A stretch of DNA of 63,625 nucleotides, filler included, from Folioceros fuciformis (Eukaryota), in NCBI GenBank assembly GCA_049999805.1. It is 22 parts of 22 records of this genome, joined end to end, with 100 filler letters (N's around TTAATTAATTAA, not from the genome) between each part and the next. Parts side by side here need not be neighbours in the genome. Positions count along the whole stretch, not along the records: positions 56,055 to 61,526 come from JBNGIO010000776.1; 21 more parts are not named here. The stretch is one strand, 5' to 3'. Both the position numbers and the translations under genes were made by a program. Of the stretch, positions 1 through 63,625 are shown in pieces. How positions within the stretch are numbered: position 1 is the first letter of the stretch; every line of letters begins with the position of its first letter. The notes beneath the pieces were generated by a model. The model was not told the origin of the DNA, did not search any database, and saw only the letters and a list, made by a program, of their open reading frames with translations.

Positions 1-1361
1 TATATAAAGAGAGAGAGATCACAAGACAAGATATTAGTTAGATGTTCATAATGATTTCAACTAACTATTTGTCTAAATGTCAAGTGCTAGTATAGTCTAG
101 TTTTGTCAAGAGATTGCCAAGATGGTCCCAACCATGGGACTTAGTCCCAAAAGGGTCCCTACAACCACAAAAAAAGTAGATAAGAAATTGAGCATGAATG
201 TGACAAGTGGGTTCCTTTATACTTTTTGTTAATTTAGACACATTTACTAACCAAGGACTTTATACTTTTTGGTTAGATTAGACACATTAGCTAACCAAGC
301 TGTTGGGACACAACTTGTTTCATCTTGGTTGACTGAGGCTACAAAAGGAGAGTGACACAAAACCAAGTTGTGTTTAAGGAGCAGAGACGTACCAAAGTGA
401 GTGGACTATGGACGAGCAAGAAGATTGACAATAGCAAGTTGGACGAAGGAGGAATAGACTTGAGGGACCTGTGAACTTTGATAGGCCAAGCTCCCAAGCA
501 ACATGAAGTGGGTCCCACTCACCTGCTCCCGAGGTCGAGTAGTTGAAGTTCATCAACAAGGCTAAGTCTCCTTTGCTGGAGTTGACGTTGACATAGCCTA
601 TTCAACAATTAGGTGAATGTCATGTGTATTTGCAAGTTGAGAAGGAAGATATTGTTGAGAATCAAGCAACTTTTGAAAAGTCTGACACCACGAAGAGTGT
701 TGGTGTTGGAATAGGAAGGACAAAGAAGTTTTTCTCTATGAGTCCTCAGACACAATCATTGAAGGATTTCAAGCTCTTCTATAACTTTCTAATAAGTAGA
801 GTTAAGTTCACGCATGGACAAGCATATACCCACTCAATATATGTTTGAACAGCTACCATGGTACATGGCAGATGAGGCATTGGACATTTACGAAGCGCAT
901 GATGAGGAGTTGATGGCAATGGATACTGTGCCCAACCCCCTCTTTTCACAGACTTTGTAACTAGCTTACAAAAATTTGCTGACAACTGCTATCACAACTC
1001 ATCAAGTAGTCATTGCAGCTAGTAAGTACCAATTCGCCCAACAGCCCTTCACCAATAGTTGTAAGCATGACTGCTCAAGAGAGGGCAACTACATAGCAGG
1101 GATTATGGAGTATTCATATGCACCTAAACATGCCAACCCTGTGGATGAATTCTTTGCCTTGCTGGAGAATTTTCCTCTTAAAACCCTCTAGAAAATTCAA
1201 GAGTTGGCTTACATTTGCTGTGGGAAGGTACAGGCATGTTGACAGACCAAGAGGTAGTATAGAAGTGTTTGACACCCCTTGAGGTGCATCCCTTATTTCA
1301 ATTCCAATTTTTTATAGCTTTTGTGGACAAGTCTGGGGATTAGTATACACTTAAGCAAAAC

Positions 1362-2046
1362 TTGCTTAAGTACCTCTTGAAATACTTGGTATTTCAAGAA
1401 GCAAAGAAGAAGGAGATAGCCTTATCAGCTTATGCATCTAAGCATACCAAAGCCTTTGCTCACCACCAAAATATGTTGTCTGGGAAGGGAGGCTCTAGTG
1501 GTGTGGGAGCAACTCACAACACAACAATTGAGGGCAAGCCAGTAAAGGTTGGAGCTATGGCCATAGTAGCTCCATTATGCAATAGACACGGTGGTGCAAA
1601 CCATGTCTCCTACATCTAAGCTTGCTCTAGCAACGCTTTTTTGCACAAACACTCAGAAACTAGGGCACTTGGTTGTTGTATGCTTTCACAAATATTCAAA
1701 AAGTCAAAACCAGAGAAATGGATCTAAAACAGCAACCACCATAGGATCTGGAGCCGAGGGCAATTTGTTAGCTGGAACTGTGGTAGAATCAAGTGGCTAT
1801 TCTATCAATAAGGGCAAGATGAAGCAAGAGAAAGCTAAACAAAAGGCCATTGCAAAAGTAGAAAAGATGAGTACCTTGGAAACTACAATGGCCGCACTCA
1901 CTACTCAAGTGAACACCCGAGCAGCAAGCCTAGTAGCTTCCAAGCTCGCAAGCTCAATAGGGCTTGTGTTAGCTATTGCATTTGAAGAAGAAGGGGAAAA
2001 TTATGGGTCACCTTTGAAGCATGCACCACCCACAAGGAGGGATTAA
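1362..2046 (+). pseudogene. Highly degraded gag-like retroelement remnant
   Basis: Broken ORFs with a decayed zinc-knuckle-like motif (FCTNTQKLGHLVVVCF), then a coiled-coil-like stretch; many stops nearby. Confidence 0.3.
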
Positions 2047-3283
2047 TGGAGTAGCTAGCAAGTGGTGTTAAAGCCAAGAGGCAACAAGCTCACTTTGGAG
2101 AGACTATGCCACAAACTTGGGTGGGGTACGCATTAGGGACAATTGTTGTTGTCACACGATTTCTGTCACACGATTGTACGGAGCCAGAGCAGTCGTGCCT
2201 AAGTCTTTCCAGCAATTGTCACCTAGAGTTGCCATTCCAGTCAAGGGCTTAGATCATTTGCCATAGGAAGGGGATGCGGGGGACATGAATAATGGAGACC
2301 TTGCAATAAGCAAACCACCTCTAGACAAGCCATCCCACTTGCCCCAAGGCTTTTAACCACAGTGTTGACACAGAAAGGGTTGTTGACTCAAGTGCATACA
2401 ACACCCTTGTTCAATTTGTAGGAGATTGGTATAAACGAAGCCCAAGTACATGCTATGTTGGCGCAAACACATGAACCTCCATGCTCAATGGTAAACATGT
2501 GCAGTGCAAATAATTATTCAGCTCCTAGAAGTGGGGTGGCTCCAGTCATAGCCACCCACATGATTGGCAAGGTGATGCCATCCTCATGAAATTATATGAT
2601 GCTTGCAAAGATGGGGAGCACATGGCTAGACACCTTGGCATAGGGCAAATTAGTGCAAGTTGCACAACTTGCCTAGGAGATTCAAGCAACTTGCTTATCT
2701 GCACATAGCTTTGCATAGAGTCAGTCAAGTGGTAGACACCATTGTAGTGGAATGACAAGCATGCATGGCATATCTTCAGCCCATAGGAACTATATAGACA
2801 CCCACATTACTTCGTGATGGTAAGGATGGGGATTAGCTAGCTGGATGTGATGGGGAAGAGGAGTTCCCCTTGCAAGAGCTAATAGCATATGCATTAGAGG
2901 TGCACCAGACTTTGGACCTGATGCAAATGCCTCCCACCCATGAGAGTTTTCGGCACCAAAAATTATGGTCCTAAAAAGGGCATTTTTCAAAATTTTGGTT
3001 TTTGCAAAATTATGCAATAGTCCGAAAATGCCATCGGATTGGCGGTTACGTTTTAGACCGGAGTGGTTTCTGGACTAGGTCCGTTGTGACATCGGACTGG
3101 GTCTTACGTTCAGAATCGGAGCGATACTCTGGTAAAGAATGGAAGTTGGCCTGCAACTCAGGTCCGGCTATTCGTCCAACCCCGACACACATGGAGCGTA
3201 GGCTGAACTACTGATGTGTCTGAGGGCGAGTTCCAAGGGCGGCTCCGAGTATGATTTGCTGATAACAAATCTAGGAGTCCGGA

Positions 3284-3466
3284 TGTCGAAAGGGTAACCA
3301 TACACTGGTCAACTAAAGAGACACATTAGGGTTACATGACACACATGATACTTAAAACATTTTTGCTCATTAATATATACACTTTTGGTATCCCGTAAGC
3401 GCAAGGGGTCCTCGCTCTCCCGGCTCTCATCCTCTGTTACCTCAAGATTTACATGGTATCAGAGCC
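3284..3466 (+). mobile_element. Short LTR (TG...ACA) followed by tRNA-Met primer-binding site
   Basis: TGGTATCAGAGCC at 3454-3466 directly after ...TTTACA; the LTR 5' boundary is tentative. Confidence 0.55.
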
Positions 3467-3765
3467 CTTTTGGTTCTGATGCTTCATCCTATCTCCTAAT
3501 TATGCCTCGGCGCAGTGGATCTGACAGTCAGGGGAGTGGCTCACGCTTTTGCAGATGCAACAACCCACATTTGACCCCTAGGACAGCTCCAACCGATTTG
3601 AACGCCGCAACGTACTCTATCGTGTGCAGTACCATGCTCCACAACCAGAATTGGTCCAGAGACGGGGAGTGCGCTGAACTACTTCGCGAACTCCAACAAC
3701 AAGATTCTCAAATTGGAGAACCCCAGGCTCGAGACCAATTTCACGGGTACCGGAGGAGGGACAGG

Positions 3766-3954
3766 TGTGAACCTCCAAAGTTTGGGGTAGTAGTTTGTTT
3801 TGGTTGAAAAAGGGTTAATAGTGGTATGGTTTGGTTTTCTTTTTCAACTTATTTTTCCTAATTTTCCTTGATTTTCTGGTCATTTTTCCTATTTTTCTTT
3901 GTGTTAATTAGGTTAATTGACCAGGAAATAGTTGGTTTGGTTATAAGAGTGGGT
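3766..3954. mobile_element. LTR-like terminus, family E (TGTGAACCTCCAAAG...), copy 1
   Basis: First ~110 nt match 55845-55954; both copies begin sharply at TGTG and run into a contig end. Confidence 0.7.
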
Positions 3955-4054
3955 NNNNNNNNNNNNNNNNNNNNNNNNNNNNNNNNNNNNNNNNNNNNTT
4001 AATTAATTAANNNNNNNNNNNNNNNNNNNNNNNNNNNNNNNNNNNNNNNNNNNN
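3955..4054. other. Artificial contig spacer N44-TTAATTAATTAA-N44, first of 21. Others start at 7945, 11237, 15174, 16321, 19001, 20252, 21424, 23025, 24825, 28838, 30169, 32472, 35614, 38175, 40441, 41963, 47122, 49814, 55955, 61527
   Basis: Identical 100-nt N-flanked linker with stop codons in all six frames. Confidence 0.98.
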
Positions 4055-4991
4055 GGCCAGCTCATTGGTGGTAGGATGCGTTAGAAGTCTAAATAAGTGG
4101 TTGGTGACAGCTGGCTAGGCTAGCGGTCCTATTAAAATAATATTTGTCAAGATAGAGAGAGAGAGAGGCTTCTATAAGATCAGGTGATCCTGTAGGAGGA
4201 GGTAGTCATTCACTTTGGGAGTCAGTCAGTCACTTCGTGAGCTCTTGGAGGTACTCTCTTCACGAGCTCTTGTGGTCTGTCCCTACTTGGTTTAAGACCT
4301 GCAGTGTGTTGCCGATTGTGCAACGTCTGGTAGGATCGCAAGCCGCGTGTTGCCGGCTGTACAATGTCTGGTAGGATCACAAGGTGTAATGACCAGGGTG
4401 AAGGGGCTTGCCCCTAGCTCTTGATTGTAAAGGATGTGTCTTTCTCTCGACCTGTCCAGTCTTGTTCCCTGTTTGGACAAGTGCTGTAGGCCGGCCATGT
4501 TTCATGGCGTCTGGTAAGGTTGTGGGGAGGAGATATGCGAGAGGGGAGTGTGTTCCCTTCTTTCTTTTCTTTGGGGTTAGTCTAGTGACTCTTACCGAGT
4601 AGGAGGAGTCAGTAGGGAAGTGTAGAAGGTAATGGTGTCGTTGTTAGTTGCTGGTGCTGGTGCTGGAGTAAGAGAGCAAGTGAAGTGAGAGAGGGAAGTC
4701 GCAGATATGAGAGGTTAGGTCGTTGTAGTGACTGGAGTGAGTTTGTGGGCACCGAGAGAGGTGCAGCTGACCGATGGACAGTGAGGCCTGTCCTACGCCT
4801 GATCGGAGCTGGAGGGGAGCCCTTGAATCCATCATCGAGTCGGTTGAGTTCGACCCTCCATTCATAGCAGCAAGGAAGCTCATCGCTCCTTTGTGGGAAC
4901 GGAACTCAATGTCTCAACGACAGTGGGATAAGTGTGGCCGCTAAAAAGGTTGAACCCGTTGGCAAATAGTGCCCGGGGTTTTGCCACCACA
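4055..4991 (+). mobile_element. Gypsy-type LTR family A, inserted into a family C LTR
   Basis: Reverse complement of 10445-11236; ends ...CCACCACA. Orientation inferred from the PBS-linked family B LTR, which shares the terminal motif. Confidence 0.8.
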
Positions 4992-5577
4992 ATAGGCTAG
5001 GCTTCTGGCCTCTTTGTTGTGTGTGTGTGGTTAGGCCTATAGACCGGCTGATAGGTAGAAGTGTGAGTAGATAGCCGTAGATGTTCCTTGACACTAGTTC
5101 ACTCCCTTGAGAACGAATCATAAGACTGCAACGACAATAAAGGGAGGTGTGGCCCTTTGGTGGTTCTTGGGTGCAGGAAATCACTCCACAGGAGCTTAGG
5201 TGTTGAAGTTCTCAATTAGCTGTTGAGTTGGCTGGCATTTAGGGCTGAGAATGGAGGTTGAGGCTAGGGCTGGGGCCTCCTCTTAGCTGCTGAGGCGGCT
5301 AATACCTGGAGCTGGAAGTGGGAGCTGAAGGTGATGCTAGAGTCCTCATTCAATTGGGGTTGTGGTTGGTGTTGAAGACAGGGTTCTGATCTTTTTGCTG
5401 TAGTGTGGTTAGGTCTAGGAGCCGGCTCATAGATAGGATCATATTAGGGCAGTGTGGGGGAGATTGTAGGAAACCTTGACACTAGTTCTCTCCCTTGGGA
5501 GCGAAGCCTAGTACTACGACGGTAATAAGGGGGAAGTGTGGCCCTTAGTGGTTCTTGGGTGTAAGTTCCACTCCATA
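4992..5577 (+). mobile_element. Gypsy-type LTR family C 3' ends (4992-5190 and ~5470-5577)
   Basis: Reverse-complement similarity to 6785-6970; ends CTCCACA and CTCCATA. Confidence 0.65.
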
Positions 5578-5619
5578 GGGCAGTACCTCAAGAGGTGGTG
5601 GCTTACAAGGATGAGGAGC

Positions 5620-5960
5620 TATGGGGGAAAATATTGCACCCGAGGGTGCTGCAAGGTCCACACAAACCCTCTTTGTCGTTATAGCACTGGGATTCGATCC
5701 CAAGGGAATGATTTGTGCCAAGTAACATAGGTTTCTTCTAAAAGTTAGTTACTACCTAGGTCAGACTTTAACTACCCTAGCTCCACTACCTACTAGTTCA
5801 ACTACCCCTACCCCTCAGCTAGCCTAGCTACCACAGTCCCTACTCTATAGCTTCAGGCCCCACTCGGCTACCTCGACCCTGGGCTACCCTACCGACTCAC
5901 TCAGCTACTTCCGTTTCCCCCTTGGCAACGGTTGCCCAACCGGCTACCTCAATGGGGTCT
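5620..5960 (-). mobile_element. Athila-like LTR family B, copy 2
   Basis: Near-identical to 48906-49160 (AAAATATTGCACCCGAGG...GGGATTCGATCCCAAGGGAATG); right boundary uncertain. Confidence 0.75.
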
Positions 5961-6784
5961 ACACACTCTCTCTTTCTCCCTCTAACCCACACTTTCTCTC
6001 TCTCCCTCGCTTTGTACTCCCTCTCTCTACTTACCCCACGGCTTACTTTTTTGGCTTATGCCTCTTGATGGTTGAGATCCGTTGCGGGTCTCTCTCTCTT
6101 ACTGGTGATCACCCTTTCCTCACAGGACACACCCCTCCGTCCACCCACGTTTACTCACTGCCCCTCTCAGGGATCGAGGGCGCTCAGTTCACACTCACAC
6201 ACACGGACACGAGCCTACACATACCTTCCCGTTTCTCAATCAGTCAGCACGCCCACCTTCACTGACGCATTTTGCTCACAACCCTCGGGCCAGACTCCTC
6301 ACGTCCGCTCACGTGTCCCTGGGCTTCAGTCACATACACGGCTATAAACTTCTCTTCACCTCACAACATCCCGTCACAGCACATAGACACATCCAGTTCT
6401 CGTCACACTCTCGCTCTATTTATTCGCTCGTCAGTCGCGACTACACCCCCGCGGCACTCGCCCTCACTGCTCCGATTTTATGGTTCCCTAGCTCCACTCT
6501 CGACTCACTGCCAACTCACACACACTCACCCCAATCATTCAGCTCCACAACCTCTTCCTCTTGTCCTCACCACACCCGCATTCTGCATCCACTCGTAGCT
6601 CTCACAGTGGCGGCCACCCAGGCCACCCGTTGGCTTCACCAAGACTCAACCCTCGACACACTCTCAATTCTTAATCCACTTACGACTCTCGACTTCTCTC
6701 ACCAACGCACCCCTTCTGGACCTTCTCTTTTTCCCCCGAAGTTTGAAGGAATGGTGGGTCACCGAAGGCTAAGGGAAGGGGTAT

Positions 6785-7500
6785 TGTGGAGTGATTTCTT
6801 ACACCAAAGGGCCACACCTCCCCCTTATTGTCGTTGCAGCCTCATGATTCGCTCCCAAGGGAGTGAAATAGGGTCAAGGAACACCTACAGCTATCTACTC
6901 ACACTTCTACCTATCAGCCGGTCTATAAGCCTGAACACACACACACAACAAGAGGCCAGAAACCTTGCCTCTCTTCAAATCAGCTCACACAACTCACACT
7001 CCAGATCTTCAGTCCTTTGGCCCTTCATGATTTCCACTTCAGTCCTTCCTCCTTCACTTCAGCCCTTCACTCCAACTCTTCCTCTCTTTGCTTTAGCTAT
7101 TCCCTGGAAATTGGGACACAACGGCTTCACTCCTTGCAGCCTTCAAGCGTAGTGTGGATACTAGGACAGGATAGCCCTCCTGGCTCACGAACCTGTCACT
7201 TCACTTCAGCCAACCTGCGAATCATTCAGCCCTTGCGGATCTGGCCACATGGATCTTGGCAGTCTTGGGATCCTCCACGTTCCCCTAGTGGCAAGGAAAA
7301 TCAGGACCTTGGTTCAGTCTCAACCGGCTCAGCGCCCTAAGCCAGGAGTTCTGCACACAAGGTCCAGGGAAATCACACTGTAGACAGCCCCGTCTCAATG
7401 GCAGGTCTCCCCTCTTATCCTCCATCTCTGTCTACTAGGGTTAACATGAGTCAACTACCTAACCATCTCTCTCTCCGACCTAAACCATCCTACATCCAGT
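6785..7500 (-). mobile_element. Gypsy-type LTR family C
   Basis: Begins TGTGGAGTGATTTC; matches 4992-5190 in reverse; right boundary uncertain. Confidence 0.65.
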
Positions 7501-7504
7501 TCTG

Positions 7505-7944
7505 ACCTAAACCTGACCTAAGTCTAACCTAAACCTAACCTAACTTAGGTCCGTCCTATGACCTAGACCTAACCTAGGTATGATCTAGACCTAACCTAGG
7601 TATGATCTAGACCTAACCTAGGTCTCACCTAGACCTAACCTTGGTATGATCTAGACCTAACCTAGACCTAACCTAACTTAGGTCCAACCTAACCTAGGTC
7701 CGACCTAACCTTAACCTAGATCTGACCTAGACCTAACCTAGGTCTGGCCTAGACCTAACCTAGGTCTGGCCTAGACCTAACCTAGGTCTGGCCTAGACCT
7801 AACCTAGGTCTGGCCTAGACCTAACCTAGGTCTGGCCTAGACCTAACCTAGGTCTGGCCTAGACCTAACCTAGGTCTGGCCTAGACCTAACCTAGGTCTG
7901 GCCTAGACCTAACCTAGGTCTGGCCTAGACCTAACCTAGGTCTG
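7505..7944. repeat. 22-bp tandem satellite (GGTCTGGCCTAGACCTAACCTA)n with degenerate CCTAA/CCTAG-rich start
   Basis: Perfect 22-nt period from ~7730 to the contig end. Confidence 0.95.
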
Positions 7945-8329
7945 NNNNNNNNNNNNNNNNNNNNNNNNNNNNNNNNNNNNNNNNNNNNTTAATTAATTAA
8001 NNNNNNNNNNNNNNNNNNNNNNNNNNNNNNNNNNNNNNNNNNNNATATTATTGTCTCTCTCCTAAAGAAAAAATTAAAATTCAGACATCAACCAAACTTG
8101 TTACAAATAGATTACTCAACTTTTTTAGCAAGAAATTGCTAGCCATACCTACCTTCCAATTAAAGTTTGCTTCATACTCTAGAAACTTCTTCTACAAACA
8201 TGAGCTTTATGTAACAATTACTTGTCACAAATCATGTTAGACATAAAGAAAGTGTAACAACAGTAGGCTGTGGTCTGCTTACTAAGCTTGACTCACATCT
8301 TACAGTTGGTGTTCTAGGTTTGGTATGAT

Positions 8330-9790
8330 TATGAAACCTATTATCATGAACCTTCAATATTTGGGAGGATATCACCCTCTCGTAGGGACTACGAGTCTTG
8401 GGTGTGTTTATGGGATCTCCTGATTTGTTCAGAGGTTTGTGGATGAAGCGTTGAATGAATATTTGGCTCACATCATGGACCTCTCACAAATAGGTGATCC
8501 TCATATTGTGTTTGGTATTCTTTCTTCTTGTTTTGCATGGCAACCAGATTACCTCACTAGAACTATTGCGCCTTCTCCAGTTTTCTTATTAAGTCTGAGG
8601 AAGTTTGACAATCAAGTTATGCAAGCTCTTGGGGACATCATAGGTCCCGGCACCTTTGAGTGTGCCGACAGTGATTTGGATCGGAAGCAGGCTTCCTTGC
8701 CGATTGCCTTTGGAGGGGTTGGTCTTTTGGCCATGGAGGCCTTTGCCCCAGCTGCCTTTCTCAGTAGCTAGGCCCTCTGAGGTCCAATTTTGGCCTCTCA
8801 TTTTTTATTGCAAGATTCCCATCTTCTTGACGATTTTTACCTCAGGCGTTGAGGAGGGCGTTTTTCCTTTACAGGTATCTTTTAGGCAAGCGAGGGATTC
8901 TCTACCTTTGGAGCTCGTGAGGCTTTGCCTCCTTTCACCTCCTTTTCAAGGGAAGGGTTGAGGGGTCTCTAAACCTCCCTCCTAGAAAAGCAATATGGCC
9001 AAGCACTAAGAGCCCTTCTCTCAAACTCATCCATTCCTAGGTCTTCTCAAGCTTGTATTTGATCTTGTTCAGGTAAAGGAGCGGGCTCTTGGCTTTTGGC
9101 TTGACCTTGCATCCAGGCATTTCAAATCGCACTAGCAACTTTTGCCACCGCAATAAGATTTTGCTTAGGTTTGGCCCACCCGTTAGCTTTTTCTCTCCCT
9201 ACATACAGTCATTGTCAACATAGGGTCTCATTGACACATTGTCCCATCGGGGGCACCACATTGCCACCCATGTTGCAGTTTGGGATGTCATGTTCTTAAT
9301 GGCTAGGGAGTGTGGGTTTCTTCAGTATAGGGAGCATCCACATACTTTGCGTAACAGGGTCTTACTTAGAGCCAACCTTTTTTTCACTAGGGGGGGATAG
9401 GTTTGTGTTGTTGATGTGGTTGTTACGGATTCCTTTAGGAATTCGATTTGCGAGCACATCATCATTAACCCCTCTGGTTGGGCGGTGCAGGGTTGTGCAA
9501 GTGCCAAAGTCCATAAGTATTCTACCTTGCAAGACAAGCATAATTTTATCCCCCCTTGCTCTTGAGACTCATGGGGCTATGGGCAAGGACTTTTCAAAGT
9601 TTATCATGGAGTGCGCCAACATTTATCAAAGTTATAGAAATGGTGTTCTCCCTCTTTCCTCTGTAGTGGTCTTCTTTCGATAATGCGTATCCATTGCTTT
9701 GCATGGAGTATTAGCCAAGATGGTTTTTAAAATAGCAACGAGCGTAGGTTAAGCGGCTTCTTCGGCACGGGTGGTAAGTAGGCCTTTTGC
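8330..9790 (+). mobile_element. Degenerate CRE-clade-like non-LTR retrotransposon, 3' part (RT thumb, Zn-knuckle region, restriction-like endonuclease)
   Basis: Frameshifted motifs RVLGVFMGS, YLTRT, QASLPIAFGGVGL, GAGSWL, AIRFCLGL, PLALETHG and VSIAL, in the order typical of RLE-encoding elements. Confidence 0.7.
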
Positions 9791-10444
9791 CCACATCATG
9801 ACATTTTGGGAGCAATGAGTAGTTTTTGAAAATGATATTCGAAGGGGCTAGTACTCCCTTTGGCTTTTGGCCCAGCTCAAGTTGTTCCTCCAATCTTTGG
9901 AGTAGATGGGACTCTTTTTGAATAATAGAAAATACCATTATCATGAAACCTATCATTTTATATGTTGCCAATGTCATTCTCTTTGGTGTGGTCACCATTT
10001 TACTAAACCCCGGAGTCCTCCTTTTTCACCATAAATATTGTAATATATTCAAGCACACTTCTCTTTATAGCACTATTTTAAAACCCTCTTCCTCCTACGA
10101 CATACGTGGATGCCACTTCATATGAGTATGATGTGGGAATGAGCAAATGGCTTATGCGTTGTAGTAAGGACAATCATAAAGCCAATCATGGCCTCAAAGC
10201 CAAGCTACTATCCTCTTCCTCATGACCTCATTGCTAAGATGTGAGGGGCCTTCTTGTAACCCTCATGCCAAGCCATAAGGGCATGAGAGACATCCTCACA
10301 GCTCCAATGCCAAGCCACAAGGGCCAAGGGGCCTCCCTATGCCCGTCTTCCCGATCTTATAGGAGGCCATGAGGGCACTCACGGCCTCCCGGCGGGCCTG
10401 CTTCATTGTCTCAAGGAAGGCCACAAGCGCCATCTTGACCCTTC

Positions 10445-11236
10445 TGTGGAGGCAAAACCCCGGGCACTGATTGCCGACGGATTCCACCTTTAGTGGCCAC
10501 ACTTATCCCACTGTCGTTGAGACATTGGGTTTCGTTCCCACGAAGGAGCGATGGGGTTCCTTGCTGCTGTGGATGGAGGGTCGGACTTGATCAACTCGAT
10601 GATGGATTCGAGGGCTCCCCTCCAGCTCCGATCAGGCGTAGGACAGGCCTCGCTATCCGGCGGTCAGCTGCACCTCTCTCGGTGCCCACAAACTCACTCC
10701 AGTCACTACAACGACTCTAACCTCTCAGATCTGCGTCTTTCCTCACACACCTCACTCACTCTCTCACTCCAGCACCAACACCAGCAACTACCAGCCACCA
10801 GCAACGACACCACTACCTTCTACGCTTCCTACGGACTCCTCCTACCCGGCAAGAGTCACTAGACTAACCCCAAACAAAAGGAAGAAGGGAACACACTCCC
10901 CTCTTGGGTATCTCCTCCCCCACAACCTTACCAGACGCCATGAGACATGGCCGGCCTACAGCACTTGACCAAGCAAGGAACAAGAGTGGACAGGTCGAGA
11001 GAAAGACACACCCTTTACAATCAAGAGCTAGGGGCAAGCCCCTTCACCCTGGTCATTACACCTTGTGATCCTACCAGACACTATACAACCGGCAACACGC
11101 TGCCCGCGATCCTACCAGACACTGTACAGCCGGCAACACGCTGCCTGCGATCCTACCAGACACTGTACAGCCGGCAACACACGGCTTGCGATCCTACCAG
11201 ACGTTGCACAGCCGGCAACACACTGCAGGTCCTAGA
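10445..11236 (-). mobile_element. Gypsy-type LTR family A with internal ~41-bp tandem repeat (11067-11225)
   Basis: Begins TGTGGAGGCAAAACCCCGGG on +; seven related copies in the window. Confidence 0.85.
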
Positions 11237-11879
11237 NNNNNNNNNNNNNNNNNNNNNNNNNNNNNNNNNNNNNNNNNNNNTTAATTAATTAANNNNNNNN
11301 NNNNNNNNNNNNNNNNNNNNNNNNNNNNNNNNNNNNGTTCTCAAGGACTCGAGGGTCAGGGAGGCACTCGCTGCTTCCTCCTTCCTCCTTGTCCCGATCT
11401 CCAGTACACCCCCAAACCCCGAAGCCCAAGGTGGACTTTGGGTATAAACACCCTGGTCTTACTCGCTTACTAAGCCGATTCGCCTGTCCCTTCACAAAAA
11501 GAATCACAACCTGCTCATTCCGTCGCTCAAAATGGGGATTCCGAAAGTTTTTTTCGTTCACAGATGGGCACAAAATTTTAGGCATGGGGTTTCTGGGACA
11601 CCAGCCAGATACTTTCTAAACTACACTCGCTCCGACAGTGTGTGATGATTTTCTTTCAAACCACGTTGTTCATTACTTTCTTTGAAGTATGCAGCCTGTG
11701 TGTAGCCTTTTGATGACAATGATGCTCCTTTGTAGCACCCTGTTTTTATTTCTCTACTGTGTGCATGAGGTGTTAGGCAGCAGTGGAGAGCATGGCACAG
11801 CCAGACGAGTTCTAGTTGGCTCTGTCGCAGCTGCAGACTGTGCTCAGAACCTATAGTGGGACCTCTTCGTCAACATCCC

Positions 11880-12005
11880 ATAAGGCTCTTTGACAGCGGT
11901 TGCCGAATTCTCACCTTCTAAAACCAAAAGAGGATTCTGACCCATAAGGCTCTTCGACAACAATTGCCGAATTCTCACCTTCTAAAACCAGAAGAGGATT
12001 CTGAC
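11880..12005. repeat. ~63-bp direct duplication
   Basis: CCCATAAGGCTCTT...GAGGATTCTGACC occurs twice in tandem. Confidence 0.85.
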
Positions 12006-12153
12006 CTCTGAGACAAACAGCATAATTGACCCGATCAAAATTGAGTGCTATCTGTTATCTTCTCTCAGCACCCTACAAAAGTGGATTGGTCAGCTTCTAA
12101 AACCAAAAGCCTATTTCAACTCATCAATCCACTCTTTATCAACTGCCTATGTT

Positions 12154-14578
12154 CTACCTCACCATCTTTTTCTTCTTATACACAACTTCCTCCAAACCAA
12201 CATATTGTTTCAGTCTGTTCGTGCCCTCATTCTCAGCAAAAGTTTCCAACACTTGTTTCCATTGAGGTTGTTCGTTTGCCTGTGCCACTAATTGTCTCAC
12301 CTTCTGTTGAGTTTGCTCCATTATGGAGGCTATCCCAAAAGCTAAATCTGAATGCTCAAATGCGGTATTCAGCACATGCCGTTTTAATAAAATCCAACCG
12401 TTTTTCTTTTGCCATCTCCAATTCTATCTTACATATTAGTGCCACCAAGAGGTTACTAGGCAACACAATGTGTGGAGCTTCTTGATCCTGCATCCAAAAA
12501 GCCATAGCCAAGTTGTTGGTATCACTACTTTCAGTAACACACGCTCCATTTGTTCTTCCATTTTGTCTAGTTGCTGCTGCACCATCCTTGTATATGCCAA
12601 GGAGTTGTTGAACTTTCACCACATGCTTGCAGATGAAACCTTTGTTCCCCATTGGACATGAGCATGTAGCCCAAGGAGAGTAAACATGTTCAATCACATA
12701 CCACAAGTTAGGGGTTGATGAAGACAAACAATGTGCAGCAACATTTTCAGCATGTGGTAAAATAATTGAGTTAATAGAAATAGTTTCTGCACCCTTTATA
12801 GCGGTTTCCTCCAAAGCCTCCAGCTTCTTGTTATGCCTGTATCGCCCTTCTTTCGTGAAGTGCTGGTACCAATAATGTTGGGCAACCACATTCACTAATT
12901 GGTGTAGTAACCAGTCTAGTCTACAGCCAGGCAAACTTGACTTGCTAAATGCTGCACGTTCTTTTATAAATCTTTGGAATCCTTCCACAGCTAAAGTTAT
13001 ATGTTGCCCTGCATGAGGCAACATTCTAGCATTACACAACCATATATCTATAGTCTCTCCCCATTGGACCTTCATATATCTCACAAAGTCTCCTTCACGA
13101 GTTCCCCACTTATCATAAAAATTGTGTTGCATACTTCTTCCTATGGAAACACACTGTGAAGATGTGCTTGCCCCTATGACATACATAATATCCCCTAGCT
13201 CTGCCCATATTGAAATTTGATTACTTTGTGAGTGCACTTTCTTCAATAAATTCCGTCTCCACGCTTTTCGCACATGCCACAAGCATAATAATATAGGCAT
13301 ATTATGATTCCAAACTAAGCGAATAGCAAAATCTATGCCTGACAATCATCAACAAGGAATGAACTAGGTGCCCAATCCTTGTTGATCTTTTCAACCTTCT
13401 TCCGTAAAGCTGAAAGCCACATAACAAGTGACTCAGTAGTAGCATCTTTTGTAAATAGTCCATGCTACTGGAACACCGTTCAAGTAATGGTCAAAACCCA
13501 TCACAGTGAATAAGTGGTAGCGATACCACTTATTCAACCCAAAAGTTGCATCCATAGCTAGCACATTACCATTCCCATAAAGCAACATGCAATTTAACAT
13601 AAAAGGAGTTTGAATACCCAAAGCGAAAGGTTGATTCTCGCTCGATTGATGGAAGACTATAGACGCATTTTGCTCCAACCACAGGGACACTGATGTGGCA
13701 TCATCCGGGGCTAGCTTCCATTCACCAACTTCAACTTGTGTAAGTATATTGAGAACATCATATCTTTGCATATAATAATCTTTTACTAGCTCATATACCT
13801 CTGTCTGATTGTTGATTCGAGCATACAATGCATCTTGATGCCGACACATTATTTCATCAATAGGAAATTTGCAATATAGGCAATGCCTGATCCAATCCTT
13901 CTTTTCCTGTGAAAGCCATGCTGCTCTGACATCACGGGGTAAGCCTTCATACCCAGGCCCATAACATATAGCATTTGAAAGGTCAATATGCCTATGTTCA
14001 AAAAGACTAATCTCAGCAACCGTAGGCCACACGAGAAGTTTCTTCACCCTAAAATTTGCTTGGCAACCATGCTTGACACTTTATCCACGGAGGACCTTAC
14101 ACTTAGCTGTATTAGCACCACATGACACTCCCACCTCCTTTTGACGAAAGTCTTCTGAGCCGTAAGAACACCAATACCTGCAAGTCAGCCTCACAATGTT
14201 AATGCCTCCTTAAGTAATAAAAAAATTTGCATACTTCAAACCTTCTTACCTAACATATAATACAGCTGTATGCATGGTCGATACTGCAGGGCAAGGTAAA
14301 CTCCACGGCCCCTTAGAATCCTTCTTGTAGAAGTTCGTAGGATGGGAACTTATAGCACTCATTCCCCCAATAAAGTCTCCCACTCTAGAAAAGAGTATGT
14401 GAGCCACCTTCACATGTTTTTGCTGCCCTGGTGCCCTAGAATGGTCATATTGAGAAGAAACCCAGTTTAGGTCAGTATGGTTAAATAACGCTAATTTAGG
14501 AAGCTGCACCACAAAAGGTGTGTTAGTTGGTAACTCTTCTAAATTAATACAAGAACTCAAATCCATATTATTATCCAT
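12154..14578 (-). mobile_element. MULE-type DDE transposase with SWIM zinc finger, frameshifted, one intron (~14179-14250)
   Basis: Motifs LAMDATFG, FLVDD, LLCLWH, AVEGF and SWIM CSCPMGNKGFICKH; a second copy lies at 30610-32408. Confidence 0.85.
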
Positions 14579-15273
14579 AAATCACATTCTCCTATCCCAA
14601 AGAGAAAAAACCCTAATCCTAATCTCAACCTTTAACCAAAATCCCTATCCCTAATCACAAGAGCACTTGAAAGCAGAGATTGAACATGCCGCTCTAAACT
14701 CGCATCTCATGCTATGCAAATGACGGGAGTTCACATACCATAAGCTTGTGAGCCAGGGTGGTGCACTTAGAGCCTTAAACAAGTATTATTAGTAACGTGT
14801 AAGCGGGTAGGGACGAGCAGCTTTCTCATGTCCCGTGTTGGTGGTATGTAGCGCAAAGGCGTCACAACTTTTGGCCGCTTGTTCGGATTATGCATGACTC
14901 ACCATAGCATGGTGATGGGCAAGGACATACAGAGGTACATGTCGTGGCCGTGGAGGGCCGTGCGGACAAACGTGCCGGCCTTAATGGCCATCAGGTATCC
15001 ATTTGCAAGCGATGTACTCACGTACTGAGAGTAGGTTTGTTTAAATACGAAATCTCGCTAACATGAGGAACAGTTTTGCTCAATAGCCGACTACCTGTTG
15101 TTAAACTCAAGAACACTCACTCCACTCCCTCCCACCCCCCTGCCCCCCCCCCCACTCAATTCGTACTGCGCACNNNNNNNNNNNNNNNNNNNNNNNNNNN
15201 NNNNNNNNNNNNNNNNNTTAATTAATTAANNNNNNNNNNNNNNNNNNNNNNNNNNNNNNNNNNNNNNNNNNNN

Positions 15274-15620
15274 TCGGGTGTAGAACAAGACCTTGATTGG
15301 CTATGGCGATGGTATAATCGCGACGAGGCAAAGTTGTTAAACACCCCGTTACTCGTGCCAGATGCTTTGGTATTGGAAAACCCACGGAGACGAGACGTTC
15401 CTAGAAGAGATATGTATGTGGGGCCGTATAGAAGAGACTCACACGTTCGGAACGATGTTGACAGCTTCAATGGAGATGTATCAGAGATCGAAGTAGGGCA
15501 CATGATTGTCGTCCCATGCGAGACAGACGTAGACAACAGGCCTTTTTGGATCGCCAAAGTGCTGGACACGCAGAAGGAAAATGACACTCAAAATATCACA
15601 GTCCTTTGGTGGGTCACGAA
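15274..15620 (+). pseudogene. Fragment with a Tudor/SH3-like 'PFW' domain, probably a DNA transposon ORF C-terminus
   Basis: GHMIVVPCETDVDNRPFWIAKV...ITVLWW is homologous to 46494-46700. Confidence 0.45.
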
Positions 15621-16177
15621 ATCCTTAGGTAGATGGCGGCGATGGCAGCAGCCCGGGGGAGCTCCTTGACAGGGGAGGATCTAGGAGACGAGCAGATCCG
15701 GGCCGAGGGCGAGACCGGGCAGTGGCGGTTGTGGCAGAAGGTAGACCCGACCACAACAGGTGCCGAATCGGCGGCTGCTGTGGAGGGGACAACCAGGCCA
15801 AGCCATGGCGACTTTGGAGCTGGCCGTCGGTGGCCATCCAGGCTGGTGTAGGTCGCGAATGGGCAGCTAGCAGGGGATCGGCAGCAACTGGGGTCCAGGC
15901 TGCACCAAGCGAGCCGAGGAGACGATGGATCCAGGTTCCAGGTAGGCGCTGCCATCGGCTGGTATCGGTTAGATGGTGTTGGGGTAGATTTGGGCAGCCA
16001 GCGTGGGTCGGTGGAAGGTGCAGGGTTGCCTGTGGTGCAGTCGATTTCGTAGTTCTTGCGAAAAGCTGCAGCATGTTTTCAGTGCTCGCCATGGGGGAAA
16101 GAGCTGGACCATGGCAAGAAGCCACCAGGCAATGGCGGTGCTAGATCTGCCGGCATGGCTGGCCGATCTAAAGCAAG

Positions 16178-16320
16178 TGTGGAGGCAAAACCCCGGGCAC
16201 TGATTGCCGAAGGGTCCCACCTTTAGTGGCCACACTTATCCCACTGTCGTTGAGACATTGGGTTTCGTTCCCACGAAGGAGCGATGGGGTTCCTTGCTGC
16301 TGTGGATGGAGGGTCGGACT
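16178..16320 (-). mobile_element. LTR family A terminus
   Basis: TGTGGAGGCAAAACCCCGGGCACTG..., matches the copy at 10445. Confidence 0.85.
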
Positions 16321-16420
16321 NNNNNNNNNNNNNNNNNNNNNNNNNNNNNNNNNNNNNNNNNNNNTTAATTAATTAANNNNNNNNNNNNNNNNNNNNNNNN
16401 NNNNNNNNNNNNNNNNNNNN

Positions 16421-16484
16421 GGATAAGTGTGGCCACTAAACGTGGAACCCGTTGGCAATTAGTGCCCGGGGTTTTGCCTCCACA
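16421..16484 (+). mobile_element. LTR family A terminus abutting gypsy pol
   Basis: Reverse complement of the first ~64 nt of the 10445 copy; ends CCTCCACA. Confidence 0.8.
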
Positions 16485-19000
16485 GTGAGACCCCCACGGA
16501 AACGGAGGGGTGTACGTCCGTAGGAGACACAGCTGATTTGGAGGGGGAGGAAGGGGAAGACAAATTCCCATTTTCTCACATCTCATGGACAGATGAAGTG
16601 GAGGACTACCGAAGGGATATTCCTTATTCCCTGAATTGGGTGGAGTGTTTTGGGCTCACCTTGGACTGCACCATGGTAGGGGCTAAAGCAGCAAACGTGG
16701 AAGGGCAGGCTGGTGAGGTTGCTGAAGGGAAGGGCCAGGAAAAAGCTCCACATGCCAAGGGGGTTGTGAAGGAAGGGGAGATGATGGAAGGGGGCTGTGA
16801 CCCAAGGCCTGATGGGCCTGGTAGTGATGACCCGGAGGTCACAAGGTTCACCTCCGAGGACCTATTGAGAGAATGGGGAATGAGGGAGGAAGATCCCCGG
16901 GAGCCGGAGGAGGGGTTTGGAGTCAGCTCAGCACCGGTGGAGCGTGAATGGGTGCAGGCTGATGAAATCAAGGATGTGGAGGTACTGCCGGGCAAGGTCC
17001 TGAAGTTTGCAAAACAGCTAGATGCCACATTGGAGGAGGGAATGAAGCAACTCTTGGCTGAGTTCATCGATGTGTTTGCCTTTGAGGTGACGGACATGAA
17101 GGGAATTCCCAAAGAATGGGGGGAGCACTAGATTGACTTGGAACTCGGAGCTGTCCTCGTCTGAATTCCACAATAAAAGTTGAATCCAAAGTACTCCATG
17201 AAGGTAAAGGAACAACTGGAGCAGTGCTTGAAGGCAGATGTGATTTTTCCCTTTGTGAATTCAGAGTGGGTGGCCCCAATCGTGGTGGTGCCCAAGAAAT
17301 AGCCTAGTAAGATTCGGGTGTGCCAAGACTGGAGGAGGCTGAACAAGGCCACCAAGAAGGATCATTTCCCTTTACCATTCATTGACAACATCCTGGATTT
17401 GGTAGCTGGCCGCATGATGTACTCCTTTTTGGATGGCTACTTCGGTTACAATCAGTTGTCCCTAAGGGAGAGTGACTGGCCATTGACAGCCTTCACAACT
17501 GATTGGGGAACATTTGCCTACAAGAGGAGTGCATTTGGGCTGACAGGAGCACCGGGGTCCTTTATGCGCAGCATGTACAAGATCTTCAAGGATTTCCTCC
17601 ACAAGTTCCTAGAGGTGTTCATAGATGACTTTTGCGTGTCTTGAGGAGTGGAGTAACATCTGGAGCGCCTAAGGCTATGCTTGGCCAGGTGCCGTGAGAC
17701 ACGGCTTTGTTTGCATCTGAAGAAGTGCTATTTTGGTGTCTGATTTTTTAGGCATGGGGGAATTTCCAGTTGATCTCACACGGCAGCAGCAGCTGCTATT
17801 CTTGTACTTCACAAGGCTGGTGGTTAAGTACAAGGGCAAGCTATATCGCACAGGAGCTGATGGCGTAGAGAGGTTGTGGGTCAAACCTGGCCAAGTGGAG
17901 CAAGTTATCAGCTCCCTACATGAGGGAGAGGCTGGAGGCCATTATGCAGCCCATGTGACCTGTAGAAAAATTCTGGCAGCAGGGTATTAGTGGCCAACAA
18001 TGCATGCTGATGCTGGAGAATTCATCAAGAGGTGTGATGCATGCCAAAGGATGGGGAAGCCTACTAGGACCATACAATGGCCATTGGTCCCCATCCTAGC
18101 CCTAGCACCATTTGAGAAGTGGGGGATTGATTTTGTAGGACCAATTCAGCCCAAGTCTAAGGGAAGGCAAAACCAATACATCCTGGTGGCAACTGACTAT
18201 TGCACACGCATGATGGAGGCCCAAGCTTTGCCCGTGGACATAGCAAATGTGGTGGCCCAATTTTTGTTTGAGCAAATCATCATAAGGTATGGGTGCCCGT
18301 TGGAGCTGGTGAGTGATAGGGGGACTCACTTCATCAATGAAGTAGTCAAGCACATGACTGAATATTTCAATATTAGTCATAGGAAGACCACTTCCTACAA
18401 CCCTAAGGCCAATGGACTCACGGAGAAGGCTAATGGGCTTTGTGCAAGATTCTCAGCAAGCTCACCGTCACCTATGCTCATGATTGGGATAGGAAGCTCC
18501 ATTCAGCCTTGTGGGTGTATAGGGCTGCTGAGAAGGTTACTACCCAGCAGACCCCTTATTACCTCACCTATGGACACTCACCGATCATGCCCATCAAATT
18601 TGAGGTACCTACCTTGAGAATGCAGGAGAGCAATCGATTGCCCGTGGAGGAGAGCCAGCTGGAGAGGCTAACCAGTTTTGTGCAGCATGATGAGGATAGG
18701 GAACGGGCCTTGGCTGTTTTCCTTGATGTTCAAGAGAGGAGGAAGAAGTGGTACGACCAGAAGTTGCGTAAACAAGAGTATGTTGTGCCTGGAGATTTAG
18801 CCTTGTTATATAACAGTAGGTACATGCACTTTCCAGGTAAGCTGCACTTGAGATGGATGGGACCTTACAGGGTGTTGGAAGTGTATGAGAATGGGTCCAT
18901 CCAACTGCAGCACCTCAACGGCCCTAACTTACCAACTAGGGATAATGGCTGAAGGGTGAAGAAATATTATCAGTAGTTGGCGAGGACGCCAACAAATGAG
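16485..19000 (+). mobile_element. Ty3/gypsy pol pseudogene (RT + integrase; RNase H region missing)
   Basis: RT motifs KKDHFPLPFID, SFLDGYFGYNQ, VFIDDF; integrase GGHY, CDACQ, FEKWGIDFVGP, LVSDRGTHF, GKLHLRWMGPY; in-frame stops and frameshifts. Confidence 0.92.
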
Positions 19001-19100
19001 NNNNNNNNNNNNNNNNNNNNNNNNNNNNNNNNNNNNNNNNNNNNTTAATTAATTAANNNNNNNNNNNNNNNNNNNNNNNNNNNNNNNNNNNNNNNNNNNN

Positions 19101-19418
19101 GGCTCCCGCAGTGAAGTGGAGTGCGAGTATGCAGATTCCCAGCATCATCCCAGCAAGCCATTCATGTTCCCTGAGACTAATGACTACCTGGAAGAGACGA
19201 AGATTGTAGCTGTGAGTAGCATGCTCAATCCAGGTACTCCTATTTGGTATCGCTGCCGTTTTAGCCGCTTGGTGATGAAGCGCGTGAAGGTTCAGCCCTG
19301 CAAAGAATTTCCCGGCCACATGATCAGCTACTATCGTGAGTCATGTCCTCGTTTACATTTGTGTGCGAAGCCTGCCATCTTTGCAGACTCCTGTATGCCT
19401 TTCTCCCACTGTTTCTAA
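19101..19418 (+). CDS. Antisense ORF of unknown function 3' of copia pol (5'-truncated by contig edge)
   Basis: Open from the contig edge (GSRSEVECEY...); protein similarity to 38598-39350. Confidence 0.5.
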   Translation, partial: GSRSEVECEYADSQHHPSKPFMFPETNDYLEETKIVAVSSMLNPGTPIWYRCRFSRLVMKRVKVQPCKEFPGHMISYYRESCPRLHLCAKPAIFADSCMPFSHCF

Positions 19419-19692
19419 CATTGTTGTGCTGCTGTCTCCAGGTTCCGAGCTCAGGCTGCAAGAAGAAGTCCGCCTTGTTTCTCTCTAGAAAGGATCTCAT
19501 ATGAGGAGAGACGCAGACGTAACAGCCCACGCTCGGATGAGAGTTTCACCACCTACAACGAACCGGAGACTGAGTTTTCCAGTTCGAGCAGTGATGCTGG
19601 CAATTCTCCCAAAACTCCTGATTCGCGTCAGGAGGAAGACAGTAACAATTTCAGCTCGCATTACAGCTGGGATTAGGCATAGCATTTGCTTT

Positions 19693-20251
19693 TCAGACTT
19701 GTTGTGGCTGGAGGAGGTCCTCCGACTTCCCTAGGCCTAGCCTCTTGACATGTTTGTGCAGATCTCTTCCTAAAGCTTTGGTAAGGATGTCTGCTGGGTT
19801 TTCTGCTGTTGGTACATATTCCAGAACAATTTTGCCTGCCTGAACAAGCTCTCTGATGAAGTGGTACTCCACTTCTATGTGTTTAGTCCTTGAGTGAAAG
19901 ATCGAATTTTTAGCTAAGTTCATTGAGCCCTGGCTGTTAGTGTTTATGATTGTACAGGTGGGCAGATCAATCCCTATCTCCTTGAACAGCAGCTTAAGCC
20001 GTTTAACTTCCTTTGCAGCTGCTGTCAACACTCGATACTCTGCTTCCGTGCTGGATGTCGCTACTGTGGGCTGCTTCTTACTGCTCCAACAGATAGGACC
20101 ACCAGCAAAGCTCACCACATATCCTGACACAGACCTCCTAGAGTCCACATCCCCAGCATAATCTGAGTCTGTAAAAACCTCTAGGTCAAGAGCTTCACTG
20201 CTATGCTGGTATTTGAGTCCAACATCGAATGTTCCTTTCAAGTATCTGAAG
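19693..20251 (-). mobile_element. Ty1/copia RT end + RNase H
   Basis: FTDSDYAGD, SRRSVSGY, WSSKKQ, SSTEAEY, RTKHIEVEYHFIRE, ADILTKAL. Confidence 0.95.
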
Positions 20252-20351
20252 NNNNNNNNNNNNNNNNNNNNNNNNNNNNNNNNNNNNNNNNNNNNTTAAT
20301 TAATTAANNNNNNNNNNNNNNNNNNNNNNNNNNNNNNNNNNNNNNNNNNNN

Positions 20352-23024
20352 TCTAGCGCCGCCCCTGGCTTGGGTGTGCCTGTGCTGCCACCCTTCCTGC
20401 TAAACTCCGGATCCAGTCCCGTCTACCATCAAGCCGGGCGCCGGCCTAGCTTCGGGATCTGCCCCCAAGCACCCTACCGGGCCCCTTACCATACAGGGCT
20501 GTCGGATTGGCTGCTTGCAGCCTGTTCCGCTGGCCGGCCGCTGATGGCCGGCTCAGCCTCTGCTGACCCGGCCCAAGTCCACCCCGGCCAGCTCCTACAA
20601 GCTGGGCGGCTGGCCTGCTAGCAGCCCGACCTGGTCAGCCGCTTTAGGCTGCACACCGACCTCCCATCTTCAAGGATTTGGCTCAGTAGGCGCCCACCCT
20701 TTCCCAGATCCTGTGTAGCCAGCCACCCGCCGGCTTAGATTCGTTGTCATGCCGCCTGTCAATACGGCCCCCTGGCTGGCTGGATCCACCAACTACCAGT
20801 TGCCGCCAATCGCATATCCGGCCAGGCCGACCGAAGCCACTGCCTGGATCTAGCTACCTGCAGCGCAACGCCTTGCTGCATCCCCGCTTGGACGCCCGCA
20901 GTTGTTGATTTTACAGCCATTGGAGAGGTGCCGCCACCCAGCCTATCCAGGACCTTATACCATTGCCCGCGCCTGGCTGGTCTGCCTCCTGAATCTCATG
21001 CTACCGCAGCCTCGGAGCGCCCTGCCGACCAAGACCCGGCTGCTGCTGACCGCTTGCCAACCTCCAGATCCAGCCCCGATCTCGACCAGCTTGGATCCGC
21101 CCAGCCAGGCCAGCCAGCCGGCTCGTCAGCTGGCTGCTCCTTTGCGCTCCAGGCTGCCTGGCACCAGTCATGAGCAGCCACAGCCAGCCCGGACTCCGAG
21201 ATGGGCCGCTTACCCTTCAGCTGGCTTGCCACCGACATGCCCGGCCTCCTGCCCTCCTGAACTTGGCCAGAAGCTAGCCCAACAGACCCGCCCGCAGCCT
21301 GCCTGTAGCTAGGCCAGGCTGGGCTGCGGCCAGGCTCCTCAGTAGCCAGCCGACCAACTCAGCTGCCCAGCTCAGCTCCAGCCCGCGCTCCAGCAGCCCG
21401 CCATCACCAGTCGATTCCAAGCCNNNNNNNNNNNNNNNNNNNNNNNNNNNNNNNNNNNNNNNNNNNNTTAATTAATTAANNNNNNNNNNNNNNNNNNNNN
21501 NNNNNNNNNNNNNNNNNNNNNNNCAGACTCCTCACCACCATCTCCAGCCAGCAACCCCCTTGTTCGGCCAAGCATCACGGCTCATCTCGGTTGCTCGTGG
21601 CCGGCCATTCGCCTGGCTAAGACAGCTAGCCATGCCACTAGCCCAACCCCCCTCAGATCCACTTGTCCCGCTTGCCCAACCAACTGGCCAGAGGCCCCTA
21701 GCTGCCAGGTCGCCCCAGCCAGTGGATCCGCACCCCGATCGGCCCCTGACCGCCTAGCTGCTGCTTAGCAGCTGGTCATTGCTAAGCCGGCCCCCCTGCT
21801 ACTCGTCTTGCCAATCCAATTAGGCGCCCACTTGCCATGCTGATGGGCCAGGCTGCCTGCCTGCCTGCTTGCTGCCTGGCGGGATCCGCCTGCCAGCCTT
21901 TGCCCTACAGCCAGCCGACCTGCTAGGCCCAACTAGGACCCGAGCTTGGATCCTACCTTGGCCTACTACACCTGCGGATCCAACGCCACTTGCCTGGCCT
22001 GGATCCGGTGCCACCGCTTGCCTCCAGCTACTGCCAACACAGCTAGCCGACCAGCCAGGCCACCAGCCTGGCTACTGAATCGGGCAGCCAACTCGCTGCG
22101 TCCCGATCTGCCCCTTTAGTCGGCAGGCAACTGCCTGGCTAGCGCTCCACCTACCAGCCTTACCTGCCAGCAGCACGGCGTGTAACAGCCCGAGGCCCGC
22201 CTACCCATTCTAATTTCCACCCCTACCAGGCTACCTGTCTGTTGGCGACACCGATCCACCAGCCCCCCCGGCTAGCCCGTCTACCAAACCCGGATCGCCT
22301 GCAGCTCGGCCGCACCCCTTGTAGTGGCCCCACCTAGCCGATCAGCCAGAACGCTGCCTGGCTCCAGCCGTGGCTAGCCGTTTCACCAGCCACCAACTTC
22401 CTTGGCTCGCTCTTGGCTAGATCCGATGCCCACTCGGCCTAGTTCCGACTCCGAGCTGCTACAACCAACCCGACTGATCACTTCACGAGATCTCGGCTAC
22501 TTGACTAGCTTCAGGACCCGACCCCAGCTGCCAATGCCTGCTGCTGCCTGAGAGCTGGCCAAGCCGTTGCCTGGATTCGCCTCAGCCCGTACACCAGTCA
22601 GCAGGTTGCCTCCCCGGATCCACCTAGCGAGTTGGCTTGCTGGATCCGGCCTGTAAGGCCGCATCCAGCCCGCCACCAGCCAGCAGCTGTGGCCAACCGC
22701 CCCGACAGCCAGCTTTCCTGCTAGCCTGCCGCCGACCTGAGCCTCCCTTGCTGGCCAGCACGGCCTGGATTAGCCCAAGGCTCGTATGGCTTCGATCCAG
22801 AGCTGTCTCAGACTGTCTAGCCTTGCCACTCTAGCTGCAGCCAGGCCGGCCCTTGTCTGGCTAAAACCAAACCCACCAGGCCTGCTAAGGCTTGGCTGCC
22901 TTCCCCGGCCAGGCGGCTACCTGGCTGCCCGACTGGATCTGCCTACCAGCCAGGCCACACACCGTCCTCCTGGCCAATTTGCTCAGGCCGCCCACCTGCT
23001 CGGCCTGCCTGTGTTGGGCTGGAC
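20352..23024. other. GC-rich, strongly C-skewed low-complexity repeat-like sequence (two contigs)
   Basis: Recurring CCAGCC, CTAGCC, GGATCC and CTGCC words with no credible ORF; similar sequence at 36298-36800. Confidence 0.5.
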
Positions 23025-23124
23025 NNNNNNNNNNNNNNNNNNNNNNNNNNNNNNNNNNNNNNNNNNNNTTAATTAATTAANNNNNNNNNNNNNNNNNNNN
23101 NNNNNNNNNNNNNNNNNNNNNNNN

Positions 23125-24788
23125 AGTTCCAGGGGTGTGGTTGCTCTGTGAGCTGGTCCAGTAGGAAATGGCTGTTCCTTCTTCTTAGCCAGGGCACAGG
23201 TCTCACAAAGAGGGAGCTCTTTCAAACATGTTGGAATGGGCTCTCTGTAGTAGTCACTCTTACTAAGGGAGGACAGAACCTTGCGATTTAGATGACCAAG
23301 CCTAGCATGCCATAGAATAGACTGCTGCTTAGCCGAAAGGGTTCCTACACTTGTAGAGTTGACTTCTTGTTTGCTTCCTGGAAGACAGGTGAAGTCCAGA
23401 CGATACAGGTCATTCTCAGGCAGAGCCCTAAAGACACATATGGAAGGGGAGTCTATCCGAGAGAAACAGCAGTAATGCTCGTGAGCTGTTAGCTGGAAAA
23501 TCTTGAGCTGAAAAAGTTTGCTGAGAGACAGCAAATTCTTGGCCATGCTTGGAACATACAAGTCGTCTGGAAGAGCAAGCGTAGACCCATCACTTAGCCT
23601 AAATGTGCAGGACCCCTGTCCTAGAATTCGTAGGCTAGTGCTATTCCGTTCATCTCCCAAGTAGACTATGTCTACACTAGAGGAGGGGGTCAATGTCGTG
23701 AAGAGGGATTCCTCACGACATATATGGGCAGTAGCCCCAGAGCCAAATACCAGGCTGCCTTGTCACCTGTGAGAGTGGATAGGCAGATGGTTAGAATTTT
23801 AACCACCGGTTTGTTGGAATCTGCAGGTCTATCTTGAACAACAGAACTAGTAGAAGGACGAGGAGTCTTGCGAGGCTCCCCGGCCTTCTTCTTCCTGCAT
23901 TCATTGGCCCAATGACCAGGTTTGCCACACCAATTGCAGCTTCCAGGACGTTTTGTTGAAGGACCTGCGTGATTGCGTTGCCCTTTGTTTCTATTTCCTT
24001 GTTGTGAATTCTGTATCTTTGTTTTATCCTTATATGCTCCTCTGCCACGGAATGCAGTAAGCACTGTCAACTTTGGCTTTCCCAGTCCCTGACATGAGCC
24101 TGCTCTGCTCTTCCTGGAAAAGGGCACCTATAACCTCGTCTAAGGTAATAGTAATTTGTCTCCCAGCAGCATCGGCAGCTATAGCCTGTCGGATGGGGAC
24201 ATTGTGGGCAGATACAAAAGTCTGGTAACTTGGTGGCAGGCTGGTGAGCAACTGAGCAATCACGTCCACCTCATCCATCACTGTACCAAGGGAAGTAAGT
24301 TGTGCTCGAAGATGTCTAAGTTTGCTAGTGTGAGCAAGAACTTTGTCACCCTCTCGCATCTTAAGTCCATAGAATTCTGTGCGTAATGCACATAGTGTAA
24401 GGACATTACTGACTTTGTACTGGCTCTCTAACTGGGACCAAATTTCACTAGCCTTGGTTAGAAATTCTATAGGAGGAATGAGATCCTCTGTCAGGCCAGA
24501 AACAAGAAGGGCTATACCTATGCTGTTTGCATGAGCCCACTTATCCTTATCTGCTTGAATGGCAGTTGCAGGTGGCTCAGGAATAGAGCCATCTACAATA
24601 CCCCAGACTCCTCTAGCCAACAATGTCGACTTCATCCGCACTCTCCACACCTCGTACTTCTGACCATTAAACCTGTCTTTTTCTTTGAGTTCAGATGTGA
24701 AGACAGGGTTGTAAGGGCCAGGAGGACCAGGAAGTGAAAGAGAGGGCGGAGGTGGAGGAGGGGGAAGGGGAGGATTAATGTTAGACAT
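23125..24788 (-). mobile_element. Ty1/copia gag-protease-GAG-pre-integrase pseudogene
   Basis: gag FNGQKYEVWRVRMK, zinc knuckle CNWCGKPGHWANEC, LYVPSMAKNLLS, LWHARLGH...CETC; frameshifts. Confidence 0.92.
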
Positions 24789-26080
24789 GCCGGGTCGACC
24801 TTGGTTCTGGGCTGGAGCAGCAGGNNNNNNNNNNNNNNNNNNNNNNNNNNNNNNNNNNNNNNNNNNNNTTAATTAATTAANNNNNNNNNNNNNNNNNNNN
24901 NNNNNNNNNNNNNNNNNNNNNNNNAAGACGGGAGGATTTATGCTTGATCCCCCGCCGTTCCCGACCTTTCGAACCTCGGCTCAAGCTTCTCAAATCGCTG
25001 AAGACAGGGAGGTCGGTGCAGGCTAGGATCCAACGGCGGAGAAGGGCACGAGCTGGACACCGAAGTCGGAGACAGGCGTCCCTCTGGCGTTTCCGCAATT
25101 ACCTGCAGCATTGCACCTGCTCCTCAGCATCCTGTCTGCGCCTGGACTGCATTGCCCACGGATTTAGCGAGGACGTCCTCAGGTGGGTAGGGGGTTTTCT
25201 CAAAATCTCCGATGAAGACTGGAAGACTGGAGAATTGACCCTCACCTCAGCAGCAAGGCTCTAGGGGCATTCTCCCTCCAACTCAAGCCCAGCGAGATCG
25301 GCAAACCCTCCTAAATTGGTGGATTCTGCAGCGCCCGTGCCCAAGCAGGCTTGAATTCGGAACTGTCCGGAGAAACTCGACGAGCCTTCCCAAGAGTCAA
25401 ACTCAGGCGGGCACTCGTATGGGAGATCGACTTCCGGCCCCAGTGTGTAGCAAATTCGGCCCGCAAAAGGGCGCCCCAGATCGCCAGCAACCGGGCGCTC
25501 TAGATCTCCAGCATCAGAGGGGCCCCCAGCGCACCCGCTGCAGGGCGTGCTAGATTGCCTGTGGAGGGGAGCGTCGGATCCCCCTCCAACGGGCACACCC
25601 GTTCCCAAACGGTGCCCTGAATCGACAACTTAAGTTGTTGTTTCGGAGAAGGGGGTTTTCCCCCCTCCCAACGGGTGCGAACCCAGGTTTTTCGGGCACC
25701 GGTTCCGAAGCGCTTCAACCCGGTGCTGGTTCACACTCGGACCCCTTCTTCTACTACTTCTTGCTTGACAGCCAGCAAGTTTAGGAGAATTCTTGTGTGA
25801 AGATCGAGCCTGCCTCGACATCCCCGCCTCTCATCGACCAGGCCTCGGCACTCCTAGACCAGCTCCAACTCACCGCCGAGCATTTTGTGGATCTGATCTA
25901 CTGACTTCGTTGCCTAGTAGAGCCTATCCAAGATTGCTCACCAGCCCCTTGACTATTAGGACGTTGGTGGCACTTGCGCTAGGAGGACAGTAGAACAAGT
26001 TTTATGACCTCAACTTACAGAGACGTGGTTAATCAGCTTGTTGAACATTTTAAATCGCTTTCAATTAATCCACCAGCTTC

Positions 26081-28292
26081 CATGGCCACCAACACAATTG
26101 TCCCAATGCTCACAGGATCTATGCCAACATTCACCGACCATATAAAGGAAAATGACCGTTTTAACGGCTAGCGTTATCCAGTATGACGAGTGTGAATGAA
26201 GCCAATCCTAATTGGCCGTGGTGTTTGAAAAATTGTCGATGGGAGCCACCCCAAACCAGACCCCACTACAACCCCTCCTCCTCCTGCAGCCGACACTGAG
26301 AAGTGGGAATATTTAAACGGAATTGCAGTGGCCCTCCTTATCTCTGGCTTGGACTTGAGCTTAGTGCCAAGCGTCAAGTTCCTCACAGAAGCCTCTTCCA
26401 TTTGGAACCAACTCTCCAACACTTACAATGTGAACAATGTCCTGACACTCTACAGCATCAGACAAGAATTCAACGCTCTTAAGATCAAGGAGACGGGCGC
26501 AGTCGTAGCACATACCTCTAAGTTCAGACAGCTTAGAGGGCAGTTGGCCTCCCTTGGGTCAATGATGATCGAGACCGACGCTGCTGCTCAGCTGCTCATG
26601 AGTTTGCCGGCCTCCTACCAACATTTTGTCACTAGCCTGATGCTGGTGTCAACTTGCGGCATCTCTGGATCCACCTCCTCTCTGACAGTGAAGGAAATCA
26701 TCGGTGCCCTTTACCAACATGAACAAAGCTGCCTCAATTATGTAGGAGGGTCCAAGCCCAAGGCAAACAAGGCACTCGCTGTTCGTTTTAAGCCTGGGAA
26801 ACTCAAGGGGAAGCAGGCCACTACCTCTAAGGGTGAGTCAACCTCAGCTCCACCACGCCGGGTAGGTAACTACAATTGGTGCGGTACACCCGATCACTGG
26901 CACGAGAGTGCCGCAAGAAAAAGGCCGGAGAGCCATAGAAGCCTAGCCTCTGCCAGACCGCAAGTGTAGCTGTCAAAGGCAAAACAGTATGTGAGGAGAC
27001 AAAGATGATCAAGATTCTCACCGTCTGCCTCAATACTCAGCCACAGCAAGACAGGGGGTGGTACCTTGACAGTGGAGCCACCGCTCATATTTGCAATGAC
27101 AACACTCTGTTCTATAAGCTGGACACATGTCCTATCAGAGAAAGAGTGCTCCTAGGAGATGAGCAGAACAAATAAAGTCTGCCCATACTTGGATACGTGA
27201 CTTGTGAGTTCCCCTTACTTGACGGATCAACACTTACCCTAGAGCCTGTGCTCTATGTTCCACATATGGGGAAGAACCTCGTTTCCCTTAATCAGCTCAT
27301 GCAAGAAGGTACCCAGGAGATACTGTTCTCACATGACTCTTGCTGTTTTTATGGGCCAACTAACTCCGACCTGTGCGTGTTAAAAGCCATCCTTCAAGAT
27401 GGACTTTATGAGCTCACCTTGGACAACAGACAGTAGCCCCTTGTCTTCACTGCAGAACAGCCCTCTTCAAGTCTTGGTACCCTTTGGCACACCACACTTG
27501 GTCACATCAACAAGAATAAGTTGATCTCAATGTCATCACAGGACCTATACAAGGAACCTCTGCCAAGATGCCTCCGGCACCTTCCCGTTTGCGAGCCATG
27601 TGTGCTTGCAAAGCAAAAGAAGTCGCCATTTCCCAAACATGCAAAGAGGGTAGAGTTAGTGCTGGAGCTGGTCCATGTCGATATATCGGGAAGGATTCAC
27701 ACTCCATCCTTGGGAGGGGAGATCTATTATCTCACCCTCACCGACAACTTCAGATACTCGTGGACCTTCCCCATGCACCTGAAGAGCGACACATTCACTT
27801 ATTTTAAGGACTGGCTACTTGTTGTCGAGCGTCAGACAGGCAACTTGTTGAAAACCTTGCGAAGCGACAATGGAAATGAGTTTGTAAACAATGAGTTTGA
27901 TGCTTTCTTGCTTGAGTGAGGAATCCAAAGACAACTCCGTGTTCTCTACACCCCACAGCAAAATGGGGTTGCTGAGCGTAAGAACTAGACGCTCCTCTCC
28001 TTGACTCGAAGCATGCTCTTGTGGTTCGGTCTTCCGCAGGGCTTCTTGGCTAAAGCCATAGTGGCCGCTACATACATCTTGAACCAAATTATTACAAGCT
28101 CCGCACCCGGCCGCACTCCATACGAGGTATTCTGGAAACAGAAGCCAAGTATTCAACACCTGTGGGTCTTTGGATCTGCAGTTTTTGCCACATCCTTGCA
28201 CAAAAGCGATGCAAGTTAGAGGACAGGGCAAGGGAGCTGATTTTTGTAGGCTATAGTGAATCTACCAAGGCCTACAAACTCGTAGACCCTGA
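26081..28292 (+). mobile_element. Ty1/copia gag-protease-integrase pseudogene, related to 23125-24788
   Basis: gag ORF 26328-26969, WYLDSGATAH protease motif, LELVHVDISG, LRSDNGNEF, PQQNGVAER; many stops. Confidence 0.92.
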
Positions 28293-28837
28293 TGAAGGAT
28301 CGCTAGAAGGAGCTATATGGTGAAGGAAAGGGGGTATTTATACCCTCTAGAAGAGCTCCCTAGGAAGCTTCACAAGAAGTGCACAGGAAGCTGCGCAAGA
28401 AGCTTCCTACATATTAGCTTAAGCTAATCTAAACTAATGATACTTAACTAGACACTAATCATAGACTTAACACATTAGTCTAAGCACATTGGGCTTTAAT
28501 AACCCTACAACCTCTCACTTAAAGGCCAATTTACCTTCATAGGAGAGTGGTCTACCTCATGCCCATGAGTGTCCGAGCTTGTGCGAATTGCTCCGAAGCG
28601 AGCCCCTTGGTAAGAACATCCGCAAAGTTCTAACTGGTGTGAACTTTGACAAGTTGTACCCTCTTGTCTTTCAACACCTCTCGAATGAAGTGATACTTCA
28701 CTTCCACATGTTTGGTCTTCGCATGAAACACTGGATTCTTCGCCAACTAGATAGCACTCTGGCTATCACAATGCAACACTAGCAGCTCACCCTTGATCCC
28801 CAAATCTCCCACTAAACGAGCAAGCCACATGGCTTCC
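28293..28837 (-). mobile_element. Nested copia element: RNase H end, PPT and 217-bp 3' LTR (28293-28509, family F)
   Basis: Minus strand RTKHVEVKYHFIRE and ADVLTKGL; PPT AAGTGAGAGG; LTR TGTAGGG...CCTTCA; same LTR begins at 40329. Confidence 0.85.
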
Positions 28838-28937
28838 NNNNNNNNNNNNNNNNNNNNNNNNNNNNNNNNNNNNNNNNNNNNTTAATTAATTAANNNNNNN
28901 NNNNNNNNNNNNNNNNNNNNNNNNNNNNNNNNNNNNN

Positions 28938-29965
28938 TGGAGATGGGGAAGCAGCTGCACACCCAAATTCAAGAACAAGGGCTTTGAAGCTGATGTGAAC
29001 GTAGCCAACAGTTTGGTGAACATGTACTCAAAGTGTGGTAGCCTAGACGATGCGCAGCGGGTGTTTGGCAGATTAAATCGGAAAGATGTAGTGACGTGGA
29101 CAGCTCTCATTGCAGGATATTTACGGCAAGGAATGGGCGTCAAGGCTCTTAGCGTTTACCGTGCTATGCAAGAGGATGGGGTAGCTGTGCCTGATTGTGT
29201 CACATTAGTGTGCCTCCTGCAGGCGTGTGCATATGTGGCAGCTTTCCATTTGGGAAGGCAGCTACATATGCGGATCAAACAGCAAGGATTTGAAGCTGAT
29301 GTAATTGTCGCTGGCAGTTTGATTAACATGTATGCAAAGTGGGGAAGCATGGTTGAAGCACAGAAGGTGTTCGATTCATTGTCTGACAAAAACATCGTTG
29401 CCTGGAACGGACTGATTGCAGGATACAGCCACCAAGGAGATAGTGAAGAGAGTGAATGAGAGTGGACGGTATACTGCCAGACAGCATAACGTTCCTTGGT
29501 GTGCTGACAGTCTGTGCTCATACAGGTCAAGTGAGCAAGGGGTGGGAGTACTTCGAAAGCATGAGCAGCCACAGTGACATCGCCCCAACGGTGGAGCACT
29601 ACGCATGCATGGTAGGTCTCCTGGGCCGTGCAGGCCGACTGGACGAGGCACAAGGCCTGGTGAGGAGCATGCATGTACCACCTGATGCCACAGTTTGGCA
29701 CACTCTGTTGGGGGCCGCTCAAAAGTGGAGGAACGTGGAGGTTGGACGCCATGCTTTCAAGCAAGCAGTGAAGCTAGACAAGAAAGATGCAGCAGCCTAC
29801 GTGTTGATGTCCAACATGCCCTAAACACCAGAGCCGAAATTCGGAGCAACCACAGGCCTTGCAGAGGAAGAGGGTGAGAATTAAGGCATGAAGCAGACGG
29901 GACAAAGGTGGTGGACAGACATGGACGGCCAGTGGGCTGGTGCACAGTTTTTGTTGTTGGGGATA
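28938..29965 (+). pseudogene. PLS-class PPR pseudogene fragment with E1/E2 and a WW-type PG-box remnant
   Basis: L-S-P repeats (NSLVNMYSKCG, DVVTWTALI), VEHYACMVGLLGRAG, AAAYVLMSNM, then GQRWWTD and VHSF; frameshift near 29455 and stop near 29822. Confidence 0.85.
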
Positions 29966-30609
29966 TTGTTCAAAAAGTGTGAAGTGGGAACCTTGTGATG
30001 AAAAGAAGGACAAGGTGGTCACTTCAAATCTTCCAAGATGGAAATGGGGCTTGCATGAGATTTGAGGGTTGAATGTGAAGTACCAATAATGTACGGATTG
30101 TGGTCTTGTACTTTGTGAACAAGTAACTATCGAACCCGGAGAAGAGCGGAGTCACGTCTCTTCGAACTNNNNNNNNNNNNNNNNNNNNNNNNNNNNNNNN
30201 NNNNNNNNNNNNTTAATTAATTAANNNNNNNNNNNNNNNNNNNNNNNNNNNNNNNNNNNNNNNNNNNNCGAAGACTGAAGGAGTGAAGCCTGAAGTTGAA
30301 GCGTGCCCTAAGTTTAAGTCTAAGTTTCTTTCATTTTCAAAGTTTCTTAGATAGGGTTAGCGTTTCGTAGTCTAGCATAGCTATAAACATATATAAATAT
30401 ATCAAACTAAACTATAACCACCCTTAACCTGAGTGGGAGTGATAGTGTATATAGGTTAGTTATACACTTATTAGCAAGTTTAGGGTTAGGACTGACGGTT
30501 AATAACTTAACCGTCATATATGTTCACAAGGCGTGGACTATCTTTTGCTAACTATCTTGTAACTATCTTTTGCTAAGCAATGCAAAGCTTGCTTGCGTCT
30601 ATCGATCAC

Positions 30610-32408
30610 TTCTCAATATGACCATTCTAGGGCACTAGGGCAGCAAAAACATGTGAAGGTGGCTCACATACTCTTTTGTAGAGTGGGAGACTTTATCGAG
30701 GGAATGAGTGCTATAAGTTCCCATCCTACGAACTTCCACAAGAAGGATTCTAAGGGGCCAGGGAGTTGATCTCGCCCTGCAGTACAAATAGTGCATACAG
30801 CTGCATCATATGTTAGGTAAGAAGGTTTGAAGTATGCAATTTTTTTTATTATCTAGGGAGGCATTAACATTGTGAGGCTGGCTTGCAGGTATTGGTGTTT
30901 TTACGGCCCGGAAGACTTTTACCAAAAGGAGGTGGGAGTGTCACGTGGTGCTAATACAGCTAAGTGTAAGGTCCTCCGTGGAGAGAGTGTCAAGCATGGT
31001 TGCCAAGAAAATTTTAGGGTGAAGAAACTTATCGTGTGGCCTACGGTTGCTAAGATTGGTCTTTTTGAACATAGGCATATTGACCTTTCAAATGCTATAT
31101 GTCATGGGCTTGGGTACACAGGCGTACTCCGTGATGTCAGAGCAGCATGGCTTTTATAGGAAAAGAAGGATTGGATCAGGCATTGCCTATATTGCAAAGT
31201 CCCTGTTGATAAAATAATGCGTCGGTATCAAGAAGCGTTGTATGCTCGAATCAACAATTAGACAGAGGTATATAAGCTAGTAAGAGATGATTATATGCAA
31301 AGATATGATGTTCTCAATATACTTACAAAAGTTGAAGTTGGTGAATGGAAGCAAGCCTCGGATGATGCCATATCAGTGTCCCTGTGGCTGGAGCAAAATG
31401 TGTCTATAGTCTTTCACCAATCAAGTGAGAATCAACCTTTCGCTTTGGCTATTCAAACTCCTTTTATGTTAAATTGCACGTTGCTTTATGGGAATGGTAA
31501 TATGCTAGCTATGGATGCAACTTTTGGGTTGAACATGTATCGCTACCACTTATTCATTGTGATGGGTTTTGACCATTACTTGAACGGTGTTCCAGTAGCA
31601 TGGGCTATTACAAAAGATGCTATTGATACTACTATTGAGTCATGTGTCAAGTGGCTTTCAGCTTTACGGAAGAAGGTTAAAAAGATCAACAAGGATTGGA
31701 CACCTAGTTCATTCCTTGTTGATGATTGTCAGGCAGAGATTTATGCTATTTGCTCATTGTGGAATCATAATATGCCAATATTATTATGCTTGTGGCATGT
31801 ATGGAAAGCGTGGAGACGGAATTTATTGAAGAAAGTGCACTCACAAAGTAATCCAATTTCAATATGGGCAAAGCTAGGAGATATTATGTATGTCACAAGG
31901 GCAACCACATCTTCATAGTGTGTTTCCATAGGAAGAAGTATGCTACAAAATTTTTATGATAAGTGAGGAACAAGTGAAGGAGACTTTGTGAGATATATGA
32001 AGGTCCAATGGGGATAGAGTATAGATATGTGGTTGTGTAATGCTAGAATGTTGTCTCATGCAGGGTAACATACAACTTCAGCTGTGGAAGGATTGCATAG
32101 ATTTATAAAAGAACCTGCAGCATTTAGCAAGTCAAGTTTGCCTGGCCGTAGACTAGATTGGTTGCTACACCAATTAGCGAATGTGGTTGCTCGACATTAT
32201 TGGTATCAGCACTTCATGAAAGAAGGGGGATACAGGCAAAACAAGAAGCTAGAGGCTTTGGAAGAAATCGCTATGAAGGGTGCAGAAACTATTCCTATTA
32301 GCTCAGTTATTTTACCGCATGCCGAAAAGGTTGCTACACATTGTTTGTCTTCATCGACCCCTAACTTGTAGTGTGTGATTGAACATGCTTACTCTCCTTG
32401 GGCTATAT
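30610..32408 (+). mobile_element. MULE/SWIM transposase pseudogene, copy 2 (intron 30817-30888)
   Basis: Closely similar to 12154-14578; GT..AG intron inside YVR/YWC; multiple premature stops. Confidence 0.85.
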
Positions 32409-32571
32409 GTGTTAAGCATGATTAATGTTGAGATTAATTAGTGCTAATCCAGCTTATTGAGTTTGTACTAANNNNNNNNNNNNNNNNNNNNNNNNNNNNN
32501 NNNNNNNNNNNNNNNTTAATTAATTAANNNNNNNNNNNNNNNNNNNNNNNNNNNNNNNNNNNNNNNNNNNN

Positions 32572-32863
32572 ACGCAGATCTGAGAGGTTAGAGTCGTTGT
32601 AGTGACTGGAGTGAGTTTGTGGGCACCGAGAGAGGTGCAGCTGACCGCCGGACAGCGAGGCCTGTCCTACGCCTGATCGGAGCTGGAGGGGAGCCCTCGA
32701 ATCCATCATCGAGTTCATCAAGTCCGACCCTCCATCCACAGCAGCAAGGAACCCCATCGCTCCTTCGTGGGAACGAAACCCAATGTCTCAACGACAGTGG
32801 GATAAGTGTGGCCACTAAAGGTGGAACCCATTGGCAATCAGTGCCCGGGGTTTTGCCTCCACA
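32572..32863 (+). mobile_element. LTR family A terminus
   Basis: Reverse complement of the 10445 copy; ends CCTCCACA. Confidence 0.85.
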
Positions 32864-33960
32864 CGGCGCTTGCAAGAAAGGCGTCGGCCATTGCGCCAAA
32901 TCGGGTAAGAGATACTTGGAGTGCAGAGATTGCTGCATGAAATTCTTCGAGGCTCAAATTTTTAATGCAATTCAAACTCTTGCAGATGTGCTCTCGCGCG
33001 GTGGCGACGCATCCTCCATTACCGCTTTGATACCATATAAATTAGGATCGAGGTGGAAGCGAGAGCAAGCAAGAGATGTAGAATGATAATCTTTACTTTG
33101 GCCGTGGCCTTAAAAAAAGATTGAACGGTTGTGTCCTGTGAGTGTGAAGGTACGGCGATTAGTTTTAGGTCGCCGACCCTTGTGTATGTCGCTAGGAATC
33201 TATCGGTTCCCATCTAAATATGATTTACTATTTATTAATGCTGGATATATATAATTCTACCAATAGTGCGGACCATTTGGGGTTGTGCAGCACACAGCTG
33301 CAAATGAGGAGGGATCCAATTCGCAACCTATTGCCAGTGTCACCACACTTGACTCAACTGCCAACTCAGAAGGCGAGAAGGAGGAGGAGGTGAACACAAG
33401 GTATGTAACTCGATGTCTGGCCCAAAACTCAAGTAGCAGCGGTGTCATCATCAACTCTCAATTGCAAGTAGCCCTCACCAATGCAGCAGCAGCAACTAAT
33501 CTTCTCGAAGCGAGTGCTGAAGAAGATGATCAGCAGCCCACTGTCGAGGAAGATGTACCTACTCAAGCAGCCCCACAAATCCCATACTGAAGACAACGAT
33601 GCTGGGTTTGTGCTAAGCAAGACGGAAGGTGCACTATGTGTGGTAGGAAATACCACAAGGAGATCTGGCAGCAAGCATCTGACATAAGGTAGGAAAGTAA
33701 GGCTTTTCTTCACTAGTCACGTCTAGATTTCTGAACAACAGCTTCATCCCCTGACTAGGATACTCACCCTTACGTGGCTTGTCACAGGCGTGGACACAGA
33801 AGAGAGAACCACAAAGGACACAAGCAAGCCACACCAAACAGAAGAAGTTAGGAAGCTACTATTCTATGTTTTTGGTAATCAGCCTGTGACAGTAAGTAGA
33901 AGACACTAGATGAACTACAGAATAGGGGAGAGACCAGACAGCACCCAGACAAGTAATTTA

Positions 33961-35207
33961 TCATGGATATGTAAATTCTCGTAACCCTAAAGCTGCAACA
34001 TGTTGAAAATGGCGACTCCTCAACAACCCTTTTGTAAGAATGTCTGTAGTGTTGTCATTTGTGTTTACATACTCCACCCTAACAGTTCCAAGTTCTGCAA
34101 CATCTTGTATATAGTGATGGTATAACTCGATATGCTTGGTAAGTGCATGAAAGCGTGGATTGGAGACAAGGGCTATCGCACTCATGTTGTCATAGAACAA
34201 TATGGTACGACCCTCTTGCTTTTACTAAATTGATTCGAGAAACTGTCTTTCCCACTCAGCTTCCTTGCATGCGTCTGTAAGTGCTTTATACTCGGCTTTA
34301 GTTGATGAGAGAGCAAGAGAAGTCTATTTCTTACAGCTCCAACTCACCACAGCAGAAGACAGTAGGAAGCAATAGGCTGAAAGGCTTCTTCGAGAATCTG
34401 CATCCGAGGCCCAATCAGCATCTGCAAAGGAGTTAAGTACCAAACTCTTACTGCCACTTGTTGAATACTGTAGGCCATAGGAAACAGTGCCTTTCAAATA
34501 TCTGTAAATTCGTTTGACAACAACCCAATGTATGCATCTAGGTTGCTTCAAGAATTGAGACACAACACTGACAGAGTAACTAATATCTAGACGGGTCCAA
34601 TTAGAGAGAAAAATGAGGCAACCTACTGCCTCAACATATGGGGCAGCTACCATCTCAGCCTTGTCAAGAGAAGTCTGAGCTTCAGTTGTCAACCTCACTC
34701 CCAATGCTGAGGGAGTAGCAACTGGTCTAGCTTGCTGTAAGTTTAAACGACATAAAATTTCTTTCAAATACTTAGTCTGATGCATAGTGATTATGCCAGC
34801 TGACCGATTTCTCAAAATCTAAATGCCCAAATAGAACTGAAGATCTCCTTGATCTGTCATCTCGAATTCCCTGCGCAACATCTCTTTTACTGTGGCAAGC
34901 TGCTCAAGGTTGGTGCTCAACAGCACACAATCATCCACATACAACGCAAGGATAACAAACTGAGCACCAGCGGGAAGGAAAAACACATTGCTGTCAGCAG
35001 GAGACTGTAGAAAACCAAGTTGTTTAAGGTACTTCATAATTCGCTTATACCAAGCCTTAGGAGACTGTTTTAAACCATAGATCATTTTGAGCAGCCTACA
35101 AACTTCTGTGGGTACTGATTGTCCACAAATCCTTCAGGCTGATCCATGTATAATGTCTCCTCTAACTCACTCTGTAAAAATGTTGTGCAGACATCCATCT
35201 GCTGCAC
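33961..35207 (-). mobile_element. Ty1/copia RT-RNase H pseudogene
   Basis: IYGLKQSPKAW, LYVDD, FADADWASD, TKHIELYHHYI, DILTKGL; in-frame stops. Confidence 0.93.
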
Positions 35208-35613
35208 TGTGGAGGCAAAACCCCGGGCACTGATTGCCGACGGGTTCCATTTTTAGTGGCCACACTTATCCCACTGTCGTTGAGACATTGGGTTTCGTTC
35301 CCACGAAGGAGCGATGGGGTTCCTTGCTGCTGTGGATGGAGGGTCGGACTTGATCGACTCGATGACGGATTCGAGGGCTCCCCTCCAGCTCCGATCAGGC
35401 GTAGGACAGGCCTCGCTGTCCGGCGGTCAGCTGCACCTCTCTCGGTGCCCACAAACTCACTCCAGTCACTACAACAACTCTAACCTCTCAGATCTGCGTC
35501 TTCCTTCACTCACTTCACTCACTCTCTCGCTCCAGCACCAACACCAGCAACTACTAGCAACCAGCAACGACACCACTACCTTGTATACTTCCCTACGGAC
35601 TCCTCCTACCCGG
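35208..35613 (-). mobile_element. LTR family A inserted into copia RT
   Basis: Begins TGTGGAGGCAAAACCCCGGG and interrupts the RT reading frame. Confidence 0.85.
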
Positions 35614-36077
35614 NNNNNNNNNNNNNNNNNNNNNNNNNNNNNNNNNNNNNNNNNNNNTTAATTAATTAANNNNNNNNNNNNNNNNNNNNNNNNNNNNNNN
35701 NNNNNNNNNNNNNCTTGCAAACGGGCCCGAATTGGCTGAAATCTGTCCAAGATTTGGGGCACTGGTGTAGAATGTCCGCAGATGAGTGCCTCTGTTCTGC
35801 TCTGTTGTGTAGAGCCCGTCTTCGGTCAAAACTTCATCGTCAAGCGCCCGCGGGTTGGATCAGGACTCGGATGGGGGTCCGACCATGTGCTCATTTTTTT
35901 TCTTTCCTTTTTGTTTGAAGGCTTGTATAGCCTAGATATGCTAGAACTATAAACCTTCCTTGTCCTAGAGATCATCCTGCCTAGAGTCTACGAAGGCTAG
36001 CAAACATGCTGCCTAAGCATACTAGTGCACGGAATCTTCTAGAATAAAAAAAAATGAGCATAGGCTTTTTGGAGCAT

Positions 36078-36297
36078 GGCTCTGATACCAAGTTAGAAAT
36101 GCTAATGCGGAAGAAGATGCACCGAAGATGATCTATTAGCAAGTGAATAGGTGGATACAAGGGTAGGCCTTAAATAGCGGTAGCGAAGGGGTGTGTCCTT
36201 TAACTAGCCTGTCAATTAACTAACTACACTTATAACTAGGTCTAGTTTGACTAACCAACGTGATACAGAACCACGTGGTCTGCCTTATATTCTAACT
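36078..36297 (-). mobile_element. Copia 5' LTR (36091-36297, family G) + tRNA-Met PBS (36078-36090)
   Basis: GGCTCTGATACCA is the reverse complement of the PBS; LTR has 8-bp terminal inverted repeat AGTTAGAA...TTCTAACT; homologous to 48023-48231. Confidence 0.85.
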
Positions 36298-37061
36298 CTA
36301 CCTGCTGCCTGGCCGGCCTGCTAACCTCTGGATCCAGCCCCAGCTACCTGCAAGCCAGCGACTGCCTGGCTAAAACAACTAGCTAGGCCGCTACCTGGCT
36401 TCGGGATCCCCCAGCCAGCCTGCTGGTTTTGTCTGCCGGCCAGCAGGTCTTCCACTCGGCTACCGCTGGCCCGACCAACCCGTCGCTGTCTCGGGCTGGC
36501 TGCTTCCTGCCTAGCCCCTCCTAGACCAGCCAGCCCATTTGTTGGCTGGCTGGATTCGGCTGCCTTGCCACCACAACCTAGCCTGCTTGGAGCCGCCCTA
36601 CGGTAACCCGGCCTGTTGAATCTTGCCTGGGCTTGCAGCCACTGCTGGTCCGCTCGTTAGATCCATTCCAGCAGCAGGCCGGCCCGCCTTCCAGCTAGAC
36701 CCTCAGCCCCAGCCTCTTGGCCTAAGGCCAGGACAGGCCTAGGCACCCTTCCTCCATGCCTATGCCCAACCGCCTTCCGCACGCTCCCGAGGCCCCAACT
36801 CACCCTCACACGCCCAACTTAGGGTCCCATGCACGCTGGCGTCCCTCTCCATGGGCACACCCTACCCCCTACTTCACATTTTCCACGGCCACGGGTTAGC
36901 TAGACGATTGTTGTCTTTCTCAACTGCACCACCACTATCTCCTGATCATCCTATTCAATCTAGCCTTATCTAACATAGTTTCCTAATTACCTCTACAAGG
37001 AATCCTATCAAAACTCCAAAAAAAACAAATACCACCCATTTTCTAAGAGGCCTATCTCCCA

Positions 37062-38174
37062 TGTGGTGTCCACACTAGCCCTAGCACCATTTGAGAAGTG
37101 GGGGATTGATTTTGTAGGACCAATTCAGTCCAAGTCCAAGGGAAGGCAGAACCAATACATCTTGGTGGCAACTGACTACTGCACATGCATGGTGGAGGCC
37201 CAAGCTTTGCCCGTGGACACAGCAAATGTGGTGGCCCGATTTTTGTTTGAGCAAATCATCATAAGGTATGGGTGCCCGTTGGAGCTAGTGAGTGATAGGG
37301 GGACTCACTTCATCAATGAAGTAGTCAAGCACATGACTGAATATTTCAATATCAGTCATAGGAATACCACTCCCTACAACCCTAAGGCCAATGGACTCAC
37401 AGAGAAGGCTAATGGGCTATTGTGCAAGATTCTCGGCAAGCTCACTGTCACCTATGCTCATGATTGGGATAGGAAGCTCCATTCAGCCTTGTGGGCGTAT
37501 AGGACTACTGAGAAGGTTACTACCCAGCACACCCCTTATTACCTCACCTATGGACACTCACCGATCATGCCCATCGAATTTGAGGTACCAACCTTGAGAA
37601 TGCAGAAGAGCAATCGATTGCCCGTGGAGGAGAGTTAGCTGGAGAGGCTAACCAGTTTTGTGCAGCATGATGAGGATAGGGAACGGGCCTTGGCTGTTTT
37701 CCTTGATGTTCAGGAGAGGAGGAAGAAGTGGCATGACCAGAAGTTGCGTAAACAAGAGTATGTTGTGCCTGGAGATTTAGCCTTGTTATATGACAATAGG
37801 TACATGCACTTTCCAGGTTAGCTGCACTTGAGATGGATGGGACCTTACAGGGTGCTGGAAGGGTATGAGAATGGGTCCATCCAACTGCAGCACCTCAATG
37901 GCCCTAACTTGCCAACTAGGGTTAATGGATGGAGGGTGAAGAAATATTATCAATAGTTGACGAGGACACCAACAAATGAGAAGGGGAGTATGTGGACTCC
38001 ACATGCTGAATAGGTCCTTGGAAAATGGTAGGATTTCTCTTTTTGGGAATCTCTAAGTAAACCCTGTGGTGAAATGGTTAAAAGATTAGGTTAGATTAGT
38101 AGCTAGATTAATGGTGAGGCGAGACGTATCTTTGAAGGGTTGCTGGAATGATCTGAGAGAAGGGATGGAATGAT
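37062..38174 (+). mobile_element. Ty3/gypsy integrase fragment and 3' region (same family as 16485-19000)
   Basis: Near-identical to 18090-19000; FEKWGIDFVGP...WMGPY. Confidence 0.92.
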
Positions 38175-38274
38175 NNNNNNNNNNNNNNNNNNNNNNNNNN
38201 NNNNNNNNNNNNNNNNNNTTAATTAATTAANNNNNNNNNNNNNNNNNNNNNNNNNNNNNNNNNNNNNNNNNNNN

Positions 38275-40328
38275 AGAAAAGGTAGTGTCTGGTCCTTACA
38301 CAAGTCTCAAAATAGGACTGGCAGTTATAACTGCTAATCTAACCTAACTACCTAAGTTACTAGCCCTAAGCATAGCAATGTTAATTAACTACTCAACACT
38401 CCCACTCATTGCAAAGTGCTTAGGTATTTTATAAACGTTTATTAATCGAATTGAACTTAAATGTTCTCTAGCACAGCACGAACACGAGGAGTCACAAACA
38501 AGTACTTCAGCTCCCAGTCGCATATGTCGGCATCAAATCCCTTGCTTAAATTCTCTGCTCATGAATACAAGATGCCAGATTCTGTTTCAGGTTCCAAGTG
38601 CTCGACGAGATGGTTCTGTTTGGAGCTGCGCTAGGGTCTTCGAGTCAGCCAGCTGCGGCGCAAGGATCCAGCTCCGAGCTCAGTCCACTTGCTGTAGAGA
38701 AGTCTGAAGACCCTGGTCATACTGCTATTGCTATGGCGGCGGCTTGCGCTACTCCTTCAACAGCTGCTCCTGTCGAAGATGGTGCTCCTGCACAAGCTAC
38801 CACACACGATTATCGAGATGCTGCACCTCTCCGCCTCCACCACAATCGCGCTTCAAGCGGACTGAGATGGGTTAAGCGCAAGGCCACACCCTCCTATGCT
38901 CACTGGATGAAGAAACTCCGACAAATGGAGAAGCGTGAAGCTGTCCTCACTCACAAAATTTTTGCTCTTCGAAGGCAACTTCAGGCTTCCAATGTTCCAG
39001 TTGCAAGCTCAGGCGTTTTGTCGCGTGCTCTCGCTCCTCTAGCGTATACTCCCACTGAACGCAGTTGCTATTCACCCGTGGGACCTCTTAACGCTGTGAA
39101 GCTTCCTCCGCAGATTGAAGACGAATATGTTGTCCTGCCAGTGCCACACAATCCAAGACCATACACGCTGCCTAGGGGACACAGAAGCAAGACTGTATGA
39201 TTGGTGACTGATGGAGACGGGATCAATGACCCTCTTACCCCTGAGGCTTATATTTGCACTGTTACTGGAATAGAGATGGTGAGAGAAGACTGGTTCAGAT
39301 GGGGTGGCGACAACGGGAACTTTATTTCTTTCTACAGTAAGCCTGCCTAGCTAGCCTCTTATCTTATGCACACTATTGTTGTGGTTTGAGGATGCTGCCC
39401 AGACTAACTTCCTGACTGCAGTATCATCAACTCCTCATAGAGTTTCACCATAGAACGTACAAGAGGGCTGATATGGACTATGCTGCAAAGGACGACGACA
39501 TAAGAGTGAAGCCAACAAGACACAACCTTGACCCCAATTACTTAGAGGTGCAGAGGGGAAAGCTGAACGAAGATACACACTGTGTTCTTTGACGTGCCTG
39601 TTAGTAGTAGTTCGAACTCTGACATTGACTCTGTGTCTGCGGCCTTCTAGGTCTAGTCTATGAAATGCACTCAAAGACAGTGACAGTCAGGACCTGCCTT
39701 TCATTTTACTTGGAAAGGTAAGAGGAGTCCAAGACTCCTAAAGCTTTTTTAAGCTGATGATGTTTACCTTTAGGTAGTACTTTTGATGACACATCTGCCG
39801 CGTTTGAGTTTGTAGGGACATACTCCAAATGTATCTGGCCTGAGGATACAGCTCCATGAATGAAGTGATAATGCACTTCAATATGTTTAGCTATCGCATG
39901 AAATACGGGATTTTCTACGAGTGATAGGGCTCTAGTGCTGTTACAATAGATTGTCGTGGGCTGAGTTTGCTCCTGGCCTAAGTCCTTAAGAAGCCTTCGT
40001 AGCCAGATTGCTTCTTTGGCTGCTTGAGTAAGAGCATAATACTCTGACTCTGTGGATGATAATGAAACTATGGTCTGTTTCTTAGATGACCAGGTAATTG
40101 CTCCTCAAGCCAACAAGAATGCATAAGACAAAACTGATTTCCTGAAGTCTAGATTTGCTGCCCAATCAGCATCAAAGTACCCTAACAAGATAAGTGACTC
40201 ACCTTCGTACTGCTGCTTTGTATAATGTATGCCATGACTGTTGGTTCCTTTAAGGTACCTCAATATCCGTTTCAGTATAGTCCAGTGAGTTCTTCTAGGC
40301 TGTTTAAGAAATTGAGAAGTCATACTAA
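38275..40328 (-). mobile_element. Ty1/copia 3' half: RT end/RNase H (~39706-40323), ~1.3-kb 3' region, PPT (38399-38408), 3' LTR start (38398 leftward)
   Basis: FDADWAAN, WSSKKQ, STESEY, KHIEVHYHFI; on minus, PPT TGAGTGGGAG is followed by TGTTGAG. Confidence 0.88.
38598..39350 (+). pseudogene. Antisense ORF within the copia 3' region (~250 codons, one internal TGA at 39198-39200)
   Basis: 200-aa ORF continues in frame after TGA as LVTDGDGINDPLTPEAYICTVTGIEMVREDW...NFISFYSKPA*; homologous to 19101-19418. Confidence 0.55.
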
Positions 40329-40440
40329 TGTAGGGTTATTAAAGCCCAATGTGCTTAGACTATTGTATTTAGTTTAAGATTAGTGTCTAGTTAAGTATCA
40401 TTAGTTTAGATTAGCTTAAGCTAATCTAAACTAATGATAC
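40329..40440 (+). mobile_element. LTR family F terminus inserted in copia RT
   Basis: TGTAGGGTTATTAAAGCCCAATGTG is the reverse complement of 28485-28509. Confidence 0.8.
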
Positions 40441-40540
40441 NNNNNNNNNNNNNNNNNNNNNNNNNNNNNNNNNNNNNNNNNNNNTTAATTAATTAANNNN
40501 NNNNNNNNNNNNNNNNNNNNNNNNNNNNNNNNNNNNNNNN

Positions 40541-40730
40541 GTGGCCATGTCATTTAACAAGGCTTCTTCACCATAGCCTTGTGGCCATGTCATTTAACAA
40601 GGCTTCTTCACCATAGCCTTGTGGCCATGTCATTTAACAAGGCTTCTTCACCATAGCCTTGTGGCCATGTCATTTAACAAGGCTTCTTCACCATAGCCTT
40701 GTGGCCATGTCATTCAACAAGGCTTTCTCA
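40541..40730. repeat. 40-bp tandem repeat (GTGGCCATGTCATTTAACAAGGCTTCTTCACCATAGCCTT), ~4.7 copies
   Basis: Direct inspection. Confidence 0.95.
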
Positions 40731-41084
40731 CATGCATAATGTTCCATAGCCTTGCTACTATTTCATTTAGTAGGGCGATAAGCTCATCTAGGGCTCTTCT
40801 TTGCAGTAACATATGGATATTCCATTTTCCCTACCTTGGTCTTTGTCCACAACCTCCTACAAGCAATCAAAAACTCTTACCCTTACCTTGCAAGTAGAGG
40901 GCTAAGCACTTCTTGTAGGCACTTGGGGAAAAATGAGCCTTCTTGTATAAGGATTACATGCTTTATTGAGTGGAAAGTAATTAATTAGACATCACCAATC
41001 CATAGCATATCTATTCACTATATGTCTTAGTCATGCCAACTATGGGATGAGGTTGGAATGGTGAAGGGAAGTTTGGAACAAACA

Positions 41085-41790
41085 TCGAGTGTAAAGGATA
41101 AGACAAGTTTGGAATAGATTGTGAAGGATAAGGACGAGTGGAGCCAAGTTTGAAATAGACTGTGAAGGATAAGGACCAGTGGAGCCAAGTCTAGACTAGA
41201 TTGTGAAGGATAAGGACCAGTGGAGCCAAGTCTGGAATAGACTGTGAAGGATAAGGACCATTGGAGCCAAGTCTGGAATAGACTGTGAAGGATAAGGACC
41301 ATTGGAGCCAAGTGTGGAATAGACTGTGAAGGATAAGGACCAGTGGAGCCAAGTGTGGAATAGACTGTGAAGGATAAGGACCATTGGAGCCAAGTCTGGA
41401 ATAGACTGTGAAGGATAAGGACCATTGGAGCAAGTCTGGAATAGACTGTGAAGGATAAGGACCATTGGAGCCAAGTTTGGAATAGTCTCTGAGTATGGAG
41501 GATAAAGAACGGTGGAGGCAAGTACAGACATTGGGTGTGGAGGATAAGAAATGGTGGGGCCAAGTTTATAACAAACATTGTTTGTGTAGGATAAGAAATG
41601 ATGGGGCCAAGTTTATAACAAACATTGTTTGTGTAGGATAAGAAATGGTGGGGGCAAGTTTATAACAAATACTAGGTATGTAAGATAAGGAACGGTGGGG
41701 GCAAGTTTATAACAAACACTAGGTATGTAGGATAAAGAACAATGTGGGCAAGTTTATAATAAACCCAAGTGTGGAGGATAAGGAATGGTG
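41085..41790. repeat. Minisatellite of 41-bp units (TGGAGCCAAGTCTGGAATAGACTGTGAAGGATAAGGACCA(G/T)) grading into ~47-bp variants
   Basis: Direct inspection; explains the repetitive ORFs at 41027-41578. Confidence 0.92.
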
Positions 41791-42062
41791 GAGAAGGTAC
41801 AAGGTGTCAGCCTCGGGCTCGTTCAAGTGCAAGGACTGGAGGCATGTTGGTTTACTTGCTCTAGGGAGGAGAGGGAGGTGATCACCTCCCTCTCCTCCCC
41901 AATGAATGGTTCCACATCAATATGGAATCATTCTTGCCCGTCGAGAGGGTAGACTTCAGCTANNNNNNNNNNNNNNNNNNNNNNNNNNNNNNNNNNNNNN
42001 NNNNNNTTAATTAATTAANNNNNNNNNNNNNNNNNNNNNNNNNNNNNNNNNNNNNNNNNNNN

Positions 42063-43372
42063 TCTACCACACATTTACGGGCACATTTGCGATATAGAGG
42101 ACAGGTGTTTTCTGGTCCACCAAATGTTGTTTTTCTTCTCTATCCTTTGCGTCCCTCTGACTCCAAGCATCCTATACAAATCATAACTCCACGTCATTGT
42201 TATTGGAATTCCTTGCTCGCTTGTAATATTCAACTCATTGTGAATGTATCGAACTTGTTCAATAAATGATATTTTCTTCGAGAAATCCACCTTCACGTTA
42301 TGGTCGGTAGCCAGACACCTCATTTCCTTTGCGTAAGTCTTGCATAGATGTGTGCCTCCATATACAGGTAGTGAGAGTTCTTCGGGGTCCTCTGCAAAAA
42401 GCCCCTGGAATGCATAAAAACTGTGGTTCCCGCCTAATACCCCCATGATATACTTATGTTTCTTTAGTTTTGAGCAATCAAAATCTGCAAATGTCGGGCA
42501 CTTCTTAGGGTCAATCATACAGAACAAGGGTAAGACGCCTTCCTGTACTGGTCGCTTCTTTATCTCTTGTAGAAGATGCTTTCCCCATGACTCATCGACT
42601 CGCCTTATCTGCGCATCTTTGGTTAGATAGTCTATGGAACGGAGCATGTTGATGGCAACCATGTCAATATGCGGAATACACCATTTGCGATGCGCAGACT
42701 CCTTTACGAGATTGATAGGGTCATTATGCTGCAAAGCCTTGTCAATCCTATCGCTATCAATCAGAATGACCTTCGTAATAACTCTTCTAGTTGGAGCCTC
42801 TTCTGTATTGCCTTGTTTCTTCTTTCTTCTTGCCCTCATACTCCCCGGCCCTTTCCGATGTGCTGGCGAATCGGCAACAATGAGTTGGAGATCATCATCA
42901 TCAAACAAAGAGTCTAAATCCTCACGAAGACTTAACATTTTCTGCCAGACGGCAGGAAATGATGTTTTCCCTAATGCATCTAGGCTTTCCAATGATGTGT
43001 CTGTGCTCGCTTTCTTCGAGATGTTGGACGACCGCTTTGATGCACCTTCACTTGCAATATCCTAGAACACATTGTTATCGTCGTCATTTAGGGATCTTTA
43101 TCTTCTTGTACATCCTCATCTTCCTGCCCAAGAGGCGTTGACGAAGAGGCTGCGATATTTTTGCATAGAACAAGGCCAGCTCCTCTTACATTTCTATGGG
43201 GACCCATCCACCCCTCGCGCGACAATCATGTTGGTGCACTCTAGGCCGTGCCACCGGCTACATGATGGTAAAGCATCTTCTTGTATGTTGATTGACCTCC
43301 CCGACCTGATTGTCATCCAGTTGTCTATTGCCAAAGTCCTTCGAGGACAAGCTTCGTGTCCATCGAGAACAG
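42063..43372 (-). pseudogene. ParB/Srx-like domain ORF (305-aa open segment 42075-42992; upstream stops; interrupted by an LTR at 43373)
   Basis: AQIRRVDESWGKHLLQEI...PLFCMID...MGVLGGNHSFYAFQGL...LATDHN...SFIEQV resembles the ParB/Srx pattern. Confidence 0.55.
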
Positions 43373-44700
43373 TGTGGTGGCTGGATCTCGGGGAGTGGGG
43401 CTCCCAGAGCTCCGTCCTATAATGGCCACACTTATCCCACTGTCGTTAGTATAGAATGGGTTTCGATCCCACCAAAGAGTGGCTGGTGCTCCCAATCTGT
43501 AGTGTATGAGATGACTTCTCCTAACTCCACAACTTCACAACTCTTACATCCAACTGCTGACCCTCTACTCCTGACCTTGCGACCCCTAGTCATGACTCGT
43601 TTAGCTGCAGACAAATCAAGTCTATCACCCTGACCTGACTACACAACCTCCCACTTCACACTTCTCACGTCTCACATCCCTCTTCCATCCAAATTACTCT
43701 GACCTTGCTATCGGTCAGGGGTACTACTCAACTTCCGACAGACCTACCAACTACAGACAAGTCAAGATTGTCACTCCTACCTTGCCAACGGTTCAGGTCG
43801 CCACTGCCGACCTATGGACAGATCTTCACACTCTCAGCTGCTGTAACTAGTACTGCCTACAGCCCCCTCACTCCAAGTATTGGAAACCACAAGTCAGAAC
43901 CTGTAGGAGGAAGCTACAACTAGGTTGCAATCTGACGGGGTAGGAGGAAGCTACAACTAGGTTGCAATCTGACGGGGTAGGAGGAAGCTTCAACTAGGCT
44001 GCAATCTGACGGGGTAGGAGGAAGCTACAACTAGGTTGCAACCCTCCCCCGTCAGATATGCCAGCACCACGTCAGAAACACATAGCAATTAGGGCGGATT
44101 TGAGGAAACACCGCCTTAGGCTCCTTGCCAGGCCTTGAGCAGTCTCTGTGCCTTGCAACTCTAAACACTACAACGACCTTCACCTCTACTCCTCTACTTG
44201 TTCTCCTCTCCGCGGGTGAGAACTCTCCTACGCTACCCCACAGTTTGATGGAACCTGCCCTTACCTCCTACCAGGCACCAAGTCTCCTTGGCCGGCAACA
44301 CACTAGCAAGACTAGCATGCGGGAACAGTAAGGGCAGCAGCCATGGACACTTGCACCATCAGCCAGCAAACCCCAACCTCATCCACATCTCCAGCTGCAA
44401 CTTAGCAACAACTGACAGGTAAGGGAGACGAGGTCTCAGGAAAGGGAGACGAGGTCTCAACCACATCAATCAGTTGGAACAAGACACATCAAGACACATC
44501 TGGAGCTCAACAAGCAAGAGCTGAAGGCTAAAGGGTGGCAAGTGACAAAATGAGTTCAGGGAACTCTCCTAGCCTTATAGGAGCTCCCCTCTCTCTTCAC
44601 GCTCTCTCTCTCCTTAGGCCAATACTATAAAACACAACTAAATTAATGAAACACCTTGGCTCATTGACTTAGGCCTACCTAGAAAGTGACTCGGTGTCAG
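43373..44700 (-). mobile_element. Gypsy-type LTR family D (diverged relative of A) with 37-bp tandem repeat at 43903-44040
   Basis: TGTGGTGG...GGCCACACTTATCCCACTGTCGTT...GGGTTTCGATCCCA; right boundary uncertain. Confidence 0.65.
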
Positions 44701-46439
44701 AATTCTTAATGGGCCTACCATTTAGGTCCAATCCCCACAAGCCACATAAACTAAGTCTAAATAGTGGGGTCAGACCCCACTCGGGACAATCCTCCACCAT
44801 CTGTGTCCTTGGGAGGGAACCTTCTAATCTGTTGCTGGCTGCAATTATCCCCCTTGTCCTCCTGTGCTGTCACCTCATCAGCTAGTCTCTTCCTTGTGGT
44901 TGACTGAGGTGCAATTGCTGGGCTGCTCTCCAAAGGCATAGGAGGGAGAGACTCCTCATGTCTTGTAGGCAACAAGAGTGACAGATGCATGTTAGTTTCT
45001 GTCCAGGGGTCAAGTGTCCCCAAGATCTCCTATCTGTCGGATGTGCGTTCCACATCTGTGAGGCTACCTCTTGCGGTCAGATCTTCCTCTTCCTCCTCTG
45101 TCCTACAAGGCACAAAAATTCTATCTTCTCCTGCTTGGGGGCCTTCTTTGGCATTAAAGGGGAGGGAGTGGAGTCCACCTGTCCCTATGTCTCACCCATG
45201 CCCTTCCTTGTCTTCATGTTTCGCTGGTTGAGCCCCAGGTCCAGCCCCTGCTGACCACACTTCCGTCCGGCCAAGAGCAAACCACCTCAACGTTGGTGAA
45301 TCCTACAGCAGGAGCCCACAGCACCCTAAACCCCTCACAGCACTACTTGCAGCTCCTTCATGAGCTCACAAACCACCCTCCATCACCCCTCCCTACAATT
45401 GCTAGATCATTTGCACCTAAGAAGGAAAAGAAAAAGAAGGGGGGGGGGGGGGGGAAGAAAGAATAGGAGGCTAAGAGCCACACCCCCTCCTTTGCACTCA
45501 GCCACAGCCCGTGGAGATTGAGGCACCTGCCTCAGTCCCTGCCCCTTGCCTGTGAGTGAAAGAAAGGAAAAAACACACAAGACAACCAGGATCTGCACCC
45601 CATTCCCCTTCCTCACAGCCTAATCCATCAGCTCTTGTGGGCTTCCCTCTAGAGGGAGCTTGGCTGGCTCCACACGCTGCCCTCCACACTAAACTCAACA
45701 GATGAGGGGGGTGCAAAAACCCCCAATGAAACCTGCTCCCCTTGATCAGCAAATTAGAGAGAAAGGTGGAGTCTTAGGAGGCGGCTCTTCACTCCCTTTG
45801 CTCACAGCCCTCCTCCACGCTCCTTTAGCCAGCCTCGCATGCAGCCTAGGCCTCCTGTAGCTCATAGATCCCTAGGATCTTGCCCCTAGATTGCTCCTTG
45901 ATCACGGAAAGGAAAAAAAATAGAAGAGGAGTAGCCGCCGCGTTTCGTCTCCCCCTTGGCAGCCTCACTGCCTCTCCATTGTCCAAGCTCCCTGCCTCCT
46001 ACAACTCACAGATCCTTGCTGCCCGTCCGTTTGCTCACAAACGGCTACTTGCTCTGAGCTCCCAAGCACCTGAGGACTTAGAGTGGCCGCATGTCGCATG
46101 GAACTTGGAGTGCTTGGCCTGGTGACTTGGAGCTCTTGCATGCCACTTGGAAACCTAGAGTGGTTGCATGCAACCTAGGGACTTGAAGTTCCCACAGGCC
46201 ACTTGGGGACTTAGAGTGTCGGCATGCAATATGGGACTTAGGATTCTTGCATGCAGCCCGTTTTAACAGGTTCTTGCCCGGACCTCTTACCAAACCTACT
46301 AGTTTGGTACCAAACCACTTCTGCCCCCTTGACAGATCCATAAGACTCCTATCCCTCAGACAGATTCTTCTCCTTACCATGCGTGAACACCCCACTCACA
46401 TATATAGTTGTTGAAAAAAAAAAAAACCAACTAGGAAGG

Positions 46440-46800
46440 AACCAACCATATGGCATGTATGTCCAACCCTATCGGTGAACAGGAACTGCGGCAATGGAGG
46501 AAGCGAGGCTAGAAGGCAACGTTGCCAAAATCAAGGAGAGCGATATGATCATTGTCCCTTGTGAAGGTGATTTGCAGAATCGGCCATTTTGGGTTGCCCA
46601 AGTCCAAGCTGTAGACACCACATCAACTGACCGCTGCCTTGTTATACAATATTGGATAACAAAAAAAATGAATATCTTTGAGGGTAGGTATTTGCCATAG
46701 AAGATATGATCCTCTCAGCTAGTGGGAAGAGTGGGCAAACGCCCCTGAATTTGGCATGCCCGGAAGCTAGATAAGTTGATTATTTTGGAAACATATATAT
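46440..46800 (+). pseudogene. Second 'PFW' domain fragment (probable DNA transposon ORF C-terminus)
   Basis: DMIIVPCEGDLQNRPFWVAQV...LVIQYW is homologous to 15334-15620. Confidence 0.45.
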
Positions 46801-47221
46801 TAGCATATGCTTTTTCTCTAACTTGAGATAGCACGCTTCAACAAAGGACCCAGCAGCTCATTAAAACAAAGTTGGATGACCTGTAGAAACAAACGTTGAA
46901 TGAAGAGATTCCACGAGAGCAGGGTTTGGATGGTGGACGAGCAATGTATGCGTGAAAGGGGTGGTAGCCACTGCTTGTAGACAAAGATGTTGTGGATGAC
47001 AATGCGAAAAATAATCCTTCGAACGTGCTGGCTGCCAAGATTCCACGTAGATCAACCTCAGGACCAATCGCGCGAAGAACATGAGAATCGCAAGCCCATA
47101 GTTGCTTTTAGAGATTGCATANNNNNNNNNNNNNNNNNNNNNNNNNNNNNNNNNNNNNNNNNNNNTTAATTAATTAANNNNNNNNNNNNNNNNNNNNNNN
47201 NNNNNNNNNNNNNNNNNNNNN

Positions 47222-48231
47222 ATGGCCTTTGCTATATGCCAAGCGGGAAGAAGCATCTGCAGCTAACTTGTTATGTAGATGCAGATTGGGTTTCTGATGC
47301 AGACACCCGAAAAAGTATATCAGCTTATTGTTCTCTGGCCAACTCCTCTGTAGTGAACTGGTCATGTAGAAAACAAGCAGCCATCTCCCTGTCTTCCATA
47401 GAGTCTGAGTACAAGGCACTCACCGAAGCCACTAAGGAGGCTGAGTGGGAAAGGAAGCTTTGTGAAGACTTGGGTATGAAGCAAGAAGGGCCAACAATCT
47501 TGCATTGTGACAACATGTTAGCAATTGTTTTGGTTGCTAACCCCGTCTTCCATGCACGCACCAAGCATATAGAAATTCAACATCGTTATATTAGGGATGC
47601 TGCTGAGAGAGGTATCATCAAGGTTCAATATATATACCTACCAACGACAACACAGCAGATGTTCTGACCAAGTCCTTACCTAATTTCAAACACTGTTTTC
47701 ACAAAAGAAGGGCTTGGTTTGGTGGATTGTAGTAGATACATGACACTAGACAAATCACTTATTTGGTAGGACCTTTCACTACACAAATATTCCGTCACTT
47801 GGGTTGATGATATGAAGCAATTGGCATGCTTCTCTTCTGGTCACTGGAGTGGTGTTCTACTTTGTGAGATCCTCTAAACTACAAGCTCTACAAGAGTGAG
47901 GACTACCGACTCTAGGTGATAGCCGTTTTGAAGATGTTTAAAGCTTGGCGTCAACAGCAGTGATCTCCGTTTGTACTTAGGAGCTCTCTTCTAACAGCAA
48001 TTAGCACGTGTCTGAGAGGGAGAGTTGGAATATAAGGCAAACCACGTGGTTTTGTATTACGTTGGGTAGCTTAACTAGATATAGTTATAAGTGTAGTTAG
48101 TTAACTGGCAGGTTAGTCAAAGGGCACACCCCTTCGTAAACTGCTGCTTAAGGCCTACCTTTGTATCCACCTAATTAATTTGCTTATAGATCATTTTCAA
48201 TGCATCTGCTTCCGTGTTAGTAATTCTAACC
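47222..48231 (+). mobile_element. Ty1/copia 3' end: RNase H, PPT (48014-48022), 3' LTR family G (48023-48231), inserted into Athila-like gag
   Basis: YVDADWVSD, SSIESEY, HARTKHIEIQH; PPT GAGAGGGAG; LTR homologous to 36091-36297. Confidence 0.88.
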
Positions 48232-49813
48232 GGCTGCAGCTTCGCACAAGACTCCATAGAACAGCAAAACACGTTGCGCATCTCCTGCCTCCTGGTTGGC
48301 AATGGTCAACTGCTCAAAATGCTCAACAAAGTCGTCAGGATCCTCGTCACCCTTCCTTTCCCCATACAGTGGGTAAGGCTGCTTAGTGGTTACAACTACT
48401 GGAGTAGTAGTCATAGCTACCATGGTAGTGCTTTCAGCTAGTGCAGGTAGCCGATACAACTACCGCGCCTGAACTGACTTCTACACCCACAAAATGTGTC
48501 TGGACTGAAGTTGGGCGAGACAACCTGGAATGGAGATCAACCAGCGAGCTTGGATTGGGGTACCTGGGCCCAGATACCTCCTCCAAACCCGAAAGTTGCA
48601 GATGTGGCTAAAATGAAATCTGACCTTCAGCTCCAGGTTGACTCCTTGTCCCTCTTCCTCGTCCAACAGGTGTGTTGTCCCACTGCAACCTTCTGGCGAC
48701 CCTCTGCAACCTCTCCGCTGCCTGGCGTTGCCGCTCACCAATGGTAGTTCTGCAGGTTCAGGCTCAAAGTCGCTGATTCTCCTCCTAGGCATCCATCAAC
48801 CTATCACTACCTAGACTCTCTATTCCTCTAGACTCTCCATCCAAAGGTTAGTTATTCCTACCTATGTTCTTGACAACATTACATTCTCCGGCAACGGCGC
48901 CAAAATGTGGGAGAAAATATTGCACCCGAGGTTGCTGCGAGGTCCACACAAACCCTCTTTGTCATTTTAGTACCGGGATTCGATCCCAAGGGAATGATTT
49001 GTGCCAAGTAACATAGGTTTCTTCTAAAAGTTAGTTACTACCTAGGTCAGACTTTAACTACCCCAGCTCCACTACCTACTGGTTCAACTACCCCTACCCC
49101 TCAGCTGGCCTAGCTACCACAGTCCCTACTCTACAGCTCCAGGCCCCGCTCGGCTACCGGTAGCCGCTTCGGCTACTCCGTCAACTACCGGTAGCCGCTT
49201 CGGCTACCTCCGTCAACTTTCAACTACTGGTAGCCGCTTCGGCTACCTCCGTCAACTACCGGTAGCCGCTTCGGCTACCTCCGTCAACTACCGGTAGCCG
49301 CTTCGGCTACCTCCGTCAACTACCGGTAGCTGCTTCGGCTACCTCCGTCGTCCTTCCACTACTGTGGTGGGTCCCACCCCAAACCCTAACTAATTATTTT
49401 TGACGTAGGCGTCGCCGCGGGTTTCCACCCACGGGTTTCTGCCCTGGACCTCCCAAACTCACAGAGCTAGCTTATTCCATGCTCCTCACACATGCAAGGG
49501 CTGATCCTTAGGGAACAAAGCCTTGCGGATCAGCCACATCTCCCCACACACTCATGCACACTCCACTCACACACAAAACACACATAAGAGCTCTGGACCA
49601 CAGTTATTCTCACAAGCCTGCCCCCAAGGGTCTTAATCTCCAACACTGTCCACCAATCTTCAGCGATTCTTTAGCAATCTCCCACAATCCCTCATGAGCT
49701 TCAGCAAGCTCCCACATCCACTCACAAATGTCTCAGAATCTCGCAGAAACTCTCCATATTTTGCATCCAATCTTCAGCAATCTCCCACAATCCCTCATGA
49801 GCTTCAACAACCT
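48232..49813 (-). mobile_element. Athila-like gypsy 5' end: LTR family B (48906-49813), tRNA-Asp PBS (48885-48905), gag start (ATG 48792)
   Basis: Minus strand reads ...CCCACA TTTTGGCGCCGTTGCCGGAGA; gag motif GDEDPDDFVEHFEQL...LLFYGVL. Confidence 0.85.
49150..49350. repeat. ~32-bp tandem array of hairpin units (CTACCGGTAGCCGCTTCGGCTACCTCCGTCAA), ~6 copies
   Basis: Direct inspection; each unit has a GTAGCCG/CGGCTAC inverted repeat. Confidence 0.92.
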
Positions 49814-50662
49814 NNNNNNNNNNNNNNNNNNNNNNNNNNNNNNNNNNNNNNNNNNNNTTAATTAATTAANNNNNNNNNNNNNNNNNNNNNNNNNNNNNNN
49901 NNNNNNNNNNNNNCTACTGGTCTGATCAATACCCCCCGCCATGCTTGCCGGCAACAGAGACAAAACTTGCTGCAGAAGTTCACATGCGGAGCTCTTAGTC
50001 ATCCACAAAATCCCACGAGACTGGATACTTACCAGCCGTTACGTTAACCAGACGACGGTGAATGTGATTTTGGCTCGTTTTGGGAGAATCATAGTTTTTC
50101 ATCGAAAAGAGCGGTCTACCTGATTAGAGTCTCGAACGCTGCACGATGAAAACTAGCGCTACGTGCTTGAAGGGCCTCTCACAACATATTAAGCACAAAG
50201 ACAGATGAGTCTTCACTGTCTTAATTAATATATTTTAAATAAATTAAATAAAGAACAGAAGTAGTAGTCTTTGCATGCTGTCACCTAGGGTTTTTCTAAC
50301 ACCCGGTGTCACTAGCTAATGAAAAACCAAGTATTAATAATATGAATTATCCTTGCTATAATATACCCAATATATGAAGGGAGAAAGTCTCTCCACATGT
50401 TCATGTCCTCATGTTATATAGTTATGTGTGTTTAGATTATTTTCTATTATAAGTCCTATCTACTCCAAAGATTGGAGGAACTACTCCAAAGATCATAGAA
50501 ACAAATCATGAAGGGCACAATTCAAGAAACGTGCATCAAATAATACGAGATTGTGTCGTTAACCATTGCCAAGGACGTCGTCAACCATTGCTAAGGACCT
50601 GAAAGGGCCACCAAAGAAGAAGAAGCATGCCAAAGTTGGGTCTCTTATGTAGTCTGGTTGAA

Positions 50663-50779
50663 GTCCTAGTGTATCAAACCCATATGATTTTTGACGTCCT
50701 AGTGTATCAAACCCATATGATTTTTGACGTCCTTGTGTATCAAACCCATATGATTTTTGACGTCCTTGTGTATCAAACT
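50663..50779. repeat. 33-bp tandem repeat (GTCCT(A/T)GTGTATCAAACCCATATGATTTTTGAC), ~3.5 copies
   Basis: Direct inspection. Confidence 0.9.
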
Positions 50780-50791
50780 AGGTTTTGGGGG

Positions 50792-50819
50792 TTTAGGGTT
50801 TAGGGTTTAGTGTTTAGGG
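50792..50819 (+). repeat. Short interstitial plant telomere-like repeat (TTTAGGG)x4, one variant unit
   Basis: TTTAGGGTTTAGGGTTTAGTGTTTAGGG. Confidence 0.75.
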
Positions 50820-51409
50820 TCCCAAGATGGGATCAGTTTTCCACACACTAGACAGGGGTGCCCTTGGTGAAAGTTGACAAGATGATACCCATGCCTCCAG
50901 AGAGGAGTACAAAAAAGCTATAAGAAGTAAACCTCTTAGCTTGCTTCAAAACCCCACTTGCTCCAAAAACTTACGCCCTTAAACTCATAACCAAAAGTTA
51001 ATAATTCCTTAAAATTGGATAAAGAAAATAACTAACTAACTAACTAACCAGCTACATAAATTCCTATTCATCTAGACCTAAACATGCTCCAACCCCATAT
51101 CCCTCATAAATGGAGAAACACACCGCATGTGCATCCCTAATCCTAATGATAGCCTCAAACATGGTGGAGGCTCCACTCTTGCCGCACCAATGTATGCCTT
51201 GCTCCCGTCTTTCTAGGCTATGTACATATGAGCGTTGTATACTTGTATCTCTACCTATGTAGGTACAAGCAATAAATATCCTATATCTATCTACATACGT
51301 GCAGTGTGCGTATTCCACTACATTCCTTAAGCAAACACAAACACACTGATCTCAAGCCCTAACTAACTTGGCCTTGCCCCAAGCACTAACAAACTTGACC
51401 TTGGCTTTT

Positions 51410-51620
51410 GTCGTTACACACAAATACACAAACCCCAATCACTAACAAACTTGTCATTGCATTGTGTCGCTCCACCCCAACCAAACTCTTCTCGAAGAAC
51501 ACCTTCTAGAAACACTCGTTACACACAAATACACAAACCCCAATCACTAACAAACTTGTCATTGCATTGTGTCGCTGCACCCCAACCAAACTCTTCTTGA
51601 AGAGCACCTTCTAGAAACAC
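51410..51620. repeat. ~105-bp direct duplication
   Basis: TCGTTACACACAAATACAC...CTTCTAGAAACAC occurs twice. Confidence 0.85.
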
Positions 51621-52013
51621 CAAGATAATAGCCACATGATAGCATTGCAACGTAGCACCACACACCTACACTCTACGTGTCTATTGACATAAATACATCC
51701 ATCTATGTCTAACCTTATTGTAAGCTATGAATCTGTCCTAAAATAAATGGCTCTATTTGGGCTATGAATCATATAGGCACTAAAAGAGACAAGGAAAAGA
51801 AAACTAGACTCAAGGGATCATCCGCCACAGAGATTGGAGGGAAAATAATTATTATTTATAACTATGAGTACTAATAGTTATAAACATTAATGTGAATTCA
51901 TGCCACATGAACCAGAAGTGATAAATAAAACTTCTTCAATTGCTTTTGCCCCTCAATCTTTGCTAGGTTACCCTCAAATGACCCCAACTCGTTTTATTTA
52001 TATCCTCGTTTTG

Positions 52014-52015
<2 letters not shown>

Positions 52016-52050
<35 letters not shown>
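52016..52050. repeat. (TA)n microsatellite
   Basis: Direct inspection. Confidence 0.95.
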
Positions 52051-52055
<5 letters not shown>

Positions 52056-52206
52056 ACAGAAACGGGACTATGATGTGAAAGCTGTAGGACAGCCTCATAC
52101 TCTCGGATGGCGTGCTAGGCAGCAAGTTCCGTAAAGGTTGCCACGACTGTGCAGGCTTCTCGGGCGTAAGCACAACTGACGTTCCGCAGAAGCTAGCTGG
52201 TTCACA

Positions 52207-54132
52207 ATGACGTCGGAAACCACTCCCAAAATGCTCCTGTATCCTCCGAAATCAGAGTATATATCCACGTTCTGGCGAGGTGCTGGGGCCTCTCACGTAT
52301 TGTTTCCATGTTTCTGTGGGGGTGGAGGAGATGGTGCTAAGGGAGTAGCACGTTGTTTTTGTGCAGATAAGTACGAAATGGAAGCAAGTAAGAACTGGAA
52401 TCGCTTCTATCAGCGCAATGCAAATAGGGTGGGGAAATTTTCATGAGTATTGCACGTGCAGAAAAGTGTGCACCTGTTTATGTTGTTTTTTGAAGTTTCC
52501 CGTCTTTGAGTGCAGTTCTTCAAGGACAGGCATTACCTTGACAAAGAATGGGGACCCTACTTCTCAAATAAGGTATTCTGGCTTCGTTCCTTGAGCCGCA
52601 CAAGTCTTCTCGGACAAGACACGCGCGAATCTAACCTGTAAAGCACTTAGGATAAGAGTTCCACGCTTGACAGGTGTTTCGTCTTGGAGGTTAGCCTTCA
52701 TCTTTGAGCTGGGTTGGTGTATCATGCTATTTTTCTGCAAGCTGGGATGATGGCCATATTTTGCAGGTCGGGTGCGGCACTGGCAACAGTATCTATCCTC
52801 TCATATCTGAATATCCTCACCTGTTCGTGTATGCGTGTGACTTTGCTTCTACTGCAGTCGATCTCGTGAAAGTACGGTTCTTGCCTGCAGCTTTGCAAGA
52901 TAATCTTGATGTAAATCTTGGTTTAAGTTCTTGTGTGTGTTGCAGACTTGAACATTTGGTCGAGGTCAAATTTAGTTCAGGAGCACATGTTTATTCTACT
53001 AGTGTATTTGCAGTCGTGAACATTGTCTGTTGACTTCAATTGCAGGTGTTAGAAGCACACAATCTCAGAAGATAGATTTTTTGTTCAACTTCCATCACTC
53101 TGAGTTGCTTCTTGTGATTGCAGGCTCACCAAGATTATAGTGAAACTCGTGTAAATGTATTTGTGTGTGACGTCACTTCAGATGATCTCTGTAGCACAGT
53201 ACCTTTGAAGGCAATTGATGTTGTCACTCTGGTAAAGTTCGGATGTAAAGTGCTCAGGAGTGTTCAAGCTTTCTTGGGATTTGGATGGGGATGTTTCCAT
53301 CTGGTTGAGTCATGAACCTTGTCTGGTGTTCTTTTATGCGCAGATCTTTATGCTTTCAGCTGTGTCACCAGAGAAAATGCCTTCTGTCCTGAAGAACATT
53401 AAGAGCACTCTGAAGGTGCAAACACATGATGGCTATGAATTCTTTTTATGTTTTTTCCAGTTGAAGGTGACAGCCGGTGTGGTGCCTCCGTGGGATATCT
53501 GACAGCCAGGGGGTCGTGTGCTTGTGAGAGACTACGGTACTGGTGATCTTGCTCAGGTGTATTCTCTCGTCAATTTTTTGGTTTTGCCCGCTCCTGATCG
53601 ACATTGCTTCAGTCGTAGAAACTATGTTAGCTTGGGTGTCAACGTGGGTTTATGGTCCAGTTTCTTTCTACTGCAGGAGAGACTGAAGCAGAAGGATAAG
53701 AAAATCTGTGAGAATTTTTTCGCAAAAGGTGATGGCACTGTAAGTTCAAGATTGTGCAGGGCGATCACTGCAGTGCTTTGGATGTGGCATTGTGTATGGT
53801 ACCTTCGTCGTCTCTACTTTGGTTTGAACTATATTTTGGAGTGCAGCGAACATACTATTTCTCGGAGGAGTTTCTCGTAGCCCTTTTTGCAAACGAAGGC
53901 TTCAGTTGTGAGGAGATAAAGACTCACTGTCGATCAGTGGAAAATCGGGCCAGGGAGATCGTAATGCACAGGTTCGTCCTCCGACGCGTCCGAAGTTGAA
54001 TACGTGACAACATGTATTTTGACAGCTGCTTGTTCAATTATGAATAGGCGCTGGGTACAAGGAGTTTTCCGTTTGCAGAATGTTTCTGTCTCGACCCAAG
54101 AGCACTCAGCTGGCAGGTTTCAACTCTACTAA
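52207..54132 (+). CDS. METTL6: tRNA N3-methylcytidine methyltransferase (METTL6/METTL2/TRM140 family), 11 exons
   Basis: Splicing at GT-AG introns (exon 1 52207-52279, exon 2 52367-52428, exon 3 52516-52572, exon 4 52651-52689, ...) gives FWRDKYE..NWNRFY, FFKDRHYL, VLEVGCGTGN, ACDF, FVCDVT, IFMLSAV, RDYG..DLAQ, GDGT, YYFSEE, VENR, RRWVQGVF; stop TAA at 54130-54132. Confidence 0.9.
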
Positions 54133-54554
54133 AGTGCAGTCTTCATGGCGTACAAGTGCTTGTCCCTTGTAGTTCCGCTTTTAAAACCATTTACTCATAG
54201 ATCGGACCGCGTTCTTTCGCGGTGCATGAATCTGCCACGCATTCTCAGCGAGCGGGATTGTCCACAGGCAAATTGAACTCGCTCCAACTATCTTTTGCAC
54301 TCATCTACGCGAGAATTTGAGACTTGAACTACCGTTTCTCGCCCTGAATAGTGATGCAGATGCTTCGAGAATCCCCAATATTTCGATGTTCATTCAGCCA
54401 GATGCCCTGCGTAAAGGGTGAAGTGCCCAGTTGAGTTAGAGGAGATTGTTCTGACGCAGAGGTGGGGAGCAAAGGAGAAGTGCCCAGTTGCGTTAGGGGA
54501 GATTGTTGTGACGGATCACTTGCTCCCCTGGGCTGTCTAGCCGCTGCCTCCAAG

Positions 54555-54990
54555 GTGGGATAGTTTGGCGGCGGTGGCTTCGAAATAAAAATGATAGTTT
54601 GGATAGTTTCGAGGTGGTGGCGTAATAAAAATGATAGTTTGGATAGTTTGGAGGTGGTGGCTTTGAAGGAAAAATGATAGTTTGGAGGTAATCGGGCCTT
54701 CCGGAACGACGGCTAGATGGCCCATCTCATTGCCTTTGAATATGTGATGCCTCCTTCAATCAAGTCCTCCAAGATGATAGACTGAGACAGGGTCCTTCGG
54801 ATCTATGATGCCTCCTTCAATCAAGTCCCCCAAGATGATAGATTGAGGCAGGGTCCTTCGGATCTATGATGCCTCCTTCAATCAAGTCTTGTACGATAAT
54901 AGACCGAGGCATGGTCCTCCTTCGGTCTTGTGCCTCCTTCAATCAAGTCTTATACGATAATAGACCGAGGCAGGGTCCTCCTTCGGTCTT
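54555..54990. repeat. Adjacent degenerate tandem repeats (~40-bp GATAGTTT-rich units, then ~60-bp TGCCTCCTTCAATCAAGTC units x4)
   Basis: Direct inspection. Confidence 0.8.
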
Positions 54991-55450
54991 GTGCTTCTTT
55001 TGTGGCCATGGAGAAGAAGTTGGCACAACTCCGGTAGGGGGCAAACTAGGGGATTGAGGTCCCCTCCCCTTCCTCTTACCATGTGGGGAAGGTAGTTTGC
55101 TTACTCTGGATGGCCCTATTCTATACTTCTTGTTGTAATCCAGTTGCACCGCCAACCAGACCAACTCCATTTCTATACTTCTTGTTGTAATCCAGTTGCA
55201 CCGCCAACCGGACCAACTCCATTTGGTTGGCCTTCTCCCTGTTCATGGAAGCAACCGAAGGCCATGGCTCAGTCACCAATAAATCATCTGGTGTCGGATT
55301 GGCAGGTGGGGGAGCACTTCAGAGTGGAATTCGCTTGGCTACTGGGACATGAGCTCAAGTACTCCAACGTTTGGGAGCTAAAGCTTCCTTGGCCGCAGCA
55401 GTCGTTGCCTTCTCCTTCTTGGCCAGAGGAGGGCTAGCGGGGGGAGCTAG

Positions 55451-55844
55451 TGTGGTGGCAAAACCGTGGGCAACTGTTTGCCAAAGGATTCGACCTTTAG
55501 TATTCACACTTATCCCATTGTCGTTGAGACATTGGGTTTCGTTCCCACGAAGGAGTGATGGGGTTCCTTGCTGCTATGGATGGAGGGTCGGACTCAATCA
55601 ACTCGATGACGGATTCGTGGGCTCCTCTCCACCTCCGATAAGGCATGGGACAATCCTCGCTATCCAGCTATCAACTGCACCTCTCTCGATGCCCACAAAT
55701 TCACTCTAGCCACTACAACGACACTAACCTCTCAAGTCTGTGACTTCCCTCACTCACTTCACTCACTCCAGCACCAGCAACAACACCACTACCTTCTACA
55801 CTTCCCTCTTGACTCCCCCACTTGGCAAGAGTCACTAGACTAAC
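55451..55844 (-). mobile_element. Diverged LTR family A copy interrupted by a family E insertion at 55845
   Basis: TGTGGTGGCAAAACC...; similarity to the 10445 copy stops abruptly at ...GACTAAC|TGTGAAC. Confidence 0.8.
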
Positions 55845-55954
55845 TGTGAACCTCCAAAGTTTGGGGTAGTAGTTTGTTTTGGTTGAAAAAGGGTTAATAG
55901 TGGTATGGTTTGGTTTTCTTTTTCAACTTATTTTTCCTAATTTTCCTTGATTTT
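55845..55954. mobile_element. LTR-like terminus, family E, copy 2
   Basis: Matches 3766-3875. Confidence 0.7.
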
Positions 55955-56388
55955 NNNNNNNNNNNNNNNNNNNNNNNNNNNNNNNNNNNNNNNNNNNNTT
56001 AATTAATTAANNNNNNNNNNNNNNNNNNNNNNNNNNNNNNNNNNNNNNNNNNNNCAGGTATTATATGCCTGGAATGGGCAGCTTCGGTGCAGACGACACT
56101 CCAGTCCAGCCGGCGCCTTGCTGCCTATGATCTCGCTACACTACACTACACTACACTACACTATCTTCTTCTCTTACCATTTTATTTTAACAAGGTTTGC
56201 GTATGTCTGTACATGCCATATCCTGAGCACAGGCAATTAGAATTTCGCAGCACGGATGGCGTTGCCTATCATAGGACACTCCTCCAATCCAAACAGACCC
56301 AAAGAGAAGACCTCTTTTTTCCTTCTTTCCCTTTCGATTCTTATGTTACATTAAACTAAATAACCATGAACTCCTCCAAACTCAACAG

Positions 56389-59300
56389 CTATGGTCGACC
56401 CTTACAACTGCAACAGCCATTTTCAAAGCGATGCACTCGGTACCCATCCCTCACAACGATGTGTCTCTGTTCCACCCTCGACATGATCTCCGTGGAACTG
56501 TGGCAGTCGCTGCACATTCGTAGGTTTTTGGTCACCACCAGAGGTGTCCCACTGGCGGTGTTCAGCAGACCGAAGGCCAAAGCTAGTTTCTCAGCATGCC
56601 CGCAAAGCACATCTTCCTTCTCCTTCTCTGACACGGGCTTCAGAACCAACTTTGTGTCAGGTACGTGGCCTCCTTCCTGCTTTAGACGAGCGTTCGTGCT
56701 CTCTACCTTCACAGCAATGTCCTCCCTCCTTTCTCCCACCAGGAACCGATGTAGCTGCTTCTTCACCTCGATGGTCGTCACTGCAGGTGTCTTGCTGGCT
56801 CCCGCTACCCTTCTCCGTGTTTCGGTCCTCTCTACATCGCTCCACCGACCTGCATCTGCGTACGCATTAGCCATGAGCACGTAGGCGGCCGCCTCCTGAG
56901 GGTCCAGCCTAACAATGCTTTCGAAACACCACCGCGCCCTCTCCACATCCCCGTGACTTTTGCAGGCATTCAGCAGCGACGTCAAGCCCACAATGTTACT
57001 CTGCGCCTCACATGACAATAGCATCTTCTCGGCCTCGTCTAACAGGCCTGCTCGCCCAAGAAGATCAATCATGCAAATGAAATGCTCCACACCAGGTTGG
57101 ATGCCATGCTCTTGAGCCATGGAGTCCAAGTGCCTGCGACCCTCGTGCACCAGTCCACCATGACTGCATGCCACTAGAAGGCAAGTGAAAGTCACGTCAT
57201 TAGGCTGAATGCCAGCACCTAACATCTCCTCAAAACAGGCTAGTGCCTCGTGAGCTTCATCACAAGTACCGTACCCGGATATCAGAGCATTCCATGTCAC
57301 CACATCCTTTCCGCTCATGCTGTCGAACACGTGGCGTGCATCTTCCATCTCCCCACATTTTGCGTACATGTCCACCAGGCAGTTTCCCACCAAAACGTCA
57401 TCCACCAGTCCACTTTTCACAATCCGGGCGTGCAGCTGCCTACCCTGTTGTAACGCACCCGTGCTTCCACAGGCCTTGAGAAGGCAGGCATAAGTAACAT
57501 GGTTAGCCAACACGAGGCCCTCTTGCTCCATTCGTCCATGGAGAAGAAGCGCCTCATCCCCAAGCCCTGACTCGGTGTACCCAGATATCAGGGCGGTCCA
57601 TGTCACCACATCCCTTGTCTTCATGCTGTCAAAAACCTGGCGGGCATCATCCACTTCACCGCATTTTGCATACATGTCCACCAGGCAGGTCCCCAACACG
57701 ATGTCACTCACGAGTCCTCGTTCCACGATCTGTGAGTGTAGGTGCCTGCCCTTCAGTAAATCACCACTGCTGCCACAGGCTTTGAGAAGACAAGCAAACG
57801 TAACCTGGTCAGCCACAACAACGCCCACCTCCTCCATCACTCCATACACAAGAAGCGCCTCTGCGGCCTTGTTTACCTCTACATACCCAGATATGAGGGA
57901 ATTCCATGTCACCACATCCTTTGAGGCTAAACTGTCGAAAAGCTGGCGTGCATCTTGCACTTCACCACATTTGGAATACATATCCACCAGACAGTTGCCC
58001 ACCATCACGTCATCCAGCAGTCCTCTTTCCACTATCTGCAGGTGCAGCTGCCTGCCCTTATGTAAGGCACCGGTGCTTGCACAGGCCTTGAGAAGGCAGG
58101 CAAAAGTAACGCGGTCAGCCAAAATGAGGCCCGCCTCCTCCATCTGTCCATACACAAGAAGCGCTTCATGTCCAAGCCCTTGTTGTGCATACCCGGCCAT
58201 CAGCACCGTCCATGTCACCACATCCTTCGTTGACATGCTCTCAAAAACCTGGCGGGCATCTTTCACATGGCCACATTTCGCATACATGTCCACTAGGCAG
58301 TTACCAACGAACAAGTTGATAGGAATGCCACTGTGCAAGACATCACAGTGCACCTTTCTGCCGGATTGCAAGTCTTGTGCAAGTGCACAAGCCTGAAGGG
58401 CAGCTACGAAGACGTGAGCATCCGCCTTGGTTCCTGACCTACACATGTCATGGTACAGTCGTAGGGCCACATTGGGTTTCCCATGCTTGGCGTATGCGGA
58501 GATGATGGAAAACCACATGAACACGTTTGGTTTGGGCACCCTGGTGAACACGTCCATGGCCTCCTGCAGCCTACCGGCACATGCATACATGCGCAAGATA
58601 TGGTTACCCAAGTAGGCGTTGGACTGGTATCCGAGGTTGACGGCCAGGTCATGAACTCGTCGTCCTACAACCACATCCTTTTTAGCTGCACACAGTTTTA
58701 GCACAGTATAAAAAAGAGAATGAGAGACAGCAGAATCTGTGTGCGCCAGAAATTCGAGGGCATCGACGGCCTCAGACAGCTTCCCCCGCCGACACAGCAT
58801 GTTCACGGTTCCAGGCGTCACAACGCCCATTTCCGATCTTGCACCCTTCCTAGCCTCTTTCTTATGGGTGGAGGTGGACTTGGAAAGAGAGGCACCGTGA
58901 TCCATCTGCACATCCAAGGAACCTAGCTGGTGATAAACCCAAGCTGGCTTCAAGATATCGTTCAACCACAGGACCTCGCCGGAGCCTTTACGCCGGAAGT
59001 GAGGCACATGGGAACTCTTCTTGGCCCGTCTGTTGTCCCACCACATGGTAGGCTCCTGGAAAAATTGTTGCCACAAGTGCTGATGCTGCTGCTCCTCCTG
59101 GGGACGACCATCGCTGGAAACGCGGTCCCCAGCCACACAATCTTGCGGATGCGGAATCGCCGAGCTCCTTAGACTGCTGCCGCACCTGGAGGGCATTTCC
59201 GATTCTGCACGCACCCCGTATTCAGGACAGCTCCTGCCCTGACCCAGCTGCATATCCAAGGAAACGAGCTGGGCATCAACCCAAGCTGGCTTGGACATGC

Positions 59301-59679
59301 CGGTTAACCACAGGACCTCGCCGGACCCCTTGTGCCGGAAGTGAGGCGAACGGGAGCTCTTGTGATCTCGTCTGTTGTCCCACCACACGGTAGGGTCTAG
59401 GAAGAATTGTTGCCACAAGTACTCCTGCTCCTGGACAACAGCGTGGCTGCAAACCCCGTCTCCCCCTACACATTCTCTCGTAAGGCGCAGTCCTCGGCTC
59501 CTTCCGCTGCTGAACCCGGGGGATCGGTTGTTTGCCAGAGCTTGATTCCCTGAGGTGGTGATGTGAGCGGGAAGCCGTAGCAGAATCCCAGTCCCTGTGT
59601 TTGTAGACACGCGGATTGCGAGTGGTTGGCTCCATGGAGAGTCCGGGTCCGCCGGCAACGGCCACACTCCGGTGGCCAT
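56389..59679 (-). CDS. Intronless PLS-class PPR protein: 2x OSB-type PDF-like motif, ~17 PLS repeats, E1, E2, DYW:KP domain ending GRP (candidate organellar U-to-C RNA editing factor)
   Basis: 1096-aa ORF; L-S-P triplets; KTPAVTTIEV box in place of the PG box; HAEKLA; CSDCH; C-terminus SCKGRP; two W..FF..P..WWDNR..K..R/H.PHFR.KGSGEVLWL motifs. Confidence 0.95.
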   Translation of the reverse strand: MATGVWPLPADPDSPWSQPLAIRVSTNTGTGILLRLPAHITTSGNQALANNRSPGFSSGRSRGLRLTRECVGGDGVCSHAVVQEQEYLWQQFFLDPTVWWDNRRDHKSSRSPHFRHKGSGEVLWLTGMSKPAWVDAQLVSLDMQLGQGRSCPEYGVRAESEMPSRCGSSLRSSAIPHPQDCVAGDRVSSDGRPQEEQQHQHLWQQFFQEPTMWWDNRRAKKSSHVPHFRRKGSGEVLWLNDILKPAWVYHQLGSLDVQMDHGASLSKSTSTHKKEARKGARSEMGVVTPGTVNMLCRRGKLSEAVDALEFLAHTDSAVSHSLFYTVLKLCAAKKDVVVGRRVHDLAVNLGYQSNAYLGNHILRMYACAGRLQEAMDVFTRVPKPNVFMWFSIISAYAKHGKPNVALRLYHDMCRSGTKADAHVFVAALQACALAQDLQSGRKVHCDVLHSGIPINLFVGNCLVDMYAKCGHVKDARQVFESMSTKDVVTWTVLMAGYAQQGLGHEALLVYGQMEEAGLILADRVTFACLLKACASTGALHKGRQLHLQIVERGLLDDVMVGNCLVDMYSKCGEVQDARQLFDSLASKDVVTWNSLISGYVEVNKAAEALLVYGVMEEVGVVVADQVTFACLLKACGSSGDLLKGRHLHSQIVERGLVSDIVLGTCLVDMYAKCGEVDDARQVFDSMKTRDVVTWTALISGYTESGLGDEALLLHGRMEQEGLVLANHVTYACLLKACGSTGALQQGRQLHARIVKSGLVDDVLVGNCLVDMYAKCGEMEDARHVFDSMSGKDVVTWNALISGYGTCDEAHEALACFEEMLGAGIQPNDVTFTCLLVACSHGGLVHEGRRHLDSMAQEHGIQPGVEHFICMIDLLGRAGLLDEAEKMLLSCEAQSNIVGLTSLLNACKSHGDVERARWCFESIVRLDPQEAAAYVLMANAYADAGRWSDVERTETRRRVAGASKTPAVTTIEVKKQLHRFLVGERREDIAVKVESTNARLKQEGGHVPDTKLVLKPVSEKEKEDVLCGHAEKLALAFGLLNTASGTPLVVTKNLRMCSDCHSSTEIMSRVEQRHIVVRDGYRVHRFENGCCSCKGRP

Positions 59680-59939
59680 ACTTGTCCAGCGAACATATGT
59701 AGTTTAGCTAGTTGTTGTTGTTCAGGGAGCGGAGTCAAAGTCGTTCATGGACGGACGGTGTGTGATGGATACGTTGTAGTGGCAGGATGATGACCATGTG
59801 TCTATTTACTGTCATGTCACAACGCGGTCTGTGGCTCACTCGGAGTTATTAGTCCTGAAGGAACAACAACACCATCTTCTCCCTCCTCTAATCGTGTTCG
59901 TGTAGGGGAGGGGACTTTCATGGCTATCCACCACCAGGA

Positions 59940-61526
59940 CCCCCTTAAGCACCACTGCTGCCACAGGCTTTGAGAAGGCGCTTAAGCAAACGTAACCTTG
60001 TCAGCCAAAACAACGCCCACCTCCTCCATCACTCCATACACAAGAAGCGCCTCTGCGGCGTTATTTTCCTGCGCATACCCAGATATGAGGGAATTCCATG
60101 TCACCACGTCCTTCGAGGCTTCGAGGCCAACGTATCAAAAAGCTGGCGTGCATCTTGCAGTTCACCACATTTGACATACATGTCCACCAGGCACGTGCCC
60201 AGGATTACATCATCCAGCAGTCCTTTATCCACCATCTGCGAGTGCAATTGCATGCCCTTCTGTAAGGCACCAGTGCTTCCACAGGCCTTGAGAAGGCAAG
60301 CAAAAGTAACTCGATCAGCCAACATGAGGTCCGCCTCCTCCATTTGTGCATACACAAGAAGCGCCTCTTGGCCAAATCCTTGGCGTGCATACCCAGCAGT
60401 CAGGGCATTCCATGTGACCACATCCTTCGTGGCCATGCTGTCAAAAACCTGGCGTGCCTCTTTCACTTCACCACATTTAGCATACATGTCCACGAGGCAG
60501 TTGCCAACAAACAACTTAGTAGGAATACCACTGTGGAGCACATCGCAGTGCACTCTCCTGCCAGATTTCAAGTCAGCGGCGAGTGCACAGGCTTGAAGGG
60601 AAGCTACGAAGACGTGGGCATCCACCTTCACATCTCACCTACGCATCTCATGGTAAAGTTGTATGGCTTGGTGAGGTTTCCCGAGCTTAGCATGTGCAGA
60701 AATTATGGAAAACCACATGAAGACGTTTGGTTAGGCAACCCTGGTGAGCACTCCGGCAGCCTCCTGCAGCCTCCCTTCACATGCAAGCACGCGCAAGATA
60801 TGGTTCCCCAAGAATGAGCTGGAATCGTACTCAAGTTTGGCAATGAGACGATGAAGTCGACGGCCTACAACCAAATCCTTGTTAGCTGTACACAGTTTTA
60901 GCAGAGTGTACAAGAGAGTACGAAATGGCACACTCCTTCTGCGCAAGGCTCTCCAGCGCTCCAACGGCCTAAGAAAGCTTCCCCTGCGAACATAACTAAC
61001 GTCCTCACGGTGACAGCAGTAACGACGGTGAGTTGCGATAGCCCACGCCTGCCAGGTTTAGGCTTGTACGGAGAGCTGGACTGGAACGGAGAGGCAGCAT
61101 GGTCCAAGGAGACCAGCTGCTGCTCCTAAACCCGAGGTGGCTTACGCATGTTGTTCAGGCACAGCGGCTGGGCGGACCCGTTACGACGGAAGTCAGGCAC
61201 ACGGGAGCGCTTCTTCTCTGGTATGCTATCCCACCTCATGGTGGCCTCCAGAAGAAATGGTTGCCATATGTGTGCCTGCCCCACGCAACGCGCGTCGCTG
61301 GGAGACCCATGCCCATCCACAAACTTCGCGGGAATTGGAAGTATTGGGCTCCTTACGATGGCTTTGCTTGCCAGGGGTGGACTCCGACTCCCGAGGCTGA
61401 GGGTTCACGGGCTCCCGAACCCTTCACGGGCTTGCATTGAGGGCCTCGGGAATCCGGGCCTCCGGGGATTCAGGGGCTCGGCTGGTCTGGGGCCTTGGGA
61501 ACTTGCTCGTATGTTGAAGTGAGGAG
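59940..61526 (-). pseudogene. Tandem truncated, frameshifted paralog of the PDF-PLS-GRP gene
   Basis: Same PPR repeats (DAHVFVASLQACALA, DVVTWNAL, DRVTFACLLKACGSTG) and one degenerate PDF motif (RSRVPDFRRNGS); frameshifts; no E or DYW domain. Confidence 0.88.
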
Positions 61527-62016
61527 NNNNNNNNNNNNNNNNNNNNNNNNNNNNNNNNNNNNNNNNNNNNTTAATTAATTAANNNNNNNNNNNNNNNNNN
61601 NNNNNNNNNNNNNNNNNNNNNNNNNNTTTGCGGCGCTGTTAGACATAACACTAATAAACTCAATTGCCGGCCTGGCAGCTGCTGCGTTGCTGCCCCGCCT
61701 GAGTTATTCGCATATACCAGGGATAGCGTGAGGACTTCCGGATTAGATTTTAGTGCTTGACGTTGGGTGACATATCCAGCAATACTATCCATTGCCTCAT
61801 ATCCCGTACAGACGTATCTACCCACCTCCGAATCATGGTGAATGCTTTTGAATTAATTATTTGTATATTATCTCATTAAATATCTGGTAAATTAAAAACT
61901 CTCCCCAGCATTGCAATGTAATGCGGAATGCGCTAAGGCAACATATGCAAGTACATTATAACATTTGCAGGACACATGCCTTAGGGTTTAGGATTTTGAG
62001 TTTCTTCTCTTGCCAT

Positions 62017-62600
62017 CTATCTAAGGACACACAAGGAATATTGGGTAAGGATCTTTTGTAGACATTTGTATGTTTGTGTGAGAGTCATTTTTACTACTTT
62101 TGCTACAAGATTGCTCTGTTGGTGATTCCTTAAACAATGACCAAATTGGACAAAAGGAAGGCCTCTCATTGAAAATTTTAGTGCTAGAGTCTTCCTTCCT
62201 TGCATGCCAAGGGTGAATCCATTGGTTGGGGAGTATAGAGGGGGACTCTTCTCTACTTTTGCAAAAGTTTCAAATATAAGGTACAACCTCACACACAAGA
62301 ATTTCAAGAAATGATTGTTCACCCAACATAGACCTTACTTGTAGATGAGATCATCAAGCTCCACCAGTTCCTTAAGTTACAAGTATATCTTGGCTTGGAA
62401 GGAGAAACTTTGATAAACTATCCCAAACAATCCATTGGCACATTCTATCCTCCCAACTTCTCACTTCCTAAACTCTTGAAGTCATCCTTGTGCCAATTCA
62501 AGCCTTCCAACTCCTCCTTTAAGCCCATCACCAAAATGTTGCTCCGAACACCCACACCTTACATCCAAAGCTTTTGGAGTCATCCTCATGCCAATTTCCA
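62017..62600 (-). pseudogene. Highly degraded Ty3/gypsy RT remnant
   Basis: Weak RT-like words (FLKFL.V, GHC); heavily mutated. Confidence 0.35.
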
Positions 62601-62689
62601 ATCATAGTCTTCAAGTTAAGCACTTCACTAATAACCATGTGATCTAGGCCGCTCAATCTTGCATAGACTTCGCTTGTGTCGAGTAGCAG

Positions 62690-62955
62690 CCGCATAGCTG
62701 CATGCCTACCTAGCCTGTCCACAAAGCTAACGCATAGGTGCATGCCTAGTAGCCGCATAGCTGCATGCCTACCTAGCCTGTCCACAAAGCTAACGCATAG
62801 CTGCATGCCTACCTGGCCTGTCCATAAAGCTAACGCATAGCTACATGCCTACCTAGCCTGTCCACAAAGCTAACGCATAGCTGCATGCCTACCTGGCCTG
62901 TCCATAAAGCTAACGCATAGCTGCATGCCTACCTAGCCTGTCCATAAAGCTAAGT
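62690..62955. repeat. 40-bp tandem repeat (GCATAGCTGCATGCCTACCTAGCCTGTCCACAAAGCTAAC), ~6 copies
   Basis: Direct inspection. Confidence 0.93.
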
Positions 62956-63625
62956 AACTCAGTACCAGCCTTGCCTGCGATATCCTTGGCCTATGGCCCA
63001 GGATCAACAAGCTAGCCACAAATTGTCCTTGGCCTATGACCAAGAGCAAGGCTACAAGAAGGGTTGGGTCTACCTAAGAGAGGCAGGCCTATGGCTGCGA
63101 ATAGGCAAAATCAAGATGAAAAATTCTCCCAACTTGGCAATGCAACAGACCACAAGAACCTCTAAAAGACAAAGACATAGATGGAACGAAGTATGGCTAT
63201 CTATTAGAACAAGACAAACATCAACAATCCAAGAATCCATGGTTGGGTAGCCCACATATATAGGCAAAATCCTCAAGGACTCTCGATGAAGTGCCTCCTC
63301 GCATCCTACTTCTCGTTGGCCTTTGATCTAATCAACTTGAAAAGAAATTGTTGTTTGTTTGCGAGCCATACTAATATATAACTAGTAGGCAACAGAAACA
63401 TGAGCTCAAGGCTGGTTAGCTGCAAAGAGCTGAGAGATGGTCCACCCACTCACTTGCTTTTGAGATAGGTTGGGATTGGGAGTGTTTGGGAGGAGTTTGT
63501 TGGTTGTGCTAGGACATGAAGAATTCCACAAGATAGATTATTCCCCATACATATGTTCTTCTAAGTGTGTAGAAATAATAGGCTTGGAATCCTTTCACCT
63601 TAGTCTTGTGTCTTGTTGCTTGGTT

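Follow-up and report, generated by a model that had tools for sequence, protein, structure and literature searches.

A probable decayed antisense reading frame between pol and the 3' LTR of a Ty1/copia retrotransposon in Folioceros fuciformis

We describe an open reading frame, ORF A, in a multi-copy Ty1/copia family of the land plant Folioceros fuciformis (assembly GCA_049999805.1), where it is found in antisense orientation in the segment that separates pol from the polypurine tract. It is probably a decayed extra antisense ORF, of a kind that is known but rare in copia elements. The explanation that we favor, with somewhat better than even confidence, is that it represents a decayed copy of an extra ORF specific to its family. 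The arrangement is that of the aORF-3R, or eORF-3'R, of plant LTR retrotransposons, in that the ORF lies between the pol stop and the tract, on the strand opposite to pol. A second frame, ORF B, was found behind the pol of another copia element, and the kinship between the two is only suggestive.

Results

The host elements and the layout of the spacer

The window, by which we mean the whole stretch of DNA analysed (63,625 nt), consists of 22 short contigs joined by N44-TTAATTAATTAA-N44 linkers, which the first reading of the sequence had missed. Since the window is composed of joined contigs, elements A (2166 nt) and B (1151 nt) are fragments (Table 1). Element A is assigned to Ty1/copia by its RNase H tail, its contig being without integrase and RT. 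The pol tails of copia A and copia B are 48% identical over 120 aa, and that of copia A is 38% identical over 85 aa to a tail at 33964-34221, the contig of which carries RVT_2 (PF07727, 4.7e-25). The copia A tail has 536 relatives in metagenome contigs; it is 44-53% identical to the tails at 80 metagenome loci, and a copia gag follows at several of these. No env-like ORFs were identified behind these related pol ends, where the long sense ORFs are the gag of the next copia. Likewise, no sense-direction env-like ORF was found behind the pol of element A, the minus frames in 38412-39705 being at most 92 aa long with non-coding scores.

Table 1. Positions of the elements, reading frames and signals in the window.
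Feature	Positions	Strand	Remarks
pol tail (RNase H end), copia A	39706-40335	-	stop 39706-39708; one in-frame TGA 40105-40107
pol tail (RNase H end), copia B	19693-20250	-	stop at 19693
ORF A	38565-39347	+	261 codons with a single in-frame TGA (39198-39200); stop 38562-38564 before, TAG 39348-39350 after
ORF A, uninterrupted part	38565-39200	+	211 codons from stop to stop; first ATG 38610; ends at the TGA
ORF A, continuation in the same frame	39201-39350	+	49 codons and TAG
C-terminal block	39144-39341	+	coincides with the A-B alignment (39147-39335)
Variable spacer	39351-39705	.	between the ORF A stop and the pol stop
Putative polypurine tract AATGAGTGGGAG	38399-38410	-	directly before the LTR start; 10 of 12 bases purine; proposed from sequence
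3' LTR start, copia A	38275-38398	-	TG at 38398-38397; LTR cut by the contig end at 38275
TATAAA hexamer	38430-38435	+	175 nt upstream of the first ATG of ORF A
ORF B	19101-19418	+	105 codons and stop; 5' side cut by the contig end
ORF B, part aligned to the ORF A block	19146-19334	+	BLASTP register

On the minus strand, positions 38410-38392 read AATGAGTGGGAG followed by TGTTGAG, which we take as the polypurine tract and the LTR start. Two different contigs of the DNA runs support this boundary, in that they match the stretch up to 38411 and then join elsewhere, with sides of just 20 letters. ORF A lies inside the interval between the pol stop and this tract and is convergent with the copia pol/RNase H tail (ORF A on the plus strand, the tail on the minus strand). 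The original prediction of about 1.3 kb between the RNase H stop and the tract, holding a plus-strand frame of about 250 codons with one TGA, agrees with the measured layout (1295 nt, 261 codons, TGA at 39198-39200). In A and B alike, both strands are open over the C-terminal block. The codon-aligned minus frame there contains no Met and has a lower codon score than the plus frame. A high-copy repeat occupies 40329-40426, and one run guessed to be RNA touched this repeat and nothing else of the stretch. Rfam gave 0 matches over the window.

Several other interpretations of the segment were considered and rejected. An intron that would remove the TGA would need the sole in-frame acceptor, which gives an intron of 51 nt, and a 79-nt candidate meets a stop. 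Positions 38399-38410 could also be read as a primer-binding site, which would make ORF A the gag of a plus-strand element; for this, a TGG is lacking after the LTR end. Furthermore, ORF A matches no Pfam gag family, and diverged contigs tie the ORF to the copia pol end.

Length and codon usage of ORF A

ORF A is exceptionally long for a frame in its position behind a copia pol. As a control, 48 related copia loci were scanned for antisense frames over the 1.6 kb behind the pol stop. The longest frame per locus had a median of 89 aa and measured at least 100 aa at 14 of the 48 loci, at least 150 aa at one and at least 200 aa at none. These numbers argue against the hypothesis that ORF A is non-coding, in which the 1.3-kb spacer would be captured or junk sequence that is open by chance, the likeness of its copies would reflect recent amplification and the resemblance between A and B would be accidental. 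We give this hypothesis a real chance, well short of an even one. Open frames of 90 aa or more number 128 in the whole window and are therefore commonplace, which is consistent with this hypothesis, and three frames that reach 200 aa merely shadow PPR genes.

The codon usage of ORF A looks coding-like, which also speaks against the non-coding hypothesis. A codon model, for which 18 Pfam-supported ORFs from the window served as the training set (without their stop codons), gave mean scores of 0.039 for the known ORFs, -0.072 for shadow frames and -0.039 for other ORFs. The N part of ORF A scored 0.023, a value within the range of known coding ORFs and higher than that of the shadow frames; 18 window ORFs without a family scored higher. 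The C part scored 0.13 and tops all 128 window ORFs of at least 90 aa, a noisy value from 49 codons. In a separate codon comparison, the ORF A frame came first of six, with shadow frames at -0.079, -0.031 and -0.047.

Diverged copies in the same organism

Copies of the segment were recovered from reads of one sample of one study, possibly the source of the assembly itself. Diverged contigs join the LTR and the polypurine tract to ORF A, and the C-terminal part of the ORF to the pol end. These linkages support the conclusion that ORF A belongs to the copia element, as had been proposed from the window sequence. Over 38623-39108, 38648-39107 and 39078-39446, the diverged copies showed 76, 82 and 51 differences, respectively, and 0 gaps. 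Such gapless alignments, 369-486 nt long at 14-18% divergence, are not what the non-coding hypothesis would lead us to expect, given that the adjacent spacer is full of indels and replacements. Two further diverged contigs over the N part of ORF A contain 5 and 18 gap letters. Among the 12 of 33 indels that were listed, one falls in ORF A (783 nt), seven in the 355-nt spacer, two in pol and two in the LTR.

The C-terminal block stands out in more distant relatives. In a contig of 3622 nt, positions 39144-39341 are kept at 81% and the pol end at 39628-39767 at 82%, and this equality of the block and the pol end in a relative with an unalignable spacer is a further point against a non-coding ORF A. 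The block in a distant relative differs at 37 of 198 nt with 0 gaps, and the flanking 286 nt, between the block and the pol end, are replaced by 304 other letters. In a more distant in-genome relative the block is the only part of the whole interval from the pol stop to the tract that can be aligned at 80% or more, and the pol end can be aligned too. Unalignable letters take the place of the spacer segments 39447-39580 and 39342-39627 in diverged contigs. Contigs over 39078-39369 sum to a greater depth than those over 38640-39077, which we do not use as evidence because contig depth cannot rank the parts of a gene. The in-frame TGA of ORF A falls inside the conserved block.

Other observations on the copies are more easily reconciled with a non-coding spacer. 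Joints from 38411 to 39144 and from 38411 to 39371 occur in reads, with sides of just 20 letters. The joints are a hint that some relatives are without part or all of ORF A. The in-frame stop points in the same direction; there was no majority variant at the TGA among the 40 of 759 variants listed, so the stop may be common to many copies. Four of the six best-supported differences in ORF A are synonymous third positions, and the same count in pol gave 4, 7 and 5 at codon positions 1, 2 and 3, which is no bias. These counts are uninformative because they reflect private changes of the window copy, and a trustworthy codon-position bias is missing from ORF A as it is from pol.

Database searches and structure models

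Sequence searches identified 0 relatives of ORF A at E up to 0.001 among 1.84 billion representative proteins, no homologue in word-indexed protein searches, and no relative in viral contigs or in the PDB, where one match had an E of 1.3. Metagenome contigs scanned with ORF A gave 111 pattern matches, none of which was a relative. In Pfam, ORF A had no family at E up to 1 except a sub-threshold match to DUF6279 (12.9 bits against a cut-off of 27.7), and ORF B had no family and no gag; PF04195 (Transposase_28) matched neither ORF. ORF A is an orphan in the databases searched, as a chance frame would be.

In the protein atlas, the best score of ORF A was 0.82 with no consistent family, and its recognition value was low (1381). 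The best score of ORF B was 0.89, to clusters of hypothetical proteins with low shared-feature counts. Two lower rows for ORF B had Retrotrans_gag in 12% and 35% of their members; with all scores below 0.9 and Pfam without gag, we rejected gag as an identity for this ORF. We also rejected a locus in a viral contig (L081) as a match to ORF B, as it is a chance pattern match with only a 9-residue exact peptide in common. Structure prediction, which had been proposed as a check, did not lead further: single-sequence AlphaFold2 models reached a pLDDT of 35.9 for ORF A and 41.3 for ORF B, too poor for fold searches. Together with the recognition value, the low confidence of the ORF A model is what the non-coding hypothesis would predict. 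A few strand positions of both models partly coincide in the A-B register, to which we gave no weight.

Comparison of ORF A and ORF B

Homology of ORF A and ORF B is a narrower hypothesis contained in the explanation that we favor. According to it, the two would be one old accessory gene, placed antisense behind pol in lineages with 48% identical RNase H tails, and would share a module of about 65 residues. Homology is in our view possible but doubtful. The C-terminal alignment on which it was first proposed does exist (a single-pair BLASTP of 20.4 bits, with 14 identities over 63 gapless residues and an E of 0.008) and is marginal: shuffled sequences reached the Smith-Waterman score in 28 and 32 of 2000 trials (about 1.5%), and decoy ORFs from the same window scored as high in 3 and 1 of 122 cases. 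The proposed shuffle check thus left the score alone at the edge of noise, and the protein-level conservation of the original prediction draws help only from position and from the block kept in a diverged relative. When all 36 frame pairs of the two spacers were compared, the ORF/ORF pair scored 42 and an unrelated pair, the LTR of A against the spacer of B and 1271 nt out of register, scored 41. Furthermore, tblastn within the window left the two ORFs unpaired at E<10.

The positional evidence is more favorable to homology. The end of the aligned block is 370 nt from the pol stop in A and 358 nt in B, and none of 3000 shuffles reached the score while also keeping the offset to within 12 nt (multiplying the separate rates gives about 4e-4), although this test was chosen after seeing the data. 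Among the ten best frame-pair alignments, only ORF/ORF combines the top score with co-linearity. In the fixed register, the ORF frame scored 34 and the other five frames -8 to -102, a circular comparison, since the ORF-frame score had been used to choose the register. The aligned segment of A, 39147-39335, coincides with the block at 39144-39341 that is kept in the diverged in-genome relative. Finally, A and B fall inside one well-supported set of 13 rows in the RNase H tree, although they were sisters in 0 of 200 bootstrap trees.

ORF B itself adds little to the case for homology. It ends 274 nt from the second copia pol stop (19693), its length of 105 aa is ordinary in view of the 14 control loci out of 48 with at least 100 aa, and its codon score of 0.008 (rank 36 of 128) is borderline. 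The few residues shared in the putative module are H..P[YF]..P, [DN]P.TP..Y.C and IS[FY]Y, and the A copy has a stop inside the block. No bridging member was found: searches of both ORFs against the 80 related copia loci with tblastn and against 51 antisense ORFs from these same loci with phmmer gave nothing, and a profile of A and B against all six frames gave nothing either, its best E being 0.43 on the sense strand. The antisense ORFs behind pol at the 48 control loci form no family except near-identical copies, and a third copia tail in the window is without a comparable antisense ORF. At the DNA level, the lack of similarity between A and B that had been noted from the sequence was confirmed, as the best blastn match was a 12-mer (E 0.52) and an equally long word occurred in 9 of 300 shuffles.

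We also considered the possibility that the block at 39144-39341 is a cis-acting element of the copia RNA or cDNA, with a role in, for example, packaging, dimerisation or plus-strand priming, and that its open frame is incidental. We regard this as very unlikely. In its favor, a relative that retains the block may join it straight to the polypurine tract (the joint from 38411 to 39144, with a side of only 20 letters), both strands are open over the block in A and B, and the A copy has a stop inside it. Against it, no frame in the window has a higher codon score than the plus frame, the DNA of the block is 38% identical between A and B in the protein-guided register with no blastn hit, and its copia-sense strand has no unusual RNA fold (z +0.80, with 154 of 200 shuffles folding as well, and z +0.44, with 131 of 200), so that a protein constraint fits better than a structured RNA element.

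Discussion

The closest parallels to ORF A are the aORF-3R of Ty3/gypsy elements, such as maize Grande gene23, rice RIRE2, Silene Retand and bean pvRetro13, which have the same place between pol and the 3' LTR and the same opposite orientation, and most of which are likewise without clear protein relatives. The host of ORF A, in contrast, is a Ty1/copia element, and no similarity to the gypsy ORFs was seen, as judged via Pfam and protein libraries rather than by direct comparison. In bean, pvRetro13 and its 14 companions are Ty3/gypsy elements with antisense ORFs of 211-939 aa (PMC4093653); ORF A, at 211-261 codons, is shorter. The Retand/Tat lineage has a conserved antisense ORF with Transposase_28 (PF04195) in a long region between pol and the 3' LTR (PMC11963269), a position that it shares with ORF A. 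The spacer in that lineage is 2.9-6.6 kb long, whereas it is 1.3 kb here, ORF A and ORF B are without PF04195, and ORF A is without tandem-repeat arrays. The definition of an aORF-3R asks for its presence in all or most copies of a family, so that an ORF confined to one copy would not qualify (PMC7264820). ORF A is covered by several diverged contigs of one sample, and the joints described above hint at relatives without it.

In Ty1/copia, extra ORFs of at least 250 codons were reported by Neumann et al. (2019) in 582 elements and sorted into 45 similarity groups, most of them domainless; the criteria of the survey were a length of at least 250 codons and a sequence other than tandem repeats (PMC6317226). 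ORF A has 211 codons uninterrupted and reaches 261 only with readthrough of the TGA, and tandem repeats were not found in it. The typical extra ORF of copia elements is that of SIRE (74%), which runs in the sense direction (PMC6317226), whereas ORF A is antisense. Reverse 3' ORFs are tabulated for 1% of SIRE in supplementary file 3 of the same survey, and small percentages are given for Bianca and Ikeros, the table columns of these two rows being indistinguishable once empty cells are dropped (PMC6317226). The suggestion that antisense 3' ORFs are undescribed in copia elements was therefore too strong.

A more distant comparison can be made to the retroviral antisense genes of the HTLV-1 HBZ type, which are minus-strand genes near the 3' LTR and to which the aORF-3R have been likened (PMC7264820). 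For ORF A the comparison goes no further than analogy. Its basic stretch, with a helix predicted after it in a low-confidence model, resembles HBZ, but no sequence relation was found and there is no regular leucine heptad.

How might such an ORF have worked in intact copies of the element? We hypothesize that these copies encode a protein of about 245 aa, counted from the ATG at 38610, with an N-terminus rich in Ala, Ser and Pro that is probably disordered, a putative basic helix around residues 111-141 and, at the C-terminal end, a module of about 65 residues, the part that would evolve most slowly. Plus-strand transcription would begin within the approximately 200 nt that separate the polypurine tract from the ATG, where the TATAAA at 38430 could, judging from its sequence, serve as an internal antisense promoter; for Grande, an internal promoter upstream of the antisense ORF has been described (PMC7264820). 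The transcript would be antisense to the 3' kilobase of the element RNA. By analogy with known antisense ORFs, the product could be the element's own protein that binds nucleic acid or a host factor and thereby modulates expression or replication of the element, a role that we regard as the most likely one, albeit with low confidence. The antisense RNA may provide a second regulatory layer, by analogy with the antisense ORFs of Grande, Retand and HTLV (PMC7264820).

One hypothesis, which we put forward tentatively and with less than even confidence, is that ORF A and ORF B represent a previously unseen family of antisense accessory genes in copia elements, in which the N-terminus evolves fast and a C-terminal module of about 65 residues is conserved. 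If this is correct, the module has held a fixed distance behind pol from a time that precedes the split of lineages with 48% identical RNase H tails, and the family would be the first example of a conserved antisense gene in copia elements. The present state, with one decayed copy on an unplaced contig and a marginal second case, is a lead and no result.

Extra antisense ORFs behind pol are regular in some Ty3/gypsy lineages, and in Ty1/copia they appear only as low percentages in a survey table. If one or two diverged copia families maintain such a gene, both superfamilies would have acquired or retained antisense accessory genes. A maintained gene of this kind would furthermore offer a small, tractable protein with which to probe the role of antisense accessory genes in LTR retrotransposons.

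Layout of the two elements

The 63,625 bases of the window derive from 22 contigs of 1-6 kb each and correspond to no single chromosome stretch. The contigs are joined by artificial linkers of 100 bases (44 N, TTAATTAATTAA and 44 N; for example 38175-38274 and 19001-19100), and neighborhood across linkers is therefore meaningless. That the sequence comes from a land plant is indicated by the Pfam matches elsewhere in the window, among them intron-less PPR-DYW genes, MULE/SWIM transposases and fragments of copia and gypsy elements.

In element A, the copia fragment that carries the antisense frame ORF A, positions 38410-38392 of the minus strand consist of AATGAGTGGGAG and then TGTTGAG, and we interpret the former as the polypurine tract and the latter as the beginning of the 3' LTR. 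The distance from pol to this tract is 1295 nt, and the original prediction of about 1.3 kb holding a plus-strand frame of some 250 codons with one TGA was thus accurate (Table). ORF B, its counterpart in element B, is truncated by the contig end, so that its 105 codons need not be the full length. The RNase H tails of the two elements are 48% identical over 120 residues. We agree that the regions behind pol lack similarity at the DNA level: the longest common word is the 12-mer AGAGTTTCACCA (39439-39450 and 19540-19551; E 0.52), which lies at different distances from pol and is equalled in length in 9 of 300 shuffles.

Table. Features of the window and of related sequences. Rows based on reads are the best-supported ones only, and every run comes from one sample.
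Feature	Position	Strand	Details
ORF A contig	38275-40440		2166 nt
ORF A	38565-39347	+	261 codons, one TGA (39198-39200), then TAG at 39348; first ATG 38610
Copia A pol tail	40335 to stop 39706-39708	-	one in-frame TGA of its own
ORF B contig	19101-20251		1151 nt
ORF B	19101-19418	+	faces second copia pol tail stopping at 19693
Diverged copy	38623-39108		76 differences, 0 gaps
Diverged copy	38648-39107		82 differences, 0 gaps
Diverged copy	38584-39073		60 differences, 5 gap letters
Diverged copy	38340-39107		124 differences, 18 gap letters; contig runs on into LTR
Relative	39078-39446		51 differences, 0 gaps; then 134 nt replaced by 136 other letters; resumes 39581-39722 across pol stop
More distant relative	39144-39341; 39628-39767		3622-nt contig aligning only here; 37 differences, 0 gaps; 25 differences
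Third copia RNase H tail	33964-34221	-	38% identical to A; RVT_2 on same contig
Region behind third copia pol	32865-33960		short broken frames only, both strands; no similarity to ORF A or ORF B
High-copy repeat	40329-40440		right end of ORF A contig, unrelated; cuts copia A pol tail
High-copy repeat, second occurrence	28413-28509		contig 24925-28837; 95% over 97 nt
PPR protein	56392-59703	-	1104 uninterrupted codons, E motif and DYW deaminase domain
PPR fragments	28938-29821; 60104-60634
Opposite-strand shadows of PPR genes	57494-58393; 59949-60593; 29159-29773		long open frames
ORF without Pfam match	6109-7149	+	347 aa
ORF without Pfam match	42078-43061	-	328 aa; codon score 0.058, coding-like
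ORF without Pfam match	16463-17128	+	222 aa; codon score 0.123, coding-like; upstream of gypsy RT, may be gag of that gypsy

The high-copy repeat that ends the ORF A contig has a summed word depth of 43,000-83,000 in the DNA runs, compared with about 50-250 elsewhere, and terminates in a perfect 23+23 nt palindrome (40395-40440). The motif TTAGGTTAGATTAG occurs six times with at most two mismatches against 0.46 expected (268, 28424, 38086, 38334, 40401 and 40421); some of these lie close to the end of a contig, and one falls within the presumed LTR of element A.

Coding signs in ORF A

Our data indicate that ORF A probably is, or was, coding. Length was compared with 80 metagenome loci whose RNase H tails share 44-53% identity with that of element A; 48 of them extend 1 kb or more past the pol stop. 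Within 1.6 kb behind pol, the longest antisense frame of these 48 loci has a median of 89 aa, reaching at least 150 aa in one and at least 200 aa in none, against which the 211 uninterrupted codons of ORF A are exceptional and the 105 of ORF B ordinary. A codon model whose training set was 18 ORFs of the window with Pfam support gave, when stop codons were excluded, means of 0.039 for known ORFs, -0.072 for frames shadowing known genes and -0.039 for other ORFs. The N-terminal part of ORF A scored 0.023 and its C-terminal part (49 codons) 0.13, which exceeds the scores of all 128 ORFs; ORF B scored 0.008. With stops included, the frame of ORF A ranked first of six, and the three open frames opposite PPR genes had negative scores. 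The minus-strand frame across the C-terminal part is its codon-aligned complement, lacks a methionine and scores lower. No tandem repeats were found in ORF A.

Diverged copies were recovered from two DNA runs of one sample, which contain 64-70% of the sampled words of the contig and whose contigs were aligned at a likeness of at least 80%; the sample may be the source of the assembly itself, and the runs are thus not independent support. As these copies together cover ORF A and its flanks, ORF A belongs to the element in several diverged lineages. Substitutions are tolerated in it, but few indels: of the 12 indels listed out of 33, seven fall in the 355-nt spacer between the ORF A and pol stops, two in pol, two in the LTR and one in ORF A. 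The C-terminal 66 codons are kept like the end of pol, whereas the intervening spacer is not, and in the 3622-nt contig 286 nt between the two aligned parts are swapped for 304 other letters. A majority variant at the TGA is absent among the variants listed, and this stop codon may therefore be common among copies. Joints in run contigs (38411 to 39144 and 38411 to 39371), with sides of just 20 letters, hint that some relatives are without the N-terminal part or the whole of ORF A. In another observation on 38275-40440, the differences in run X3 of the same sample are nearly all C>T (90 places) and G>A (132); this looks like a bisulfite or enzymatic-conversion library, which could reveal the methylation state of the element.

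Relationship between ORF A and ORF B

The protein alignment of ORF A with ORF B claimed in the original prediction does exist (BLASTP of the single pair: 20.4 bits, 14/63 identities, no gaps, E 0.008), but by score alone it is barely above chance. The Smith-Waterman score of 41 was reached by 28/2000 and 32/2000 residue shuffles, and the pair was absent at E<10 in a tblastn search of the window contigs. The remaining 122 open frames of 90 aa or more in the window served as decoys; three of them equalled ORF B in their match to ORF A, and one equalled ORF A in its match to ORF B. When each frame of one spacer was compared with each frame of the other (36 pairs), the ORF pair scored 42 and one unrelated pair 41, the latter aligning the LTR of A with the spacer of B, 1271 nt out of register.

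Three observations favor the alignment. The first is position: the distance from the end of the aligned block to the pol stop is 370 nt in A and 358 nt in B, and score and an offset within 12 nt were jointly found in 0/3000 shuffles (separate rates 1.5% and 2.4%), in a test picked after the data were seen. At fixed register the ORF frame scored 34 and the remaining five frames -8 to -102, in a comparison that is circular because the register was itself chosen by the ORF-frame score. Finally, the alignment (39147-39335) nearly coincides with the block that the reads define independently (39144-39341). Given the post hoc nature of the one test and the circularity of the other, we regard the homology of ORF A and ORF B as doubtful. 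Two further weak and roughly co-linear translated similarities were also seen, 39568-39643 with 19585-19660 (score 34) and 39415-39523 with 19455-19563 (score 33), at offsets that differ by 30 and 53 nt; these may reflect distant homology of the whole region behind pol, or chance.

Searches for relatives

No Pfam family, Transposase_28 included, matched ORF A or ORF B. No relative was found among 1.84 billion representative proteins, in word-indexed searches or among PDB sequences, the 80 related copia loci yielded no match by tblastn, phmmer or a profile of both ORFs, and a protein atlas gave no consistent lead for either. Structure models, as proposed in the original prediction, were obtained but proved unusable (pLDDT 35.9 and 41.3); the sole recurring element in these low-confidence models of ORF A is a helix at residues 111-141 after a basic stretch. 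Some of the related pol ends are followed by long ORFs in the sense direction; these are the gag of a following copia and not env-like genes. In five metagenome loci (L002, L003, L025, L041 and L063) the gag(-pol) ORF of the next copia begins 300-590 nt past the pol stop, so that LTR and spacer are either very short or the elements stand in tandem with a common LTR.

Interpretation

For Ty3/gypsy elements, namely Grande, RIRE2, Retand and pvRetro13, there are good descriptions of antisense ORFs in the region from pol to the 3' LTR (PMC7264820; PMC11963269), and a third report places pvRetro13 and its companions in Ty3/gypsy (PMC4093653), whereas the host element here is a Ty1/copia. In the survey by Neumann et al., 582 Ty1/copia elements carry extra ORFs of 250 codons or more, which fall into 45 unrelated groups; in its supplementary table, reverse 3' ORFs are given for 1% of SIRE and a few per cent of Bianca and Ikeros (the columns of those two being ambiguous) and for no other copia lineage (PMC6317226). 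Searches of the literature outside subscription journals for antisense ORFs in copia did not turn up a named family of these elements in which such a gene is conserved.

What is observed for ORF A is where it lies and in which direction, that it is linked to the element, that it is unusually long and coding-like in composition, and that its C-terminal block is conserved. With these in hand, we lean toward the hypothesis that ORF A represents an orphan extra ORF specific to this family, of the antisense type between pol and the 3' LTR, in a copy that has decayed. Within this explanation, an old gene common to ORF A and ORF B would account for their alignment, but we think this rather unlikely. 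An incidental open frame within captured or junk sequence, for which the empty searches leave room, is similarly the less probable reading beside the length and codon scores of ORF A. A cis-acting nucleic-acid element seems improbable: the block is conserved, yet folding of its copia-sense strand revealed nothing unusual (z +0.80 and +0.44).

Under the hypothesis of a decayed extra ORF, a plus-strand promoter would be located upstream of the ATG, on the stretch that follows the polypurine tract and contains TATAAA at 38430, and the protein of about 245 aa would start with a variable region that is probably disordered and also comprise a basic helix and, at its C-terminus, a small module that is conserved. 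Such ORFs are already known, heterogeneous and rare in copia, and we therefore file ORF A as a further member of that kind; the bolder idea of a conserved accessory family in copia, comprising ORF A and ORF B, is for now a lead. By analogy with what PMC7264820 discusses for Grande, Retand and retroviral antisense genes, we tentatively suggest, at rather long odds, that ORF A may have modulated how the element itself is expressed or replicated, perhaps jointly with the antisense RNA.

Follow-up and report, generated by a model that had tools for sequence, protein, structure and literature searches.

The window, by which we mean the whole 63,625-nt stretch of joined Folioceros fuciformis sequence that was analyzed, contains at positions 56389..59679 on the minus strand a complete, intronless gene, a single uninterrupted ORF of 1096 aa plus stop according to the ORF list and translation (protein P0001). 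Between M1 and an in-frame stop 8 codons upstream there is no other ATG, and the reading frame remains open from M1 across two PDF motifs into the DYW domain. The encoded parts, all on the minus strand, are an N-terminal presequence-like region, the two PDF motifs, a PLS-type pentatricopeptide repeat (PPR) array, an E motif, a DYW-type deaminase, and a GRP end. The first 68 aa (59476..59679) are rich in S, T, R, and G, contain few acidic residues, have low pLDDT at the start of the two-motif structural model, and are probably an organelle targeting peptide. PDF motif 1 (aa 86-143, 59251..59424), delineated by a hidden Markov model (HMM) built from OSB proteins only, an AlphaFold2 (AF2) model, and column statistics, is separated from motif 2 (aa 201-256, 58912..59079; OSB-only HMM and AF2 two-motif model) by a linker (aa 150-192, 59104..59232) that is predicted to be flexible (pLDDT 45-54 in the two-motif model). 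The PPR array covers about aa 291-908 (56956..58809), with its start read from the sequence and the Pfam models PPR, PPR_1, PPR_2, and PPR_3 each matching 5-11 stretches; it is followed by the E motif (aa 909-971, 56767..56955; PF20431, 54 bits, profile positions 1-63 of 63) and the DYW-family deaminase (aa 1004-1096, 56392..56670; PF14432, 116.7 bits). The Pfam E-values are 1.8e-82 for PPR, 2e-14 for E_motif, and 4.2e-34 for DYW_deaminase.

Upstream lies a tandem paralog (59985..61389, minus strand), delineated by tblastn of P0001 against the window and by ORF fragments, which is a pseudogene: its PPR repeats are spread over three frames (-2, -1, and -3), and it is cut off at a point equivalent to about aa 629 of P0001, with no E or DYW part. 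A single degenerate PDF motif is present (61120..61272, minus strand; 16.7 bits, i-E 2.9e-4 with the OSB-only HMM), in which PDF is retained but WWDNR is gone. The first-pass annotation had this paralog keeping the literal PDF, and VPDFRRNGS is indeed found in frame within 61126..61404 (minus strand), but the copy that carries it is frame-broken and truncated. The possibility that the P0001 N-terminus is a run-on from a neighboring OSB gene was considered and rejected, given that there is no SSB domain, no stop separates the motifs from the PPRs, and the PPR pseudogene occupies the DNA upstream.

In the usual description, PPR editing factors comprise a transit peptide followed by a PLS array and, at the C-terminus, E/DYW domains. 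P0001 displays the succession that defines the PLS-class PPR-E-DYW proteins, namely, a PPR array, then an E motif, then a DYW domain with HxE and CxxCH (the deaminase retains HAE...CSDCH), and ends in ...CSCKGRP, with the GRP tripeptide in place of DYW that characterizes the GRP subgroup, so that its description as a PLS editor with a GRP end agrees with the Pfam assignments and the C-terminus. GRP proteins are reported to be a hornwort subgroup of the DYW:KP class, and GRP-based designer proteins, KP2 and KP3, carry out U-to-C editing (PMC9478123). The class itself is defined by a DYW domain that begins with a Lys-Pro pair rather than the PG box (PMC11845758). P0001 resembles these candidate U-to-C factors in its PLS array, E motif, HAE...CxxCH deaminase, lack of a PG box, and GRP end, but at the PG-box position it reads TPA (SKTPAVTTIEV), that is, K-T-P-A where the class name leads one to expect K-P. 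In the designer proteins, the PLS triplets start behind a tag, and the portions of PMC9478123 drawn on here make no mention of an N-terminal PDF module.

The two repeats of about 50 aa that the first-pass annotation had placed before the PPR array are both present in the translation, LWQQFFLDPTVWWDNRRDHKSSRSPHFRHKGSGEVLWL...PAWVDAQL at aa 88-138 and LWQQFFQEPTMWWDNRRAKKSSHVPHFRRKGSGEVLWL...PAWVYHQL at aa 202-253, and together span positions 58921..59418. The duplicated unit exceeds the motif in length (aa 60-150 against aa 171-264, 53/94 identical, BLASTP E 8e-37), and the two copies probably arose through internal tandem duplication of a unit of about 90 aa. The proposed identity of the repeats with the PDF motif of OSB proteins held up in a scan with the OSB-only HMM, for which six SSB-domain proteins had supplied 15 PDF motifs: motif 1 scored 68.9 bits (i-E 1.5e-20, model positions 1-57) and motif 2 scored 67.5 bits (i-E 4.2e-20, positions 2-56), whereas the top score was 11.3 bits when the N-terminal 290 aa were shuffled 1000 times. 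A phmmer search with aa 81-259 of P0001 yielded 509 representatives at E<=1e-3, and the top 150 of these included 61 with an SSB domain and 11 with PPR domains; proteins named OSB1, OSB2, OSB3, and OSB4 by NCBI were also matched by a profile of the PPR-linked motifs. Because the OSB-only profile matches and because OSB1-4-named and SSB-domain proteins are retrieved, the identification of the repeats as genuine PDF motifs of the OSB kind is supported at the level of sequence. Pfam has no model for this motif, and the first 273 aa gave just a sub-threshold match to TumE (E 0.08).

P0001 and the OSB proteins share the motif of about 55 aa, W..F.NP..WWDNR..K.NP..PDFKHK..GEALWL...P.WV, in one to three (or more) tandem copies, but its surroundings are different: the OSB motifs lie C-terminal to an OB fold, whereas those of P0001 lie N-terminal to a PPR array. 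The SSB domain (PF00436) was found neither in P0001 nor in its first 273 aa searched separately (Pfam, E<=1) and, in the absence of an SSB/OB domain, P0001 is by its domain content not an OSB protein. In OSB proteins, the PDF motif is described as responsible or sufficient for binding of single-stranded DNA (ssDNA) (PMC4166229; PMC6963530).

The same architecture occurs in other plants. The PPR-linked-motif profile matched 377 proteins, with PPR Pfam domains in 47 of the best 120, and, in total, at least 56 further proteins combining PDF motifs with PPRs were found, 45 of these from Diphasiastrum and others from Selaginella, Ceratopteris, Adiantum, and Pteridium; the Pteridium protein is a EukProt ORF, the name of which resembles that of a transcript-assembly contig. 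A word-index search proved too insensitive, returning one match (P0002) for region 80-260 of P0001 and only the query itself for region 1-70 of Selaginella P0149. In all checked PPR fusions except for one apparent merged gene model, the PDF motifs are N-terminal and number one to three. The proteins of Diphasiastrum complanatum, Selaginella moellendorffii, Ceratopteris richardii, and Adiantum capillus-veneris, annotated as "hypothetical protein" or "PPR-containing protein," resemble P0001 in having one to three N-terminal motifs followed by a short linker and a PLS array, but have the canonical PDF signature and C-termini that are E-only or DYW:PG (GDYW) rather than GRP. Judged by their sequences, the PDF-PPR proteins thus span hornwort-type, lycophyte, and fern representatives and include E-only, DYW:PG, and GRP members. 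According to the gene table of a review (PMC4166229), OSB is "not detected" in Selaginella, although a Selaginella PPR protein retains the PDF motif.

The architecture had been flagged as uncharacterized, and our literature searches likewise found no published description of a PDF-PPR fusion, although some full texts or supplements might mention N-terminal motifs. RRM-PPR and further fusions are cataloged in PMC13386178, the main text of which does not include OSB or PDF.

Motif 1 was modeled by AF2 with a pLDDT of 90.1 (helix 2-14, strands 19-21 and 34-36, helix 53-62), and in the two-motif model (pTM 0.43) each motif adopts the same fold at pLDDT >90 and the linker between them is modeled with low confidence. 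The PDF repeats are therefore confidently predicted to be two separately folding mini-domains, each with a helix/short strands/helix topology. Foldseek returned zero matches in the PDB at E<=0.001 for the motif model. A wide VIA-align search reached a top Z of 3.4, with no chain at Z>=5, and a PDB sequence search gave nothing below E 0.1, its top row aligning to a His-tag/TEV-site stretch; none of these searches provided a structural relative that would point to a binding mode. This absence of relatives is no evidence of a new fold.

On balance, we favor, with moderate confidence, the interpretation that P0001 belongs, as a nuclear-encoded, organelle-targeted PLS PPR-E-DYW factor, to the hornwort GRP (DYW:KP) kind, and that its PDF beads serve as a general cis accessory that grips single-stranded nucleic acid. 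Under this model, site recognition would fall to the PPR array and the chemistry to the DYW domain, while the two N-terminal mini-domains, homologous to the ssDNA-binding motifs of OSB proteins, would hold single-stranded nucleic acid in cis and without sequence specificity, 5' of the PPR footprint. Such a grip could raise the affinity or on-rate for unfolded transcript, or else anchor the factor on nascent RNA or on the ssDNA of nucleoids. RNA binding by the PPR-linked motifs would be an extrapolation, because OSB1 and OSB2 favor ssDNA over RNA according to a review (PMC4166229). The module would be a general accessory of the PDF-PPR proteins rather than a device specific to U-to-C editing, and these proteins would then constitute an old, so far undescribed subfamily in which a PLS array follows one to three PDF motifs at the N-terminus.

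The beads might instead mediate protein-protein contacts or oligomerization, engaging a DYW donor in trans, a nucleoid protein, or a second PPR protein, and not bind nucleic acid at all. We consider this unlikely, albeit with several observations on its side: 38 of the 47 PPR-bearing proteins among the best 120 of the 377 profile matches are without a DYW Pfam domain and would depend on a deaminase acting in trans; the small fold has no recognizable nucleic acid-binding relative; and PDF motifs are also present on a kinesin gene model (P0041). However, ssDNA binding is the sole experimental property reported for PDF motifs in the portions of PMC4166229 and PMC6963530 drawn on here, and the conserved residues are mainly aromatic and basic (W, F, R, and K), as is typical of single-strand binders.

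An improbable alternative is that an ancestral module is decaying in P0001, its motifs there having lost their function. Both copies have PHF instead of the eponymous PDF signature, a substitution seen in only three of the 336 motif instances (D in 321), two of these three being the P0001 copies themselves, and motif 1 has H where K occurs in 329 of the 336; conceivably, these D-to-H and K-to-H changes could have weakened or altered the function. The closest relative of P0001, P0121, has a single, weaker motif (48 bits) that reads RDF and CWDIR, the neighboring paralog is a pseudogene, and dN/dS between the two P0001 copies is as high as 0.42 over 63 codons, a weak measure that suggests only modest constraint. 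Against decay, both copies score 67-69 bits across the full profile and fold at pLDDT >90, the frame is intact over 1096 codons, and both preserve at least 10 near-invariant positions, with W, D, R, P, F, L, and W among them. Moreover, divergence between the copies is stronger in the duplicated flanks (pN 0.37) than in the motifs (pN 0.18).

Editing is heaviest in hornworts, lycophytes, and ferns, some of which also perform reverse editing. The first-pass annotation had considered the module as serving U-to-C editing, by tethering the factor or by recruiting a partner for the amination reaction. GRP is the C-terminus of both P0001 and P0121, neither of which has a PG box (KKPAVAGIEV in P0121), and the activity of GRP-type designer proteins (PMC9478123) fits this idea, but the distribution of the fusion does not, and we regard it as quite improbable. 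The GRP ending occurs in just 2 of the about 57 PDF-PPR proteins seen, and most of the at least 56 others are E-type, with no DYW domain. All nine Diphasiastrum members with a DYW Pfam match end in GDYW, and seven of these nine matched the active-site pattern, with a PG box in six and RG in the remaining one. Furthermore, the fusion is present in Selaginella, where only C-to-U editing is known, and P0121, itself a GRP protein, is left with one degenerate motif. Across the proteins seen here, the PDF-PPR architecture is neither unique to P0001 nor tied to U-to-C editors. It is scarcely credible that the motifs lie outside the working protein, owing to a downstream start (Met codons occur at, e.g., aa 259, 284, and 294) or to cleavage of the whole N-terminus with the transit peptide, given that M1 is the first ATG after the in-frame stop, that the N-terminal placement is common to dozens of genes from several lineages and is found in the Pteridium ORF with its apparently transcript-derived name, and that typical transit peptides are far shorter than 256 aa.

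Returning to the interpretation of the beads as a cis accessory of a PDF-PPR subfamily, the motif tree bears on the origin of this group. When 91 motif instances were placed on a tree, the PPR- and OSB-linked labels required 3 changes, compared with 30.7 in shuffles (0/500 as low); the P0001 motifs fall within an all-PPR clade (96*), the lycophyte PDF-PPR motifs occupy another subclade, and the Adiantum OSB protein P0185 clusters with OSBs, apart from the Adiantum PDF-PPRs. By this phylogeny, the PPR-linked motifs form a grouping of their own, separate from the OSB-linked ones. A tree constrained to a single clade of PPR-linked motifs was 2.2 lnL better, and a single origin was not rejected (p-AU 0.54).

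The helpers MORF, ORRM, and OZ are known chiefly from seed plants. Conceptually, MORF/RIP/DAL, ORRM, and OZ proteins resemble the PDF module, in each case an accessory being added to a PPR site-recognition factor, but they belong to unrelated folds and families and act in trans, whereas the PDF motifs are fused in cis; the DAL/MORF genes are reported to be specific to seed plants (PMC5515838). Speculatively, PDF-PPRs might be ancient self-sufficient editors with one origin before the split of hornworts and vascular plants, their beads holding RNA of the organelle in its unfolded state, or ssDNA of the nucleoid where the transcription bubble lies, in cis as MORF- and ORRM-type helpers do in trans and permitting co-transcriptional editing, with the module lost when trans helpers took over and PHF in the GRP lineage reflecting a retuning from DNA to RNA; we put this scenario forward only tentatively and consider it, as a whole, unlikely.

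The occurrence of PDF motifs beyond OSB proteins has implications for organellar RNA editing. A conserved N-terminal module from organellar ssDNA-binding proteins on dozens of PLS proteins would amount to an unrecognized part of the editing machinery. The PDF-PPR proteins offer a testable handle on how editing factors find and hold their substrates, bear on a possible coupling of editing to nucleoids or transcription, and may supply a module that is useful for building better synthetic PPR editors.

The open reading frame at 56389..59679 on the minus strand of the window is unbroken over 1096 codons, and an in-frame stop lies eight codons 5' of its first ATG, so that M1 is the first possible start of the encoded protein, P0001. 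Pfam profiles detect a PPR array (PPR, E 1.8e-82; PPR_2, E 3.6e-81), an E motif (aa 909-971), and a DYW-family deaminase domain (aa 1004-1094; E 4.2e-34), with no credible Pfam match in aa 1-273. The protein ends in ...CSCKGRP, contains both HAE and CSDCH, and has SKTPAVTTIEV at the position of the PG box of DYW:PG proteins, with K-T-P rather than a literal K-P pair. According to PMC9478123, DRH and GRP are variants of hornwort DYW:KP proteins named from their last three residues, and KP2 and KP3, designer proteins based on GRP sequences, achieved U-to-C editing in E. coli; the terminal GRP matches this subgroup and the label "GRP-type" given in the first-pass annotation is sound.

The same annotation had proposed that two repeats ahead of the PPR array are PDF motifs of the kind found in plant organellar ssDNA-binding (OSB) proteins. 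Both quoted stretches are present verbatim, at aa 88-138 and 202-253, and the repeat unit exceeds the motif, with 53 of 94 positions identical between aa 60-150 and 171-264 (E 8e-37); the repeats evidently arose by internal tandem duplication of a unit of ~90 aa. A phmmer search of 1.84 billion representatives with aa 81-259 yielded 509 matches at E<=1e-3 (123 at E<=1e-10), and among the best 150 of these, Pfam SSB domains were found in 61 (2/10 + 59/140) and PPR domains in 11 (6/10 + 5/140). The consensus over 140 matches, LWxxxFxNPxxWWDNRxxKxNPxxPDFKHKxTGEALWLxxxxxPxWV, is the very pattern given in that annotation. For the homology test suggested in that annotation, run without circularity, PPR-linked motifs were excluded from a hidden Markov model built on 15 PDF motifs of six proteins (P0004, P0010, P0021, P0029, P0038, and P0053), chosen for an SSB domain above Pfam's own cut-off; their layout, with the OB fold first and the motifs C-terminal to it, is that of OSBs. 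This OSB-only model, covered in its entirety, scored 68.9 and 67.5 bits on P0001 (i-E 1.5e-20 and 4.2e-20), compared with a maximum of 11.3 bits when the N-terminal 290 aa were shuffled 1000 times, bearing out the proposed identity. A profile of the PPR-linked motifs also recovers NCBI-named OSB1, OSB2, OSB3, and OSB4 from many angiosperms. The homology of the P0001 repeats to the OSB PDF motif is secure. P0001 is itself ruled out as an OSB because Pfam finds no OB/SSB domain in it; whereas the PDF motifs of OSB proteins lie C-terminal to an OB fold, P0001, a GRP-type PLS PPR-E-DYW protein, carries its OSB-type PDF modules N-terminal to the PPR array.

A 1102-nt contig from X1, a sequencing run of unrecorded kind, is identical to 58585..59686 and spans both PDF motifs and the first PPR repeats with no joint; the unbroken arrangement is thus present in a second, independent data set, which is not evidence of transcription. 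Transposon-like ORFs abound elsewhere in the window, as fits a plant nuclear region. They include 12356..13300 (-), 18000..18617 (+), 24030..24788 (-), and 31295..31918 (+), which by eye resemble transposase-like proteins (a related pair), the integrase core of a retroelement, and a gag-like protein. Runs of 44 N occur in 21 pairs with 12 bases between members (1848 N in total; e.g., 3955..4054, 55955..56054, and 61527..61626), one of them just upstream of the pseudogene described below, and look like masking or scaffold joins rather than biology.

Immediately upstream of the P0001 gene, a tandem paralog at 59985..61389 (-) matches aa 51-629 in three frames and then ends, its PPR repeats lying in frames -2, -1, and -3 and the E/DYW part being absent; it is a truncated and frame-shifted pseudogene. 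Its only PDF motif retains PDF but no longer has WWDNR, and its score with the OSB-only model is 16.7 bits. This single unit points to an internal duplication in P0001 that postdates the gene duplication, or else to loss of one unit from the pseudogene. A PPR/E-like fragment in two frames at 28947..29815 (+), 42-45% identical to P0001 aa ~650-938, is probably a further PPR pseudogene.

Proteins with N-terminal PDF motifs and a PLS PPR array (PDF-PPRs) occur among the representatives in Ceratopteris richardii (P0109), Adiantum capillus-veneris (P0110 and P0043), Selaginella moellendorffii (P0149 and P0152), Diphasiastrum complanatum (P0139), Pteridium aquilinum (P0122, a EukProt ORF with a name resembling that of a transcript-assembly contig), and Logan assemblies (P0002, P0121, and P0136). 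The profile of PPR-linked motifs matched 377 proteins at E<=1e-3; PPR Pfam domains occur in 47 of the best 120, and 45 of these 47 are Diphasiastrum complanatum "hypothetical proteins". Since inspection covered the top 150 of the 509 phmmer matches and the top 120 of the 377 profile matches, all fusion counts are lower bounds, and seed plants, mosses, and liverworts are absent from the named sources of the PPR fusions in this set. The fusions carry one to three motifs, always N-terminal and a few tens of residues ahead of the first PPR, the sole exception being P0168, which has an additional mid-protein set and appears to be a merger of two gene models. The nearest relative of P0001 among the inspected matches is P0121, with 53% identity across the PPR-DYW part, a GRP ending, and one weakened motif. 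The Selaginella model has a canonical motif (84 bits) at its extreme N-terminus, begins 5 residues ahead of it, and may be 5'-truncated; the gene table of the review PMC4166229 gives OSB as undetected in Selaginella. Other architectures include three PDF motifs ahead of a kinesin motor in Coptis chinensis (P0041, 1526 aa) and SSB plus PDF motifs in a Striga hermonthica "Interactor of constitutive active ROPs 2" (P0030, 1063 aa), both possibly merged gene models, as well as 13 tandem motifs in Kingdonia uniflora (P0003, 1160 aa) and 11 in a JGI protein (P0013, 908 aa), well above the one to three that reviews give for OSBs.

A maximum-likelihood tree was computed over 56 columns for 91 motif instances, of which 25 PPR fusions supplied 46 and 18 OSB-type proteins supplied 45. 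Many of its forks lack resolution, and the PPR/OSB labels require 3 changes, against a shuffle mean of 30.7 (0/500 as low). The two P0001 motifs are sisters and form, with those of P0121, P0002, and fern fusions, an all-PPR set of 10 (SH-aLRT 96), and the motifs of the SSB-positive Adiantum OSB P0185 fall among OSB motifs, apart from the Adiantum PDF-PPRs. Enforcing a single clade for all PPR-linked motifs slightly improved the likelihood (+2.2; p-AU 0.54); hence, one old fusion event, which 56 columns are too few to prove, is not rejected. P0001 belongs to a wide PDF-PPR subfamily.

AlphaFold2 predicts motif 1 (aa 81-143, 53-row alignment) with a mean pLDDT of 90.1, as three very short strands between two helices. 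In a 232-residue model of aa 69-300 (pTM 0.43), this unit appears twice at pLDDT >90, joined by a linker of ~45 aa at pLDDT 45-54; the two motifs therefore look like beads on a string and are predicted to fold independently. The structural check suggested earlier returned a confident fold and no solved relative by sequence or fold search, which is no proof of a new fold. Such units might serve as a protein-contact module, which we regard as unlikely.

The motifs might instead be a decaying relic in this gene. At the second position of "PDF", 321/336 motif instances have D and 3 have H, two of which are the P0001 copies, and motif 1 has H at a column occupied by K in 329/336. The other near-invariant positions (W3, W13, D15, R17, P26, F28, L37, W38, P44, and W46 of the profile) are intact in both copies, and dN/dS between the copies is 0.42 for the 63 motif codons and 0.60 for the 23 flank codons, which in this small sample weakly indicates constraint. 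Retention of D in the pseudogene probably places the D-to-H change on the P0001 lineage, ahead of the internal duplication. Overall, we consider decay distinctly improbable.

A device specific to reverse editing, as the first-pass annotation had entertained, is less credible still. Only 9 of the 47 PPR-bearing matches (best 120 of 377) have a DYW Pfam domain and 38 lack it; all nine end in GDYW, and the active-site pattern, matched in seven, shows a PG box in six and RG in one. The GRP ending is confined to P0001 and P0121 among the fusions inspected, and Selaginella, in which to our knowledge editing is C-to-U only, carries the fusion. On the matches inspected, the module is therefore a trait of the PLS subfamily at large and not of U-to-C editors. 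Absence of the motifs from the mature protein is highly improbable.

The searchable literature yielded no description of OSB-type PDF motifs combined with PPRs. A review pairing "PDF motif" with pentatricopeptide mentions PPR only regarding RNA polymerases, and a 2026 survey of domain fusions in editing factors across the kingdom (PMC13386178) contains neither OSB nor PDF in its main text. The PDF motif and GRP-type PPRs are each known; there seems to be no account of the two together, nor of how large and how old the PDF-PPR subfamily is.

In PPR tracts bound to RNA, the N-terminal repeats lie toward the 5' side of the target; PDF beads flexibly attached at the N-terminus would therefore contact nucleic acid upstream of the PPR footprint. 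PMC4166229 and PMC6963530 attribute ssDNA binding by OSBs to the PDF motifs, which suffice for it in OSB1, and the former reports that OSB1 and OSB2 bind ssDNA in preference to dsDNA or RNA. We lean, by a modest degree, toward PDF beads that contact single-stranded nucleic acid 5' of the footprint, where they could contribute unspecific single-strand affinity, hold the editing site unfolded, or park the editing factor on nucleoid ssDNA close to nascent RNA.

Follow-up and report, generated by a model that had tools for sequence, protein, structure and literature searches.

What does a long open reading frame on the minus strand of Folioceros fuciformis DNA encode, and could its product carry out U-to-C RNA editing, the one pyrimidine transition without assigned natural enzyme-target pairs? 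The frame lies in a 63,625-nucleotide stretch that was analysed as a whole (the window). It is a single uninterrupted ORF of 1096 codons and a stop, spanning positions 56389-59679, and its product is referred to as P0001. The locus appears to be an intact, intronless nuclear gene for a PLS-class PPR protein with a GRP-subtype DYW:KP domain, and the protein is predicted from its sequence to be, probably, a site-specific U-to-C editing factor of plastids or mitochondria. Gerke et al. 2020 and Gutmann et al. 2020 are reported to have defined the DYW:KP class. P0001 is an ordinary member of a large known family, and its N-terminal motif pair is unusual. The size of the family is evident from hornwort genomes, which hold 1,583-2,308 PPR genes each (PMC13386178).

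Extent and integrity of the gene

The stop codon of the ORF, TAG, is located at 56389-56391. The stop-to-stop frame begins at 59703 and its first ATG is at 59679. An earlier interpretation made from the sequence alone (the sequence-only reading) described the protein as intact, and the 1096-codon frame is open throughout. The 5' coordinate given there, 58720, was too short. The first L motif begins there, but the ORF itself continues to the ATG at 59679. The extent proposed in that reading leaves out 286 N-terminal residues, which carry two PDF motifs. Contigs of public runs from two studies contain pieces of the gene with 0 differences, for example 58585-59686 (X1) and 58585-60038 (X3), and the assembly may derive from one of them.

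Do the 286 N-terminal residues belong to the protein? In an alternative explanation, a later ATG is the true start and the PDF motifs lie in a 5' leader or a fused gene model. The earlier coordinates began at 58720, which would fit this explanation. However, the frame is unbroken from 59679, and the relative P0002 is collinear with P0001 from the PDF motif through to GRP, with 57% identity over 902 residues. Further evidence against a later start comes from other proteins, because 11 PPR proteins with a PDF motif N-terminal to the repeats were present among the best 150 of 935 profile-matched representatives. A later start is highly improbable, and the frame from 59679 is used in what follows.

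An intron or a fused gene model at the N-terminus was considered and rejected, given the same continuous frame and the collinearity of P0002. The exact contig of X1, which is only guessed to be RNA and comes from one study, stops 7 nt upstream of the ATG; DNA-labelled contigs extend further. This difference does not count as evidence of expression.

The C-terminal domain

The PLS-class architecture of an editing factor, namely a PPR tract, E1/E2, and a C-terminal DYW-type deaminase domain, is present in Pfam matches. The PPR families match P0001 with a best E-value of 1.8e-82, and DYW_deaminase (PF14432) matches residues 1004-1094 with an E-value of 4.2e-34. These values place the assignment far beyond chance. 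The complete domain, a DYW:KP deaminase-like domain of the GRP subtype according to Pfam, alignment, tree, and model, covers residues 963-1096 (134 aa) and is encoded by 56392-56793 on the minus strand. The C-terminal strings quoted in the sequence-only reading are all found in the translation of this interval.

Features that set P0001 apart from PG types were located in an alignment of the C-terminus of P0001 with those of 21 relatives (22 sequences). The K-x-P-G site of PG types is occupied by K-T-P-A in P0001, in agreement with the earlier claim that no PG box is present. P0001 and 12 of the 13 KP-type relatives have A where the PG box has G, and P0008 keeps PG; agreement of P0001 with the KP(A) box is partial, since T precedes its P. 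A shortened gating region had also been proposed. In the alignment, three residues are absent at the xHP site, where the 'gating domain' begins in the definition given for OTP86 (H837-G891) in PMC7611903. The domain length, counted from the K-x-P box onwards, is 134 residues in P0001, 132-134 in all 14 KP types (P0001 included), and 137 in all 7 PG types.

The zinc/catalytic signature HxE takes the form HAE (H1028-A1029-E1030; 56590-56598), and its H and E are invariant in 20/20 aligned domains. The CxxCH signature (C1056-S-D-C1059-H1060) is encoded by 56500-56514. More generally, all 20 aligned domains, P0001 included, keep the residues H, E, C-x-D-C-H, H, C, and C. HAE occurs within GHAEKL, a methionine precedes the first zinc cysteine as RMC, and RVH is also present. 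HAE and RMC are named as DYW:KP features in PMC9478123. The replacements of HSE by HAE and of DYW by GRP, both noted in the sequence-only reading, are evident in the translation, whose end reads ...CSCKGRP. The GRP ending occurs in 5 of 91 proteins and has no aspartate at the D of DYW. At the position of K103, P0001 has E1064 (SSTEIM), and the four relatives ending in GGRP have E, E, T, and Q; E in place of K103 is described for GRP proteins (PMC9478123). K1051, in TKNLRMC (56527-56529), is the counterpart of Lys88 and is likewise invariant in the 20 aligned domains. According to PMC11845758, Lys88 is essential for U-to-C editing by designer KP proteins and is conserved in PG types too. As a result, this lysine cannot tell the two classes apart.

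Some residues of P0001 are atypical. The box is K-T-P-A instead of the usual K-K-P-A or R-K-P-A, and the residue preceding its P is T964, a position held by K in 13/13 KP-type relatives. H1073 (R-H-I) occupies a position where the 19 other aligned domains have E (15), D (3), or T (1). G1079-Y1080 stands where other KP-type relatives have A-H, S-H, or A-R, the fern protein P0033 excepted. In this alignment T964, H1073, and G1079-Y1080 are departures from all or nearly all relatives, and they count against the main reading.

A tree of C-termini places P0001 among the KP types. It was built from 57 of 62 proteins, five having been dropped for incomplete C-termini. The HAE-type and HSE-type sides separate at a support of 100/99, with P0001 on the HAE side. 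P0001 falls in a GRP clade of five sequences (100/98), whose sister is the DRH clade, and the two are joined at 99/97. Two hornwort subgroups, GRP and DRH, are named in PMC9478123, and the GRP subtype of P0001 points to a hornwort host. The occurrence of DYW:KP variants in hornworts, ferns, and some lycophytes that perform U-to-C editing, with GRP as an ending typical of hornworts, had been given as background in the sequence-only reading and agrees with the literature as far as consulted. The nearest relatives ending in GGRP are 60-68% identical to P0001 across the last 217 residues, and a second wide search found no protein closer to P0001 than P0002 (59% identity).

How does P0001 compare with known systems? 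It has the (P-L-S)n-P2-L2-S2-E1-E2-DYW:KP layout of hornwort GRP-type DYW:KP proteins and of the consensus designs KP2 and KP3 (Ichinose et al. 2022, PMC9478123). The GRP ending, HAE, RMC, the lack of xHP, E at K103, and Lys88 are common to P0001 and GRP-type proteins. It differs from the GRP-type proteins and from KP2 and KP3, the latter two compared by description only, in being natural, in having its own code, K-T-P-A, and R-H-I (not R-E-I or R-D-I), and in carrying two PDF motifs. Hornwort DRH-type proteins, members of the sister clade, share the KP signatures of P0001 but end in DRH and retain the aspartate missing from GRP proteins. DYW:PG C-to-U factors (OTP86, 7o4e/7o4f; DYW1, 7w86; 9kfx) share the fold, the zinc-binding residues, and the PPR register with P0001, and their sequences match it at E-values of 1e-44 to 4e-28. 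In contrast to P0001, they have a PG box, xHP, HSE, RVC or RLC, RFH, a DYW ending, and a length of 137 residues, and they lie across the 100/99 split. The shared fold was seen in an AlphaFold model of E2 and the DYW:KP domain (pLDDT 92.2). In Foldseek the model matches 9kfx_A, the crystal structure of a synthetic PPR-DYW protein with RNA, at an E-value of 7.6e-18 (TM 0.88, rmsd 1.8 Å, 166 columns), and it also matches OTP86 (7o4e/7o4f) and DYW1 (7w86).

Is the gene still that of an editor? Copia and MULE fragments are abundant in the window, which also contains two dead PPR fragments, one at 28974-29674 and one at 59947-61272. The second, directly upstream and outside the gene, is a truncated, frameshifted paralogue on the minus strand. 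It consists of a PDF-like motif and the first PLS triplets with no C-terminal part, and is 82.0% identical over 973 nt to 57759-58718. This setting is compatible with the idea that P0001 is an open gene that no longer edits, either as a drifting young duplicate in a transposon-rich region or as an RNA binder without catalysis. The unusual T964 and H1073, the PHF found in both PDF copies, the failure to find a relative with the same code, and the thousands of paralogous pieces in public runs (1998-2792 at a likeness of at least 90%) point in the same direction. However, a dead gene would be unlikely to keep 3.3 kb of reading frame free of stops and frameshifts, and the neighbouring copy does show decay. 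Every residue invariant across the 20 aligned domains is retained in P0001, and the structural model, as a prediction, is a confident one. Loss of editing is therefore considered unlikely, and P0001 is treated below as a probable editing factor.

The PPR tract, its predicted target, and the direction of editing

The PPR tract, delimited by Pfam, HMM, and hand reading, covers residues 287-895 (56995-58821, minus strand). It starts with a degenerate P motif and an L-S pair, continues with four full P-L-S triplets (35/36-35-31 aa), and ends in P2-L2-S2, so that the P-L-S units stand in tandem. The E1 and E2 motifs follow at residues 896-962 (56794-56994), as judged from motif boundaries and a Pfam E_motif match to residues 909-971 (E-value of 2e-14). 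The P2, L2, S2, E1, and E2 motifs are 35, 36, 32, 34, and 33 residues long, and this block immediately precedes the C-terminal domain.

The fifth and last residues of the motifs, read by hand and with an HMM, are S NN, P FD, S ND, P TD, S ND, P ND, S TD, P TN, S ND, and P2 NN. This list is identical to the one in the sequence-only reading. In the code rule given in PMC12733224, N at position 5 specifies a pyrimidine and S or T a purine, and D at the last position specifies U or G and N specifies C or A. The register proposed earlier, with S2 at -4, agrees with the one described for KP proteins, in which L2, S2, and E1 lie opposite -5, -4, and -3 (PMC9478123). With this rule and register, the pattern derived earlier from the code, 5'-Y N N U G N U U N G A N U Y N N N N N [U]-3', could be reproduced. 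It is a derivation from the PPR code, and the RNA target of P0001 is predicted to conform to it.

How selective would such a pattern be? No usable base can be read from FD, from any L motif, or from S2 (IN), and of the 20 positions between -19 and the edited base, both included, only 9 receive a base call. For the two NN motifs, C is favoured under the strict rule. The pattern carries ~16 bits, which suffices for a test against an editome but not for naming a site, and it specifies too few bases for scanning sequence collections. We calculate that exact matches should occur at a rate of one per 36,000-65,000 positions, so that at most about 0.02 chance matches are expected in 1,000 sites. A same-code orthologue was sought among the five nearest relatives and none was found. 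In other words, the code of P0001 differs from those of all five (0/5 share it), and the predicted target does not have support from conservation.

The proposed mechanism would begin with import into an organelle, after which each motif of the 18-motif tract would bind one nucleotide of single-stranded RNA 5' of the target, S2 being placed at -4. E1 and E2 would connect this tract with the deaminase-fold domain, in which the zinc site (H1028, C1056, and C1059) together with E1030 and K1051 would aminate the uridine. Near the target, designer KP proteins also favour purines at -2 and pyrimidines at -1. In designer KP proteins, U-to-C editing requires Lys88, which crosslinks to the edited base; because the mechanism involves this crosslink, treatment with proteinase K before RNA extraction is needed to detect U-to-C editing (PMC11845758).

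Would P0001 edit from U to C? In the parts of the published work consulted (PMC9478123, PMC11845758, PMC12733224), U-to-C activity comes from consensus-designed proteins, and no natural KP protein with a proven target was found. The GRP-based designers KP2 and KP3 edited U to C in E. coli at 26% and 22%, with no C-to-U editing detected, and the designer KP6 edited C to U as well in human cells (PMC9478123). Given the behaviour of KP6, membership in the KP class is not an absolute determinant of direction. One possibility is that P0001, although its domain is of the KP type, is an active editor with C-to-U or bidirectional activity. It keeps the deaminase signature in full (HxE, CxxCH) as well as the deaminase fold, and replacement of Lys88 turns KP proteins to C-to-U editing (PMC11845758). 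However, K1051, the counterpart of that lysine, is present in P0001, and the domain belongs to the GRP clade, both designers of which edited only U to C in E. coli. C-to-U or bidirectional activity is thus very unlikely, and U-to-C remains the predicted direction. As a natural GRP-type gene that is intact and whose code can be read cleanly, it could be used for enzyme-target pairing and for base-editor engineering.

The N-terminal PDF motifs

Two copies of a PDF-type motif precede the PPR tract, at residues 85-150 (59230-59427, minus strand; profile match E-value of 5e-37) and at residues 199-264 (58888-59085, minus strand; found by profile and by DNA comparison). The copies are 80.7% identical in DNA over 197 nt. 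Both read PHF for PDF; the eponymous D, replaced by H in P0001, is retained in 15/15 compared motifs. The motif, ~65-66 residues in length, matches the repeated C-terminal motif of proteins of 340-380 aa that have a Pfam SSB domain (P0116, P0122, P0130). This is the architecture of OSB proteins, in which an SSB/OB domain is followed by C-terminal PDF motifs (PMC13393729, PMC6963530). The PDF motif of OSB proteins is given a length of about 50 residues. The link to OSB is suggested by this architecture and by published descriptions and not by a named OSB sequence. In P0001 the motif is instead N-terminal and fused to PPR repeats, with H for D. No OB/SSB domain was found by Pfam (E ≤ 10) in the whole of P0001 or in residues 1-300. 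Thus, P0001 shares the OSB motif without being an OSB protein.

Proteins other than P0001 also carry the motif. A profile of it matched 935 representatives, including SSB-domain proteins with two C-terminal copies. It was also seen on DYW:PG proteins, one of them named as a liverwort protein, and on PPR proteins that are truncated or of the E type, two of them named as coming from a lycophyte. No published account of a PDF-PPR fusion was found in a search that did not extend to subscription papers and bioRxiv supplements. In the consulted part of a review treating both the PDF motif and PPR proteins, the PDF-motif passages concern OSB proteins only. A model of the motif (pLDDT 87.1) had no Foldseek match at E ≤ 0.001, and the best VIA-align Z was 3.4 across 48,161 chains; these model results speak for neither a known nor a new fold.

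What might the motifs do in an editing factor? They may add unspecific binding of single-stranded nucleic acid or a protein contact, which is speculative. The PDF motif has been described as an ssDNA-binding module of OSB proteins. We tentatively suggest that it may also recur, as an N-terminal accessory module, among the PLS-class PPR editing factors of non-seed plants, where it could help to hold single-stranded RNA or recruit partners. If so, P0001 would be well suited as the first native DYW:KP factor to be matched with its U-to-C site. The motif pair is the less expected part of P0001 and connects two plant organelle nucleic-acid-binding families. The 84 residues N-terminal to the first copy (59428-59679, minus strand) match no Pfam family at E ≤ 10 and are, from their composition, a candidate organelle-import presequence. 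Within the first copy, a search of the N-terminal part of P0001 gave a weak Pfam match to TumE (E-value of 0.098) at residues 96-119.

An intact GRP-type gene

The reverse strand of window 56389-59679 carries an intact GRP-type PPR-DYW:KP gene whose product (P0001) is most likely a site-specific organellar U-to-C editing factor, for which we infer the direction of editing, the target, import, and expression alike. The gene consists of a single open reading frame of 1096 codons counted from the first ATG, and the stop-to-stop frame opens just 24 nt upstream of that ATG. Pfam recognized PPR repeats (PF01535, E 1.8e-82; PF13041, E 3.6e-81); residues 909-971 matched the E motif (E 2e-14), and residues 1004-1094 matched the DYW deaminase family (E 4.2e-34). 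The uninterrupted frame and these domains bear out the description of the gene as intact in an earlier sequence-only reading. That reading placed the gene at 56389-58720; its 3' end holds, but on the 5' side it reaches only to the first L motif; a further 286 residues stand N-terminal to the first PPR motif. Contigs from public sequencing runs of two studies matched extended parts of the gene at 0 differences, such as 58585-59686 (run X1) and 58585-60038 (run X3), and the assembly may derive from one of these runs.

The C-terminal domain was compared in an alignment of the last 150 residues of P0001 and 21 relatives, which were found with residues 880-1096 as the query. KTPAVTTIEV occupies the position of K-x-P-G-x-S-W-I-E-V in PG types, and three residues at the PG-type xHP position are missing. 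P0001 has GHAEKL where PG types have HSE, RMC where they mostly have RVC or RLC, RVH where they have RFH, and E1064 (in SSTEIM) where they have K. K1051 (in TKNLRMC) is retained, and the protein ends in GRP. Counting from the K-x-P box gives 134 residues for the domain of P0001, 132-134 for all 14 KP-type proteins measured (P0001 included), and 137 for all seven PG-type proteins. In the same alignment, one relative (P0011) has HVE and another (P0009) has an extra HSE outside the active site. The lack of a PG box, HAE in place of HSE, and the GRP ending, reported for P0001 from sequence alone, all appear in its row of this alignment. The "shortened gating region" is a fair description as well, because the missing xHP sits where the gating domain defined in OTP86 (H837-G891; PMC7611903) begins.

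A second alignment of 20 sequences, covering E2 and the domain, left H1028, E1030, K1051, C1056, D1058, C1059, H1060, H1083, C1090, and C1092 invariant. The AlphaFold model made from it (mean pLDDT 92.2) matched 9kfx_A, the crystal structure of a synthetic PPR-DYW protein bound to RNA, in Foldseek (E 7.6e-18, TM 0.88, rmsd 1.8 Å, 166 columns), and also matched OTP86 (7o4e, 7o4f) and DYW1 (7w86). By sequence, the only PDB matches were likewise the synthetic PPR-DYW protein, OTP86, and DYW1, all three of PG type.

The DYW:KP class was reportedly defined by Gerke and by Gutmann in 2020. A maximum-likelihood tree of the C-terminal 170 residues was built from 57 of the first 62 proteins, leaving out P0019, P0024, P0032, P0050, and P0058 for their incomplete C-termini. 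Of its two sides, separated at 100/99 support, one is HSE/DYW (25 rows) and the other HAE (32 rows). On the HAE side, five proteins ending in GRP, P0001 among them, formed a single clade (100/98) adjoining the group that contains the eight DRH proteins (92/89), and GRP and DRH together received 99/97. This grouping agrees with the description by Ichinose et al. 2022 (PMC9478123), in which DYW:KP proteins are found in hornworts, lycophytes, and ferns, and hornworts have two subgroups, DRH and GRP. The same taxonomic background had been given in the sequence-only reading, with GRP as typical of hornworts, and its assignment of P0001 to DYW:KP/GRP is correct given the GRP clade and the KP signatures. 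The restricted distribution is also confirmed in PMC13386178, where four hornwort genomes are credited with 1,583-2,308 PPR genes. According to PMC9478123, the DYW aspartate is absent from GRP proteins, K103 is replaced by glutamate in them, and the GRP-based consensus designs KP2 and KP3 performed U-to-C editing in E. coli at ~26% and ~22%, with C-to-U editing undetected in that account. Lys88 is needed for U-to-C editing by KP2, KP3, and the further design KP6, and its loss leads to C-to-U editing (PMC11845758).

The PPR code and a predicted target

Which RNA would P0001 recognize? Motif borders were set by hand and then checked against an HMM made from the triplets of P0001 itself. The fifth and last residues read P(287) TS, L YN, S NN, P FD, L VN, S ND, P TD, L AD, S ND, P ND, L AD, S TD, P TN, L AD, S ND, P2 NN, L2 TG, S2 IN, E1 TE, and E2 VS, the first motif, P(287) TS, being degenerate with an uncertain border. 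The P and S values read by eye earlier are identical. At position 5, N specifies a pyrimidine and S/T a purine, and at the last position D specifies U or G and N specifies C or A (PMC12733224); in KP proteins, L2, S2, and E1 align at -5, -4, and -3 (PMC9478123). The code and this register therefore predict the target 5'-Y N N U G N U U N G A N U Y N N N N N [U]-3'. Both NN motifs lean towards C, and there is probably a preference for a purine at -2 and for a pyrimidine at -1 (after PMC9478123). The nine informative positions amount to 16 bits, so that an exact match is expected once in 65,536 positions at uniform composition, or once in ~36,000 if A+U is taken as 65%. A pattern of this size is decisive when set against some hundreds of listed editing sites and insufficient to choose a site from a genome alone.

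The nearest relatives are assembly products ending in GGRP, with 60-68% identity across the last 217 residues. P0002 aligns collinearly with residues 198-1096, sharing 57% identity across 902 residues and the number of motifs, and only 5 of the 10 P/S codes read from the alignment are common to both. None of the five closest relatives has a code identical to that of P0001. As their codes differ, there is no known same-target orthologue, and the predicted site lacks support from conservation.

Two PDF motifs at the N-terminus

The double N-terminal PDF motif is the sole feature of P0001 that a specialist might not expect. Two copies of a 65-residue motif, reading WQQFF-PT-WWDNR-K-S-PHFR-KGSGEVLWL-KPAWV, lie at residues 85-150 and 199-264, 65% identical to each other in protein and 80.7% in DNA (197 nt). 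They span window 58888-59427 (-) and are fused to the PPR tract. No Pfam family covers this N-terminal motif. A profile from five motif copies, searched against 1.84 billion representatives, matched 935 proteins at E <= 0.001, of which 430 reached E <= 1e-10. A Pfam scan covered 16 of the best 150 of these 935 matches. Three of the 16 (P0116, P0122, and P0130; 341-380 aa) have an SSB domain above cut-off followed by two motif copies; two others have SSB hits below cut-off, seven are PPR proteins, one contains a kinesin motor domain, one gave only low-complexity hits, and two matched no family.

OSB proteins are described as an SSB/OB-fold domain followed by at least one C-terminal repeat with a conserved Pro-Asp-Phe, the PDF motif (PMC6963530, PMC13393729), and the architecture of P0116, P0122, and P0130 fits that description. 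The PDF motif of AtOSB1 suffices for single-stranded DNA binding (PMC6963530). The aspartate was retained in 15 of 15 motifs compared, and both P0001 copies read PHF. The motif was modeled as a helix, three short strands, and a helix (pLDDT 87.1), and fold comparison gave no convincing structural match.

Our own HMMs found 11 PPR proteins with one to three motif copies N-terminal to the repeats among the best 150 of the 935 matches, two of them carrying Diphasiastrum names. The motif is likewise N-terminal in P0002 and in P0052, a PG-type PPR protein named as one of the liverwort Calypogeia. No description of PDF motifs on PPR proteins was found in the open-access literature searched, and a survey of the domains fused to editing factors across the kingdom has neither the word OSB nor the word PDF. 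Three profile matches (P0092, P0093, and P0094) carry 9-13 copies per protein, far above the one to five given for OSB proteins in PMC13393729. The profile also matched three stretches of P0128 (1526 aa, with a kinesin motor domain), perhaps a further fusion, perhaps an artefact of the gene model.

Surroundings of the gene

Directly upstream of the gene, at 59947-61272 (-), lies a truncated, frameshifted tandem paralogue of its 5' half. What it retains is a degenerate PDF-like motif together with the first PLS triplets, in several frames; the C-terminal half is absent. Over 973 nt it shares 82.0% identity with 57759-58718. An isolated PPR fragment at 28974-29674 (+), with a 154-aa ORF (Pfam PPR, E 2.5e-25), gave no blastn match with the DNA of the gene at E <= 1e-5. 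Fragments of MULE/SWIM transposases and of copia-type LTR retrotransposons (gag, pre-integrase, integrase core) occur at 12359-14047, 18000-18614, 23076-24788, 26328-26966, 31295-31915, and 37063-37635, and no other intact gene was recognized in this transposon-rich stretch. These surroundings agree with the picture in PMC13386178, where hornwort PPR genes expanded by dispersed duplication near transposable elements.

The same setting, together with three unusual residues (T964, H1073, and PHF twice), leaves some weight to a non-functional gene, a reading that we consider unlikely. Public runs contained 1998-2792 pieces with at least 90% likeness to this 5.5-kb stretch, the mark of a paralogue family of very large size. 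At 21 places in the window, paired 44-base runs of N stand with 12 bases between them (for example, 55955-56054 and 61527-61626), one pair being 335 nt downstream of the gene's stop; they look more like masked stretches than assembly gaps.
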